From NCBI GenBank assembly GCA_964187785.1, contig OZ076409.1, forward strand, positions 16,988,001 through 17,052,000: a stretch of 64,000 bases of DNA, in the 5' to 3' direction. The stretch is from Amphiscolops sp. MND2022 (Eukaryota). Shown here piece by piece: positions 1-64,000 of this stretch. The notes under the pieces were generated by a model. It ran no database searches. It was given only the letters and a program-made list of their open reading frames with translations, and was not told where the DNA came from. How positions within the stretch are numbered: the first letter of the stretch is position 1; every line of letters begins with the position of its first letter. Position numbers and translations under genes: made by a program.

Positions 1-3000
1 AATCATTTGTTTTCGGCTCGAAGAGCTCGTACTCAAAGTCCGCTTCCCATGAAACGGTATATAAATCATCTTGCGGTATTATTATTGATTCGTCAGGCTG
101 TAATTTTTTGTCTTTATATTTGTCCTCTAGTGGGGCATTAGGAACAAATATTTTGAGCCTGATCCGATGTAAAATCTGCGTCTTGTTTGTATTTAAACGA
201 CGGACGATATAACTGTTATCTGGTAAGACTTTTTGAACGACAAAGGGACCAGTCCATCTGAAGTCCCTGAACGGTATTTTAGAGCCTTGGGTATCAGCTT
301 TCGGTTGAAGAACAAAGCAATAGTCTTTCTCTTGTAGAGGAGCTGCTATGGCCTTGCGGTCGTAATAGGCTTTGTATTTTAAATACGACTGCATGATATT
401 CTTTTTTGTCTGGTCAATGAGGATTTGCGTCCTCTGTTGTAACTCTTCTGCAAATTCGGTTGTCGGTAGGAAGTTTTTATTACGATTATTTCCTAATTTA
501 TGATCAAGAACATTGTAGGGAATTCGGCCATGAAAGACTTTGCTAGGCTCGCATCCAATTCTGGAGTGATAATAAGTGTTATAATTGAGCACAGCTATTG
601 GCAAATACTTGTGCCATTGGCGTCGATATTCTCCGGAGGCCATCTTCAGTGTGGTCTTTAGAGAGGCATGTGTCCTTTCAAGTTTGCCAATAGTTTGAAT
701 GAGTGTTTTGTAGTAGCACATTTCAATGTTATTCCCAATATTTCGGTGATTTCTTCTAAAATCTTGGAGGTAAAAGCGGACTCCTTTGTCTGTGATGAGG
801 GTTGTCAGAAAAATATGAATGTTTTGTCATTATATCAATTATCACCTTGGCTACGTTTACTGCCGTTGCCTCAATTAGCGGGTAGGCGAATAAATATCTT
901 GAAAATACATCTATTGCCGTCATCACTGTTTGGTATCCGCCGCTAGTTGGTAAATTTGGTAATAAATCGATTTGCATGGCGTCTTCTGGACCTAGGTCCC
1001 ATTCAGGCAAGTTCAGTAATTCGGGTGTACATACGTTGTTGGGGACCCTTTTGTCCTTGGCACGTGTTTCGCAGCCTTCTACTTATTTTTTGACGTGTTT
1101 TGCTACACTGGGGTAGTAATATTTTTGCTGAATCTCCTGCAGCATTTTAGAAATGCCGGGATGTCGATGTGCCGTGCCATGTATTGCTTGTAATACTACC
1201 TTGAGTAAGTGCTTTGGTAATAAGATTTGATGGTATTTGATTTGTCCAGTTTCATCATAGTACTGCCGTGTCACGATGTCGTCCTCAAGGACTATTCGGT
1301 CTATATTATTCAAGTAATATTTGTACCGAATGTCTTGTTGCAGGATTTCTTCGGAGTATTCTACCTTCTGGATTTTTGCTTTCAATTGGAGCAAAATCGG
1401 GTCTTTAGATTGTTCTAGTAGTATCTGGTTGGTTCGTCGTAATTTCTGAGTGAAATTGGTAATTTCTTCTACAGTGTTTTCTGATATTGCGTCAATTTGA
1501 ATTATTGTCTCAGGGACCATAAGGCCCTTTTTGGTTTGCCTTTTTCGTTCCCAAATCTGTTCTTCTGTTTCGTTGTCTTCTTCAGTGAAGAAGACTTGCT
1601 CTTCTTCAGACACTCCAGCTGATTGGACATTGACCTCGATCGGTCTGGTTTCCACATCCTCTCGTATTTTCAGGACTAACTTTTCAGTAGGGTCCAGTTC
1701 CATACGGGACAAGTTGTCTGCCGCTGTATTGTTTTTGCCTGGAATATGATCTATTATGAAGTTGAATTGAATGACAAAATCACAAGCGTTCCAGAGCGGC
1801 GGTGGGATTATTTTCGTCTGGAAGAACCCCGTGACCGATTTGTTATCTGTGAGAATAATCACGGGTTGAGGTGTTCCCCAGAAGATATGTCCAAACTCCC
1901 TAAATGCAATATATATAGCTAGGAATTCCTTTGCATATATCGACATTTTGAGCTGAGAGGGAGTGAAAGTTTTGGATCCGTATGCAATTGGCGCATAGGA
2001 CTTCTTGACAGAAGTGTATTTTTGGTTTGGATCATCTTCAGTCAATATGGCGTGACCGCCTGCTGTAAAACTTGAATCAGTCATGAGGACCAGCTGTTTG
2101 TTGGGCAGAGGTTGTTTCAACGCTAATTGGCTGCATCTATCTAGGTCTTGATTGATTTCGTTAAATTGTTCAACTAGCTCTTGGGTCACCAGTACTTTTT
2201 CATCCTTCTTGAGTAGTTGAAAGAATGGCACCAATGTCTCAAATAATCTTGGTATATAGTTTCGATAGTAGTTAACGAACCCGAGGTAACGCTGTAAAGC
2301 CTTCTTGGACTTTAGAAATTTCGATTTTTCCAAGAAGTTGATGATCTGCTCCTTTTGGGGTTTTACTCCATCAGGGGTAATTGTTCTCCCTAAGAAGTTG
2401 ATTTCCTTGGCCCCAAAATGGCACTTGTGCATGGTCAGTTTTAGTCCGGCTTCTCTGATACATTCAAAGGTAGCCCGGAGATTTGCTATCAAGTGTTCGG
2501 CATCATTGGCTGCAATGCCTATATCGTCTACATATTGAGCGCTTTGGTCAGCCCGGAGATTTGCTATCAAGTGTTCGGCATCATTGGCTGCAATGCCTAT
2601 ATCGTCTACATATTGAGCGCATTGGTCAGCTTTGATATCTCGGTCTAAATATTCTCGCATAAAGCTGGAGAAGGCCGAGAGGGCTCGGTTGAGGCCTTGT
2701 GCCAGTCTGCGATAGGAAAAGGTCCTGCTAGCGAAGTTGAAAGCTAACATTTCAACGGACCTCTGGTCCGCCATTGGGAGACAATGATATGCTTGCGAGC
2801 AGTCCAGTTTGCAGAAAAGCTTTTTCCCGGCCATTTGCTGCGCGGCGTCTGTCAGGGTACTGACTGGATGATTGTTATTGATATAATCATCTGATATGAG
2901 ATTATTAATTTTCCTCAAGTCAACCAGCAGTCTTACCTTGCCATTGGGTTTTTTCTGGGCGAGATAGGGCTGGCATACTTTGAGAATGGTAATGTCGTTA

Positions 3001-4259
3001 TAATACCATATTTATGAAGTAAAGCCAGTTCGACCAGTATGTCCTCTTTGAGGTTGACTGGAGTAGGTAAGCTCTGGCTATAGGCAGGTGATTCGTCTTT
3101 CGGGGTCAATTCGACCGTAAATTCTTCGTTGACGCCGATATCAAATCTGTGGCGAGCGAAGATGTCGTGGAATTCTACCATGAGAGCTTCTATTTGTTTG
3201 ATCTCATGCTGTTGTAGCATTGAGTCTTCCCAGTCAAAATTGCTGAGAAATTTTCGCCTTGAGTCAGCATTGTGGGTTGAGTTTTTCTATTGCCTCCAGG
3301 TTACGTATTTCCTTGAGAATTCTTTGTTGAATAGGCGTGTGCGACGCTTCGTTTCCTGGGTTTTCAGGCGTCGGGAACCAATACTGTTCGTATTGGTCGT
3401 TATTTCTATTGGCTTTGAGGAGACTACTAATGTAGTAGATAGCATCTTCCTCATTCTCGTTCAATAAATGCCAGGTGGACACCGGGTCTATCGGCCTGAC
3501 ATGTTTCATTTGCTCAGGAGTCATTACTGAGAAATTTGCAATATGTAACTCTTTTTTCAGTTCGTAGGGTTGATCAGTGAAGTTATTGACGTGTATCCTC
3601 ATAGTCCCTTCGTGCAAAGTGACTATGGCGGCGCAAAATGTGACGTCGCTTTCTTCGTGTAGGAGGTCACTGGGTTGTAATATCCCCGTTACTGCATTTT
3701 CTGCATAAATTTGGGACTGGATCGCAAGGACCGCAAGGTCGTTCGGAGGTATCGTGACGTCTTCAGGATTGAGAATGGGTTCCATTACATTTGAATATTT
3801 GTGGACAGCCGTTTTTAATTGCATTGAGAAGAATGGAAAGTTAAGTATACCTTGGCGCATATCTAGGACGGTGTGGTTCCTTTGAAGGAACATCAGTCCA
3901 TTTATGCGGCTTGACAATTTTTCCATTACTATGAAAATTTCATGGAATTCTATGTCTCCCACTTCAAATTTTAATTCGACAGTGCTCTTTGAGGTTTCTA
4001 GATCTCCGTTTGCGACCAATATTTGGAAAGACGGAGCATGTCCTTATTTCACTATCGATTGAGGGGCCAACAGGCGTATTTTCCTGAGGTCAGCCTCTGG
4101 TATTGCACTGGAGTTGGCCCCAGTGTCAATTAGGCCGTCTAGAGTTAGTTCCCCAAAATCCCTTAAAAAATAAAGCATTCGTCGTTTATATTTGAGTCCA
4201 AGGCTTGTTGAAAGGGGAACGTATGATGGTTTTCCTTCTTTGGCCACTAAAAGATGCAA
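1..4259 (-). pseudogene. pol: pol polyprotein (PR-RT-RH-IN), frameshifted
   Basis: ORFs 4044-4259 (DTG), 3264-4019, 2933-3220, 1083-2918 (RT, RNase H, IN zinc-binding region) and 756-1010 (IN core); coding-like sequence continues to base 1. Confidence 0.93.
2472..2630. repeat. 78-bp tandem duplication within RT
   Basis: AGCCCGGAG... at 2472 and 2550, one mismatch; translates as two copies of ADQ(C/S)AQYVDDIGIAANDAEHLIANLR. Confidence 0.97.
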
Positions 4260-5762
4260 GAAAGTCGTTTCGTCTGAAAGGCTATTAGGAGCCTTGCGGA
4301 TTTCCTGTTGGTGAGTTCTTTTTCAATTTGGAGCAGATCTTGTAGAAGTGGCCTGTGGCTTTACAATAAGAGCAATGTGCGTCCTGGATGGTGTTTATAC
4401 CATTAGACAGCAAATTGCTGTTATAAGTGGACGCAGAGGCCATTGTTGATATTGGTAGGTCATCTGACTCTTCCAATGCATTAAGTTCAAGCTCTCTTTC
4501 AAGATGAGGAACGATCTCTTCATAGGTTCCGTTCTCCAATCGGGCTATGTTGACAGATCGTTTCAATTTTGGAGGCAGTTTGGCGTATAACAAGCTGTCA
4601 ACCATACTTTTAGCATTCTCACCAATTGCTTTTTCTGCCCCTGGTTCAGTTCCTTCAAGAAATCCGGCAATTTCATGGTATTCGGGTCAAATGTCAGCCG
4701 ATGCCATTTGAGTTTTGCCGTTGCTTGGGATTCGGGTTTTACATATATCCTCCGGAATATGACTAACACGTCTTTTAGTGTCTGGCGGTTTATGGAATTT
4801 ATGTTTCTGAATGTCTGCAGGGCCCCTTTCCTGAGCAAGGAATGAAAGTGGTTAATTTTCATTTGCTCTGTCATGGCCAGTTGCATTTTAATCATCGTGT
4901 GGAACAGATCTTCAAAGAGTTCGAATTTTTCACTCTTTACGTCAAACGTCATAGGCGTTGTTTGTACAGGTCGGATAGTCATCGTTTGTGGTTTGTTTTG
5001 CAAGTTGACTATTACGCCTGCCAATCAGTTCAAAGGGTCCTGGGGAGTCTCAGGAACCACTGTTTCTGGGGCTGGCAGGGTGGTGTCCAAAGAGACATTG
5101 TGGTTAGATTGCTGTCTCTCCAGGTTTGGGATTGAGTGGATTCGTCCAGTGAAAAATTCGGGAATTGGCTGTTGAGCTTCGTTAGCTCCTGTCACCATGT
5201 AATGACCTCGCCCCGTGGCGTCTCTCAAGTCACCAACGGACCGGGAGTCCTTTTTCAATTTTTTTGTCTTCAAGCCGGATGAGTTTTCCCTATTCTCTTG
5301 GCTGCTAGGGGACAAACTAGCCTCAGTGTCCCTATTCCCTGAAGATGACATTGAACTCACAATGTTTTGAATTTCTTAAATCACCCTTTCTGATATGGCA
5401 GCACTTAGCGCTCTGTTTATTTGATTGTGAACCATGGTCATCATGGAATCCAATTCTTGAGATAACCTAACGTTGAACTCATTCGAAAAGGTCTTAAAGG
5501 ACTGTCTTACATCACTTTGCCCAAGAGGTTCATCTTCCTGCGTAAAGTTCCTGTAATTGGCCCTATGAAATTCATTAGCCTCATAATCTCCTTGAGTAGA
5601 GGATTGTTCTATTGCATCAGCTAGTTCCCTTTCAATAGGGTTTTCATTCCCATTTCCCAACATTACGTCTAGATTATCTATATCAGACATCATGTCCATT
5701 TCCCTAGACTTTCTAGCTTTGGCCTTTTGTCTTATTGTGGAAGGCATAAGAGATTGTTGCAA
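4260..5762 (-). pseudogene. gag: gag polyprotein, interrupted
   Basis: ORF pieces 5376-5762, 5025-5360, 4563-5024 and 4285-4605 are joined by two in-frame stops and a frameshift; capsid-like helical region and CCHC knuckle. Confidence 0.85.
5180..5197 (-). promoter_or_regulatory. primer binding site (TGGTGACAGGAG...)
   Basis: TGG directly after the LTR terminal CA; the TGGTGAC start resembles tRNA-Trp-type PBSs (tRNA identity not confirmed). Confidence 0.6.
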
Positions 5763-5987
5763 GGGGAAATATTTGAATTAATTTCTATCTTGCAAAACAG
5801 ATTTTAGGCTGATTTTACTTTGAACTTAACAAGGCAAACGGTAACAACAATTGTGTCTCTGGACCTAAGGTCCATTGTATATATACTGAAAGTTACATGA
5901 CAATCAAATTTCAGCGGGTCACGGAACTAAAAATAGCTCATGTCACGTCTAAAAATAGCGCTGCTATTTATAGTTACTAGGGTAACA
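5198..5987 (-). repeat. 5' LTR (~790 bp) of the Gypsy element
   Basis: Minus strand starts TGTTAC at 5987 and ends ...CATTACA at 5198, immediately followed by a TGG-starting PBS. The partner LTR is outside the window, so the outer boundary is unconfirmed. Confidence 0.65.
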
Positions 5988-7497
5988 TGACGTAGGGTCC
6001 ACATCAAAGGGATAGCACCGCCAATTTTCCTATAAATGTAGACAGACGTTGAGGCTAAGTGACCTACAAGGCCTTGTGAATATATATTTGGATGTAATAC
6101 AACACTTCATGTGAACATATTTAATCATCAATGATTTACATGTAAGGCTGCGTGCGTCTAAATATTCATGGAGGATATTAATCTCAGGCGACAGATAGTA
6201 CAAATGATCCACTAGTTTCAATCAAAAGGGCAAATTGCAAGGAGTACTACTCATATTTATTATTAAATACAGCAAATTACTCCTTTCATTCTAATTTGGA
6301 CTCAGTGTCCACGCGTCGTTATTAAACAGCAAACTGCCGCCAGCAGACGGCATATGGCCCTTGAGTCTTTCAATTAAGGTACTGCATAGAGCGAATGAAT
6401 GAGTGGATGAATGAACACTGCGCTGTAATTGGTCGAGAAATTGGACGGACAGCGCGTCCGGCAAGACAGGAGAGGAAACATTTGAACTCGTTTCCTCTAC
6501 CTGTACGCCTTGGTGTCCAATTTCTCAACTAATGTATCCGAATTATCATTTTTATATACGCTAATACACTAAAATCAACTTTAGAATAATCAAAATATTA
6601 CAGTGCTATTTCCGGTTAACTACTGCACAAAATTCTAGATTTAAAGCCGTTTAAATCCAAAAACAGAACAGTAAGTATATGAAAAATAAATTACAACAAA
6701 ATAAGTTTGTAGTTCGTTCCTTTATGACCGCAGGACACACAGTCCTTTTCTTCAATTTATTGGCAGTGTACAAGGGAGAACGTCATAATTGTACCCAATC
6801 GAGTACCAATTTCCGTCACAGGCGGCAGCTTGCGACAATGATGATTTTAGCATTTGTGCAGGGGTTCTTCTTGTTACTTTTGTCTTTTTCGGGTTTGCAC
6901 GAGCGTCTCTTGTCTTCCCATGGGGTGCTGGTGGATGACGGGTGTGTGTTCTGCGTGTCGATCTGTCGTTTCCGTCTTCCCAACTGATTTTTGGGTACCT
7001 GTCCTGTTGAGCATGACTTCTTCGAATTTTTCAAAAGTTTTGAAAGGTTCGTCCACCAAACTGGTTGATGTTACACTAAGTCGAACTTTGATAATATTTC
7101 CCTTTATCTCGAAATGTCTTTATAACAGTCCTCGTTTGCTCGCGAATCGATTGGCTCTTTGATCACGTTTAGTATTTCTTTCAATAGCTTTTTCGTTGGT
7201 TTCTCGATGGCATTGAAATTGTCTACAGAAGTTTGAAGAAACCGCTTTCCGCACAGCTATAATGGATTAAATCAAACTAAATTTCTTATGTGGTATTTAC
7301 CTTTTTTGTAACAAGTGGCTGCTGCCTGTTCAGTGGTTTTGATGTCTAGAATGATTCGAGGTGGCTAAACATGCTTTGAGAAGTTCTTAAAATTAGATTG
7401 ATAAATCGACTGAAAGTTTCTATTACAGGTTTTTCAGTTTTCAGAAAGTGCTGTAGATATTCAAGCATTTCCGTTGCAACATTAAAAAATTGGCAAG

Positions 7498-8153
7498 ATG
7501 ACAACCCCACGACCTCTGAAATTCAAGGAACATCCCGAATACCCCTTCTTTGCAACCGAAGTCACCATCGACCCCGATCCTCGACCGGTTGTGGACGGAA
7601 CGTTTTACTCTATCATGACAACCAGACTCGGCATATCTTCTTATCTAAGTATCCAAAACGTGATAATGAACTTTCTACTACTGACGTTCCTTTTCACTGC
7701 GAAAGAATTTCGCAATTGGCAGTTCTTTCCATTGATGATGCAAGCATCAGTTGATATCATGGGTCCTGGAATAAGCAACTTAATTTTCGAATGGTTGTTA
7801 AATCGGCAGTGGCCTGTAATCGAAGACTACCTTACCGACAACGTATTCCTCAGAAGACCTTTGATAAAAGAATCCTACACTATGCAAACAATTTATGGAA
7901 TTTTCCCTTGTTTTTTAATGCAACTCAGATGTCTTTTGAACGAATACAGTACCGGATATTGTCTTTTAGTTACTGCTTTCTATCGATATCTGCTCGTATG
8001 TCACCCAACTTTCAAATTGGGTCCCAGTGTTTACAAAGCAATGGCCCTAGTTTTAGTCTCTTTACCGGTATTGGGGATTACATCTAGTTGTTTGGACATA
8101 ATTTGGAACCCATATCTTAACAATTTCTACGATTACATGATACCAGTTAACAG
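7498..8153 (+). CDS. class A (rhodopsin-like) GPCR, exon 1 (TM1-TM4)
   Basis: TM1 Asn (VIMNFLLL), TM2 Asp (QASVD), TM3 Cys and YRY..VCHP (DRY-like), TM4; ends at donor CAG|GTAGAT (8153/8154). Confidence 0.8.
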
Positions 8154-8615
8154 GTAGATGATAAAAACTGATATAAATCACTTGAAACTGCTGGAACTAC
8201 TAGCAATGGTCCATAGCTAAGTCGAGCAACCTGTGATTTTGAGACTTGATCAAATTTTTACTAAGTTGGACTAAACGAAGCGAGTTTTCTGAAATCACGA
8301 AAAAAAGCAATGAAAACGATTTATTGACGATAGGTCTGAATTGTATAAGATCCTGTCAGAGTGAGATGGGGGTTTTTAAAAGAAATATTTTCCAACCATT
8401 ATCTCTTTTCAACCAAAAAAAAATCCGACGAAATGTTTACCTGACGTCAATCAAGTACAGTATTTCAGATGGAATGAACAGAAATCGAATGAAGCGTGTT
8501 ACGGGTCGCGTTCGATCCGCTGTTATGAAAACTATTTATCCTAACAGAATTTGTAGGGATATAAAACACCCTAGTTTGGCTTCACTGAGCAGGTTCGTTG
8601 TTTTTCGTTTCCACG

Positions 8616-10036
8616 TGTGATAATCCTCCTCATCGGATACTTCGTTAGCGATAACTGTTGCATCTACCGTTTTATCATTTTGTTGTATAGGTTTCGCGGG
8701 ATGCCTTAATTCTCTCATTTCTGAGGCTTTGAGGGGGTTATCTTCGTTTTCAGAGTCTAGACTTTCATTATCAGATGCGTTTACTCCCACAGACCTTTTA
8801 CCCCCGGATCCCGATGGTTGTATGTTCCCAATTTTGTTCATTTCTGATCTGGGATTGGTTGTCATAGATGTGCTTTTACTAGTTTTTATCTCCATCAGAA
8901 TCGCATCTAGTTTGTTCTCCATTTCCTCTCGCATCTTAGTAATTCTATCGTTGTTTTTCTGTTCAAAATTCTCGGTCCAAGCTTGAATTTCATTTCTGAC
9001 TTGGCTTCAACTAGTCTGGGTCTCAGATCAAACTCACCTAAACTTTCTTGACTTTGTAAACTAACACTAGTTAAAGTTCCATTACCTTGGCTTGGAGTTC
9101 CAACACAAATTTGTTTCTCTCTCCGGGGACGTAGTCTCTAACCTTCTGGACCTTCGATTCCTCCTGTTTCCCATTTTGCTCAACAGAAAAATTGGATTGA
9201 AGTGCTGAAAGAATTTGAATTTATTCGTCCATGTTGTGAAAACAGTTCGGATGAAACAAAGAGTTATCAAAGAGACTGCTTTTGCAGTGTTTGGGTGGTT
9301 TACTGTTTTGAAACAACTGTCTCTGGTACCAGTTATAAATCAACTGCACTTATACAAATGAAAAATCATAAAGCATGACACTCAATTTTAGAGTTGTCAG
9401 TGATTCAGAAATGCTATAAATAGACTAACGTCGGGGTGACATAATTCTATTTATAACTTACAAATAGTGATTTCATGACTTCCAAAATTATGACTGTACG
9501 AAAGCAACGAGTCCCTGGAAAACTGTAGGATGCCGCATATACATCATCCAGTTTTCCGCATAGTGACGTATGATCCACTCTTATTAAAAGCACGAAAAAT
9601 ACATGTTTTAAGCACAAATCCGCAGGATGACGCTTATACGTCACTCGAAATACCGCATAATGACGCATACTCATCAACACTAAACTCACATAGTAACGTG
9701 TCATTGACAATCTCTTCACAATATTAGTTCAGAAATAGCATCAAACCTTTCTAAATCCAAAGTTTAACATTGCATATGATCATTCATGTCAACAAAGGAT
9801 GAAAGCATCAATGTTTAGGCACTTTGGGCATTGAACTACTAAGACTAAAATTTTACATGACTCTTCCAAAACACGAACTGAAAACTAAAGCAACATGAAA
9901 AGTAAAAAGAGAGAAGCTTAGGAATGTTTGAGAGTTTCGGATCTTTGAGTTGTTCGTACTTCCTTTTGAAGCTGATTTACTGTTCTCGTTTAAGGTTGTT
10001 GCCCAACAGCTCCAGCACAACTGTGGGGTTGTGACA
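8616..10036 (-). mobile_element. solo LTR (1421 bp) of a related Gypsy family
   Basis: TG...CA termini and a perfect 5-bp TSD CCACG (8611-8615, 10037-10041). Contains an ORF (MGNRRNRRSRR...EEDYH) ending at the LTR 3' end, as in the element at 5198. Confidence 0.8.
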
Positions 10037-12819
10037 CCACGTTTCAAGAGTTTTAACAGTTCTCTTTGGTTTTGTACTGACCCTGTTTATATCTACAATG
10101 TATTCTCTTCTTTTAGAGACCCCCGCATCTCTTCCAGTTGATTGTTCTCTTCTCTGGAGGAATTTAGGTCAGACGAGCTCGCTACCATGACGTCCTGCTC
10201 GCCTATTTCTTCATTTTCGACCAAAACAGCAGAATCTAAGCCTGAGCTTACCGTTTCTGTAGGACTGTTTTTCTTTTCTGCCTTCTTGTTGATATCTCGA
10301 TCAAGAACAATTTGTTTTCAAAATTCAACTTCAGTGTTCTGAGTACTTTGTTCTTGCTACGGCAAAAATGGCAAGATTCAACGTTCCAAAGCAAAAGTGT
10401 GTACACCCTACCAGCATTATTTGTGCGTACAATCGTACCTTAAAAATTCCTGAAACGTTAGTCAAATCCAAAAATTCTGTGACAAAATTCATTTAGTTCA
10501 CCAATCTGCGTCGACTTTCTTTCTGTTAAGCAGGAAGTAGATTTTACTGCTCGTAGTCAAACTGGAAAAGTTTTCACTGAGATATCTTGTTTTGCTTTTC
10601 GATTTGGCGGGGAAACTGACTCCGCGCTTACGCTGACGTGAACAACCAATGTTCAAATCTTAGAGTTTAGATGGAATTCGAGTCCGCCTTCAAACAAAAA
10701 TTTTGATGATGCCAAGGAATGGAAAACTTTATTCAAGTTACATTTGGCTAATTATTCATTTGCAAAAGTTTAAAGAATAACAAAACCCACAAACAACAAA
10801 TTGCAGTGATACTAAAAGTAGCATAAAGGAACTAAGTAAGCAACTTCAAGCGACGACGTACTTTCTTCAAGCAATTTATGAACTAGTATAGGCAATGAGT
10901 ACAAATAGAAACGTGTTATTGATGAAATCGAGGCTTTCCAGGAATATCAAAAGTGGTAAAAGTCTCCGGCCCCATTCATTATCTAACTGTGTGAATGTGG
11001 AAAATATCATACGATTTCAACAAATTCACAATTGTGAAATGTAATTCCATTAGCGTTCACTTCGCAAGCGTCTAATACTTCAATTTGATGATAAGCTTCC
11101 TCTTTTGATCTTTAGTTAACTTATGTCAGAAATGTTGAAACTTAGTTTGACGAAAAATATTAACCTGAATTTCAACTCCCTTTCTATTCCAACTTTATTC
11201 GACAGAATACCAAAGCAACAGTATGTTTTTCCAATTTCATTCATAATTGTTGATAAATTATTTGTTGTAATTCAAAATCTGTCCTAGTGACTCTATTTGC
11301 GACTTAGCGTTGACTTATAATCAAATTCAATCTTAACTAGCACCCCTATCACCGTAGTGCCGACGTAATTTGAAATACATTTTTGATTAACATCCCCTAC
11401 CGATGGAGTGATATCAATCAGGCCTAGCGACTGTTCCTGTGACGTAGTATCGAAGCACTTTGGAACATCTAGCTGCACTTTGACGGGACTAAGACGGCAT
11501 TGCCCTATTATCTGCAATCCGTCTACGTCGTACTGTCATCACACGTGTCATTGTCTCGGCATCCGCCGCCACTAGTTGTTTATATAAGATACTTTAATTG
11601 TTCTAAACTTCAAAAACTGCGTTTCAAATTGCATTTAAGCTGCCTTTATCAGAAGATGTGATGCTCTTTTGTTCAAATCTTTGATTTATATTTCTTTTTA
11701 GATCTGACTATGGCAATTTGCAATCGTGTATTTCAATTATGTTTTTCGGGCGGATCAACTATGTTTCCGCCGTAATTGAGCGGAAATGCATGAAATAACT
11801 TCACTATTTGTTTGTTTTGATATCTTGTTCGTATTTTAGACTTTAATGATTTTGGACTAGCCATAGCCTTTTTATTAGATCAGTTAAATTATAATATATT
11901 CCTACCTGCCTCGTCATGCATCCGTGCGCTCTCCCGGTTTCGGTGCCTCTATATCCGCAGTCCAGTCCGGGTGCGGATTGTGACAAAACGCCATAATTTT
12001 TTTTCACCAGATATAGAGGAGGGCTCGAACCCAACAGGGAGACTGTTTCTATTAGTTTTGTTTTTAAAAGTTATAAATTTCATTTTGTCAGTGAAACACT
12101 TTTTGAGAGACGTACAAAAACGCTATTATTTCGGACAAAGTTGAAGAATTCCGGACGAACTTCCAATAGATGCCGAATTGTAACCATTTTTTAACAGTCA
12201 GCAAATCAACTTTAACTTCACTATCCCTTCTTTCCTTTCCCTTCTTTTTATGTGCGGTTCAAGAGCTTATTTGGTTTGCTCTTTCTCCAAACCTTTCCAA
12301 CCTGATGAACAGCATCCTGACACTTTCGATCGATTACGTGACCTGATTTTTCCTCGAAAAGGACTCGAACCGTAGGAATTGTCCTTTCAGAGGTTTTCAT
12401 TGACAGGGCACGTGCTTTTCAAGGAGATACTCTAGTGAAATGAGGCTTAATTGTAATTTCCCCCATGGCTTCCTTATTACGATTTTCAGAAAATGGATGC
12501 GACTCTCAAGACATTACACGTCGTCAAATGTTCAGCTAAATTAAATACCATTTTCCTGCATTGAACAATAAAAATGCAACAATTTTTTACCAGTCTTTAT
12601 TGTGTTCTCCAGCTTTTCAAACGAAAACTCGTTTGATGCAGAAAGAAAAGGCAACTTAACGTCTGATGCATTTTGTCGATGCATCGATTAAAAAAACAAA
12701 AACGCGTTTTAGAAAGTTGGACTGCATTCTGCAACTCAGTGTGGGTTCAGCATGTACTCAAAAAGAGTTTAAATTTGAAAATAATATTTTGGTACAATTT
12801 TAGAACGTGAGGTTTGCAG

Positions 12820-14274
12820 GTTCTGTGAGGGCTAAGTTCGAATATTATCTATGTATTGGCTCAGTCGTAATGTTGTTTGTTTAGTAGTTATGCTCTGACT
12901 GGTGTTGAGAAGTTCATCAGGCACTGTAATTTACTGTCCAATCGACGTTTGGTAAGGTTGCTGACTGAGACAATGCAGTGCTTTCTAATACCAGCAAGTA
13001 TTACGGCTTTTTTGTATCTCATGATAACCATAAAGCTCTGTAGGCAAACGCGACATGCTTCGCGGAACATGGTTCTCACAGTAGCGTTTGCTGTTAGTTG
13101 GCTCGCTTGGGTTGTATGTTGGCTTCCAAACTATTCGATTCTGGGTTTCCAACTGCTTGACAAGATGAGGGTCAAGAGGGAACCAAAAGATTACACTTAC
13201 CTTACTGATGATTACGACTATATCATATACTTCGATTATGTTAGCCACTATGATTACCTCAAAAGAAAACAAAGTTGTTTTGAGTTCAATTTTGCACCAT
13301 GGTATACGTATGTGCAAGCTTTCCGAATACCTATCCAATTGTTTTATTCTCACATCAACCCCTTTTTATATCTTCTTGTGTTGAAAAAATTCCAACAGCA
13401 CCATTACTTTGTCTTCAGGTTTTTTTGGCGCAAACTTCTGTCCAAGAAAATGATTTTTACTGACACAAAAAAAGCTGCTATTTTTATTGAAAAAATGTTT
13501 CGAGGTATTTCACAAGCTTTGAAGCGTATGGTTTTAGTTGCCGTATTTTATCTAATACTTTCAATGACCCTACACACAGCATTTACGGCTCAACATAAAG
13601 ACCTTGGCACGGTGAGAATTAAACATGACACGCAAAAATCATATAGCTACGTGAGAAAATTGTTGTTCTACAAAAACAACGAAATGCATGATCACAACGC
13701 TTTTGTACCAGAGAAATGGTTACTGTACATCCGAGCACACTGCAACTCAGTCAAGGGGATACTGAGTTTAGATTATAAACGATGCTTTCATATCAGCGAC
13801 CATCGACCAAAAATCATGTATTTAACACAGCAACTTGAAAGCTGCGAGAAAGAGGGTTCGAAACTTTGCTATCCTCGGAGTTTGGACGAGATGAAATTTC
13901 TCCAACAGTATTTTTTCAATTGGGCTCGGAGAAATATAAGAACTTTTCCTGAACAAAGTGATGATTACAACAATATAAGAATCTCTAAAAATTCAACTTG
14001 GCGTCAGTTAACTCACTATTTGCATAATTTCAAGTTGCAATTGGGTTTTCGAAAGAATGCGCATAACTTATTCACGAGCATCGATGAACGATTCAACATT
14101 AGCTCTAGAAGTGCCTCGTGGTTCTATTCGTGGGACTATTTTCAACAGAAGAAGCGAGAATTTCATGGTCCGTCCGTTTGTTTATCGATGGTTCAAACGA
14201 CCCTGGTTGAATGTCGTTTGACTCACAAGAACTTGGCTTCTCTTTGTTGTAGAGATTTCTTCTTCGATGACTGA
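12820..14274 (+). CDS. GPCR exon 2 (TM5-TM7) fused to an extra TM segment and a C-type lectin-like domain; junction frame unresolved, possibly a pseudogene
   Basis: FLIP...LY (TM5), CWLP (TM6), NPFLY (TM7), then MVLVAVFYLILSMTL and CTLD-like motifs (RCF; CEKEGSKLCYPRSLDEMKFL; QLGF; C...C...LCC). The acceptor TGCAG at 12819 leads to a stop unless there are indels near 12830-12880. Confidence 0.7.
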
Positions 14275-14751
14275 TCAAGAAAACCCAATACTTATTGTTA
14301 ATTTAGTCGACAATTCCTTTCCCCGAAATTTCTACTTTCTATTTTCCCTAACACAGACTTTCTGTATTAAAATTTTTCAACAATCACCACCTGCAAAAAA
14401 AGTAAATTACAGGCCTTTCTGTAGACTTGGAATTGGTCTCAAAGTAAAACTTTTTTGAATTTCAGTTTACGCATGGTGTACACGGAGTATTCTGTTTCAA
14501 TTACCAAGTATTTTTGGATGATCTGTTTACCTTTTTTCATTTTATGGGTTAACACGATGGACAAGATTGAGTCTGTTGAGCATCTAATTTTGATATCCAC
14601 TATCCCTAATCAGAAGTTTCCCTTGAAAATGAAAATTCGGTACCCTTAACCCATCATAAAACCAGATACATCCGATAGAATTGATATTGTATCTTCTTCA
14701 GTTCATAGAGTCCGTAGAGTTGGGAGGTTAACTCTGGCTAATTTTATAACT

Positions 14752-14795
14752 ATGGCCTGGGGGTAAACGTGAGTTTCTCTACGAGATTGAGTTCC
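14752..14795 (+). repeat. tRNA-derived SINE head fragment
   Basis: TGGCCTGGGGGTAAACGTGAGTTTCTCTACG matches the reverse complement of 44281-44335. Confidence 0.45.
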
Positions 14796-16532
14796 TGCGC
14801 GTGTATGTTAATTCGAACCTTGCACTAAACGAAAAAATTTTGTCTGTAAAGGTAGAGGAAAGACCAAAAGTCCTGCTTTAGGGGTTCAAAAAATGTGCCC
14901 GACAAGGACAGTGACAATTTTTTTCATCAGTTGAACGAACTTTTCGCAAAAGATTCAAAATGTACTTAAAGAGGCCAGAGGTTCCACCTTTTGACAATTT
15001 TACATTTTTATTGGGTATTCGAAAACTATACATATACGATGTAAAGGTTCTATACCTTGGGTTTTGGGCACAGCTATTTTTCATCAGATTATCAAGAACT
15101 TTTCTAAATTGAGTCCTCTTCGATATGGCTCTTCAATTCAAAATCATTCAAAAACACAAAGTTTGTCTAAGCAATTAATTTTATTGATAACTAAGCATGA
15201 AAGATTTGAGAGTCCACTTCAAAATGTGTATAACTTCCAATTAGGAATTGCATTCACATTATTAGTGTTCCAAACATCAAATTTTTGGTTCCATAAGCGA
15301 GGGGCGTTGAACATGTGAAACTTTCAAGACTTGACAGAAGCGATGATTGCTAACTAGATTTCTGTTGTTTTGCCCCGATATCGAATCTACGATTGGTTCA
15401 ATCGTGTAACTTTTCAAACATTTCCAAAAATCAAGTAAATAGTAGCTCATACACTACATTCGTTCAACAGAAGTTGGAATTCTGCTGCTTCTCTAGTCAC
15501 ATTGTAAGGGGTGGGGTTCAAAACCCTGGGTACTCGGAAAAATATTATCCAATTTTCCACAGCCCAGCAATTCTAGCGTTGAAGCGAGGATGGATTAAAT
15601 TTCAGCATCTAACACATGTTTCAGCCATTAATAAAATGGGCTTCCAAAGTTTGAGCCCTCGTTTGAGAGAAACCTGAACTCGTCGCCTCTCACTTGCCGA
15701 TTAATCAGTGGAATTCAAAAGCAATGGAGATAAATTTGTATTGGTTAATCATTTGTATTGTTAATTGATATAATTGCGAGGTAGAATTAGGTTGATTAAA
15801 AGCGAGAAAAGAGAAGTCGTGTAAAACAGATGCTCTCCTACTGCATTAAGCCAAGAGGATTAGTCGTCGTAGTCGGACGATGTCCAAGCAAAACATATAA
15901 CAAGGAAGGGAAGCAATAAAAGATCCATTGAAATTTCATTCTAACAAAACAATTAGCGTATTCCACATTTACTAGGACTGTAATAATCATAAGGAGTATA
16001 ATTTTGAAACATTAATTTGAAATTAGATTCGATAAATCTATTCAGAGGTTCCACCAGCTGTAGAACAAACCACAATAGCAGTTATAACATTTCGTGCACT
16101 GATTCCACGATAGAGGTTTACAAAAGTGCTATAATGTAACAGCAACATATAGTAGTAGTAGTAGTACATCAACTGATGGAAAATAGAAACTAACTAAAAA
16201 CTTGCAAATTCTCATTCGGAAAGTATCATCAGTCTCAAGGTTAAAACCTTCAGTATCAAAACCGAGTGCTTCTTTCCAAACGATTCATAAATTATCATTC
16301 GATAACGTATTCAATTATTTCAAACCTTGAGAAAGCTGTGTGAAGAAAATGATTGACCTTTTCACCTTTTTGGCTTTGCATTTCCGGGTTAGTTGAAATG
16401 AATCATTGTCATAATGTGAAACGTCGTAGCAATAATTTCGAATTTCTAATTACTCCATTTTATAATTAAAAACATGCTTTTCAGTTGCTTGTTGAGCCAC
16501 AGCTTTAAGCATCATTGGATAGATAAATTTGA

Positions 16533-16712
16533 TCATACGTCACAGGTGCGAGAATTAGGATTGATCACGAAGCCCATTTGAGAGTTGAAGCCTACCGGGT
16601 TTTCGTTCACGTCCGAACCCTTTTGAGGCGAACCAATCAAGTTTTGACTGCTACTTTGTTTACTGCTAGAAGCGTTGTTCCGCTGGAAAGCTTTGGCTGA
16701 GGATAATGCCTT
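16533..16712 (-). CDS. candidate terminal exon of anoctamin (alternative candidate 19035-19103)
   Basis: Poly-T CAG acceptor, phase 0, 59 codons then TGA; no conserved motif to confirm it. Confidence 0.3.
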   Translation of the reverse strand, partial: KALSSAKAFQRNNASSSKQSSSQNLIGSPQKGSDVNENPVGFNSQMGFVINPNSRTCDV

Positions 16713-17960
16713 CTGAAAAAAAAAGCTCATGTAACGGTGATAGTGAAAAAATGAATAAAATTGAGCTTAAATAAAGAACCAGCTGAATGTGAAGTTGAAA
16801 ATGGAAACAAATGTATTTGAAGAAAGTTAGTGCAATTCAGTAAGTGAAATTCACAGAAAAAAAGTGAAACGTGCAAAAACGATTCATAAAAGTGATATTG
16901 ATCTGAGTTATGGGCAAGTATTCGGGCTGGAAAAAAATACAATTTAAAAGTCAATAAATCAAATCAATCTTTCTGATTCCAGCATAATTTAGGAGCTAAA
17001 ACATTAAAGCAGTCAGTTTTTTTGAAAAAACAATACGCAAATCTAGTTCTAAAGAGAAAAATCGAAAGTGCATTGTTCTTCACATCACCGCTTGGTACAA
17101 TTTTGGATGTTGGTTTTTTTGTTTTGGAGTTAGCAATTTTTTGGAAAATTTTTTATCGGTTCTGCTTTCTTTGTACATTCAATTATCAGCCCTATTGATG
17201 TTAGTTTCAATTCAGAATCAATTTCTTTCAGTTTCGAAATTATGGACAGTTAAATTATTTCGAAGAATGGTTTAATAACGTGAAATTAGCGATTAATCGT
17301 TTTAGCAGTATTCAGATGTTTTGAGCCGAAGCTAGAGAGGTGTTAATGATGTTCAAGGTCGAAAAACATTCGACAACTTACCCAAATCTTTGCACATTCT
17401 TTTACACCGCCCTTCAAAAACATTTCCAGTCAATTTTTTACAACTAAGAATGTTTCTTCAATCACGTGGTGTGAAATACCCCTTACTATTCATGATTTCT
17501 TGACAATTGAGATTGAGGATATCTGGCACTCGCAAATGTTGTATTCTACAGATTCACATCAATTCAAAGAAGATAAATGATAAATAATTGATGATTCGAT
17601 TCTGTCTTGAAACTGTTCTGTCGAACTTCAACCAGAGTGTTGTTGTTCGATAACGAAAAGACCGTGTATTGCGTATTTTTCAAATTATTACAGTTTACGG
17701 TATTCATATATTGCCCTGATTCAGTGGTATTTATCCGGTATTTTTGTCTTTGAAAAAAATTTCAAAACGATCCGATTTTGCATTTTATAATCAACTGCCC
17801 ATCAAAACAATGTTTTCATTTTGTCTGAGGTTGAAAATTGGAGAAACTTGTCAAAAACGTTTTTTTACTTGATTCAAATTTGCGAGTAAACCAATGATAA
17901 CTCAATAAAAGTAAGGGGACTTTTGGAGCTTTCTTTTCCGGTTACCAGATGGAGACGCGC

Positions 17961-18157
17961 GCAGCAAGCCGACACGCCATCAAACGGACAATTGAAAATT
18001 GAGTCAAGAAGCCGACACGAATTATCTGATTGGTCCAAAAATGTTCATTCCAAGTTTGGAATTCGAACTTGAATGAATTGTACAGTCGTTTTCACTAGCT
18101 ATTATATCTACTGTCGAGTTGTTGACGCGTTCATTTAATAGCGTGTCGGCTTGCTGC
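17961..18157. repeat. MITE-like element with 17-bp inverted repeats
   Basis: GCAGCAAGCCGACACGC (17961-17977) and its exact reverse complement (18141-18157); no TSD seen. Confidence 0.45.
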
Positions 18158-21100
18158 ACCAACTCCTGCCGGATGATTTTTATGACGTATTTCGTGTACC
18201 GCATGACACTTGCGGTGATCATGTATGTTACTTTCACATCAATCAAAATTTGGGGAATGCAGGGTACCACGCTATTGTAAAGCGTCCAACTTAGATGCTT
18301 TTCGACACTCTATGAGGCGAATCTGATGATGGGAGAAACGGGGTAAATTGTCTGTGCAAAAAGGAAGTGATACTTTGCATGTAAAACAGGAGACTGAAAG
18401 AAAAAGGATAAAGTCAACAAATAATTTGAAACTAATATATACCTCAAGAAAAATCTCGTACCGAGGAAAAAGTTCGCTCCAGAGATGCGAAAAACAAAAA
18501 TGGGAAGAGGGTTCAAATGGAAACAGTTCAGGGAACATAAAACTAGCAAACTATCAAGTTTTCCACCTTTAAGGAACCATGCAACCAGTTTTCTACCGAG
18601 AACAAGTATCCTTAGCTAGTTGTAACATAGATTGCCAACGATATATCGAATTTAGGAGCCGGGTTCCAATGTATACACAAATTTTATTTCATAACTGAAT
18701 TCACTCTTTGCAGAATTTGAAACTTTCAATATACAACAATTTTTAAGCTTTGATATAGAACCAAGATTTTTGGGATTTTGCGTCGTTTCGAATGCGAGAT
18801 TCGAAACATGGCAAAAAGTGCGAAAACTTGGAAGCAAATTAGTGATGTGTAAATTAGGAAAAAACAATGTCAAAACTATAAAAGGACCCAGTGAGTGCAT
18901 ACATTGTCTACTTTTAGCTAATAAGACTGTTAACGCAACAACTCCTGATATCACTGATAAACAGAAAGGATCACCCGCGTTGATTTACAAACTGAAGGAG
19001 AACCACCATTTACTGTGTACAATCAACTTGCCTATCACAAAACCGAAGAGGTAATTTCAACTCCCTTTTTCTCCTGATGAGGAGCTGAAGACTTTTCCGG
19101 ATGCTGAAAAGAAACAGCTAGTGTTATGGAATGTTCGCAATATTGATCCAACAAAAGGGTGAAACATAAATGTGCATTTATTGGGAACACGCCAACAAAA
19201 GCCAATCTTTACAAATCTTCATTAACTACTAACTGAAAAAAAATCTTTTCCCCTGGACTATTTCGGATTCCAAACTTTCATGTAAAGTTAATGTAAATAA
19301 GATAAGAAATAAATTGACTACTACTTCAAGATGAAAATTTGTTTGGGGAAAAGGAAAGCGTGTTTTGGAACATCACCATAAAAATGCAAGGTTTCGTATT
19401 GGATAATAAAATTACGGAAATCAACAAAATTTACCTGTATGAACTATATAAATGAAAAAATACAAAACTGAATAATAATGAAACGAAATTCGCCTCCTCA
19501 AACGAAGGTCATCTATGTTAGGCGATCAATTGGAGCAAGGAAAAACAAACCAAAAAGTGTCGCGATTTTCATGATCTAAGTAAAGTGAAGACTACCGGCT
19601 AGGTATCATTGAGTCTTCTTTCTTTCAACAATTTTTTTAATCATTTCACGTGGAACTCAAAAACAGGTTGGTTTCTGCATCAAATGATACAAGAAAGAAA
19701 AATCAGCAATACCTTCAAACCTTCCTCCGTTTTCGGTGCTACAAAAAGTTGAAATGCCACATAACAAAAATGATCGAATCAAAGCAACAAAAAACATTCC
19801 GTTCAATCAGCTCTATCACCGGCAAACATATGAAAAAAAGCAAGTTTTTCAAGCCGCATTGCCTTGAAAAGAGGACCTGAAAATTTTGGCCTTTATTTAT
19901 TTTTACCATGCACCTAAAAATTATGCATTGTATCTCTATATAGTCGCAGGTATTCAAAGGTCAACAGGTCAAAACTCTCATTTGACAAATGACAAAAGTG
20001 ACGTTGGTAGTAATAAAACCGCGACACCTGGGATAGGTAATGCAAACAATTCATGACAATGTCTTCAAACAATCATGGCTAGGAACAATTCATGAACCAT
20101 AAATACTTAAGGATATTATATTGATCAATTAACTTCCACCCTTGCACGATTTACAAGATATCTCACCTTCAAGGCACGTCTCGATTGCTGAAAATTTCGA
20201 AAACTGTGAAATTACAAACCTATAAAAATATAAATCTACATTAGAACATGTCGACCCATGAAGCTCATTTTGCAGCCATGAATCCCTGACTATTTGAAAT
20301 CTTTCAATAATTCGAGAGGATCAGATAAGCATCGGCTTTACAAATTATGATTGAAACACCAAGAATCCATTTATGGAAACACACTCATGAATTGAAATGC
20401 TAAAAAGCCTCCATCAACTTACACTAGTTTCGAGACTAGTCACACTGGACAAAAAATATACATTGTATTGCAAAAACGTTCAAATGGCTTTACTCAATAG
20501 CCGACGAGGCTCGCCATATGCGGAGTAAGTTGAAATTTCAGTTTCGGCGGGTAGGATCTTCTAAAACATTTAAAAAAGACGAGCAGTCAATTTTCACTAT
20601 TTCTAAGAACATTAAAGATACCGCGAGCATTGAAGCCTACACATGTAGGTAGATTAGCAACGGATATACAGCTCTATCTGCATAGGGATCTAAATCCAGT
20701 AGGAACAGAAGCTAAACTAATACACGGACTAAAAGCATCAATTGATGCACGATCCTTGCTAAAATGTTCAAGTTCCACGCTTTTCAAGAGAAAGTCACAA
20801 ATGCTCAATCGAAATGAAACCCCAAAACAATATTTAAAAGCACCACGTGAATGACTAATTTTTGAAAAGGAAAGAACCCCTTCTGTGTGATGGGAAAGAG
20901 AAAGAAACTGGAAAAGAAAGTAAAAAGTGAAGTGTCAATTTACGGTTGCTGTACAACAGCAAGTGAGCATTTGTTCTGAAGGGACATAGAATGAGTCGAT
21001 AACCTGAATTTTTAATGAAATTTCACACTCATCCACACTCCAAGATACAGTACATCTAAAATGCCTACCTCTGACGGGTCCTGTAAATATCCAATCTTAT

Positions 21101-21665
21101 AATGTACCAAGCAAACATTTTTAAACACATGCCATTGGTTTTGATCTATACAGATTGTTGTTATACAGTAGTCAGCTCAAATACGCAAGAAAGGTTTTTT
21201 CAAATTTTATCAAATATTGAACCCATTCCAAATATTTTTGAAATGGGATTGCTGTGCAGAGTCAAATTACGCAGGATCGAAAAGTTTGCAAAATTATCTA
21301 AGATCGAATTGTGACTTGATTCTGTCAAGAATTGAAAAACAGGGAAATTTGCTTTATGATACACCGTACCTATAGCGCTTTAAATGCAGGCGCGAAGCGA
21401 AGCGGATCGACATGCCTCTACTTGACCAGTGCAAAATTTGACTGGAGGGAGGAAGGTCGAGTCATACAACCGATTTTGGTTTCTAAATTTTCATTCAATT
21501 TTCGATTCTAAATTATTCAACTCTGGAGAGGCAACTCTTTGGAATATTTACAGACAGTTGTTTACGGGACATTCACAGAATAAGCAGCTCGATTCTCCCG
21601 AGAAACATGCATATTGCAGAGAGACAAACATATTAGAACTTGGTTGTAGATAGATGACTTCTCAC

Positions 21666-21788
21666 CTTTTCTGCATCGTAGAGCACTTGTCTGGTGAGAT
21701 AGTCCTCTCTGGCCTTCTCGATCCTCACGTGAGCTGGCATGTCTGGCACCAGGTAGGCCACCAGTTGACGAAGTGCGAACACCAGATT
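21666..21788 (-). CDS. ANO: anoctamin exon ([18 protein letters not shown]...DAEK)
   Basis: PD.P and E.YL motifs; AAG|GTGAG donor. Confidence 0.92.
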
Positions 21789-24700
21789 CTAAATACAACA
21801 CACGTCATCTACACCAGTTTCACAACCATCTTTTATTTCGGATACGGGATTTCACTTTTACTTCTTTGTAAAAAAAATTAGTCTCGTAAAAACAAAATAT
21901 TGCATTTTTGCTTTTTTTGTGAAAACTAAAGGGACCAGAGAGATGAGTTTTTGAATAAGTAAACAACAAACCTTTTCTCGAATTATAGAATTTACTTCTC
22001 ATTTTGAACAGTAGATTTGATACATAATCTCCAAATACCTCCAAAAATGAATGACAAAAGTTACGTCAAGTTTGACGGCGTCCATTGAAGAGTCTGGTAA
22101 AAAAAGACACGGAAAAGTTGCTAACTTCAAACAGGAGCACGAAGCCGAGTCTCACAGCAAGCATCTCATAGAACTCTTGAGTGTGACCGTAAGGATTAAC
22201 TGGATCATTGTACGGGTAGCGAAAACCTTGGTACCTGAAAAGAATTCGTCTGTCTACTTCTTATACTTGTTCTTTATATTACATGCCGAGAAATATCAAC
22301 AGGCACCGTTGTTAATTGCAATCAATTAAAAAGCAATGTTGTTAAAAAGCAATGGATTTCAAATCAAAAAGCATGACATTTGACAGATGAAAATTCTCAT
22401 CGTGCAATACTGAGAAATTTCTGGAAAGCAGTGAATTGACGTCGTTACCGTATTTTCTTGTACCGTTACACGAACTTCCGATCTACACGATTTACTCAAA
22501 ATGCATAATTTACACGAAAAAATTAAGTGCATTTTTGGCTTCCGAAATGAGTATACAAGTTATTAGCGTTCACTTGAACGCAAAAATAAATTGGAAAGGA
22601 ATGAAATTGACATTCTGGCGAGGAAACGAAGTACAACAAAGGATCAAAAATCTATTTAGTCAATTCACTACTTGAAAGCAACTGATGAAAAAAATTGCAA
22701 CTTTCTGGAAATTTCCCAATGGCGCAACATTTCCAAAGTTAGTTTCGACAGAAAAAATTGATTCGTTCAATAAATTTCAAGCCTAAGTTTTTCCATTATT
22801 CGTGTATCAAATGTGGTTAGAGAAGAAGAACTGAGAAAGGAGACTTGCCTGCATGTGACATTTGCGTCAGTGTTTCTATCAAACAGCTCGGCGATACTTG
22901 TTACGAAGTCAAAGTACTTGGTATCTTCTCCTTGCATGACGCGGAAATAGAAAGTGCGCTCTATGAAAGAGGAAGTGAACGCTATGATGAGTCCCTTAAA
23001 CACCAAACAGACGCGTTAATCAACTTCTGAAAGCATTAGAGAATGATTGACAGATTAAACACATTTAGATCATGACGGGCATCCGAAAAAAGTCGCCTTA
23101 AAAATTGTATATCTGGGACAGTGAAAATATTTTTGGAAACTAATCATACCAATAATCATAGGAATTACAGTTTATGCTCTGTGATGGCACCGAAGCGGGT
23201 CTCTAACTTGAGATTGTATAACTGGTGGTGAAACCCTTGTGCAAACTCTTCATCCTACATAAGATCGAGAGCGATCGTTTGAATTTTTCGATATTGAGAG
23301 TAAAAACTTTCTCAGAAAGTTTCAGAGAAAACTTGAAGTACTTTTTTGAGCTTTACGCGGGATACGCCGACGTGGTGGGCCTTCGCAAAGTTTTCGACTT
23401 AACCGAAACATCTACTGCAAAGATTAAGTTTATACAATCATATGTTTCGACAAGCCGGAAACGGGATGAGCCGGCACCCAAAAAAGACGCATATTGCCAA
23501 AAAGCCTCAGCTTTAATTTTTTTGGCGAGGGGGGCATTTGGGCTTTAAAAAGGTTTTTATATATATTTTCAATCAAAAAAACCAAAAGGGCACTTTTGGA
23601 AAACATTATTTTTTCAAAGTCGCACAGTTCCGAAAATAACGCAAATCTTTTGCAATCCGAATAAGCAAGTTAAAATACGAACGAAAAGGTAGACCCTTCC
23701 ATTCAATAAGACATTTTGTAGCATTTTGATAGAATTTTATGGCCATTTCGGCCGGATTAAAAAAACACGACAAAAAGTATAGAATCGCGTCTTATTTCAT
23801 GAAGCGCCCTGTAAAAATTTGGGATTCTCGAAAGCAATCATCCATGTTATTTGACAGATTTATGGAAACATTGTGAGCAAGCTCTTCGTGGCTAGCAAGC
23901 AACGTTAGATTTTATCTCAAGAAGAAGTAGGACAGTTTTGTGGTGGACTGTGGTGGGGGTATAAAGACCTGCATTCAGATCCGATTTCGAACGGAGTGAC
24001 GCTTTGCGCATGTTGGATGTCAAAAGTGGAATTATCTACTGCTGCTAAGGACAGTATGGAATCCATGAAGAGAAAGGCAACATTTTCATCTGACGAGTTG
24101 CGCCTTTTCCCAAAGCGATGGTTGTAGTACAATCGGTCGATAAATTTACCCGTGAAACCGATTATACAAGCCTGTCAAAAACCAAGAGCAGATAACACTG
24201 GAGCTATTCACTAATGAAAATGCCTTCAAAATTACCCCAAAGACCTTCTCGGAATTCAACTGATTGTCATTCAAAAAATCGATTCGATATTGGAATGTCA
24301 AAAAAGATTTAATGAAAAGAATCGAAACTAATTATCGTTCATATAAAGCTAGCGTTGGAGCACGACATTGACTTTTCGATTGTTTTTTTTTTAAAAAAAA
24401 TAAATTCAGTATATTTTCATGCATGCTGAAGAAGCGCATGATAGCAAAAAAGTATCTATAATTACGCCGAAAGGAAATAGCTGTTTTTCCAGCAATTGCA
24501 GTAGATGGAACATCATTTGGTGAAGACAATATGCAACTCCATTCCATCTAGATTAAAAGCACTAATAGTAACTGCATAAAATTATGCTTCCTTTTCATTC
24601 CAATTCACATTGAGCTCCATTAGTTCAACTACAAAGTGGGAAACTAAGTCGCTTTGCTTCCACGTGGAAGCCTTTAATCGGGAATATTCAACAGCAACCG

Positions 24701-27700
24701 GAGCCGCCGCCAAGACTAGTCATTTTGCTTACCATTTTACTATTTACTTACCATTTTACTAATTAAGATATGGAGCATATGGTTGAATATAATTGTGTTA
24801 CACAACATAGATACAATCAAGGAAGCTTCCAACGGCCGCCCAAATGAATAATTCACACGAATCGCTGCATTTTGTAAAGCATTTGTTGTTATCATTTCCA
24901 GCCTTGTCTTATGCCCCCAGAAGTTCATGTTCAACCAGCAAGATAATCCGCAACTAACATGAAGGGTTTGAATTACGTAATATATTCCTTAACAAATTCG
25001 CCCTTCGCTATTTCGTTGCTCGATCAGATCCGTCAATTAGCAAAATAATCATCAGTCATTTCATTTGAAGCTTAGAAAATCTATAATCTGAGAAGGAATC
25101 ACACGTCATTCGAATGATAATCAAAGATGACGTTATCCGCTCAGATTGTCACAAAATTAATGAAAAATTGGGTCACCCCATTTTACCAAGTCAACGTTCG
25201 CTAGCCAAAAACTGTAAGCTCTAGAGAATTCCTACTGTTTGTGGGACAAAAAAGCCATGTAAATTTTGGAAGTGAACAGGCGCGTCTAGAGCTCCCGCTG
25301 AAAAAAAGTAACTTACATTTGTTAGCACAGCGAGAACTGCAATTGCTCCCAAAATGTTGAACCAGGTGCCTGAAATAAAGACAAAGATTGATTAGCAATT
25401 CGTATACTAAAAACTTCAAAAAGTGCAATGCTATGTTGAGACAATTTTATGCTACTTTTCGACTTCTAGATTCTTATTTTTCCAGGCATCGGAATTCCAA
25501 TTTTATGAGGCAGATCACGATTGCCTTTTTTGAACGTTATTCATTAAGAATACTTTTTGACCTTATTTCTTTGGGCGCCATTTACTTGAAAATAATTTAG
25601 TTCCGCGCAGGATTCTAATGATTGCGAGGCTTCCTTGATTGCGAAGTTCGCATCTTAACCACTAGGCCGAACGGCGTGAGCAAAATCTGTTCAATAAGTG
25701 TGGACCATTCAGTGTGAGGTCTGTGGTCTGAGGAAAAACTTGCCACAGTAAGTCGGGCACTTTTTATTACAGAAAGCGCCGACAAAAAATATCCGCTTCA
25801 GTAAAGAGGCCTCACTACACTCTAGTCGGACTATTCCTTTATTGGAAGCAACAATTTGGCAACAGCCAAAATATGAACCACGGCTACTCTTGGGATGAAT
25901 ACGGTTAATCAAGCCAACTACTCAAGTTTCATGAGCATGACAATTATGTAACATTCCTCGAAAAGTCTACCAGTTGATCTTGAGATGCGCCTTATGGGTT
26001 CTTTGACTTTTTGATGTTGAAAAGTTGTTGAAAACTGCCATTTATATTTTTGCCCTAATCCACAAGACGTTACGGTGACTTGACCAGAAATATGTTGAAG
26101 CCACCAGATGTTAATGATGGTCGTGGTCAAGTGATTAGAGAAATGTTCAATATATAGGCGAAGCAAGCAATTAAACAACGTGTGAAACTCGAATATCAAA
26201 GTTACCATAATGGACAGTTCCACGTCCGTGACTTCATCGAAATGCCAAGTACATGACAATTATGAAAGAGTGCAGATACTGTATATCTACTGACCAATAT
26301 CCTCGGCCTTTTGCGCCCAGGGTCGTCTGAGCTGGGTGACGAACTTGTATGCGTCCAGTTTGATCTCCACCATGTTGTTGAGGAATGCGAAGAAGGGTGC
26401 GAGGGGGAAGGCGGCCACGAACAGGGTGGTGAAGCCGAACTGGATCACCATTTCCAGGTACTCGTAGAACAGGTTCAGAGGCGGCTGTGCGTTCAGACAG
26501 TAATCTTTCTCCCATCTGGCCAGCTTCAAGTCTTCTTCCTGCAGAAAAAACGAGAAGCCTGTTTAGAATTGAATTATCAAGAATCGAAAAGCGAAGCTGA
26601 ATTATATAGGATCAAATGAGTTATTTAGAGTCGAATTTTGATGAATCGAAAACGATCGTAATTTTTCTAGAGAATATGAATCTAGTAATTATACAGTAAT
26701 TAAACGTCTTGTAAATAAGGTTGGAGAAATGCAGGTGTGAAATTAGTTTGCTTTGTCATCAGTTTTGTCCATTTAACCCCAAATAGTAGAGGTGCACCGG
26801 ACAGGAAATTTTCCGTCCGGCCGGATAACCGGACAGGACATTGAAGCCGGATTCAGGCCGGACTTGACATTATCCTCAATTGTAAGCGATGAAGGGCTGT
26901 TTTCAGAATTGGGCAATGAGGATTACGAAAAACGAACCAGGCCTTTACCACAGAGCGGTGAAAAACTATTTTCCCTCCGACATAATTTAATGAATTTTGA
27001 TTCAGTCACAAATTCAAGTTTTCGATGCACATACATATTTTCTAAGTTAGATATTCCGATTAGTTAAGATTATTCTTTTAAGATAATATCCGGCCGGACA
27101 TGGTAAAAAGTCCGGCTGGATACCGGACAGGACATTTTCCTGAAATCCGGCCGGATACCGGACCGGACTTGTTGTCCGGTACACCTCTACTAAATAGCAT
27201 TGTGGTACGTTTTTGCACCACTTAAGATCTGCAAACTTCTAAAGGTAATGGTAAAGAAAACTCTAGAATAAGATTTTCGGACAATATTACATAGCATTGC
27301 ACGCATTTTCACGGATTGTTGACTTGATGTCTCCAAAATCAAGAGAACGGGACCAAAAAAAATTTTAAAAAAATGAGCGCAAAATTTCCGTTTTTCGTTT
27401 TCTTGTGTGGCCAGTTTATACCACTGAGGACCAGATTGGGTCAAAGTGGCCCTAGCATCTTGCTGAAACACACCGTGCTAAGTTTTGGCGCAAAATGCGG
27501 AGCCAGTGCGGCAAAGCAAGGGACCTCCAACCCAGCAGTTTAAAAATCAAAATGAAAGCCCTGATTGTCTTCTTTCGAACGCGCTAAAAATAATTTGTCG
27601 GACTTGAATAGTTTTGGAGATATTGCGGTTCGAAGTTTAAACACCAGATTTTTGGATGGATCCCGAAAATTCATCCTCAATTCCGGGTTAAACTACAAAT

Positions 27701-30700
27701 CATCGATCATTACACAGAGTAGCCATATCCAAATCCGCTTGTTGAGATGTATTGTATTTCATCATTGAAGGTGACAATAAAGGAACTTCCTTCTACATTC
27801 ACAACACGTTTGTTCAACTGCCATCCCATTAAAGTAGATTAAGACGCCCACAAAACGGATATTTTTAGGTGAAGACATTTTCAACCTCAATCGAAATTAT
27901 CTTTATTGCAAGTCCTCACGAAATGGTCTCGAGTTGGAACAATCAACGGACAACTGGGCGAACCTTCTCTTGCTGGTCTTCTTCGATAACTTGGCCCTCG
28001 ATTGTTTCTTGTTCGCTCTTCTTCAGCTTCCGTTTCGCCATCCATTTGCGCAATGCACTGAAATCAGCAATTGTCTCAAGCGAATAATCAAAGGAGCACT
28101 ATTTCTATGAAAACGTTTGATTTTGTTCAGCTCTGATTTGTAAAGGAAGTGGTTCAACAGAGCATTCTGACAGAATATAAATTATTTCACCCTTGTTTTG
28201 CTAATCATTTTTTGAAATAAAATCATCATTGCTTCTCTCATAAGATCCGAAACCAACTTCAACTTGTTCATGTCTTCTTAATCAAAAACACCTGAATTTC
28301 GTTAACAATTAGTAGAATAACAATGGTTAGCATTCAGGAAGTTGCATAAAGTTGAGAGACCTGATAATGGTAAAAGATCTTGGAGGAACTAGCAATTCAA
28401 TTTATTTTTCAATTCTACAAGTTAGTCCTCAGGCATAAGGCTTATTCACTCAATTGTTCTGGTTCACTACAATTCACTGAGGTATAATTGGTTCATGGTT
28501 AACGAAGGTTAATACAGCACTTTGATTGACCTATTACCAGGAATATTTGGTGAACCAGAGCCGCATGTGCGGTAACGGAGTCGGAAACGGATTAAAATGT
28601 AGTAGGGGAAGGGGGGTTCAGATTCAATAAAGGATCCCAAAATTCTAAGATAGAATTCTTAGACTCAATCATGGATCCCAAAATTCTAAGATAGAATTCT
28701 TAGACTCAATCATGGATCCCTAATCTTAATACATGCATTCAAATTCTGAGCGTGGTAAGACAATTTGAATTTCCAACTAGCAAGGTTATGTTTGATATCT
28801 TGACAGTTTTGACCATCTTTGACAATTGTTCAAACTAGATAATGAAACCATCTTTCCGTACAAAGTCATCAAGCTGTATAAACGAGAATTTTAACTCTGT
28901 TATTCAATTATTGAAATGAACCATCGTTGATAGAAACAAAACCAATGTGAAAGGCCAACTGCTGAATGTTTTCTGACAAATTTTAAACATTTTAAAAACA
29001 ATCTGAAGGTAATTTCGAGAATCATCAAATTCCTCCGCGCTTTTTCCAATAACCAATAAGTTGAAAAATGGTTTTCTTTTTTGGTCGTTTTTCTGCAAGT
29101 GAAAAAATCAAAGCGTAAAGATTTGATGATTCTCAAAAAGATGCATCGCTGTGACGACTGCCAAAAAATTTTTGCTTCTAAAAAGTCACTCTATCAGCAT
29201 ATTCGATAAAAGCATGGAAAAGAACCAACATTGTCCCAATCAAAATTTCGATGTGGTCACTGTGAGACCGAATTTGTTTCAACGAGGAATTTACTTCGCC
29301 ATTTGAGAAATCAACATAACCTTGCTGGCAATTTTAAATGCAATTGTTGTTCAACCATTTTTGGAGCTCAAGTGCCCCTCAATGAACATTTGCGCACTTT
29401 CCATTCCATTCAATCAAATAGTCAAGTTACGAAGCGATTGAACTTTAGTGAAAGTGTTTCAGCTTCTGCCATCAAAACTGCAATAAAGTCTTCCTTTACG
29501 GTGTATCGTTTGGATCTTGAAAAGAACGACGTGGAACCTTTCCACTATTTGATATCCAACACAAAACATTACTTTCATAAACGCAAAGTTACCGGATGAT
29601 GGAAGCTCTCGCATCGGCCTAACTATCCATGTGCAACTCTGTAAGCCTCTGGAGGGTGAAAGAGTAGTCGTTTATTTTCACACCAGAATGGAACGATTCG
29701 GGCATGAAGTTATTGAAGACGATTACAATCATTTCGTGGACCAATTGATTTCTCAATTGAACATTTACTGTACTGCGGGTTCTGGATGGGTTGTTGAATC
29801 ACTTTTAGCTGTGGAAATCAAAGTCGCTGCCCCCATTAGGGAGACGGGATCTTCCTATATTGAGACTCCCGCCTCTCTCAGTGGCCTACGAAGAAGCATA
29901 TTGAATGTGAAGAACAAACGGGACGAGTTTTGCTTTCTGTATTCTGTATTGGCGGCCTTGTATCCTCAAAAGAAGAATGTTGACCGACCATCATCTTATG
30001 TAGATAAATTCGATGAACTACATTTCCAGAAAAGTGACTTTCCAATGTGTTTGAGCAAAATACGCTTCTTCGAAAAACGCAATGATCTGTCGATTACCGT
30101 GTATCGATTTGAAAACGAGACTTTGCAAAATATTTATCACTCAAAAAACCGAACCAGTCGTCGAAAAATTAAATTGTTATTGTTGGAGGGCCAGAAAAGT
30201 CACTACTGCCTAATCAAAAACTTTTCGAACTTGATGCACCAACTGCATCGATCTTCAAAAAGCGATGTAAAGGTCCGAAGAGTAAATTTTGTGGCAATTG
30301 CTTTCAACCCATCATCCGATCCAATTACAGAAAACATATTGAGTTTTGCGAGGATCACAAACCACTGGAAATTACAATGCCTCAATGCGATACGACATTG
30401 TCGTTCAACAATTGGCAAAAAACACAATGGTGTCCTTTTGTTGTCCATGCAGACTTGGAAGCTATCGATGTCCCGAGTGTCAACGGTTCTCAACAAACGC
30501 GAATGACTTCACACACAACTGAAATTGAAAAACAATATCCGGCAAGTTTCGGTGCTGTGCTTTTCGATCAACGAAGTTCTAGCATAGCAAAGAGCTCCTT
30601 TTATAAAGGATTGTATTGAGCGTTCGATGGATACGTTGAGAAGTTGGTTGTCTTGGACCTACCTTCAGAAGCAAAAACATCGCCAATTGAAATTGTCACA

Positions 30701-33700
30701 ATCGGAGCGAGAGCAGTTGATGTCTGCGCCTGAAATCGAGTGTTGTATCTGTGGCGCCAATGTGGATCATGGTCTCAGAGTCGTGCATCATTGCCACCTC
30801 ACGGGTTTCGTTTTCGGGGTGGCTCATTCTGAATGTATTTTGAAAGCGCGATCTGTCAACTTCTTGCCTGTCTTTTTTCATAACCTCTCTCGCTATGATT
30901 CACATCATATCATCAAAAATTTGTTGGTGAAGGAGCATGAAAAATTGTCTGCTATTTCAAGAACCGACGAAGTTTTTATTTCGTTTTCGATTACAGTTCC
31001 TGTGGGCTCCTACACTACAAAGAAAGGTAAAGTTGTTGAAGTTTCCAACGCTCTGAGATTTCTCGATAGCTTTCAGTTCATGGCTCAAGGTCTCGATGCT
31101 TTAGCGAAAACATTAAAGAATGAAGACTTTCTGCTTTTGAAAGATCACTTCACTCAAACCAATCCCGAGGTAGACTGGACGCTGCTTACTGAAAAAGGAT
31201 TTTTTCCTTACAGCTATTTAGATTCTTTTGGAAAGTTTAATGAACCCTTGCCACCCTTTGGAAACTGTTGGAAAAATTCATTGACTGGAAAGGTCGATAT
31301 AACTGAAGCTCAATACGCACAGGCACTCCATATTTATAACCTTTTTCAATGCCAATGTCTTGGCGACTGTCATGACATCTATCTGAAAATAGACGTTTTC
31401 ATCCTAGCCGATGTGTTTCAACTGTTTAGGAAAGTTTGTATGAAAGTGTATTCCCTGGATCCAGCGCATTTTTTCGGCACCAAATCTGAGCTGGGAGGCA
31501 ATGCTCATAACAACGCGAGCAACACTGGGACTTTTGTCAGATGTGGACATGCTACTTTTTTTCGAGAGAGGCATTCGTGGAGGGATAAATGGGATTGGCG
31601 AATTGCGTCATTTTGAAGCCAACAACTCTTATATGGACTCGTTTGACGACACAAAGCCTTCGGTCTTTGGCGCCTTCTTTGATGTGACGTCTTTGTATGC
31701 TGGAACAATGCAGTAAATGCTCCCACTCGATCAATATGCATGGAATGACGCGATAACACTCTCACAAATTCTTCAGACTGACGATGATTCTCCAGTGGGA
31801 TACTTTGTGGAGGTTGATTTGGAATATCCATCCTCATTGCATGATGAACACAATGATCTTCCTTTGGCACCTGAAAAGCTCACGATCAAACAGTCTTGGC
31901 TTTCATCATTTGCGCAAAGTTTTGGTATTAAAGTTTCTTCAGATGGTCCTAACAAGCTGATTGAAACACTCTTCGACAAGAACAATTATGTATGCCACTA
32001 TCGTAATTTAAAATTTTACATCAAACATGGTCTGAAAGTTAAACGGCTGCATCGCGTGATCCAGTTCAGACAGAGCAAATGGCTGGGAGACTATATATCA
32101 AAAAACACTGTGATGAGAAAGCAAGCAGTCAACGACTTTGAGAAAAACTTTTACAAACTAATGAGCAATGCTTGCTTCGGCAAAACAATGGAGAATTTAC
32201 GTAACCGCAGAGAGATTAGCTTCGTTCCGAGCAAAGAACAGGCTGAGAAAGCGTTTCAAAAGCCAACCTTCAAGGGGTTTCAAATCATTCACGACAGTTT
32301 GGTGTCTGTAACTATGACTCCATCCAAAATACTCTGGAACAAACCAACTCCTGTGGGTGCGTCTATTCTTGATCTCTCGAAACTTTGTCTGTACAAATTT
32401 CATTACGAAGAAATGAAACCTCGTTATCACAAAAACTTGAAGGTTTGTTACAAAGATACAGACTCTCTTCTTTACCGTATAGAAACGAAAGATTTATATA
32501 CTGAGATGGTCTCATTCAAACACTTGCTCGATTTATCCGATTATCCAGAGACACACTTCCTCCATGATAAATCAAACAAAAAAGTCCCACTGACAATGAC
32601 CGACGAGCTGCAAGGCAAGGTGTTGACTGAAATTGTTTGCTTACGATCAAAACTGTACAGTATTCAATTCCAAGGCGGCGTCAAGCAGAGCGCCAAGGGC
32701 GTTCAAAAGAGTGTGAAAAAGACTCTCCACCACGATTTGTTCAAGTCCTGCTTGTTCGATAAACAGCCTGTTCGTAAGTCAATGACACAATTGAAGTCCG
32801 AAAATCATCAAATTGTTGTCAACCGGGTCAATAAAATAGCCGTCAGTTCCTATGATGACAAACGCTACCTACTTGAAGATGGAGTACGGTCTCTAGCTTA
32901 TGGGCATTATTCACTGAGGAAGTTTGATGAAAATGGTTAGTTCTTTTCAGATCGCCTCCTACTTTTAAAATGTTTCTTGTTTAAGCTGTTCATATTTGTT
33001 ACAGGGCCATCTTGATGGTCAGTTTATGAATCTGATGGTGAGCAAAGTGTCTCGTCTCGGTCGTCTTCAAATGAATCTTCCTCCACCTTGTCTACCGAAT
33101 CTGACGATGACAATGAGCCTGTCACTGCTGTATATCCTGTTCTACACTCTCTCTTGGAATCAGCTGATTCTTTCAGTAAAATTTTCACTTGTCGATTTTA
33201 TTTTCAAACGAAAAAAAATTTGGCAACAAGAAAAGTTTTGTTCTTTAGGTCCACCGGATCCTGGTTTTCATCAGTCGCCGCAAAGGGAGCAATTATCGTC
33301 TTTGGACTGGGATGACTATGACGAAATGTTGGCAGCACAAGAGAAATGTGATGCCAAACCATCAGCTTGTCCCTTTCTTGACTACGAGGCCATCGAAGCC
33401 AGTGGTAGTGATAGTGAAGACAATGAGAATATTGTAACTGTCAAGAGCAAACGCGATCGATCGAAACGCCTAGTGTCTTATAGTGACAGCGACAACACGA
33501 ATGATGTTTAAAGAATTGTACAAAAAACTTGGTGTTGGGGTTATTTCGTATATTATCAGAGTAATAATAATAATATGGCTATAATATTCTAGTATAAAGT
33601 GTATTTGAAATTTTTTTACAATGTGAATTGAAGTATCTAACTAAATCAATTTCCGAAAGCATTTTCATAGTACTAATTTTGGGGAGAATTTTCTTCATCA

Positions 33701-36700
33701 ACGTTTCATGTGACAAGCTCAAAAGTGAAGTGCTATCGAGGATTTGACAAAAATTGTGGGCCATTAGAAGGCAATATAATCCACACAGGTTTGAACTAGG
33801 ATTCTGCAGAGGAAAAAAGATAACGTCGACATTGGCAACTTTTTTTGAGAGCTGGCTCAAGCGTTTGTGAATCCAAATGTGGCGCGACAGCTCTATTCCC
33901 AATGGGTCCCAAACCCAAATATTGACAAAGTATTTCATCCATGTTTTCAAACAAAGCCTTCGCGCCGGAGCTTTTCTTGTTTTGCGATGGCCAAATTCCT
34001 TTCCAACAGCAACGAGGCAAACTAGTAACCAATGTTGGCCAATTTGGTCCGACTTCGAAGTATTCACAATTTGATAGAAAAAATTAATAGCTCCTGATTG
34101 TTGAAAGCTTTTTTCGAGATCTTTCTCAACGAGAAAGTTGTCGGCGGAAGCGACGCCCAAGTTTTTGTTGAATAGCAAACGGCAGCAACCTTGTGTGAGT
34201 TGAATCAACGTTTCATTGTCCATTGGTCAATACCCAGAGTTTTTCAAAATGTTTCTGCTCGCGTCGATAGTAACCTGACTGTAGCGTTCGCCAATGAGAA
34301 ATAATTCTACTGCTTCTGGGAGGGCTGTTGCAAAGGTCAGTTTCATTGTCAATCCAGCCCCAGTCAGCTCCGGAAACAAGGTCAAGCTTTTACTTGCCCC
34401 TCTTGTGGAAGTTAGGTCGAACACGAGAAAGAAGTGATTGTCTTCGTATTCATCCAACGTGATTCCGTTACCGCTCCGCTCAAACCCTAGAGCTGTTATC
34501 ACATTGTAATACAGTCTTGAATTGTTGGTAGTGTCTAGCGGCGTGCCCGCTATGGGCAAGCCATTCCCACGCTGCAGTTCTACTTTTTGCAAGCTGAACT
34601 TTTCGTAACGGAATGGCGTGGAAGCTAAAGTAGTTCCTCTAAAGAAGCGATTTCGAACCATACACAGAGTCAGTCTACGAATAGGTTCTGTGCCGAAAAT
34701 GTTTTCCTTGACAAAGCAGTTTTGACCAGCTTGAACAATGAAACTTTTTGTCAAATTTTCAATATACGGATAGACCGCTCGACTTTTGGATAATGCTCGC
34801 TCAATGCTGACCTTCACGGCATCAGACAAGACAATTTTATTGACAAACAATGAAGCTTTCTCTATGGTCACAGTTGGGGCATTTTGTTCCAAATCTTTCA
34901 CATCCGCTGCATTCAGAGCTGTGAGGGTTTCCATTGCGCAAAGGTTAGATGATCGGTAGAAGCGCAAATGCAGCGTTACGCCGGGCAAAAGTAGACGCTC
35001 ACATACGAGAAAGTCAATATGAGGCGCTCCATACAATTGTACGGAACATTTTCCCTCGCTGGTGTTTTTGGCTACAATCTTAGCTTTAATTTCATCATTC
35101 ATGTTCTTGTCTCCGCGGTATTGGTAGCCCTGACATCGCGCCCATGTGGCTTTGCTAGTAGTGTCGGTTGATAATTCAGTTTCCACAAAAGCCGAGTGAT
35201 GATAGTTGTTGTTGCTGCTCGAAATCAATTTTTCATTTAGAAACAACTCAACGTGAGAAAATAAGGAGTGAAGAGTATTGTTGGCAAAGATGATGTTTTC
35301 TGAATCATTGAGGCGATCTGTTCCGTTTGGTTTGTACAGGGTCACTTCAAGTGAGAGACATATTCTGTTCAAGTCGATGCAATTTTTGCTATCGGCAGTC
35401 ACGAAAAAATCCAACTGGGGCCCGCGACAGCCAACGTGTGGGAATACTTCTTGATCAAACGAACCTTCGTAATTGATGAGCACTGACGGTTTCTCAAAAA
35501 AGTCCAATGCACTGTGCGTTACAGGATTGGCAATTTCAGAACATGCTCCACTAAACGTTATTGGCGCGGACGCTTGTGATGATGTGGATGACATTGATAA
35601 TTTCTAGGCTTCAGTGAATGCAACACTAGACAAAATGTCGGAGCGACTTCTCTTGGCAACGTTTTTGTTCAAAATGGCAATATTGTTGCTTTTCTTTCTT
35701 TTTCTACTCGACTGCACCGGATTTGTGCTGCCCCCGCGGCTGCCTGCCCGCCCGGTCGCGCGTCGATCAGCCGCCGTCGCCGCTGTCGTCCGCGCGTGAA
35801 GTGGGTGGGGTGGATCGAACAGCAGATGTTTTGACAGTTTTTTCGACTGACTTTTTCAATGATTCTTTCAACGCTTTCCGGGGCGGCTTTTTTTCCTGCG
35901 ACAATTTTGGGAATTTCGGGTACAAATGCCGAAACTAGATTTCGGCCAAATTCTGCCACAGGCACAAAATACTTTTTCACTAATGGCACAGCGACGCGGC
36001 CCATCCTCATTGCAAAGGCTCCTAGTCCCCCCGAGCCGTATTGGCGTGCGGGTCCTCGGAATGTAGTTGCGCTTGAAGACACTTTTGAAAGAATCTGGCT
36101 ATCATAATGCTGATCCATTGGGTTTTGTAACTTTTGTTGAATTTGAAGCAACCGTTCCCGTGGATCTGTAGTCTACAAATGATTTCTGAATGAGAATGGA
36201 GCAACACAGAGAAAGCAAACTTTAGCTGCATCGTTTGAATTGTAAAGTCACATTTGTGCGTCCGCGACTGAGGAATGGAATCAAGTCACCAGTCTCACTT
36301 CTTAGCGATATGGTGATTGATTGAATGGAACAATTGATGAGGCGTCGCCATTGAAGCTTGGAAAATGTTCGCTGATTGTTGCTTGTGGTTGTAGTTGAAA
36401 GAGGTATGGCGCGCAACAGAGCTGATCGCGTGTCGCCCAAAATTTCATTGTGGACCAAATCACAGTAGAGAAACATTGTATGGCATCCAGCCGTCAAGTC
36501 AACCGGATACTTTTCCATTCGGGCGTCGTGACTTTGCTCTTTACTAAAATCCATTCTGGACTTCTCATCAATTTTTCCATTTTCGTCAACATCATGATGA
36601 TTGTTGGCTTTCTCCTGCCCTGCACAATCAATGAGACTTTGCGACCCCAAAATGTTTTGCAAATCTTTTGACACAAGTCTTACTTTGAATGCATCCTCCG

Positions 36701-39700
36701 AGGAACCTGTGAAATTCACATTCAAAATTTGAGAAATTGGACAAATGATCCATTCCACGGTAAAGTTGCGTGGTCAGCTTCGCTAAAAATTTGGCGAAAG
36801 ATCGTGTCCAGCAAGCAATCAATCGTTGGATAGCACCCACATGGTATGGAATGTGGTTTTTCCTTTTCTAACTTGTTTTCTTGCAGAATCGAGTGCGTAC
36901 GTTTGCGAGGATCAGACATCGTCACAAGTCCTGGTGTGTAACCTCTATATGGATGTCGTTTTCTCGAGCTCGCTTCAGTGGTAAGTGTCTCGACTTTTTG
37001 AACGGTAAATTTGCCCTCCGTCACATTTTTGATCAAATTGGGCCACGAAATCTCCACAACGGCAACCTCCCATGTCCCTTGTAGTTGCATTTCTTCAGGG
37101 AGTAATGTAGTGAAGTGTGCCAGAGAATTTTCTGGGAAAGTTGTCATCGATGCGTTGGAAACTAAATTATTGGTAAAGGTATTCCGAGACGACGACTGCA
37201 TTCTGCCGGTGCTGTTTTGAATTTGATTTGGTCCGGTCAAACAATTTCGGCTTTAAAACGAACAAGCTCGCTCTCATAAAATTTGCCTTCAATCAACTGC
37301 TCATTAGCGTCTTTGAGCAAGTACGTGGGAGGATTCAATGTTTTGACCGCCACAATTTCAAAGATTTCTTCGGTGAATTGGATGCGGTAGCCACGATGAA
37401 ACAGGTCAAGTTTTCTCCTGATTCGAACGTGTTGTCCAATTTTAAATCTTGGTTTTTGCACGGCATTGGAATTTTGCAGGGAAACAAGAAAAGCTTCGTC
37501 TGACTTTTGCACTTGCTTGGGGGCCATTTTAGTAATTCGGTTAACTCGAGAATTTATCACGTTAACAAAACTCTGCAACTTGTCTATGTAGACGTCAGTT
37601 CTGTTTTCATGGAGATACTTGAAAATGATAGATTTTAGCGAGCGAATATTTCGCTCAGCAAATGCTGACTTTGTTTCACTGTTTGTTGAGTACAAATCAA
37701 TGGCTGCGTTCTGGGAGAATGATGCAAATTCTCCAGCAAATTCTCGGCCCTTGTCCACCCAAATTTTTTCCGGCTTCCCGGGCACTGCAGTGGTACCTCT
37801 GGTAGCACGACAAAAAAGTGGCTGCATATTGGGTGATTCGTTTCTGATGTCAGAAATTATCTCCTTCAATACATTCCTACATGAATCGGCAGTTTTTCGT
37901 TTTATCGGTCGGACCCAAAGAAATCGACTGAGTGTATCCACCGCGACGAAAAGAAAATTGACGCCATTGTTTGGTCGAGCAAGCTGCTGCATATCAGCCA
38001 AGTCGACCGACCAAATCTCATTGAGTCTGAACGTTTGAACCTTGAGACGAAGAAATTTTTTCTTACTTTGTTTGAACTTTGAGTAAGTCTCATTCTTATG
38101 AAGGTAATTATCTACTTGTTCATAACTGCAGTTTGAGTACTTTTTGAGAGACGCACGGCTTCCAAACGATGCCGGACTCTGACATGAAGTGTATAGAGTG
38201 TGTAACTTGCTGTAAGCAATTGAATCCGCATTCGCTGGTACCAGTCGTCTAGTTTTTGAACATTTCGAACACATAAAATTCCCTGAAGATTTCGGATAGT
38301 CGGCTGCACTGCTCAGACCGCTGCATTTGAAGTGAACACAGCCACAAACGTTGCACCAGATTGATGGCTTTTGACGTGTTCCTTTCCCCAACGAATGCGC
38401 ACAGCTGCCGCAAAAACAATCTTGTTTTTTGGTTCTCCTTGTTTGTGTTCTTCTCTTGCATTGTTCCATAAGGATGGACGCTTTAGTAAAGACGCAGCCA
38501 CTTGGCTTGATTGCTGAACGATTCAGATTGGTCTTGCGAATCGTCTTCGTTTAAAATTGTTCTTTTGATTTCAGCAGCTGCTTTTTTAGCATTCGGGTTC
38601 GCTAAAAGGTACTCTGGCAATTGCAAGCGGCGAACTAAGTCAAGCGTAGGCTCGTTTAAATTTTTCGTTGTTGTCTGCAGATAGTAGAGGAAATCAAAAA
38701 CAGACACCCCTGTGTCGCGGTCGTGTAACAAAATTCTTCCCGAACTTTTATCAATTGAAACGTTCTCAGTATCGTTAATCTTGCGAAGTATTTGTCGAGA
38801 GCGTTCAACTTTTCCACCACTGAGTCCTACAGATAAAAGTTCAATAATGACGTTCTCAGATTTGGACGACTGTGATGCTGCCTCTGTCTTTTTGAAATCA
38901 GATAGGGTTGTTGCGGGTTGCGATCTTTTTTGAATCGGGAATGCAAATTCCATTGTGCACATTCTGATGCTGAGGGAAACTGCAAGCTAACTTTTCCCTT
39001 GTTTTCGAGCTCTGATACTGATGTATTTTCGTTTTCCTTCAAGTCAGTTGTTGCTGCCCGCTCCGCGCTTTCTGATTTGCGAAGTGACGATAACGCTGAA
39101 TACTCTACAGCTGTGATTAGAATGAAGTCTTTTGCCCTACTGTTTAATACCATGTCGCTTTTTCAAATGATTAGAAACGGATGGTTGTATTATTCTCAAC
39201 AGCCGGAGACCATTGGTAGTTGAGAGAGAATGCCGTTTTCGCCGTATTCCAACTTTTTTGTTGTTGAGAAGATCAATTAGTTTCCTATGCGGATTTAACT
39301 GTTTCCTCGAAGCTGGTGCAATCATCTGGATATTACCGCTGAGAATATTGAAAATGCAATCGCAAAAAAATTTTGTCAATAGAACAATGTGAAATATACA
39401 GTCGTTTTACAATTGGCTCCATTTCGCTGAAAAAAACATACAAATAAAGCTCTTGTTGACTCATTGTTCAACTGTTCCGAAGTGTGATTCGAAGTTATAT
39501 AAAAGATCGAAGGCTCATTGCCCGAGCATTTGGAAGCGTATTTAAGTTTAGGGTCTGTATGAGGATCGAAGTCAATCAACAAATGACCAAACGCTTCACG
39601 AGTTGCTCTTTTATAGGCGTCCAGTAACAATTGTCTGTCTCCCATTTGACGTCCCAGAACAGCTATTTGCTCCAAATCTCGCGGGCTCTTGAAAAGAATA

Positions 39701-42700
39701 ATTTGAGTGACGTTTAGCTCTATTGTTTTCGAGTGCTTCGATTGTTGAAAGAGATTGTGCTTCAGAGTAATCAAATGGATATTTCGATGTCTCCCTGCAA
39801 TTACCAAATTCAAAAAATATTCGTCTTCGCATGCTTGTTGGTAGAGGTCATCAATCACCAAAAGAGTTCGCAAGCTCTGCGCTTCACACTTTTCGACTGC
39901 ATTCCAGTCGAGGCCCTGATGGAATTCGATTTGTACTTTAGATTGAACACATTTCAATTGCAGTTCTTCGAAGTTCGGTTGGAAATGATTGTACAGGTAG
40001 AGAATTTTGTCAAAAGAAGGTCTGAAAACTTTATATACTTTATATTGGTTCACTAGCATACTTGAGACCAACTGAGTTTTTCCACTTCCACATGGTCCGA
40101 CAACTGACAGGAAGCAGTGAGGATCCGTTCGAATACGCTTGTTCATTTGTCAGACTTCGGAATCAAATATCCAATGCAGGTAGATAGAACAGCTATTATT
40201 CCAGTTTTATGCAAACTGTTCTCGGCCAATACTAGATAAAGAAATGAGCAAATGATCACCATGAATAATAGAAAATATGTAGTTGAAATCACAAGAAAAG
40301 ATCTGCTGCAGTTAATTTCATCAGTGCAACATCCACAATTTAGTTTAAAAGGCGGCCTTTCTTCATTATTGTAATCTAATATCAAGTTGTTGATGTTAAC
40401 ATGATCAACACAGTCCCCAACACAGGCCACTATAGTTGATTCGTCGGATGTTTCCGATGTTTTGCTAGCATTGTCGTTCATATCGCTGGGTGGTTCTTTA
40501 ACACATGTAGGTGGTACAAAATTTGAATCAATTTGTGCAACTGTAAAAGATCATTGAAATTTAGGTGAATGCTCGAAGTTTTTGTGCTATTGAGTGCCAG
40601 AACCTGTTCAATGACAACTTGAGGACCTCTTGACGAAATTACAGCGCGTATATTAGTTGGGTGATAGAGGAACGTTAACTGAAATGTGGATGGATTTTTG
40701 TGCGACTGACATTGGTGGAGGTTGCGAGAGAAAGTGATTAAAACTTCAAACGGTTATATTCTTTCCGGTGTAACAGTTTTTGATAAAACCAAAACGCCAA
40801 TCCCGTAATGTTACCAATAAACATGTTGTTGGCAAAGATTGGTTTTTCACTCAGAGTATATACGTAGCCTGGTCCTACGCCGAAGTTACTCCTCATGAAG
40901 CCAAAAGCATCGTGAAATATTGCATGTAGCCGAAATATTTTAAAGTGTTTCAGCCACTTATCCATCAGACTATCTCCGGGTCCTATGAGACCACCGAAAG
41001 GTGCCAAATCGTTTATATCATGAAGGTTGACTTCTTTGTTTAATCACCAACAGACAGCTAGAAATGCATTTTTACGTTGAGAGTTTTCAGGGAACAAGTA
41101 GTTTGTAAGCTGGAAGTTATTTTCCAATAGTTCAATATCAATGAATTTCATCATACGATAGTCAACTTGCTTGTTTTTTGAAAACCAACTGCTTTTTAGA
41201 TTAAATTCACAATAAATGAATTAGACAATCAAAGTGTGCATTCTCATCAACGAAAGAGAAAAGATTACATTCATTGTGTTCGTTACCGGTCAAACTGGCT
41301 CCACAAAAGCTAGTTGAATTGTCCTGGCATTCAAAACAGACATTGTGCGTCAGAAAATCCCAAGTCTACTGACAAAACATTATTGTGATGAGACGCCTTG
41401 GTAGTCCCGAATCCTCTCATGAGAAGCTCAATAAAATCGAGAACACTGTCTTTAAAAACTGCTGGAGACTTCTCGAGCTCGGCTAATCGCTTGCTAAGAA
41501 AGGAAAGTTTTTCAATGTCTTCACTTTCATCGAATTCTGTGTAACAGCTGCGCTGAAGCTCCCATGACATTTCATAACTGCATCCCAAATCAGTTGTTGG
41601 TTTCATTTTCAAAATTGATTTCATCTTTTCCCCATGAATGAACAAACGGTTTCCACCAAGTTGTGCTTCAGTTTGAAGACAATTTTCCGGGTATGAAACT
41701 GAATAATTTGACGAGACTGTCTTTGATTTTTGTTCCTTTTTGTGAATTCAGGAAGTTGTTACTTATGGTGTCTTTGATGAATTTCTCTGCGCCCACGAAT
41801 GATTTGATGTAGAACAGAACGTGATAGTGTTCTCCAAGAACGTTTGAACACTCATCTTCCGCTTCACTCTTGTTGGTCGTGTTGTGACATCTGATACTGT
41901 ATTCACAAAAAGTGTTGTTGAGTAGGCTCTTCACCAAGCGACGGAGGCTCTCCGGTAGTTTTGGTTGAAGTATTTCATTTGCATATTTGATTATTTTGCA
42001 GGGAGGTGGATCATGAAGTTCCCGACCTGAAGTCTCTTCTTTAGAGAAATACACCAAATAATAAAAACGTGAAGGAACTTCTCTAAATATACTGGTCATG
42101 GCGAAGTCTAACTAGAGAATGATTTCTGTGACGAAAAGTAATCTTATCAACTTTTCAGGTTATGCAATTCCATTTTTCCATAGTTATGGTTTTTCTCAAG
42201 TCGATTTTCCATTCGCACAGTCCGAGCGTGCATTCCGTTTTGGAATGTGCATGAAATTTTGAGTATGCATTGGTTGTTCGGACTGTGCGGTTATGCCATA
42301 AATGGTATCTCAAATTGGTTACTTGTGTTAGAAGTTTTTGTTAAAATTTCTAACACAAGGATGAGTTTCTAATTTCTTTGCTGTTTTGAGGGATATCTTA
42401 CCGCTTACAGTTATTTGGAGGTTGAGCATGAAGAAAAGAAGGTTAGTTAAAATTCATTTTCTAAAATTTTTGTCAAAAGGTTTAATTTCTGTATCAGTGC
42501 ATATTTATTTAGCTGTCAATGTTTGTTGTTTAAGCAAAGTTCATGTCGATCTCGAACTTTGGCCTTATAGCATGTTTTAAGATTAGGGATCCATGATTGA
42601 GTCTAAGAATTCTATCTTAGAATTTTGAGATCCATGATTGAGTCTAAGAATTCTATCTTAGAATTTTGGGATCCTTCATTGAGTCTAAACCCCCCTTCCC

Positions 42701-45700
42701 TTACTACTAACCAACTTCAACTTGTTCATGTTTTCTTAATCAAAAACACCTGAATTTCGTTGACAATTAGTAGAATAACAATGGTTAGCATTCAGGAAGT
42801 TGCATAAAGTTGAGAGACCTGATAATGGTAAAAGATCTTGGAGGAACTAGCAATTCAATTTATTTTTCAATTCTACAAGTTAGTCCTCAGGCATAAGGCT
42901 TATTCACTCAATTGTTCTGGTTCACTACAATTCACTGAGGTATAATTGGTTCATGGTTAACGAAGGTTAATACAGCACTTTGATTGACCTATTACCAGGA
43001 ATATTTGGTGAACCAGAGCCGCATGTGCGGTAACGGAGTCGGAAATGGATTAAAATGATGGAAAACAACGTACTTTATTGTCATTTGGTCATTTTTGGAC
43101 TACTTTTGGCTATGTTTCTCAGAACCCAGTCATACCTTTGGGTTTAAAATGACTGAGCTAAATTTTATAGATGTATGGACAGGTTTTAAGAAATTTGAAA
43201 CTTTGATTGAAAGGTACGGAGAAAAAAGGTACGAGTGCATAAGTAGTTGAAAACTTTTTCCAACTCCCAGAAAATCAACTATGAATTTTGATCCTACTTT
43301 AAACAATTTACTTTTCAACTTCTGGGAACCACGACATTGACATGAGTGAAACTTACGGGAGTCCAGCTTCCTGAAGGTTGCTATACGCTTGTTTTCCTAC
43401 CATGATGATAGCCAGTTGTGTCATGAGATCAAACAGACAACCTCCGGGTCCACACTGAAACAGAAAAGCCACCGGTCGCAGAAAATAACACATTTACACT
43501 GAGGGTCGTCAGTGACAATCGATATGACGGTATGATCAGAGTACAAGTGTTACGTAACATTGATCTGTATTACGCAACATTGACAAGTGTGACGTAGTAT
43601 TGTCTGGAAATTTTGACTTTTCACTCAAAATTTTAATGCGGTGAAACAGTAAGGACAAATATGGTATGTAACTCTGCTTCGGCTTATTAAACGGTTCATA
43701 GACCATCAGCTATCCTTTTTTGTTGTTTTCATTATTGAATTACAACGAAAAATTGGTTTCAAAAAACTTTGCAACTAGGTGTTGACAAGTGACAACGAGG
43801 AGAGTGGCGGAGGAATTCGAAAATAAACATTTAGTTATACCTCTTAACTATTATTTAGTTGTTATCCGGAGTCAAGTACTGATGAAGGCTGCTGAGAATG
43901 GCCTATAATACAGATGAGCATATCTTTCACTCACCTTATACTGACTCTGGAAATTTCGAAGAAATCAAGGGAAATTATCATTTCAACACTTGAAGCACTC
44001 ATTTCAGATTCAAACTGCACGGATTTTGATAGACTGAGCTTCAATGAAACATGAACAATCGGAAAAAACTAAACGCTGGCTCACTAAATAAATTTTACAT
44101 TGAAACGACATGAAAGTTGAATTATCAGTTTCCGCCCATAAATTCATAAGGAAAAGGAAGTTGTGTTGCTTATTTAAAGGTGTTTCATCCATGAGCTGAC
44201 TTACAAGACACCTTTTGATAGCTTCCTCTCTCTGTCACCTTTAAATGTACCTTTACCAGCATTAAAAATTTCCGTCTAGCGCTGGATTCGAACTCACGTA
44301 CACGTAGAGAAACTCGCGTTAACCTCCAGGCCAATTGGAGAGCACTTTCTAGCTTTCCACCAGCACTTCTAAATTCTACTGGCAGAACCCGGGGAGAGAA
44401 TATTCAAAAAAATCCCCGGCCAAAACTAATCCAAAAAGGCCTCGTCAAAAAACAACAACAGCTTAGAGTACATTTCGAAATAAGTGCCTTTTAAACGCAT
44501 TCATTTCGGCTAACCTCTTGCAACCTGTATTTGTCGAAGAGCAGGTTGTATCTCGTAGGATATCCACCAAAGCGTCCCTTGAAGAATGCAATGTAGACGA
44601 TTGATGAGTAGTAGTTGACGAATTGGAACACAAACATCTTCAGGGTGTACGAATTGTCGAACTCAGTTTCTGTGCGGGGACATTCGAATTCGGTGAGTTT
44701 GAACGCGAGCACATTGTACATACGAGAGAAGGTGAAAATGAAGAGGAGATTGACAAAGGCTGCAGTACTTGAAGTCAGTATGCTAGCCAACGTTGGCTGT
44801 ACATTTTGGTGGACAAAAAAGTAGGCTGCTAGAGCTCGGTAGATGATCACAGCGATCACCGCTCCCAGGACTACTGTTATCTGAACACAGAAAAGACATC
44901 AGAAGATGGAATCCAACTGACTCAAAAGAACCAACGATTGAAACACATGAATGAATACTTACCATGAACATTACAATAGAAAGAGTCGCACAGATTTTCG
45001 GAATCTTCACTGTCAGAGGCATGAATGGTTCAGCCATCTAAAACAAAAAATTGCTAATTTTTAAAATAAAACATGGAAAATTCAGGGACCCTGCATGGAA
45101 CGATTTTGTAAAACTTCCAAGCAGTTTACAGAATTTCTGAAAAACGAACTTATTAATACCAAGAAGATTCGCTAAATGAGCATCGAGTAACACAGTAACT
45201 AACAATCCGATCGGCACTCGAAAAGGCGCCTGTTAAAACAGTATCGAAATATAGTAACCATGTACAAAGAGGGGCATTCATTGCGAGGTCTGTGGTTAAG
45301 ATAAAAAATATCTTATGTAAGGCACTCTTACAGCTGAACAATCTAATGTCTCAAATGTTATTTTAATGATTTCATGTTGAAGCTTCATGTTAAATCTCAA
45401 AATTATGAAATTATGATTTAGGTTAAGAAAAATTGCTGGGGATTCCAAGACTGAAAATGGAAAATCCCACCAAAAAACAATAACTTGACTTAAAATGGAA
45501 TCAGAAGAAAGGGAAAAACTTACAAGTGTGACCGGATTAGTTTGCCACCACGAGTTTTTCTTCTTTTCGTTCTTCAACACGGCCAGTCTAGCCTTGCGCT
45601 CAAACTGTGGCCGAATGACCTGCGTACCCTGTTCGTAGTCGAACAAATCCCACTCATAGCTCAGTTCGTTCTTTCGTCTCTTCCAGAACTCCAGGAACAT

Positions 45701-48404
45701 GATGCCCCACAGAGACATGAACAGAGCAAACAACAAAGTGGCCTCGTTGTCAATGACACGGGACACTCTCACTTGCAGACACGAATCCCCCAACTTCCAG
45801 AACCTGCCAAAAGCTTCACTTTGAAAAACCGGTTTGTTTGGAAAACAACTCGAATCATTTTTGATGGAATGAAATTGGATATAAAATTCAAGACTGACTG
45901 ATGAAACAATATTTAATAGAAATGCAGCATTTTTTCCTATTTGGCCACTTTAATCAACGAGGTAGTTTGGGACTTCCAAACTTCGGCCAAAATAGCCATC
46001 AAGGACCGGGAGAAGAAAATTACTGAGTGAGCCGCTTTTTTCAATACTTTTGCATTGTTGCATTTTTCTACCCAAATGATTGAGGTTCAACTACAATAAA
46101 ATTAGTTCTAAGGGATATTTGTTTGTAGAGATACTTCAAAATTTTTTTGGGAAGAATGCCTGAAGAAAAAGTGCCAAAAGACCCAAAAACAGGCCAAAAT
46201 GCCAGAATTTCATGCAAATTTAAGTACTATTTTGATTGTTTTCAGGAATTCAACAACGGAACAGTCGGCACGATTTTTTTGTTCAAAAAATGCCCCAAAA
46301 AGCCTTCCATTCTCATTTTTTCATTTGCTTTTTAGGGTCGGAAAATTTGAAATTAGAGCTATCAAAAGTGAGCTCTTGGCTACTTTTCAAAAAATATGCT
46401 ACTTGAAAATTACTAACTTGCAATCAGGTCCATCGCACAAAGGGCACATAGTGTAGTTGGAAGCTGGCCCGTTGTCGCAAATTTCTTGGCACACGGAATC
46501 CGTTGCCATAGTTACCAGGCCGTAGATGAAACAGAGCACACCGAGAACTGCTGCAGGGAACAGGAAGGAGGTGTAGAACCCCAGCCATGCAAAGTAGATG
46601 CCAATCTTCTCTCCGAAATAACGCCTGAACGTCAAATCATGTAACATTAAAACGCAATAACATCAAGGAAACTTAAAAAAAATTTTGGCGATCAACAATC
46701 GCAGAAAAGTACCTGGATTTTCCAGAGGCAGCAACACGTTTCATTATTCGACAGACGGTCAGTTACTGGCCTGAGAAGACTAAAGGCTTTCAGGGGCATT
46801 AGGTTCGAGATAAGGCCGACTTGAACATGTTCGACATGGGAGGCAAAATTTCCTCCAAAATTTAGTAACATTGCAAAAAATTGAAGAGGATGATATTCTG
46901 AAATAAAGTTAGAATGTTTTTTTTGGAAATTCCTTCTCAAAACCCATAGTAATAATAGCAATGCTGATAATTTTTGCATAATTAGCGATAATTATTGTGG
47001 TAAGAAAATTCCGTATGAAATGATTTGTTAACTTTTCTCAAGAGACAAGCTAAAAGGCGACAAAATTTTATAGAACGTAACTCCTGGCGACGAAATTTCT
47101 GATTCATCTTTAACAAATGACAAAACATTAAGGTTTTGCGGCATGAAATATTCTGATTCATTTAAGAAGCAATGATTGAAACCTGATTAAAGTGAGAGGC
47201 TGCTTCTTGAAGAATGTTTTCCACCTAGCCCACGAGTAGTACAGTTTCTGTCTGTCGTTCAGTTGGTTCGACTGGTGCCAGGGCATGCCATTCTCTATCG
47301 GGTCCCAGTCATAATCACCTGCATAAAACTTGCTATCAGTGAAACAAAAACTTCGAAGCAATAAAAATCTTCATGAATGGCAAAAAAAGTAAATTTGAAG
47401 TTCATAATAATTTAATTCATCTGGTATCTACTAAAAGCAGCTTGTTCTAAATAAACAACACTAGGCATGACACTGTACCAAAAAGGCTTTTAAAGGTGGA
47501 TTGTCTGTTTAACGAAAGCCTTGAACAAATTATGTTTCAGAATGAGGAGTGTTGCTGATGAAATATTATATAAAACCGGGAAATTTTATTTAATTAACTG
47601 TTTGGAAAACAGTGTCGCGGTGTTTTAGTGACATCCCGTTGGAACACAGCCGATGCCCATACCCTAAAGGCCCAATGAGATCTTTTTATGTCTGCTAGAA
47701 TTACTCAGTTCAACCTCTGAAGCCACAATTCAGTACAGCCTTATAGCTCAAGCTCGGTTTTATATCGACAGTATTGTTTCAAAATGTTTTACGTTGGACC
47801 TTAAGTGTAACTGAGAAGGCGGTGAGTTTTGATTAATTCATTGCTTGGCCGGGCAGGGTAGTTGAATCAAATTTTGCATTTCAATTCTGCAATTTAGCAC
47901 CGAAAGCACCTGAAATTGAACATTTCTTTAACTACACTATGTCTCTCTGGAATTATCATTGATTGGCTATGGCAAGCGAACAATTTTTACAATCCCACAA
48001 AAAGGTGTCCGGTAAAACTTAAATAATACTAAGCTTGAAGTGCAAAGTGACTTTTGGGACTTTTTGTTGCATAGAATCATGAAATAATTCACTGAACACT
48101 TCGTGAATTATTCAAGCGTGCATTATTCTTAAAATATTGCCCTTGCAAGATGCAAAAGCTTCATTGAGCTCTTCAACATCAAGCTCCTAACAGCAATTCG
48201 AGAGTAAAATGAAATCAAATTGTAGAAGAATTTTACTACAAGTTTCTCACAACATTAACCTGAGTGCAGTGGGTATGCTCCAGAGTAAATACCCTCTGCG
48301 ACCATTCTCTCTATGCCGAACTTCTTGCTCAACACGTCGTCCGGGGCCTCCTCTTCGTTGTTCTCCTCACAGTCGTACTCAGTGCGCAACAGAATGTGAT
48401 ATAC
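21666..48404 (-). CDS. ANO: anoctamin / TMEM16 family Ca2+-activated chloride channel or scramblase, 13 internal exons (paralogue not assignable)
   Basis: Exons 48260-48404, 47183-47318, 46418-46624, 45524-45803, 44963-45037, 44515-44880, 43357-43454, 27964-28057, 26295-26538, 25317-25369, 23969-24171, 22126-22234, 21666-21788. All have AG/GT boundaries and compatible phases (2133 nt, 711 codons). Motifs [49 protein letters not shown]. Confidence 0.95.
22126..22234 (-). CDS. ANO: anoctamin exon (YQGFRYP...[12 protein letters not shown])
   Basis: LA.RL.FV..FE motif; canonical splice sites. Confidence 0.92.
23969..24171 (-). CDS. ANO: anoctamin exon ([16 protein letters not shown]...SEC)
   Basis: Joins the next exon to give CRY..FR; the donor is weak (GTCTTT). 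Confidence 0.85.
25317..25369 (-). CDS. ANO: anoctamin exon ([17 protein letters not shown])
   Basis: TTTCAG acceptor and GTAAGT donor. Confidence 0.9.
25601..25675 (-). repeat. tRNA-derived SINE head / tRNA-like remnant
   Basis: Box A-like GGCCTAGTGGTTAAG and a degenerate box B on the minus strand. Confidence 0.4.
26295..26538 (-). CDS. ANO: anoctamin exon ([13 protein letters not shown]...AEDIG)
   Basis: [32 protein letters not shown]. Confidence 0.95.
26787..27189. mobile_element. hAT-type MITE (403 bp)
   Basis: TIR TAGAGGTG(C/T)ACCGGAC at both ends; 8-bp TSD CCAAATAG / CTAAATAG (7 of 8 match); subterminal CCGG-rich repeats. Confidence 0.85.
27964..28057 (-). CDS. ANO: anoctamin exon ([10 protein letters not shown]...QQEK)
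   Basis: Phase-2 start and phase-0 end fit both neighbouring exons exactly. Confidence 0.8.
28251..28599 (+). repeat. 349-bp direct repeat, left copy (flanks the Polinton)
   Basis: Matches 42709-43057 with 3 substitutions. Confidence 0.95.
28599..28736 (+). repeat. left terminal inverted repeat (terminal A missing)
   Basis: (t)GTAGTAGGGGAAGGGGGG...; contains two 41-bp units; 7 differences from the right TIR over 139 bp. Confidence 0.93.
29141..32940 (+). pseudogene. polB: protein-primed family B DNA polymerase with three N-terminal C2H2 zinc fingers and an endonuclease VII-like insert; 2 stops and 4 frameshifts
   Basis: Exo I HADLE, Exo II HNLSRYD, Exo III YLKID; Pol A DVTSLY, Pol [11 protein letters not shown], Pol C YKDTDS. 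Stops at 29207 and 31714; frameshifts near 29565, 30270, 30605 and 31470. Confidence 0.93.
33005..33511 (+). CDS. acidic Ser-rich protein, probably spliced (intron 33176-33248)
   Basis: A GT-AG intron joins the YESDGEQ...SDDDNE frame to the PPDPGF...FLDYEAIE frame in phase; start uncertain. Confidence 0.4.
   Translation, partial: GHLDGQFMNLMVSKVSRLGRLQMNLPPPCLPNLTMTMSLSLLYILFYTLSWNQLILSVKFSLVDFIFKRKKIWQQEKFCSLGPPDPGFHQSPQREQLSSLDWDDYDEMLAAQEKCDAKPSACPFLDYEAIEASGSDSEDNENIVTVKSKRDRSKRLVSYSDSDNTNDV
33579..34223 (-). CDS. adenain-like cysteine (maturation) protease
   Basis: GQHW (His), WDPLG (Asp), [13 protein letters not shown] (Gln, Cys). Confidence 0.9.
   Translation of the reverse strand: MDNETLIQLTQGCCRLLFNKNLGVASADNFLVEKDLEKSFQQSGAINFFYQIVNTSKSDQIGQHWLLVCLVAVGKEFGHRKTRKAPARRLCLKTWMKYFVNIWVWDPLGIELSRHIWIHKRLSQLSKKVANVDVIFFPLQNPSSNLCGLYCLLMAHNFCQILDSTSLLSLSHETLMKKILPKISTMKMLSEIDLVRYFNSHCKKISNTLYTRIL
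34227..35594 (-). CDS. major capsid protein (double jelly-roll, Polinton PY type), intact
   Basis: 455 aa; [30 protein letters not shown]...FDLT pattern typical of Polinton MCPs. Confidence 0.9.
   Translation of the reverse strand: MSSTSSQASAPITFSGACSEIANPVTHSALDFFEKPSVLINYEGSFDQEVFPHVGCRGPQLDFFVTADSKNCIDLNRICLSLEVTLYKPNGTDRLNDSENIIFANNTLHSLFSHVELFLNEKLISSSNNNYHHSAFVETELSTDTTSKATWARCQGYQYRGDKNMNDEIKAKIVAKNTSEGKCSVQLYGAPHIDFLVCERLLLPGVTLHLRFYRSSNLCAMETLTALNAADVKDLEQNAPTVTIEKASLFVNKIVLSDAVKVSIERALSKSRAVYPYIENLTKSFIVQAGQNCFVKENIFGTEPIRRLTLCMVRNRFFRGTTLASTPFRYEKFSLQKVELQRGNGLPIAGTPLDTTNNSRLYYNVITALGFERSGNGITLDEYEDNHFFLVFDLTSTRGASKSLTLFPELTGAGLTMKLTFATALPEAVELFLIGERYSQVTIDASRNILKNSGY
35603..36118 (-). 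pseudogene. conserved Polinton basic core-like protein (F.G..RQ.G.G motif), frameshifted
   Basis: MDQHY...[14 protein letters not shown]...PL. An indel in the A-run near 35890 restores [12 protein letters not shown] and a C-terminal RKRKK NLS-like tail. Confidence 0.65.
36222..37240 (-). pseudogene. minor capsid protein (penton, PX type), split by one frameshift near 36740
   Basis: N-terminal SNASM..FPEN....FTTLLP...[12 protein letters not shown]; C-terminal LYCDLV....GD....LLR and I.L....G..IPF...T.V.L.F. Confidence 0.88.
37237..38469 (-). CDS. int: retroviral-like DDE integrase with an N-terminal PHD finger, intact ORF
   Basis: WSVDLADM (D), IWVDKGREF (D), AERNIRSLK (E); C-terminal [11 protein letters not shown]3-like region; aa 20-70 show a C4HC3 pattern. 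Confidence 0.93.
   Translation of the reverse strand: MEQCKRRTQTRRTKKQDCFCGSCAHSLGKGTRQKPSIWCNVCGCVHFKCSGLSSAADYPKSSGNFMCSKCSKTRRLVPANADSIAYSKLHTLYTSCQSPASFGSRASLKKYSNCSYEQVDNYLHKNETYSKFKQSKKKFLRLKVQTFRLNEIWSVDLADMQQLARPNNGVNFLFVAVDTLSRFLWVRPIKRKTADSCRNVLKEIISDIRNESPNMQPLFCRATRGTTAVPGKPEKIWVDKGREFAGEFASFSQNAAIDLYSTNSETKSAFAERNIRSLKSIIFKYLHENRTDVYIDKLQSFVNVINSRVNRITKMAPKQVQKSDEAFLVSLQNSNAVQKPRFKIGQHVRIRRKLDLFHRGYRIQFTEEIFEIVAVKTLNPPTYLLKDANEQLIEGKFYESELVRFKAEIV
38483..39153 (-). pseudogene. conserved Polinton hypothetical protein, frameshifted near 38960
   Basis: [13 protein letters not shown] start (ORF 38827-39153) joins the ORF 38483-38962 frame (ILRKI...SGRILL...VFDFL); typical position upstream of the integrase. 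Confidence 0.55.
39137..39465 (-). pseudogene. small conserved Polinton protein (C...NIL.GN...L..HRK..KR pattern), probable frameshift near 39375
   Basis: ORF 39137-39379 plus an upstream MSQQELYL frame overlapping the ATPase 3' end. Confidence 0.55.
39376..40146 (-). CDS. A32/FtsK-like genome packaging ATPase
   Basis: Walker A GPCGSGKT, Walker B LLVIDD, arginine motif GRH, then HNLFQ and FKSPRD. Confidence 0.95.
   Translation of the reverse strand: MNKRIRTDPHCFLSVVGPCGSGKTQLVSSMLVNQYKVYKVFRPSFDKILYLYNHFQPNFEELQLKCVQSKVQIEFHQGLDWNAVEKCEAQSLRTLLVIDDLYQQACEDEYFLNLVIAGRHRNIHLITLKHNLFQQSKHSKTIELNVTQIILFKSPRDLEQIAVLGRQMGDRQLLLDAYKRATREAFGHLLIDFDPHTDPKLKYASKCSGNEPSIFYITSNHTSEQLNNESTRALFVCFFQRNGANCKTTVYFTLFY
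40143..40481 (-). CDS. small two-TM membrane protein
   Basis: Two C-terminal hydrophobic segments ending IGYLIP; the N-terminus may extend further upstream. Confidence 0.6.
   Translation of the reverse strand: MNDNASKTSETSDESTIVACVGDCVDHVNINNLILDYNNEERPPFKLNCGCCTDEINCSRSFLVISTTYFLLFMVIICSFLYLVLAENSLHKTGIIAVLSTCIGYLIPKSDK
40738..41145 (-). pseudogene. phospholipase A2-like protein (GPG...HD), in-frame TGA near 41045
   Basis: LIGPGDSL-x-LHAIFHD resembles the parvoviral PLA2 Ca-loop and catalytic HD; the frame stays open upstream past a single stop. Confidence 0.45.
41331..42099 (-). CDS. hypothetical protein with an HUH-like motif (GEHYHVLF); two ORFs probably joined by one frameshift near 41735
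   Basis: 143-aa ORF plus 104-aa ORF; the second frame is open upstream into an A-run of the first. Confidence 0.45.
42570..42708 (-). repeat. right terminal inverted repeat
   Basis: Reverse complement reads AGTAGTAAGGGAAGGGGGG...ACATGC. Confidence 0.93.
42709..43057 (+). repeat. 349-bp direct repeat, right copy
   Basis: Begins at the first base after the right TIR (AACCAACTTC...) and ends ...GATTAAAATG. Confidence 0.95.
43357..43454 (-). CDS. ANO: anoctamin exon ([22 protein letters not shown]...)
   Basis: Below the ORF-track threshold; found by motif and splice sites. Confidence 0.92.
44265..44340 (-). repeat. tRNA-derived SINE head
   Basis: Box A TGGCCTGGAGG and box B GAGTTCGAATCC on the minus strand; related copy at 14752. 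Confidence 0.55.
44515..44880 (-). CDS. ANO: anoctamin exon (ITVVLGAV...YRLQE)
   Basis: [37 protein letters not shown]. Confidence 0.95.
44963..45037 (-). CDS. ANO: anoctamin exon (MAEPFMP...VMFM)
   Basis: TAG|ATG acceptor and ATG|GTAAGT donor; EP.MP motif. Confidence 0.9.
45524..45803 (-). CDS. ANO: anoctamin exon (FWKLGDSC...TNPVTL)
   Basis: [28 protein letters not shown]; canonical splice sites. Confidence 0.93.
46418..46624 (-). CDS. ANO: anoctamin exon (RYFGEKIG...[10 protein letters not shown])
   Basis: TM1 and Cys-rich loop; canonical splice sites. Confidence 0.93.
47183..47318 (-). CDS. ANO: anoctamin exon (DYDW...KQPLTLIR)
   Basis: [11 protein letters not shown]...KQPL motif; canonical splice sites. 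Confidence 0.9.
48260..48404 (-). CDS. ANO: anoctamin exon (VYHILLRT...GAYPLHS)
   Basis: CAG|GTA acceptor and G|GTTAAT donor; FGIERM...YPLH motif. Confidence 0.88.
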
Positions 48405-49149
48405 CTGTTACACGTGAAAAAAAATGAAATCACTCCGTCAATGTTATCGATATTTGTCCTATTTGACTATGTCATGATGTTCATCATGTATACTAATTCA
48501 AAATCTCTAAGTTCCAGACACTCCTGGCAGATGTGGACCAATGATATGCAACACCCAATCACAGAGCAGCACGTGGACCTAGAGTGAGCCTCTGAAGCAG
48601 GGATGTTGACTTGTATATATTCAAACACAGAAAACTGAACAGCACTAGTGACCACCGACGTTTTCGATCTTTGCAGAACAGTGCAGATTCGAAAATAGGA
48701 CCTACTCAGAAACACAAAAACGTTTTTACCCCACAGCGATGTCAACTGAATAAAAAAGTTCGAAACTGGAAAAAAGTCTCAAATATGTCAATGTTTCAGT
48801 TTTGGAAACTATCGAAGGAAGCTTTACTATAGGGTTTTACGTTGTTTCAATTTTGTAACCCAATTAGGTCAACGTCATCGTCAATCATTGAATGTCTCCT
48901 GTTATGTTTCAGAAGGTTTTACCTGGAACTAATTCCATTGGGTTAGCATCTGTCACTCAGCTGGTACGAAGCAACCTTGGAAGCTGGCGCTGTTCAATTT
49001 CTGGACTTCTCCAAACTGTCGGAAGCTTCATTGTTGGAATGACATCCTTCAATGTCTTCGAACTAGGTTACTATTCTCTCTTCAGTACAGCTCACGGATC
49101 CGAAACAAACTTCTCTTTGTGCTTTTGTTATGTTTTGTGGCTAACGGAT

Positions 49150-50110
49150 CGTAGCAATAAGCATTTTCTGCAACCCAATATAGAATATTTCTTTTCCACT
49201 TGGGTCCGATTTTGTTTCGGACTTTGACCAATAATTTTATATTTGTCGGGAAGGGGAAATTAATCAACACTGCTTTGAATTTTTGCCTTTTTGCTATCGG
49301 TATCAGACTGCTGTCATGATCAGCAGTGTCCTTCTCTGACATCGAGATGGCCAAAATACTTTTATAATGTTTCAACGATTCTTTCCTCGCTTGTTATGAT
49401 GAGCGTTTACAACGGTTCAACGTGCATGCGATCCGGCATTTTCCATTCCAAGTGGAACAGTTTGGTACCCTATGGACTCTGTCCATGTTTTCTTTCGAAA
49501 ATGCAGATCACAACCTCCAGTACTGTCAAACACGGAAAACTTATTGTGGAACGCTTTATACGTCTCAAGCAATTACTGAGTCAAAAAGTAGATAACGATA
49601 ACCTCAAATGCTTCAAACACTCCTTCCTAAACTGTAAATCAGATGTCGATGGAACAATGTATACAACTGTCTCCGATGAAGTTATAGACTTCGTTCTCGA
49701 AAATTTAGAATGCGGATCTGTTGAAAGCTGGATGGGACGCCTCAAACACAAGTGTGGAATATTACTCTCGAGAGAGTTAGTAACTTTCGAGACAACCGAG
49801 TAAGTTATTTTCGGCTGTCCAAGAAGTCCACTTGTTTTTTATTATTCCACAAAAATCACAATTGTATGGTGAAGCACAGGCTTTTTTGTTTCCAAAACTA
49901 TCATCTATGCTGTTATGAAAGTCTATCCTGTTGTTAAGGTTGTGAACCTTTTCGGTTCAAAAACTCAATGCTGGACGAGGTGAATGATAAACTTATTGTT
50001 GCTGTCTCCCTTGAAAGATACGAACTTCTGACAATCGAGGCCTCTTTCATCGTTTGTCGTTGTTATGAGTCATTGAAATCTCATGATAGTGTAGTATTGT
50101 CCAAAATAGT
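49150..50110 (+). pseudogene. CACTA/EnSpm-like transposase, C-terminal remnant
   Basis: FLFHLGPIL; LFAIGIRLL...DIEMAKILL; FNVHAIRHFPFQVEQFGTLWTLSMFSFEN (N.H...H....V...G.LW..S.F.FE motif). Multiple stops and frameshifts. Confidence 0.7.
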
Positions 50111-50744
50111 TGAAGGTTTTGATCACGACTGGCTCCGAAATCAAAATAGCTTTTTTTCTGCTCAGTCAGTGCGGAACAGTCTGTCTGAGTTGATAGCATA
50201 TGCGGAACAACTATGCTGGTTTTGTCACCTCATCGAAATTAATTTCGTTTTTTTTTTGCTTTCCACTGTTTCAGTTATTCCTTATCGATCATTAATCCTT
50301 GTATTTGAACTTTCAATACTAATCATTTTTCATCTAATCTTGGTATTGCTTAAGTGCTCAATCAGTGCGGAACAGTCTGATTGTGAAATAGGATTGTGCG
50401 GAACAGCCAATCTTTCAATAGAACTGGTTTTGTTCATCTGAGTATTGAATGCAACCTAATGAAATTACATAACCGTTTATTCGCTATTTGCTGTAATTTT
50501 TTGCTTTTCACTGTTTCAATTATTCCTTATCGATCATTAATCCATATATTTGAACATTTAATACTAATCATTTTTCATCTAGTCTTGGTATTGCTTAAGT
50601 GCTCAATCAGTGCGGAACAGTCTGACTGTGAAAAAGGATTGCGCGGAACATCCAATCTTTTAATAGAAGTGGTTTTATTATTCTGAGCATTGAATGCAAG
50701 CTAATGCAATTACATGACCTTTTTTCCGCTATTTTCTGTTAGTA

Positions 50745-51983
50745 ATGTCTTTTGCTGCCAAAGTGACAAAGGTCAAAAAGACCACTGCCAGGAGTAAGAC
50801 GGTAGAGGAGAATGCGCAACTTAGAGAAGCGGTAAAAGGTGTGAAATTCTTGGCTTTCTGGATTAATGAGAAAAAAATATAACTGTATTAGCGTCGACGA
50901 CCCCCGGTGGCCACGCTCATGCTCGATTGCGGAAAAATTGTCTCCACCCAAATCGGGCAAAATTTTCAATGGAGAGCCATCGGGAGAAAACATCTCTTTG
51001 GTCCGCAGTGAAGCAGACATGCCAGCTAAAAAGGCAGTGATTGACAGTTTTATCAATAGCAACCGGCGTTTGAAGACATTTGTAGCTTGAATGTCACTCG
51101 AGAGGTTGAAGCGCGGGAAAAAGCAAAACCAACTCGACAACTTCAAGCTTATGAGTCGGGTGACTCTGCGTCTTCACATAAGTCTTCCGTGAACTTGCAA
51201 GATATGGAAGAGGACGAAAAAGAGCTGAATCCCGAGGCTTTGAAGTATATCGGATTTCGAACTCCTGCCAAAAAGCGAAAACGTCGTTTTAGTGGTAAGG
51301 AAAATGTAGAACCAGGGTCTTCTATGGGAAGTGACATCGCGAATTCGTCCTTCGGATCTGTGGTTAGTGATAGTCTGGAGCTAAATGCAACGTTGAGAAC
51401 GTTGGGCAACGCGATTAAAGAGCTCAATGGCGAGATAAGGAACATGCGACAAACAGATAAAACTTTGGCAAAAGAGAACAAGTATCTCAGGGAGTCGGTA
51501 CTCCCACCATGAAGGCCGGCGAAATGACACCTGAGAAACAAGTCCGCTTTGACGGATTCAATGTAATGACATGGTATGGTGAAACGCCAGCAAAGTTTGG
51601 CTTGCAACTAGCTCGCAAAATATGTGGCGAGGATGCTTTGGTGACACATATGATGGAACCAACAGAAGGCGCTGGTCGCCGATCACTGGATCAATCCAAA
51701 GTTGCGATTATTAAAGGTAAGGATCCAGTGTGTTTTAATAAATTCTTGACAAAACTGTTCACTGTGTCGAATAATTCACCTCACGTTTTGACAGTTGATT
51801 TTTTTTACTTCAGAAGCACTAGTTGCACGCTTCGGGAGCACCCCTGTGGTAATCGACCAAGCTCGGAGATCAATTAATCAATGGGGAATAGACGAAAAGG
51901 AACGTAGAGAAAAAAAAGCGGAGCAAGCGGAACAAATTCGAAATCCCTCAAAGCCCAACGAGATACTCGAAACCAATGAATGA
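50745..51983 (+). pseudogene. BEN-domain protein, copy 1
   Basis: Coiled coil, then KFGLQLARKICGEDAL...RRSLDQSKVAIIK|EALVARF...INQWGID (BEN-like; intron 51717-51813). Frameshift and TGA at 51510. Confidence 0.7.
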
Positions 51984-53633
51984 AACTTTCCATAGGACTG
52001 GAACCTATAATCAACCATAGTTGCTATGATCTTTTATTTTAGTTTTCGAAAGGTATTCTCGGTTGTCAAGAAGTCCACTTGATTTTCATTCATCCACAAA
52101 AATCAAGGCTTCCACGGTGACGCGCAGGCTTTTTTCGTTTCCAGAAAAAAATAGAATATGCTGTTATGAAAGCCTGTCATGTTTGACTTTATCGGTTCAA
52201 AAAGTCAATGTTGCACAGGATGAATAATAAATTTAATGTTGCTGTCTCCCTTCAAAGATACGAACTTTCGATAATCAATGCCTCTTTTATCGTGTTTGTC
52301 GTTATGAGTCTTTAATTAGCTGTTTTCTCTGCTCAGCCAGTGCGGAACAGTCTGTCTGAGTTGATAGCATATGCGGAACAACTATGCTGGTTTTGTCACC
52401 TCATCGAAACTAATTTCGTTATTTTTTCGCTTTTCACTGTTTCAGTTATTCCTTATCGATCATTAATCCTTGTATTTGAACTTTTAATACTAATCATTTT
52501 TCATCTAATCTTGGTATTGCTCAAGTGCTCAATGAGTGCGGAACAGTCTGATTGTGAAAAAGGATTGTGCGGAACCTTTTAACAGAACTGGTTCTGTTCA
52601 TCTGAGTATTGAATGCAACCTAATGAAATTACATAACCGTTTTTTCGCTATTTTCTGTAATTTTTTGCTTTTCACTGTTTTAATTATTCCTTATCGATCA
52701 TTAATCCATGTATTTGAACTTTTAATACTAATCATTTTTCATGTAGTCTTGGTATTGCTTAAGTGCTCAATCAGTGCGGAACAGTCTGATTGTGAAAAAG
52801 GATTGTGCGGAACCTTTTAACAGAACTGGTTCTGTTCATCTGAGTATTGAATGCAACCTAATGAAATTACATAACCGTTTTTTCGCTATTTTCTGTAATT
52901 TTTTGCTTTTCACTGTTTCAGTTATTCCTTATCGATCATTAATCCTCGTAATTGAACTTTTAATACTAATCATTTTCATCTAATCTTGGTCTTGCTCAAG
53001 TGCTCAATCAGTGCGGAACAGTCTGATTGTGAAAAAGGATTGTGCGGAACAGCCAATCTTTTAGTAGAACTGGTTTTGTTCATCTGAGTATTGAATGCAA
53101 CATAATGAAATTACATAACCGTTTTTTCGCTATTTTCTGTAACATTTTGCATTTCAGTTTCAATTATTCCTTATCGATCATTAATCCATGTATTTGAACA
53201 TTTAATACTAATCATTTTTCATGTATTCTTGGTATTGCTTAAGTGCTCAATCAGTGCGGAACAGTCTGATTGTGAAATAGGATTGTGCGGAACAGCCAAT
53301 CTTTTAATAAAATTGGTTTTGTTCATCTGAGTCGTGAATGCAACGTAATGAAATTACATAACCGTTTTTTCGCTATTTTCTGTAATTTTTTGCTTTTTAC
53401 TGTTTCAATTATTCCTTATCGATCATTAATCCATGTATTTGAACATTTAATACTAATCATTTTTCATCTAGTCTTGGTATTGCTTAAGTGCTCAATCAGT
53501 GCGGAACAGTCTGACTGTGAAAAAGGATTGTGCGAAACATCCAATCTTTCAATAGAAGTGGTCTTATTATTCTGAGCATTGAATGCAAGCTAATGCAATT
53601 ACATGACCTTTTTTCAGCTATTTTCTGTTGGTA

Positions 53634-54892
53634 ATGTCTTTTGCTGCCAAAGTGACAAAGGTCAAAAAGACCACTGCCAGGAGTGAGACTGTAGAGGAGA
53701 ATGCGCAAGAGAAGCGGGAAAAGAGTGAAATTCTTGGTTTTCTGGATAAATGAGAAAAAATATATAACTGTATTGGCGTCGACGACCCCCGGTGGTAACG
53801 CTCATGCTCGATTCCGGAAAAAATGTCTGCCCCCAAATCGGGCAAAATTTTCAATAGAGAAACATCGGGAGAAAACACCTTTTTGAACCTCAGTGCAGGA
53901 GCTAAAGCAGACATGCCAGCTAAAGAGGGAGTGGTTGACAGTTTTATCAATAGCAACCCTGATCCGGCATTTGAAGACATTTGTAGCTTGAATGTCACTC
54001 GAGAGGTTGAAGCGCGGGAAAAAGCAAAACCAACTCGACAACTTCAAGCTTATGAGTCGGATGACTCTGCGTCTTCACATAAGTCTACCGTGAACTTGCA
54101 AGATATGGAAGAGGACGAAGAAGAGCTGAATCCCGAGGCTTTGAAGTATATCGGACTTGGAACTCCTGCCAAAAAGAGAAAACGTCGTTGTAGTGGTAGG
54201 GAAAATGTAGAACCAGGGTCTTCTATGGGAAGTGACATCGCGAATTCCTCCTTCGGATCTGTGGTTAGTGACAGTCTGGAGCTAATTGCAACGTTGAGAG
54301 CATTGAGCAACGCGATTAAAGAACTAAATGGCGAGATAAGGAACATGCGACAAACAGATAAAACTTTGGCAAAAGAGACCAAGTATATCAGGGAGTCGAT
54401 ATTCACACCATCAAGGCCGGCGAAAATGACACCTGAGACACAAGTCCTCTTTGACGGATTCAATGTAATGACCTTGTACGGTGAAACGCATGCAAAGTTT
54501 GGCTTGCAACTAGCTCGCAAAATTTGTGGCGAGGATGCTTTGGTGACACATATGATGGAACCAACAGAAGGCACTCGTCGCCGATCACTGGATCAATCCA
54601 AAGTTGCGATTATTAAAGCTAAGGATCCAGTGTGTTTTAATTAATTCTCGAGAAAACTCAACTGTTCACTGTGTCGAATAACTCACCTCACGTTTTGACA
54701 GTTAATTTGTTTTTACTTCAGAAGCACTAGTTGCACGCTTCGGGAGCACCCCTGTGGTAATCGACCAAGCTCGGAGATCAATTATTTAATGGGGAATAGA
54801 CGAAAAGGAACGTCGAGAAAAAAAAAGCGGAGCAAGCGGAACAAATTCGAAATCCCTCAAAGCCCAACAAGATACTCGAAACTAATGAATGA
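53634..54892 (+). pseudogene. BEN-domain protein, copy 2
   Basis: 273-aa open stretch; early indels, GC donor and CAA>TAA in the last exon. Confidence 0.7.
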
Positions 54893-56055
54893 AACTTTCC
54901 ATAGGACTGGAACCTATAATCAACCATAGCTGCTATGATGTTTTATTTTAGTTTTCGAAAGGTATTCTCGGTTGTCAAGAAGTCCACTTGTTTTTCATTC
55001 ATCCACAAAAATCAAGGCTTCCATGGTGACGCGCAGGCTTTTTTCGTTTCCAGAAAAAAATCGTATGTTATGAAAGCTTGTCACGTTTGACCTTATCGGT
55101 TCAAAAAGTCAATGTTGCACAGGATGAATATTAAATTTATTGTTGCTGTCTCCCTTCAAAGATACGAACTTTCGATAATCAATGCCTCTTTTATCGTGTT
55201 TGTCGTTATGAGTCTTTAATTAGCTGTTTTCTCTGCTCAGCCAGTGCGGAACAGTCTGTCTGAGTTGATAGCATATGCGGAACAACTATGCTGGTTTTGT
55301 CACCTCATCGAAACTAATTTCGTTATTTTTTCGCTTTTCACTGTTTCAGTTATTCCTTATCGATCATTAATCCTTGTATTTGAACTTTTATTACTAATCA
55401 TTTTTCATCTAATCTTGGTATTGCTCAAGTGCTCAATCAGTGCGGAACAGTCTGATTGTGAAAAAGGATTGTGCAGAACCTTTTAACAGAGCTGGTTCTG
55501 TTCATCTGAGTATTGAATGCAACCTAATGAAATTACATAACCGTTTTTCGCTATTTTCTGTAATTTTTTGCTTTTCACTGTTTTAATTATTCCTTATCGA
55601 TCATTAATCCATGTATTTGAACTTTAAATACTAATCATTTTTCATCTAATCTTGGTATTGCTTAAGTGCTCAATCAGAGCGGAACAGTCTGATTGTGAAA
55701 TAGGATTGTGCGGAACAGCCAATCTTTTCATAGAACTGGTTTTGTTCATCTGAGTATTGAATGCAACCTTATGAAATTACAAAACCGTTTTTCGCAATTT
55801 TCTGTAACTTTTTGCTTTTCACTGTTTCAATTATTCCTTACCGATCATTATTCCATGTATTTGACCATTTAATACTAATAATTTTTCATCTAGTATTGGC
55901 ATTGCTTAAGTGCTCAATCAGTGCGGAACAGTCTGATTGTGAAAAAGGCTTGTGCGGAACAGCCAATCTTTTAATAGGAGTGGTTTCAATATTCTGAGCA
56001 TTGAATGCAAGCTAATGAAATTACATGACATTTTTTCCGCTACCTTCTGTTAGTA

Positions 56056-57303
56056 ATGTCTTTTGGTGCCAAAGGTCAAAAAGACCACTGCCAGGAGTAA
56101 GACGGTAGAGGAGAATGCGCAACTCAGAGAAGCGGCAAAACGTGTGAAATTCTTGGTTTTCTGGATAAATGAGAAAAAATATGACTGTATTGGCGTCGAC
56201 AACCCCCGGTGGCAACGCTCATGCTCGATTCCGGAAAAATTATCTGGCCCCAAAGCGGGCAAAATTTTCAATGGAGAACCATCGGAAGAAAACACTTTTT
56301 TGGTCCTCAGTGCAGGAGCTGAAGCAGACATGCCAGCTAAAGAGGGAGTGGTTGACAGTTTTATCAATAGCAACCCTGATCCGGCATTTGAAGACATTTG
56401 TAGCTTGAATGTCACTCGAGAGGTTGAAGCGCGGGAAAAAGCAAAACCAACTCGACAACTTCAAGCTTATGAGTCGGATGACTCTGCGTCTTCACATAAG
56501 TCTACCGTGAACTTGCAAGATATGGAAGAGGACGAAGAAGAGCTGAATCCCGAGGCTTTGAAGTATATCGGACTTGGAACTCCTGCCAAAAACCGAAAAC
56601 GTCGTTGTAGTGGTAAGGAAAATGTAGAACCAGGGTCTTCTATGGGAAGTGACATCGCGAATTCCTCCTTCGGATCTGTGGTTAGTGACAGTCTGGAACT
56701 AAATACAGCGTTGAGAGCATTGGGCAACGCGATAAAAGAACTAAATGGCGAGATAAGGAACATGCGACAAACAGATAAAACTTTGGCAAAAGAGAACAAG
56801 TATCTCAGGGAGTCGGTACTCCCACCATGAAGGCCGGCGAAATGACACCCGAGAAACAAGTCCGCTTTGACGGATTCAATGTAATGACATTGTATGGTGA
56901 AACGCCTGCAAAGTTTGGATTGCAACTAGCTCGCAAAATATGTGGCGAGGATGCTTTGGTGACACATATGATGGAACCAACAGAAGGCGCTGGTCGCCGA
57001 TCACTGGATCAATCCAAAGTTGCGATTATTAAAGGTAAGGATCCAGTGGGTTTCAATAAATTCCTGACAAAACTCAACTGTTCACTGTGTCGAATAACTC
57101 ACCTCACGTTTTGACAGTTAATTTGTTTTTACTTCAGAAGCACTAGTTGCACGCTTCGGGAGCACCCCTGTGGTAATCGACCAAGCTCGGGGATCAATTA
57201 TTCAATGGGGAATAGACGAAAAGGAACGTCGAGAAAAAAAAGCGGAGCAACCGGAACAAATTCGAAATCCCTCAAAGCCCAACAAGATACTCGAAACTAA
57301 TGA
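56056..57303 (+). pseudogene. BEN-domain protein, copy 3
   Basis: 8-bp deletion near the start; TGA at 56828. Confidence 0.7.
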
Positions 57304-58235
57304 AAGAAACTTTCCATAGGACTGGAACCTATAATCAACCATAGCTGCTATGATGTTTTATTTTAGTTTTCGAAAGGTATTCTCGGTTGTCAAGAAGTCC
57401 ACTTGTTTTTCATTCATCCACAAAAATCAAGGCTTCCATGGTGATGCGCAAGCTTTTTTCGTTTCCAGAAAAAATCGTATGTTGTTATGAAAGCCTGTCA
57501 CGTTTGACCTTATCGGTTCAAAAAGTCAATGTTGCACAGGATGAATAATAAACTTATTGTTGCTGTCTCCCTTCAAAGATACGAACTTTCGATAATCAAT
57601 GCCTCTTTTATCGTGTTTGTCGTTATGAGTCTTTAATTAGCTGTTTTCTCTGCTCAGCCAGTGCGGAACAGTCTGTCTGAGTTGATAGCATATGCGGAAC
57701 AACTATGCTGGTTCTGTCACCTCATCGAAACTAATTTCGTTATTTTTTCGCTTTTCACTGTTTCAGTTATTCCTTATCGATCATTAATCCTTGTATTTGA
57801 ACTTTTAATACTAATCATTTTTCATCTAATCTTGGTATTGCTTAAGTGCTCAATCAGTGCGGAACAGTCGGATTGTGAAATAGGATTGTGCGGAACAGCC
57901 AATCTTTTCATAGAACTGGTTTTGTTCATCTGAGTATTGAATGCAACCTTATGAAATTACAAAACCGTTTTTCGCAATTATCTGTAACTTTTTGCTTTTC
58001 ACTGTTTCAATTATTCCTTACCAATCATTATTCCATGTATTTGACCATTTAATACTAATCATTTTTCATCTAGTATTGGCATTGCTTAAGCGCTCAATCA
58101 GTGCGGAACAGTCTGATTGTGAAAAAGGCTTGTGCGGAACAGCCAATCTTTTAATAGGAGTGGTTTCAATATTCTGAGCATTGAATGCAAGCTAATGAAA
58201 TTACATGACATTTTTTCCGCTACCTTCTGTTAGTA

Positions 58236-59495
58236 ATGTCTTTTGGTGCCAAAGTGACAAAGGTCAAAAAGACCACTGCCAGGAGTAAGACGGTAGAGGA
58301 GAATGCGCAACTCAGAGAAGCGGCAAAAGGTGTGAAATTCTTGACTTTCTGGATAAATGAGAAAAAATATGACTGTATTGGCGTCGACAACCCCCGGTGG
58401 CAACGCTCATGCTCGATTCCGGAAAAATTGTCTGGCCCCAAATCGGGCAAAATTTTCAACGGAGAACCATCGGAAGAAAACACTTTTTTGGTCCTCAGTG
58501 CAGGAGCTGAAGCAGACATGCCAGCTAAAGAGGGAGTGGTTGACAGTTTTATCAATAGCAACCCTGATCCGGCATTTGAAGACATTTGTAGCTTGAATGC
58601 CACTCGAGAGGTTGAAGCGCGGGAAAAAGCAAAACCAACTCGACAATTTCAAGCTTATGAGTCGGATGACTCTGCGTTCTTCACATAAGTCTTCCGTGAA
58701 CGTGCAAGATTTGGAAGAGGACGATGAAGAGCTGAATCCCGAGGCTTTGAAGTATATCGGACTTGGAACTCCTGCCAAAAAGCGAAAACGTCGTTGTAGT
58801 GGTAAGGAAAATGTAGAACCAGGGTTTTCCATGGGAAGTGACATCGCGAATTCCTCCTTCGGATCTGTGGTTAGTGATAGTCTGGAGCTAAAAACAACGT
58901 TGAGAGCATTGGGCAACGCGATAAAAACTAAATGGCGAGATAAGGAACATGCGACAAATAGATAAAACTTTGGCAAAAGAGAACAAGTATCTCAGGGAGT
59001 CGGTACTCCCACCATGAAGGCCGGCGAAATGACACCTGAGAAACAAGTCCGCTTCGACGGATTCAATGTAATGACATTGTATGGTGAAACGCCTGCAAAG
59101 TTTGGCTTGCAACTAGCTCGCAAAATATGTGGCGAGGATGCTTTGGTGACACATATGATGGAACCAACAGAAGGCGCTGGTCGCCGATCACTGGATCAAT
59201 CCAAAGTTGCGATTATTAAAGGTAAGGATCCAGTGTGTTTTAATTAATTCTTGAGAAAACTCAACCGTTCACTGTGTCGAATAACTCACCTCACGTTTTG
59301 ACAGTTACTTTTTTTACTTCAGAAGCGCTTGTTGCACGCTTCGTTAGCACCCCTGTGGTAATCGACCAAGCTCGAAGATCACTTATTCAATGGGGAATAG
59401 CCGAAAAGGAACGTCGAGAAAGAAAAGCAGCAGAGGAAGCGGAAGAACAAAATCGAAATGCCCTCAAAGCCCAACGAAATAACCGAAACCAATGA
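58236..59495 (+). pseudogene. BEN-domain protein, copy 4
   Basis: Frameshifts near 58680 and 58930; TGA at 59015. Confidence 0.7.
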
Positions 59496-60832
59496 ATGAA
59501 ACTTTCCATAGGACTGGAACCTATAATCGACCATAGTTGCTATGATGTTTTATTTTAGTTTTCCAAAAGTCATTTTCGTTTGTCAAGAAGTCCACTTGTT
59601 TTTCATTTATCCATAAATATCAAGGCTTCCATGGTGACGCGCAGGCTTTTTCGTTTCCAGAAAAAAAAGCGTATATGCTGTTATGAAAGCCTGTCATGTT
59701 TGACCTTATCGGTTCAAAAAGTCTGTTGGACAGGATGAATATTAAGTTTGTTAATGGTTTCCCCCTTCAAAGATACGAACTTTCGATAATCAATGCCTCT
59801 TTTATCGTGCTTCTCGTTATGAGTCTTTAATTAGCTGTTTTTTCTGCTCAGCCAGTGCGGAACAATCTGTCTGAGTTGATAGCATATGCGGAACAGCTAT
59901 GCTGGTTTTGGCACCTCATCGAAACTAATTGCGTTATTTTTTTGCTTTTCACTGTTTCAGTTAGTCCTTATCGATCATTAATCCTTGTAATTGAACTTTT
60001 AAAACTAATCATTTTGCATCTAATCTTGGTATTGCTTAAGTGCTCAATCAGTGCGGAACAGTCTGACTGAAAAAGGATTGTGCGGAACAGCCAATCTTTT
60101 AATAGAATTGATTTTGTTCATCTGAGTATTGAATGCAACCTAATGAAATTACATAACCGTTTTTTCGCTATTTTCTGTAATTTTTTGGTTTCTACTGTTT
60201 CAGTTATTCCTCATCGATCATTAATTCGTGTAATTGAACTTTTAATACTAATCATGCGGAACAGTCTGTCTGAGTTGATAGCATATGCGAAACAGCTATG
60301 CTGGTTTTGTCACCTCATGGAAACTAATTTTGTCATTTTTTTTTGCTTTTCACTGTTTCAGTTATTCCTTATCGATCATTAATTCTTGTAATTGAACTTT
60401 TAATACTAATCATATTTCATCTAATCTTGGTATTGGTTAAGTGCTCAATCAGTGCGGAACAGTCTGACTGAAAAAGGATTGTGCGGAACAGCCAATCTTT
60501 TAATAGAACTGGTTTTGTTCATCTGAGTATTGAATGCAACCTAATGAAATTACATAACCGTTTTTAGGTTATTTTCTGTAATTTTTTGCTTGTCACTTTC
60601 AATTATTCCTTATCGATCATTATTCCATGTATTTGAACATTTAATACTAATCATTTTTCTTTTCATCTAGTCTTGGTATTGCTTAAGTGCTCAATCAGGG
60701 CGGAACAGTCTGATTGTGAAAAAGGATTGTGCGGAACAGCCAATCTTTTAATAAAAGTGGATTTATTATTCTGAGCATTGAATGCAAGCTAATTCAATTA
60801 CATGACCTTTTTTCCGCTATTTTCTGTTAGTA

Positions 60833-62092
60833 ATGTCTTTTGCTACCAAAGTGACAAAGGTCAAAAAGACCACTGCCAAGAGTGAGACGGTAGAGGAGAA
60901 TGCGCAACTTAGAGAAGCGGTAAAAGGTGTGAAATTCTTGGTTTTCTGGATAAATGAGAAAAAAATATAACTGTATTGGCGTCGACGACCGGTGGCCACG
61001 CTCATGCTCGATTCCGGAAAAATTGTCTGGCCCCAAATCGGGCAAAATTTTCAATGGAGAACCATCGGAAGAAAACACTTTTTTGGTCCTCAGTGCAGGA
61101 GCTGAAGCAGACATGCCAGCTAAAGAGAGAGTGGTTGACAGTTTTATCAATAGCAACCCTGATCCGGCGTTTGAAGATATTTGTAGCTTGAATGTCACTC
61201 GAGAGGTTGAAGCGCAGGAAAAAGCAAAACCAACTCGACAACTTCAAGCTTATGAGTCGGATGACTCTGCGTCTTCACATGTCTTCCGTGAACTTGCAAG
61301 ATTTGGATGAGGACGAAGAAGAGCTGAATTCCGAGGCTTTGAAGTATATCGGACTTGGAACTCCTGCCAAAAAGAGAAAACGTCGTTGTAGTGGTAAGGA
61401 AAATGTAGAACCAGGGTCTTCTATGGGAAGTGACATCGCGAATTCCTCCTTCGGATCTGTGGTTAGTGACAGTCTGGAGCTAATTGCAACGCTGAGAGCA
61501 TTGAGCAACGCGATTAAAGAACTGAATGGCGAGATAAGGAACATGCGACAAACAGATGAAACTTTGGCAAAAGAGATCAAGAATATCAGGGAGTCGGTAT
61601 TCACACCATCAAGGCCGGCGAAAATGACACCTGAGAAACAAGTCCTCTTTGACGGATTCAATGTAATGACATTGTATGGTGAAACGCATGCAAAGTTTGG
61701 CTTGCAACTAGCTCGCAAAATTTGTGGCGAGGATGCTTTGGTGACACATATGATGGAACCAACAGGAGGCGCTGGTCGCCGATCACTGGATCAATCCAAA
61801 GTTGCGATTATTAAAGGTAAAGATCCAGTGTGTTTCGATAAATTCCTGACAAAACTCAACTGTTCACTGTGTCGAATAACTCACCTCACGTTTTGACAGT
61901 TAATTTGTTTCTATTTCAGAAGCACTAGTTGCACGCTTCGGGAGCACCGCTGTGGTAATCGACCAAGCTCGAAGATCAATTAATCAATGGGGAATAGACG
62001 AAAAGGAACGTCGAGAAAGAAAACCAGCAGAGGAAGTGGAAGAACAAATTCGAAATGCCCTCGAAGCCGAACGAGATACCCGAAACCAATGA
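60833..62092 (+). pseudogene. BEN-domain protein, copy 5
   Basis: Extra base in an A-run and small deletions; 234-aa open stretch. Confidence 0.7.
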
Positions 62093-63273
62093 ATGAAACT
62101 TTCCATAGGACTGGAACCTATAATCAATCATAGCTGCTATGATGTTTTATTTTAGTTTTCGAAAAGTTATTCTCGTTTGTCAAGAAGTCCACTTGTTTTT
62201 CATTCATCCACAAAAATCAAGGCTTCCATGGTGAAGTGCAGGCTTTTTTCGTTTCCGGGGAAAAATCGTATATGCTGTTATGAAAGCCTATCATGTTCGA
62301 CATTACCGGTTCAAAAAGTCTATGGTGGACAGGATGAAAATTAAGTTTGTTAATGGTTTCTCCCTTCAAAGATACGAACTTTCGATAATCAATGGCTCTT
62401 TTATCGTGTTTGTCGTTATGAGTCTTTAATTAGCTGTTTTTTCTGCTCAGCCAATGCGGAACAGTCTGTCTGAGTTGATAGCATATGCGAAACAGCTATG
62501 CTGGTTTTGTCACCTCATGGAAACTAATTTCGTCATTTTTTTGCTTTTCACTGTTTCAGTTATTCCTTATCGATCATTAATCCTTGTAATTGAACTTTTG
62601 AAACTAATCATTTTGCATCTAATCTTGGTTTTGCCTAAGTGCTCAATCAGTGCGGAACAGTCTGATTGTGAAAAAGGATTGTGCGGAACAGCCAATCTTT
62701 TAATAGAACTGGTTTTGTTCATCTGAGTATTGAATGCAACCTAATAATGAAATTACATAACCGTTTTTTTGCTATTTTCTGTAATTTTTTGCTTTTTACT
62801 GTTTCAGTTATTCCTCATCGATCATTAATTCGTGTAATTGAACTTTTAATACTAATCACTTTTCATCTAATCTTGGTATTGCTTAAGTGCTCAATCAGTG
62901 CGGAACAGTCTGACTGAAAAAGGATTGTGCGGAACAGCCAATCTTTTAATAGAACTGGTTTTGTTCATCTGAGAATTGAATGCAACCTAATGAAATTACA
63001 TAACCGTTTTTAGGCTATTTTCTGTAATTTTTTGCTTGTCACTTTCAATTATTCCTTATCGATCATTATTCCATGTATTTGAACATTTAATACTAATCAT
63101 TTTTCATCTAGTCTTGGTATTGCTTAAGTGCTCAATCAGGGCGGAACAGTCTGATTGTGAAAAAGGATTGTGCGGAACAGCCAATCTTTTAATAAAAGTG
63201 GATTTATTATTCTGAGCATTGAATGCAAGCTAATTCAATTACATGACCTTTTTTCCGCTATTTTCTGTTAGTA

Positions 63274-64000
63274 ATGTCTTTTGCTACCAAAGTGACAAAG
63301 GTCAAAAAGACCACTGCCAAGAGTGAGACGGTAGAGGAGAATGCGCAACTTAGAGAAGCGGTAAAAGGTGTGAAATTCTTGGTTTTCTGGATAAATGAGA
63401 AAAAAATATAACTGTATTGGCGTCGACGACCGGTGGCCACGCTCATGCTCGATTCCGGAAAAATTGTCTGGCCCCAAATCGGGCAAAATTTTCAATGGAG
63501 AACCATCGGAAGAAAACACTTTTTTGGTCCTCAGTGCAGGAGCTGAAGCAGACATGCCAGCTAAAGAGAGTGGTTGACAGTTTTATCAATAGCAACCCTG
63601 ATCCGGCGTTTGAAGATATTTGTAGCTTGAATGTCACTCGAGAGGTTGAAGCGCAGGAAAAAGCAAAACCAACTCGACAACTTCAAGCTTATGAGTCGGA
63701 TGACTCTACGTCTTCACATGTCTTCCGTGAACTTGCAAGATTTGGATGAGGACGAAGAAGAGCTGAATTCCGAGGCTTTGAAGTATATCGGACTTGGAAC
63801 TCCTGCCAAAAAGAGAAAACGTCGTTGTAGTGGTAAGGAAAATGTAGAACCAGGGTCTTCTATGGGAAGTGACATCGCGAATTCCTCCTTCGGATCTGTG
63901 GTTAGTGACAGTCTGGAGCTAATTGCAACGTTGAGAGCATTGAGCAACGCGATTAAAGAACTGAATGGCGAGATAAGGAACATGCGACAAACAGATAAAA
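63274..64000 (+). pseudogene. BEN-domain protein, copy 6 (truncated by the window edge)
   Basis: Nearly identical to copy 5, including shared deletions. Confidence 0.7.

What the first reader, a model, noticed from the sequence alone, without database searches (positions are those of the whole stretch)
28251..43057. 349-bp host duplication replaces the canonical 6-bp TSD and coincides with a damaged left terminus
Seen: 28251-28599 and 42709-43057 match with 3 substitutions. The right end is a perfect ...ACTACT, while the left end lacks the terminal A of AGTAGT and joins through a 1-nt overlap. The TIRs differ at 7 of 139 positions. Established: Polintons typically make 6-bp TSDs, and retroviral integrases acting on a substrate with one defective end can leave large host duplications because host repair joins the bad end. 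Inference: a one-ended (half-site) integration finished by host repair, or a later recombination with the empty allele.
Basis: partly seen in the sequence, partly recalled or inferred. Interest (0 to 1): 0.7.

Follow-up and report, generated by a model that had tools for sequence, protein, structure and literature searches.

The report
Long target duplications at Polinton insertions
A 14-kb virus-like transposon (Polinton) in an animal gene's intron is flanked by two copies of about 350 host bases instead of the usual six, and four sister insertions in the same genome show similar long copies, likely because the element's integrase sometimes joins only one end and DNA repair finishes the other.

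Summary
The duplication is real in the assembly: 28251-28599 and 42709-43057 differ at 3 of 349 sites, and the TIRs at 7 of 139. It recurs. Of 58 paired loci of three related Polinton subfamilies in this genome, 46 have a 6-bp TSD, 4 a degenerate one, 3 none, and 5 a long duplication (36, ~77, ~90, 103, 347-349 bp). The link to a damaged end fails: 4 of the 5 long-duplication copies have intact termini, and 6 of 46 six-bp loci have damaged ones (p=0.54). Long-duplication copies mostly have one exact junction and one irregular junction (1-nt overlap or filler; one filler matches sequence inside its duplication). Divergence fits an origin at insertion. Their sites match the family's target signature less well (p=0.015-0.067, n=5). 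Best reading (0.65): one-ended integration completed by repair synthesis, as described for HIV, ASLV and HERV-K. My 10 literature searches found no such report for Polintons. No reads were listed, so an artefact is unlikely but not excluded. The scan's look-ups showed no earlier Polinton case, only unchecked bacterial IS analogues.

The parts
28251..28599 (+). Left copy of the duplicated host segment (347-349 bp; the last 1-2 bases are shared with the element end)
42709..43057 (+). Right copy of the duplicated host segment; starts exactly at the intact right terminus and runs on into native host sequence
28599..42708 (.). Polinton/Maverick element, 14.1 kb, subfamily A; 1.4-1.8% from five sister copies and 4.2% from a sixth
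28598..28736 (+). Left TIR (139 positions); irregular junction with a 1-nt overlap; holds a 41-bp tandem subrepeat at 28620-28720
42570..42708 (-). Right TIR with intact terminal hexamer and exact junction; 41-bp tandem subrepeat at 42588-42688
29688..32940 (+). Protein-primed DNA polymerase B region, broken into three ORFs (29688-30506, assigned by position only; 30627-31616; 31717-32940)
   Evidence: PF03175 E=1.8e-5 and 1.7e-9 for the last two ORFs
33579..34223 (-). Likely adenovirus-type protease
   Evidence: weak: Peptidase_C5 E=0.02, below cut-off
34227..35594 (-). Likely major capsid protein
   Evidence: weak: Capsid_N E=0.039, below cut-off
37237..38469 (-). Retroviral-like (rve) integrase
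   Evidence: PF00665 E=2.5e-6, below the curated cut-off
39376..40146 (-). A32-like packaging ATPase
   Evidence: PF04665 E=6.8e-8
28552..28598 (+). First ~47 nt of a high-copy host repeat, cut off at the element in the left copy
43010..43275 (+). The same host repeat running on across the end of the right copy (native continuation)
26245..26541 (-). Anoctamin-matching stretch (exon) on the left of the insertion; element and duplication lie in an intron
   Evidence: PF04547 positions 305-403; tblastn with a paralogue
43341..46626 (-). Anoctamin-matching stretches on the right (43341-43559, 44491-44892, 45476-45778, 46162-46626). No paralogue match fell inside the 349-mer, which has stops in all three minus frames; a very small exon is not excluded

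Best explanation
The 347-349-bp repeat is a host duplication bounded exactly by the element's right end, likely made at the moment of insertion when the integrase joined only that end and repair synthesis copied host DNA before attaching the other end. Inferred steps: (1) The integrase transferred the right end into one host strand at 42709. (2) The second strand transfer failed. (3) Either the free left end primed copying of nearby host DNA, or the broken upstream host end was extended on the intact sister after fork passage. (4) The extended end was joined to the left terminus through a 1-nt overlap, with loss of 1-2 terminal bases. Shown in the assembly: 5 of 58 paired loci have this architecture, and 4 of the 5 have intact termini. 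So the trigger is probably a failed second transfer, perhaps at a poorly fitting target, rather than a defective element end.
For: Recurrence: 5 of 58 paired loci (8.6%, 95% CI 2.9-19%), in two subfamilies. At least one junction is exact in all five, and the other is irregular in three: (a) the focal copy has a 1-nt overlap; (b) C2:53.88 Mb has a 5-nt filler that begins with the terminal triplet; (c) C2:43.59 Mb has a 7-nt filler whose junction is tiled by an 8-mer and a 10-mer from inside its own duplication (a random genomic 7-mer is found there 0.8% of the time). A fourth copy (C5:20.06 Mb) has a mismatch at base 2. Timing: the focal copy has 95 private substitutions in 14,096 columns (0.67%), which predicts 4.7 differences in 347 bp against 3 seen; pooled over 4 dated copies, 6.5 expected and 8 seen. 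Target signature: 31 of 38 six-bp sites have a central pyrimidine-purine step against 22% background (p=1.5e-14). Even the better junction of each long-duplication locus scores below concerted sites (p=0.015 with 3 flanking bases, p=0.067 for the hexamer alone). Precedent: HIV/ASLV one-ended integrations give duplications of hundreds to thousands of bp, often but not always with truncated ends, and can append several templated pieces (PMC5041404, passages and whole Discussion). HERV-K has 8 duplications over 10 bp among 451 estimated TSDs (PMC5488345, passages).
Against: No reads were seen, and the empty site is not in the assembly. n=5, and the target-signature test was designed after seeing the data and loses significance without flanks. 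If the integrase made the focal right junction, one might expect it to keep the signature, yet it scores below all 38 concerted sites; clean junctions are only weakly above random (p=0.02-0.09). The 103-bp locus is exact at both junctions and has a 200-N gap inside the element. A 1-nt overlap is expected by chance about a quarter of the time. Private substitutions overstate age if source lineages are missing. The assembly holds 98-99.9% identical duplications spanning element ends at 7 loci, so 0.86% also lies in a possible allelic range.
Confidence: 0.65

Rival explanations
1. An ordinary 6-bp insertion came first. Later a break at the left terminus was repaired by copying ~340 bp from the empty homologue and end-joining back to the element.
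For: It gives the same final structure, including the overlap and the fillers. Three differences is slightly below the 4.7 expected.
Against: One junction should keep a normal concerted target hexamer. Both focal junctions score low, and 3 of 5 loci have their better junction below the 10th percentile of concerted sites. It needs breaks that fall within 0-2 nt of the terminus five times.
Confidence: 0.15
2. The integrase joined both ends but at uncoupled sites on opposite strands, or ends from two sister copies were used together (hybrid or alternative transposition, as for maize Ac), and replication duplicated the interval.
For: The 103-bp locus is exact at both junctions, and 4 of 5 loci have intact termini. 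Three paired loci have no TSD and could be reciprocal deletions. Ac precedent: PMC3744419 (abstract and outline only).
Against: It does not explain the fillers, the templated pieces or the lost terminal base at 3 of 5 loci. Hybrid insertion predicts the target signature at both junctions; only 2 of 10 junction hexamers have the central step.
Confidence: 0.12
3. Assembly artefact from merged haplotypes.
For: No reads were checked. Seven fetched element regions contain 200-N gaps. Near-identical duplications span element ends at 7 loci.
Against: Merging a filled and an empty allele cannot create a junction between the element end and host DNA 341 bp further on (argument from structure). It would need two insertions that close together, at five loci. 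The focal window has no gap. Fillers are unexplained. No third copy or haplotig of the segment was found.
Confidence: 0.06
4. Pseudo-TSD: insertion into a pre-existing tandem or dispersed repeat, or recombination between two copies lying in homologous repeats.
For: Two loci do sit in older tandem repeats (C2:64.18 and C2:17.70 Mb). The C2:53.88 Mb segment has 21 dispersed relatives at 75-81% identity. The model is discussed in PMC5488345.
Against: Those two loci keep a 6-bp TSD and were scored as such. The focal, 103-bp and 84-bp segments were found at full length only at their two flanking places. Both copies abut the termini. The 36-mer was not searched genome-wide.
Confidence: 0.02

Closest known systems
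Polinton/Maverick elements (PMC8097293, passages; bioRxiv 2023.08.22.554363, passages)
   Same: pPolB, rve integrase, A32 ATPase, TIRs, (AGT)2//(ACT)2 termini, and a 6-bp TSD at 46 of 58 paired loci
   Different: The published TSD range is 5-8 bp. Both surveys used the 6 flanking bases in detection, so long duplications would not be scored there (inference). Here 5 of 58 loci have 36-349 bp.
Aberrant one-ended retroviral integration, HIV-1 and ASLV (PMC5041404, passages and whole Discussion)
   Same: One exact end and one host-joined end; large host duplication; short overlap; templated additions; end sometimes truncated
   Different: There it was induced by mutated ends, inhibitors or weakened integrase in cultured cells. 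Here it is a natural set in a genome assembly, from a DNA-replicating element, mostly with intact ends.
HERV-K (HML-2) long TSDs (PMC5488345 and PMC4422153, passages)
   Same: Natural germline insertions with 13-450-bp flanking duplications and 0-3 mismatches
   Different: 8 of 451 there against 5 of 58 here (Fisher p=0.01; ascertainment differs, so indicative only).
Polinton-like viruses and virophages of protists (PMC12220804, PMC8547959; passages)
   Same: rve-integrase elements with short TSDs
   Different: Reported TSDs are 1-9 bp, or 7-23 bp for tyrosine-recombinase elements; the cryptophyte study examined only 50 bp of flank. Their supplementary tables were not opened.

Membership tests
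Polinton/Maverick | Protein-primed DNA polymerase B | tested here: met
   PF03175 on two ORFs; the gene is broken
Polinton/Maverick | Retroviral-like integrase | tested here: met
   PF00665 E=2.5e-6, under the curated cut-off
Polinton/Maverick | Packaging ATPase | tested here: met
   PF04665 E=6.8e-8
Polinton/Maverick | Major capsid protein and adenovirus-type protease | tested here: inconclusive
   Capsid_N E=0.039 and Peptidase_C5 E=0.02; no PDB sequence match; only chance-level PHROG hits; no fold was predicted
Polinton/Maverick | TIRs of 100-1500 bp with (AGT)2//(ACT)2 ends; 13-25 kb | tested here: met
   139-bp TIRs, 14.1 kb; right end intact, left end off by 1-2 nt
Polinton/Maverick | 6-bp TSD | tested here: met
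   Met by the family (46 of 58 paired loci) but not by this copy
One-ended (aberrant) integration product | One exact junction and one irregular junction | tested here: met
   Focal copy and 2 other copies clearly; one doubtful; one exact at both ends
One-ended (aberrant) integration product | Duplication coeval with the insertion | tested here: inconclusive
   3 seen against 4.7 expected, P(<=3)=0.32: compatible but low power
One-ended (aberrant) integration product | Caused by a defective element end | tested here: not met
   1 of 5 against 6 of 46, p=0.54
One-ended (aberrant) integration product | Single-copy empty allele, and both junctions on one molecule | not testable with these tools
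   No runs listed; no relatives held for this genome

The most novel reading that the evidence does not exclude
Polinton integrases are loosely coupled: about one insertion in ten is one-ended even with intact termini, because the target lacks the bendable central step, and the element's own strand-displacing polymerase rather than host repair copies the tens to hundreds of bases. Long duplications would then be a regular, overlooked second integration route of Polintons, hidden by the 6-bp filter of published surveys.
Probability: 0.15. Interest if true: 0.75.

Novelty: new variant of a known kind. Interest (0 to 1): 0.5.

Why it matters
Polinton integration is inferred almost entirely from the 6-bp TSD. 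This genome gives two further footprints: a strong central pyrimidine-purine target preference (31 of 38 sites) and a roughly 9% class of long duplications with repair-type junctions. Together they argue for retrovirus-like strand transfer with imperfect coupling of the two ends, and they make that testable in any long-read animal genome. In practice, 6-bp filters would drop such copies. The long repeats would also allow clean loss of the element by recombination, which would mimic an empty allele (as PMC5488345 discusses for HERV-K).

Tried and rejected
Sequencing runs: none was listed for the flank, so no read test was possible. Damaged end as cause: rejected. TIR divergence as a clock: rejected, because two of the seven differences are family-wide. 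The cluster of three substitutions in the left TIR looked like error-prone repair (P about 1e-3), but the same variants occur at other termini, so they may be inherited; not used as evidence. Apparent long flank matches at C2:64.18 and C2:17.70 Mb are older host tandem repeats with a 6-bp TSD. Flanks of 21 unpaired or unexplained ends were compared with the adjacent inner sequence, up to ~18 kb: none gave a scorable duplication at a damaged far end, and two recurred as 93-95% repeats (C9:45.54 and C10:1.25 Mb) and were left unscored. End polarity: the irregular junction is at the polymerase end in 3 of 4 orientable copies and at the other end in 1, so no rule. Three unplaced-contig flanks gave no haplotig match among fetched loci. 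The Atlas did not answer. The primary RSV paper PMC1317513 was not held. bioRxiv 2025.02.07.637071 passages held nothing relevant. PMC2857682 passages were background on retroviral fidelity.
Full report
OBSERVATION. The two segments 28251-28599 and 42709-43057 match at 346 of 349 positions and do not extend further; the window has no N. The three differences are transitions, one at a CpG where the host repeat family carries the left copy's base. In the genome search (40 of 752 candidates scored) only these two places match at full length; the other 38 match only the 3' end, mostly the last ~47 nt, which start a high-copy host repeat. That repeat continues about 260 bp past the right copy and stops at the element after the left copy. 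The empty site therefore read upstream - segment - right flank, and the left junction is the new one. The TIRs differ at 7 of 139 positions. The left boundary is ambiguous by 1-2 bases (347 bp plus a substituted first base, or 348-349 bp with a 1-nt overlap).

WHAT THE ELEMENT IS. 28599-42708 encodes a broken pPolB, an rve integrase and an A32 ATPase, with weak hits for a capsid and an adenovirus-type protease. Its ends are the (AGT)2//(ACT)2 motif described for Mavericks (PMC8097293, passages). It lies in an intron of a minus-strand anoctamin gene. Five full-length sisters are 1.4-1.8% away and a sixth 4.2%.

FAMILY SURVEY. Termini were collected by DNA and pattern searches. The terminal 17-mer matched 102 places, of which 100 were listed. 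Facing ends within 45 kb were paired. I counted each locus once where a terminus was tandemly repeated. I dropped one cross-subfamily pairing (C1:32.33 Mb) and one inverted duplicate end (C6:46.08 Mb), and left about 18 ends unpaired. Four damaged ends were placed by eye (C2:80.85, C5:68.48, C3:58.07, C8:9.76 Mb). Of 58 paired loci in three subfamilies, 46 have a 6-bp TSD with at most one mismatch (chance 0.7%), 4 have two mismatches (chance 5%), 3 have none and 5 have a long direct duplication. The five are: the focal copy (347-349 bp); C5:20.06 Mb (36 bp, 2 mismatches); C5:40.80 Mb (103 bp, 1 mismatch; 200-N gap inside the element, no polymerase match); C2:43.59 Mb (~77 bp plus 7-nt filler); and C2:53.88 Mb (~90 bp plus 5-nt filler). 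That is 8.6% (95% CI 2.9-19%). The search favours copies with at least one near-intact end.

THE DAMAGED END IS NOT THE TRIGGER. The four other long-duplication copies have intact termini at both ends. Six of 46 six-bp loci have a damaged terminal hexamer, one lacking at least three bases; Fisher p=0.54. Damage at those loci may postdate insertion, so the stronger point is the four intact cases. The three left-TIR substitutions cluster more than chance (P about 1e-3), but the same variants are present at other termini, so I do not read them as repair errors.

JUNCTIONS. Every long-duplication locus has at least one exact junction. The other junction is a 1-nt overlap (focal), a filler beginning with the terminal triplet (C2:53.88 Mb), or a filler whose junction is tiled by an 8-mer from position 44 and a 10-mer from position 21 of its own duplication (C2:43.59 Mb). 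A random genomic 7-mer occurs in that segment 0.8% of the time; six of the ten bases of the second piece are shared with the true start, so it adds less. This looks like priming from the element's 3' end with template switches (inference). One locus has a mismatch at base 2, and one is exact at both ends.

TIMING. The focal copy has 95 private substitutions in 14,096 columns (0.67%), which predicts 4.7 differences between copies born at insertion; 3 are seen (P<=3 = 0.32). Over four dated loci 6.5 are expected and 8 seen. This is compatible with an origin at insertion but has low power. It also overlaps the 0.1-2% divergence of junction-spanning duplications at 7 loci, which may be allelic artefacts.

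TARGET SIGNATURE. Among 38 six-bp sites used (38 of the 46), 31 have a central pyrimidine-purine step against 22% background (p=1.5e-14). That retroviral intasomes prefer such a step is recalled, not checked. Only 2 of 10 long-duplication junction hexamers have it. Taking the better junction per locus, scores are below leave-one-out scores of concerted sites (p=0.015 with three flanking bases, p=0.067 without). This argues modestly against a normal insertion extended later, and suggests that poor targets favour one-ended transfer. It is post hoc with n=5, and it also means that the focal exact junction carries no positive integrase signature.

MECHANISM. Best reading (0.65): the integrase joined the right end; the second transfer failed; repair synthesis copied 347-349 host bases and attached the left end through a 1-nt overlap, trimming 1-2 bases. 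PMC5041404 (passages and whole Discussion) describes this for HIV and ASLV: the free 3' end primes on nearby DNA, may be trimmed, may gain several templated pieces, and yields duplications of hundreds of bp or deletions. Whether host polymerases or the element's pPolB did the copying is not shown. Rivals: later repair from an empty homologue (0.15), uncoupled or hybrid two-ended transfer (0.12; fits the 103-bp locus best), assembly artefact (0.06), pseudo-TSD (0.02). A merge of filled and empty haplotypes cannot create the left junction, but no reads were listed.

COMPARISON AND NOVELTY. Natural long TSDs are known for HERV-K: 8 over 10 bp among 451 (PMC5488345 and PMC4422153, passages). For Polintons the passages read give 5-8 bp, and detection relied on six flanking bases or 50-bp flanks. 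Ten full-text searches showed no report of long Polinton duplications. The library lacks most subscription papers, I read passages only, and no supplements were opened; the TSD tables of PMC12220804 and PMC8547959 may bear on this. The scan's earlier notes hold bacterial IS analogues, unchecked by me, and three unrelated Polinton notes from this genome.

VERDICT. A real feature of the assembly and part of a recurrent class. It is a known kind of event in a family where my searches did not find it described. The damaged-end link is not supported. Interest 0.5.

Noticed in passing
38 paired loci genome-wide: Polinton 6-bp target sites have a strong palindromic preference: central pyrimidine-purine step at 31 of 38, and near absence of C three bases before the TSD (1 of 76 symmetrised sites).
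   Followed up: partly
L082 (G000:C4:13954284-13954612) and L217 (G000:C3:89302087-89302262, repeated 2.3 kb away): Miniature derivatives of 329 bp and 176 bp with both termini and their own 6-bp TSD; could be non-autonomous MITE-like Polintons or internal deletions.
   Followed up: no
C12:37.49 Mb (x3), C6:62.21 and 62.23 Mb, C10:41.47 Mb, C11:20.46 Mb, C5:68.50 Mb; inverted at C6:46.07/46.08 Mb: Duplications of 0.4-3.3 kb at 98-99.9% identity that span an element terminus together with its flank; either rearrangements at element ends or false duplications in the assembly.
   Followed up: partly
G000:C8:2561415-2574709 (L191-L193): A 13.3-kb subfamily-B copy with two intact termini and no TSD or flank duplication; candidate deletion-type product of the same process.
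   Followed up: partly
window 28629/42677 and 28730/42576; six sister copies: Left and right TIRs carry left/right differences shared by most sister copies, so the TIRs are not homogenised at each replication and cannot date insertions as LTRs do.
   Followed up: partly
window 49800-64000: Array of ~2.4-2.7-kb units at 91-94% identity containing ~244-bp subrepeats; satellite-like or tandem mobile element.
   Followed up: no
window 43010-43275; L003-L010: High-copy host repeat (752 candidates) with a sharply defined, conserved 5' ~47 nt; family not identified.
   Followed up: no
G000:C3:58066114-58076512 (L206-L207): One terminus is short by one triplet yet has a 6-bp TSD; could reflect slippage at protein-primed initiation (recalled mechanism, untested).
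   Followed up: no

What the first reader, a model, noticed from the sequence alone, without database searches (positions are those of the whole stretch)
37237..38469. Polinton integrase carrying an N-terminal PHD finger and no chromodomain
Seen: aa 20-70 (38260-38412) read CxxC...IWCxxC-GCV-HxxC...CxxC ahead of the usual integrase N-terminus (LYTS...PASF). The protein stops right after the SH3-like region, and the DDE triad is intact. Established: PHD fingers read histone H3 tails, and many Polinton and chromovirus integrases carry a C-terminal chromodomain instead. Inference: an independently acquired chromatin-reader module for target-site choice. The finger is one residue short before the His and lacks the cage Trp, which points to unmethylated H3K4 or a degenerate reader.
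Basis: partly seen in the sequence, partly recalled or inferred. Interest (0 to 1): 0.7.

Follow-up and report, generated by a model that had tools for sequence, protein, structure and literature searches.

The report
Polinton integrase with LINE-derived PHD finger
A group of virus-like jumping genes in this animal genome has an insertion enzyme that begins with a conserved zinc finger of the predicted PHD type, likely taken from an unrelated retrotransposon and likely used to grip chromatin in general, since its copies show no clear difference in where they land.

Summary
The 410-aa integrase lies in a full-length Polinton, has D156/D239/E272, no chromodomain, and a C4HC3 finger at aa 20-70 that is predicted to fold as a PHD.

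The short spacing before the His is clade-wide. The missing Trp is specific to this copy (8 of 8 sibling loci have it). No acidic patch for unmethylated H3K4 exists. The finger did not replace a chromodomain: finger-less sister lineages lack one too.

The finger is under purifying selection and defines one integrase clade. Its nearest non-integrase relatives are 2A-like + PHD + APE-endonuclease N-termini of LINEs, and the early-branching members keep the 2A-like leader. This points to capture from a LINE. A second Polinton lineage carries a dissimilar N-terminal finger.

Function is untested. The finger is basic (+3 to +11) and lacks the cage Met. Flanks of 77 finger-bearing and 66 finger-less copies barely differ. 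A general chromatin tether fits best; non-canonical methyl-lysine reading is possible.

PHD-integrase fusions are known from Ginger1, and this scan noted C-terminal ones in LTR elements. None was found for Polintons in my searches.

The parts
37237..38469 (-). Polinton integrase ORF, 410 aa: basic N-tail, PHD-type finger, three-helix region, DDE core, beta-rich C-terminal domain, no chromodomain
38260..38412 (-). C4HC3 finger (aa 20-70), three-residue spacing before His. This copy has Cys at two positions (aa 18, aa 44) that are aromatic in sibling copies
37654..38004 (-). Catalytic core D156, D239, E272
28599..28736 (+). Left terminal inverted repeat; lacks the terminal A seen in sibling ends
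42570..42708 (-). Right terminal inverted repeat with intact (AGT)2-type end
28251..28599 (+). Left copy of a 349-bp host duplication flanking the element (3 mismatches to the right copy)
42709..43057 (+). Right copy of the 349-bp host duplication
29688..32940 (+). Protein-primed DNA polymerase B region, in three or more ORF pieces (broken in this copy)
   Evidence: DNA_pol_B_2 E 1.8e-5 and 1.7e-9
33579..34223 (-). Adenovirus-type protease-like ORF
   Evidence: Peptidase_C5 E 0.02, weak
34227..35594 (-). Probable major capsid protein
   Evidence: Capsid_N E 0.039, weak; conserved beside related integrases
39376..40146 (-). A32-type packaging ATPase
   Evidence: Pox_A32 E 6.8e-8

Best explanation
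A clade of Polinton integrases carries a conserved N-terminal zinc finger, predicted to fold as a PHD, that was likely captured with its 2A-like leader from the start of a LINE ORF2 and likely serves as a general, basic chromatin or DNA tether during integration rather than as a selector of specific sites. Shown: fusion, conservation, purifying selection, one integrase clade, nearest relatives in LINE-type proteins, 2A-like leader in early-branching members. Inferred: direction LINE to Polinton; later loss of the leader; binding to nucleosomal DNA through the basic surface, perhaps helped by a partial aromatic pocket. The window's copy is a slightly decayed member whose finger has lost two aromatic residues.
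For: Fold: pLDDT 87-93 over aa 21-70; the finger-only model's best matches are PHDs (BPTF Z 5.3, rmsd 3.0, 62 aligned; Pygo 4.7; TAF3 4.5). Selection: finger dN/dS 0.09-0.32 in four unsaturated family pairs, core 0.05-0.12. Clade: 23 of 23 short-spaced rows on one branch, 96/93. Origin: after Polinton fingers, the best scores on a finger HMM are 2A-like+PHD proteins of APE type (44-53 bits) against 14-25 for host-like PHDs (APE domains); P0041 vs P0279 42% over 65 aa including the leader, E 4e-13; Atlas structure rows 4-6, 9, 10 are PHD+RT clusters (all under the naming bar). 2A-like+PHD+APE is described in CR1/Crack LINEs (PMC3708506). Tether: net charge +3 to +11, mean +6.7, n=37, against -4 for a TAF3-like finger; no Met at Cys3-3 in 0 of 37, where PHF23 M353V abolishes H3K4me3 binding (PMC7335091); finger-less sisters have a basic N-tail there; flanks of 77 vs 66 copies do not differ in CpG o/e or GC.
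Against: No binding of any kind was measured. Known DNA-binding PHDs are atypical C3HC2H fingers (PMC6222470), not this C4HC3 type. Trp at His-2 (35 of 37) and an aromatic at Cys1-2 (25 of 37) are kept, which suits a methyl-lysine pocket. Z-scores under 8 may reflect only a common arrangement, and FYVE domains score close (Z 4.0). The finger tree has 57 columns and does not resolve a donor. Paraphyly of the 2A-bearing rows is borderline (p-AU 0.048, group named after a first tree), and the finger tree joins them (84). Flank proxies are weak, see surviving copies only, and repeat cover was slightly higher for finger-bearing copies (p 0.03 at 2 kb, uncorrected, 15 tests).
Confidence: 0.5

Rival explanations
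1. The finger is a non-canonical H3K4me2/3 reader in the manner of RAG2, steering integration towards active chromatin.
For: Trp at His-2 in 35 of 37, Trp/Tyr at Cys1-2 in 25 of 37 (TAF3 has Trp there), Trp/Tyr at Cys3-1 in 37 of 37. Best sequence and fold matches are H3K4me3 readers. RAG2's Arg2 pocket lacks an acidic residue and has a Tyr (PMC3241642); that this Tyr sits just before Cys3 is recalled, not checked. Two-aromatic cages suffice (PMC7335091).
Against: No Met at Cys3-3 (0 of 37; Ser 21, Thr 6, Leu 5); Asp at Cys3+1 in 1 of 37; strongly basic surface. No CpG or GC shift in flanks relative to finger-less families.
Confidence: 0.25
2. The finger has no chromatin role: it helps integrase multimerise, bind element DNA ends or a viral or host partner, standing in for the HHCC zinc finger that Polinton integrases lack.
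For: Polinton integrases lack the N-terminal zinc finger (PMC2836005). Insertion flanks look alike with or without the finger. PHD fingers can bind non-histone proteins (PMC3241642).
Against: Finger-less sisters are abundant and recently active in the same genome (123 scored matches, many near-identical), so no structural need is evident. No partner was identified.
Confidence: 0.17
3. One reading: a reader of unmethylated H3K4, or a degenerate relic.
For: This copy has Cys at His-2 and Cys1-2. A hydrophobic residue precedes Cys3, as in H3K4me0 readers (PMC3241642).
Against: The Trp is present in 8 of 8 siblings. No acidic cluster before Cys1. Purifying selection on the finger is close to that on the core.
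Confidence: 0.08

Closest known systems
Polinton/Maverick elements of animals (adintoviruses; PMC8502044, PMC8097293, passages read)
   Same: pPolB, integrase, A32 ATPase, protease-like and capsid-like genes; TIRs with (AGT)2 ends; 6-bp TSD in 7 of 10 two-ended copies of this TIR family.
   Different: The integrase lacks the predicted chromodomain described for adintoviruses and starts with a PHD-type finger; neither paper mentions PHD (0 hits).
CR1/Crack/L2 LINEs with 2A-like + PHD + APE ORF2 N-termini (PMC3708506 passages; PMC4120745 passages and section 12)
   Same: Same module order, 2A-like leader then PHD; nearest sequence relatives of the finger; some share the short spacing.
   Different: Here the module is fused to a DDE integrase of a DNA element; the leader lacks the canonical Asp in 9 of 9 and is absent from the crown families, including this one.
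Ginger1-9_HM transposase (PMC2836005, passages)
   Same: PHD finger on an integrase-type DDE transposase.
   Different: C-terminal, next to a Ulp1 domain, in a cut-and-paste element.
RAG2 PHD finger in the RAG1/2 recombinase (PMC3241642, passages)
   Same: PHD finger serving a DDE enzyme; Arg2 pocket without an acidic residue.
   Different: RAG2 is a separate subunit with proven H3K4me3 binding; weak fold match here (Z 3.3) and no binding data.
Canonical H3K4me3 readers (PHF23, PHF13, TAF3, BPTF)
   Same: Best PDB sequence and fold matches; conserved Trp at His-2.
   Different: One residue shorter before the His, no cage Met, aromatic instead of Gly/Glu before Cys3, basic rather than acidic.

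Membership tests
Polinton/Maverick | pPolB plus retroviral-like integrase | tested here: met
   polymerase in pieces in this copy
Polinton/Maverick | Packaging ATPase, protease, capsid genes | tested here: met
   ATPase E 6.8e-8; protease and capsid weak (E 0.02, 0.039), both conserved beside related integrases
Polinton/Maverick | TIRs with (AG)3 or (AGT)2 ends | tested here: met
   138-bp TIR; right end intact, left end one base short
Polinton/Maverick | 6-bp target-site duplication | tested here: not met
   This copy has a 349-bp duplication; the TIR family meets it in 7 of 10 two-ended copies
PHD finger | C4HC3 zinc ligands | tested here: met
   8 of 8 in P0001; 37 of 121 proteins. Zinc binding itself not measured
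PHD finger | Pfam PF00628 at the curated cut-off | tested here: not met
   No hit for P0001; best member 21.5 bits against a cut-off of 24, and that one is the four-residue type
PHD finger | Fold: two-stranded sheet plus short helix matching solved PHDs | tested here: met
   Predicted model only; top 8 VIA rows are PHDs, Z 4.3-5.3; FYVE at 4.0
H3K4me3-reading PHD | Invariable Trp at His-2 | tested here: met
   35 of 37 family proteins; not in this copy
H3K4me3-reading PHD | Met/Tyr cage residue three before Cys3, and acidic Arg2 pocket | tested here: not met
   Met 0 of 37; Asp after Cys3 1 of 37 (register)
H3K4me3-reading PHD | Selective binding to methylated H3K4 | not testable with these tools
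   needs peptide or nucleosome assays
Unmodified-H3K4-reading PHD | Acidic cluster before Cys1 and no cage | tested here: not met
   Cys1-3 is K/R in 26 of 37; Trp retained (PMC3241642)
2A ribosome-skipping peptide (relatives only) | GD(V/I)ExNPGP motif with activity | tested here: not met
   9 of 9 leaders lack the Asp; activity not testable here

The most novel reading that the evidence does not exclude
Polintons captured PHD fingers at the integrase N-terminus twice, at least once from a LINE ORF2 complete with its 2A-like leader, and the short-spaced finger is a new non-canonical chromatin reader, using two tryptophans in place of the usual Met/Asp pocket, that biases where a virus-like DNA element integrates.
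Probability: 0.22. Interest if true: 0.75.

Novelty: new variant of a known kind. Interest (0 to 1): 0.5.

Why it matters
It is a traceable case of a module moving from a retrotransposon into the integrase of a virus-like DNA element, with the 2A-like leader left as a fingerprint of the donor. PMC4120745 (2014) knew of no functional study of LINE PHD fingers. This genome holds many young copies of both finger-bearing and finger-less sister families, so what a mobile-element PHD does for integration can be tested by comparing their insertion sites with chromatin maps.

Tried and rejected
Complex prediction of a sibling finger with the host H3 tail: score 0.03, no verdict, not used. No RNA holder was listed, so expression and start site are untested. 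Word-index search for longer proteins with the leader+finger: none of 83 candidates at E<=0.01; the profile search found them. No relative in viral contigs (0 of 28 candidates). A downstream start at M66 was rejected as the family's start: that position is mostly Leu in other families, which start a few codons before Cys1; the first ATG is absent in one sibling (L003). A target repeat shared by finger-bearing copies was not seen; chromosomal position did not differ (p 0.11, 60 vs 60). The careful 82-row tree did not finish, so a quick tree was shown; there 5 rows labelled 'none' inside the clade are truncated or deviant copies. The 37-row tree left out 45 rows. The RAG2 structure paper was not held. 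Earlier scan notes were leads only.

Full report
1. Observation. The ORF at 37237-38469 (-) gives 410 aa without stops and matches Pfam rve at E 2.5e-6. The eight ligands lie at aa 20, 23, 39, 42, H46, 49, 67 and 70; the catalytic residues are D156, D239 and E272. D156 and E272 are invariant in 10 of 10 family frames. The AlphaFold2 model (37-row alignment) has pLDDT 87-93 over aa 21-70, three helices at 81-125, the core, and a beta-rich C-terminal domain. Foldseek's best matches are foamy-virus and RSV integrases (E 3.6e-13). Nothing chromodomain-like follows the stop by eye.

2. Context. The gene lies in a 14.1-kb Polinton bounded by 138-bp TIRs, with pPolB in pieces, an A32 ATPase, and weakly matched protease and capsid genes. 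An anoctamin exon lies at 45520-45718 (E 5.8e-11) and a further exon that looks like anoctamin by eye lies near 26300-26540, so the element probably sits in an intron.

3. The finger is a PHD by fold, not by Pfam cut-off. P0001 has no PHD hit; 20 of 37 aligned members match at E<=1, best 2.3e-4. A finger profile hits PHF23 PHD at E 3.6e-4, then ceKDM7A, BPTF and PHF13. The finger-only model (mean pLDDT 76.8) matches PHDs first in Foldseek (best E 0.03, none at 0.001) and in VIA (BPTF Z 5.3, rmsd 3.0, 62 aligned; top 8 rows PHDs; FYVE at 4.0). These Z values are modest.

4. Family feature versus copy damage. The own genome gave 109 integrase matches and 150 scored finger matches of 354 candidates. 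Of 121 proteins, 37 have all eight ligands with the three-residue spacing; His-2 is Trp in 35 and Cys in 2. All 8 sibling loci at 96-98.5% DNA identity have Trp there, and 5 of 5 legible siblings have Tyr where this copy has Cys18. Across ten family frames the finger keeps 62% mean identity against 56% for the linker, 68% for the core and 70% for the C-terminus. dN/dS is 0.09-0.32 in the four unsaturated pairs of 8 printed (45 possible, not independent), against 0.05-0.12 for the core.

5. Origin. A profile search of 1.84 billion representatives gave 99 hits. After the Polinton fragments come proteins with a hydrophobic 2A-like leader, the finger and an APE endonuclease (P0159, P0166, P0188, P0197; P0219 also has RT; 73 of the 99 were scanned). 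P0160, P0166 and P0177 share the short spacing. On a local HMM of 30 Polinton fingers these score up to 53 bits, a second group with one RT-bearing member 30-41, and host-like PHDs 14-25. Nine integrases and the own genome's 427-aa family keep the leader directly before the finger. P0041 aligns to the LINE protein P0279 over leader and finger at 42% (E 4e-13). The own genome also has long frames with both finger and APE matches. PMC3708506 (passages) describes 2A-like + PHD + APE at the ORF2 N-terminus of CR1 and Crack elements. In a 37-row core tree rooted on finger-less integrases, the 23 short-spaced rows form one branch (96/93); leader-bearing rows occupy the two earliest branches, and holding them together is borderline rejected (p-AU 0.048). 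Capture from a LINE followed by loss of the leader is the simplest account. The donor clade is unresolved.

6. A second finger. P0069, P0078 and P0080 carry a four-residue-spaced finger that scores at most 3.4 bits on the HMM. Locus L296 shows such an integrase among ATPase, capsid and protease genes. The core tree does not reject a common clade (p-AU 0.375), so two captures are likely but not shown.

7. Chromodomain. None of the 120 listed relatives has a precomputed chromodomain family. Finger-less relatives in 10 of 10 own-genome loci and in metagenome contigs end at the same point; only the distant L326 has a chromodomain-like tail by eye. The chromodomain was therefore absent before the finger arrived.

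8. What it binds. PMC3241642 (passages) gives the rules: H3K4me3 readers have an invariable Trp and often an acidic Arg2 pocket; H3K4me0 readers have an acidic cluster before Cys1. The family keeps the Trp, has Trp/Tyr at Cys1-2 in 25 of 37 and at Cys3-1 in 37 of 37, but has Met at Cys3-3 in 0 of 37, Asp at Cys3+1 in 1 of 37, and net charge +3 to +11. PHF23 loses binding with M353V (PMC7335091, passages). LINE fingers are basic as well (+2 to +7). H3K4me0 reading is unlikely, canonical H3K4me3 reading is doubtful, and a basic tether with or without a variant pocket fits best. This step is inference.

9. Insertion sites. I located one end for 77 of 80 finger-bearing and 66 of 68 finger-less copies and drew 40 random stretches. 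Finger-less status was read in 10 plus 10 partly overlapping loci and inferred from frame length for the rest. Over five window sizes CpG o/e (p 0.37-0.95) and GC (p 0.05-0.89) did not differ between the classes. Shared-repeat cover was slightly higher for finger-bearing copies (0.36 vs 0.28 at 2 kb, p 0.03; 15 tests, uncorrected). Both classes had higher CpG o/e than random at 2-4 kb (p 0.001-0.004). Both show the same local base bias. These are proxies without annotation and reflect survival as well as targeting.

10. Literature. Nine searches, five of them aimed at a Polinton PHD-integrase, listed no paper describing one; most listed papers were seen as titles and abstract starts only. Passages were read in PMC2836005, PMC8502044, PMC3708506, PMC3241642, PMC7335091, PMC6222470, PMC8097293, PMC5041404 (also the abstract) and PMC4120745 (also section 12). 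No supplements were read; Repbase and subscription journals were not searchable, so prior cataloguing is not excluded. The clade occurs beyond this genome: P0050's best own-genome match is 52%. Earlier scan notes report C-terminal PHD fingers on Gypsy and Copia integrases in other genomes (unchecked).

11. Verdict. Real, conserved and apparently undescribed for Polintons, but built from known parts and without evidence of site targeting. New variant of a known kind; interest 0.5.

Noticed in passing
window 28251-28599 and 42709-43057; L180/L032; L056/L054: Long target-site duplications: of 10 two-ended copies sharing this TIR, 7 have an exact 6-bp TSD and 3 have 349, 36 and 103 bp. The window's left end also lacks its terminal base. 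This resembles one-ended aberrant retroviral integration (PMC5041404); the rate looks high. Other families were not tested.
   Followed up: partly
L046/L048, L049/L055, L053/L052, L056/L054: Elements of 8-11 kb share the first ~158 bases of this TIR but are shorter than the 14-kb element; possibly deletion derivatives or another family. Interior not read.
   Followed up: no
L296:2757-3638; P0069, P0078, P0080: Second Polinton integrase lineage with a dissimilar, canonically spaced N-terminal PHD finger.
   Followed up: partly
P0158, P0176, P0180, P0182, P0186, P0187, P0190, P0193-P0195: A group of proteins with the same short-spaced finger at the N-terminus; P0194 also has a reverse transcriptase but no APE match, possibly another non-LTR clade.
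   Followed up: no
window 49800-64000: Tandem array of about six 2.2-2.9 kb units, each containing copies of a ~244-bp repeat and a coiled-coil-like ORF without a Pfam match at cut-off.
   Followed up: no
window 1083-3926 (-): LTR-retrotransposon pol fragment (RT, RNase H, integrase zinc finger) with a weak dUTPase-like ORF (E 0.027) upstream.
   Followed up: no
window 28620-28720 and 42588-42688: The TIR contains 2.5 copies of a 41-bp tandem unit with an internal palindrome-like core.
   Followed up: no
L063; G000:C11:23041576-23044981: Some copies carry internal tandem duplications of several kb that include the integrase start.
   Followed up: no
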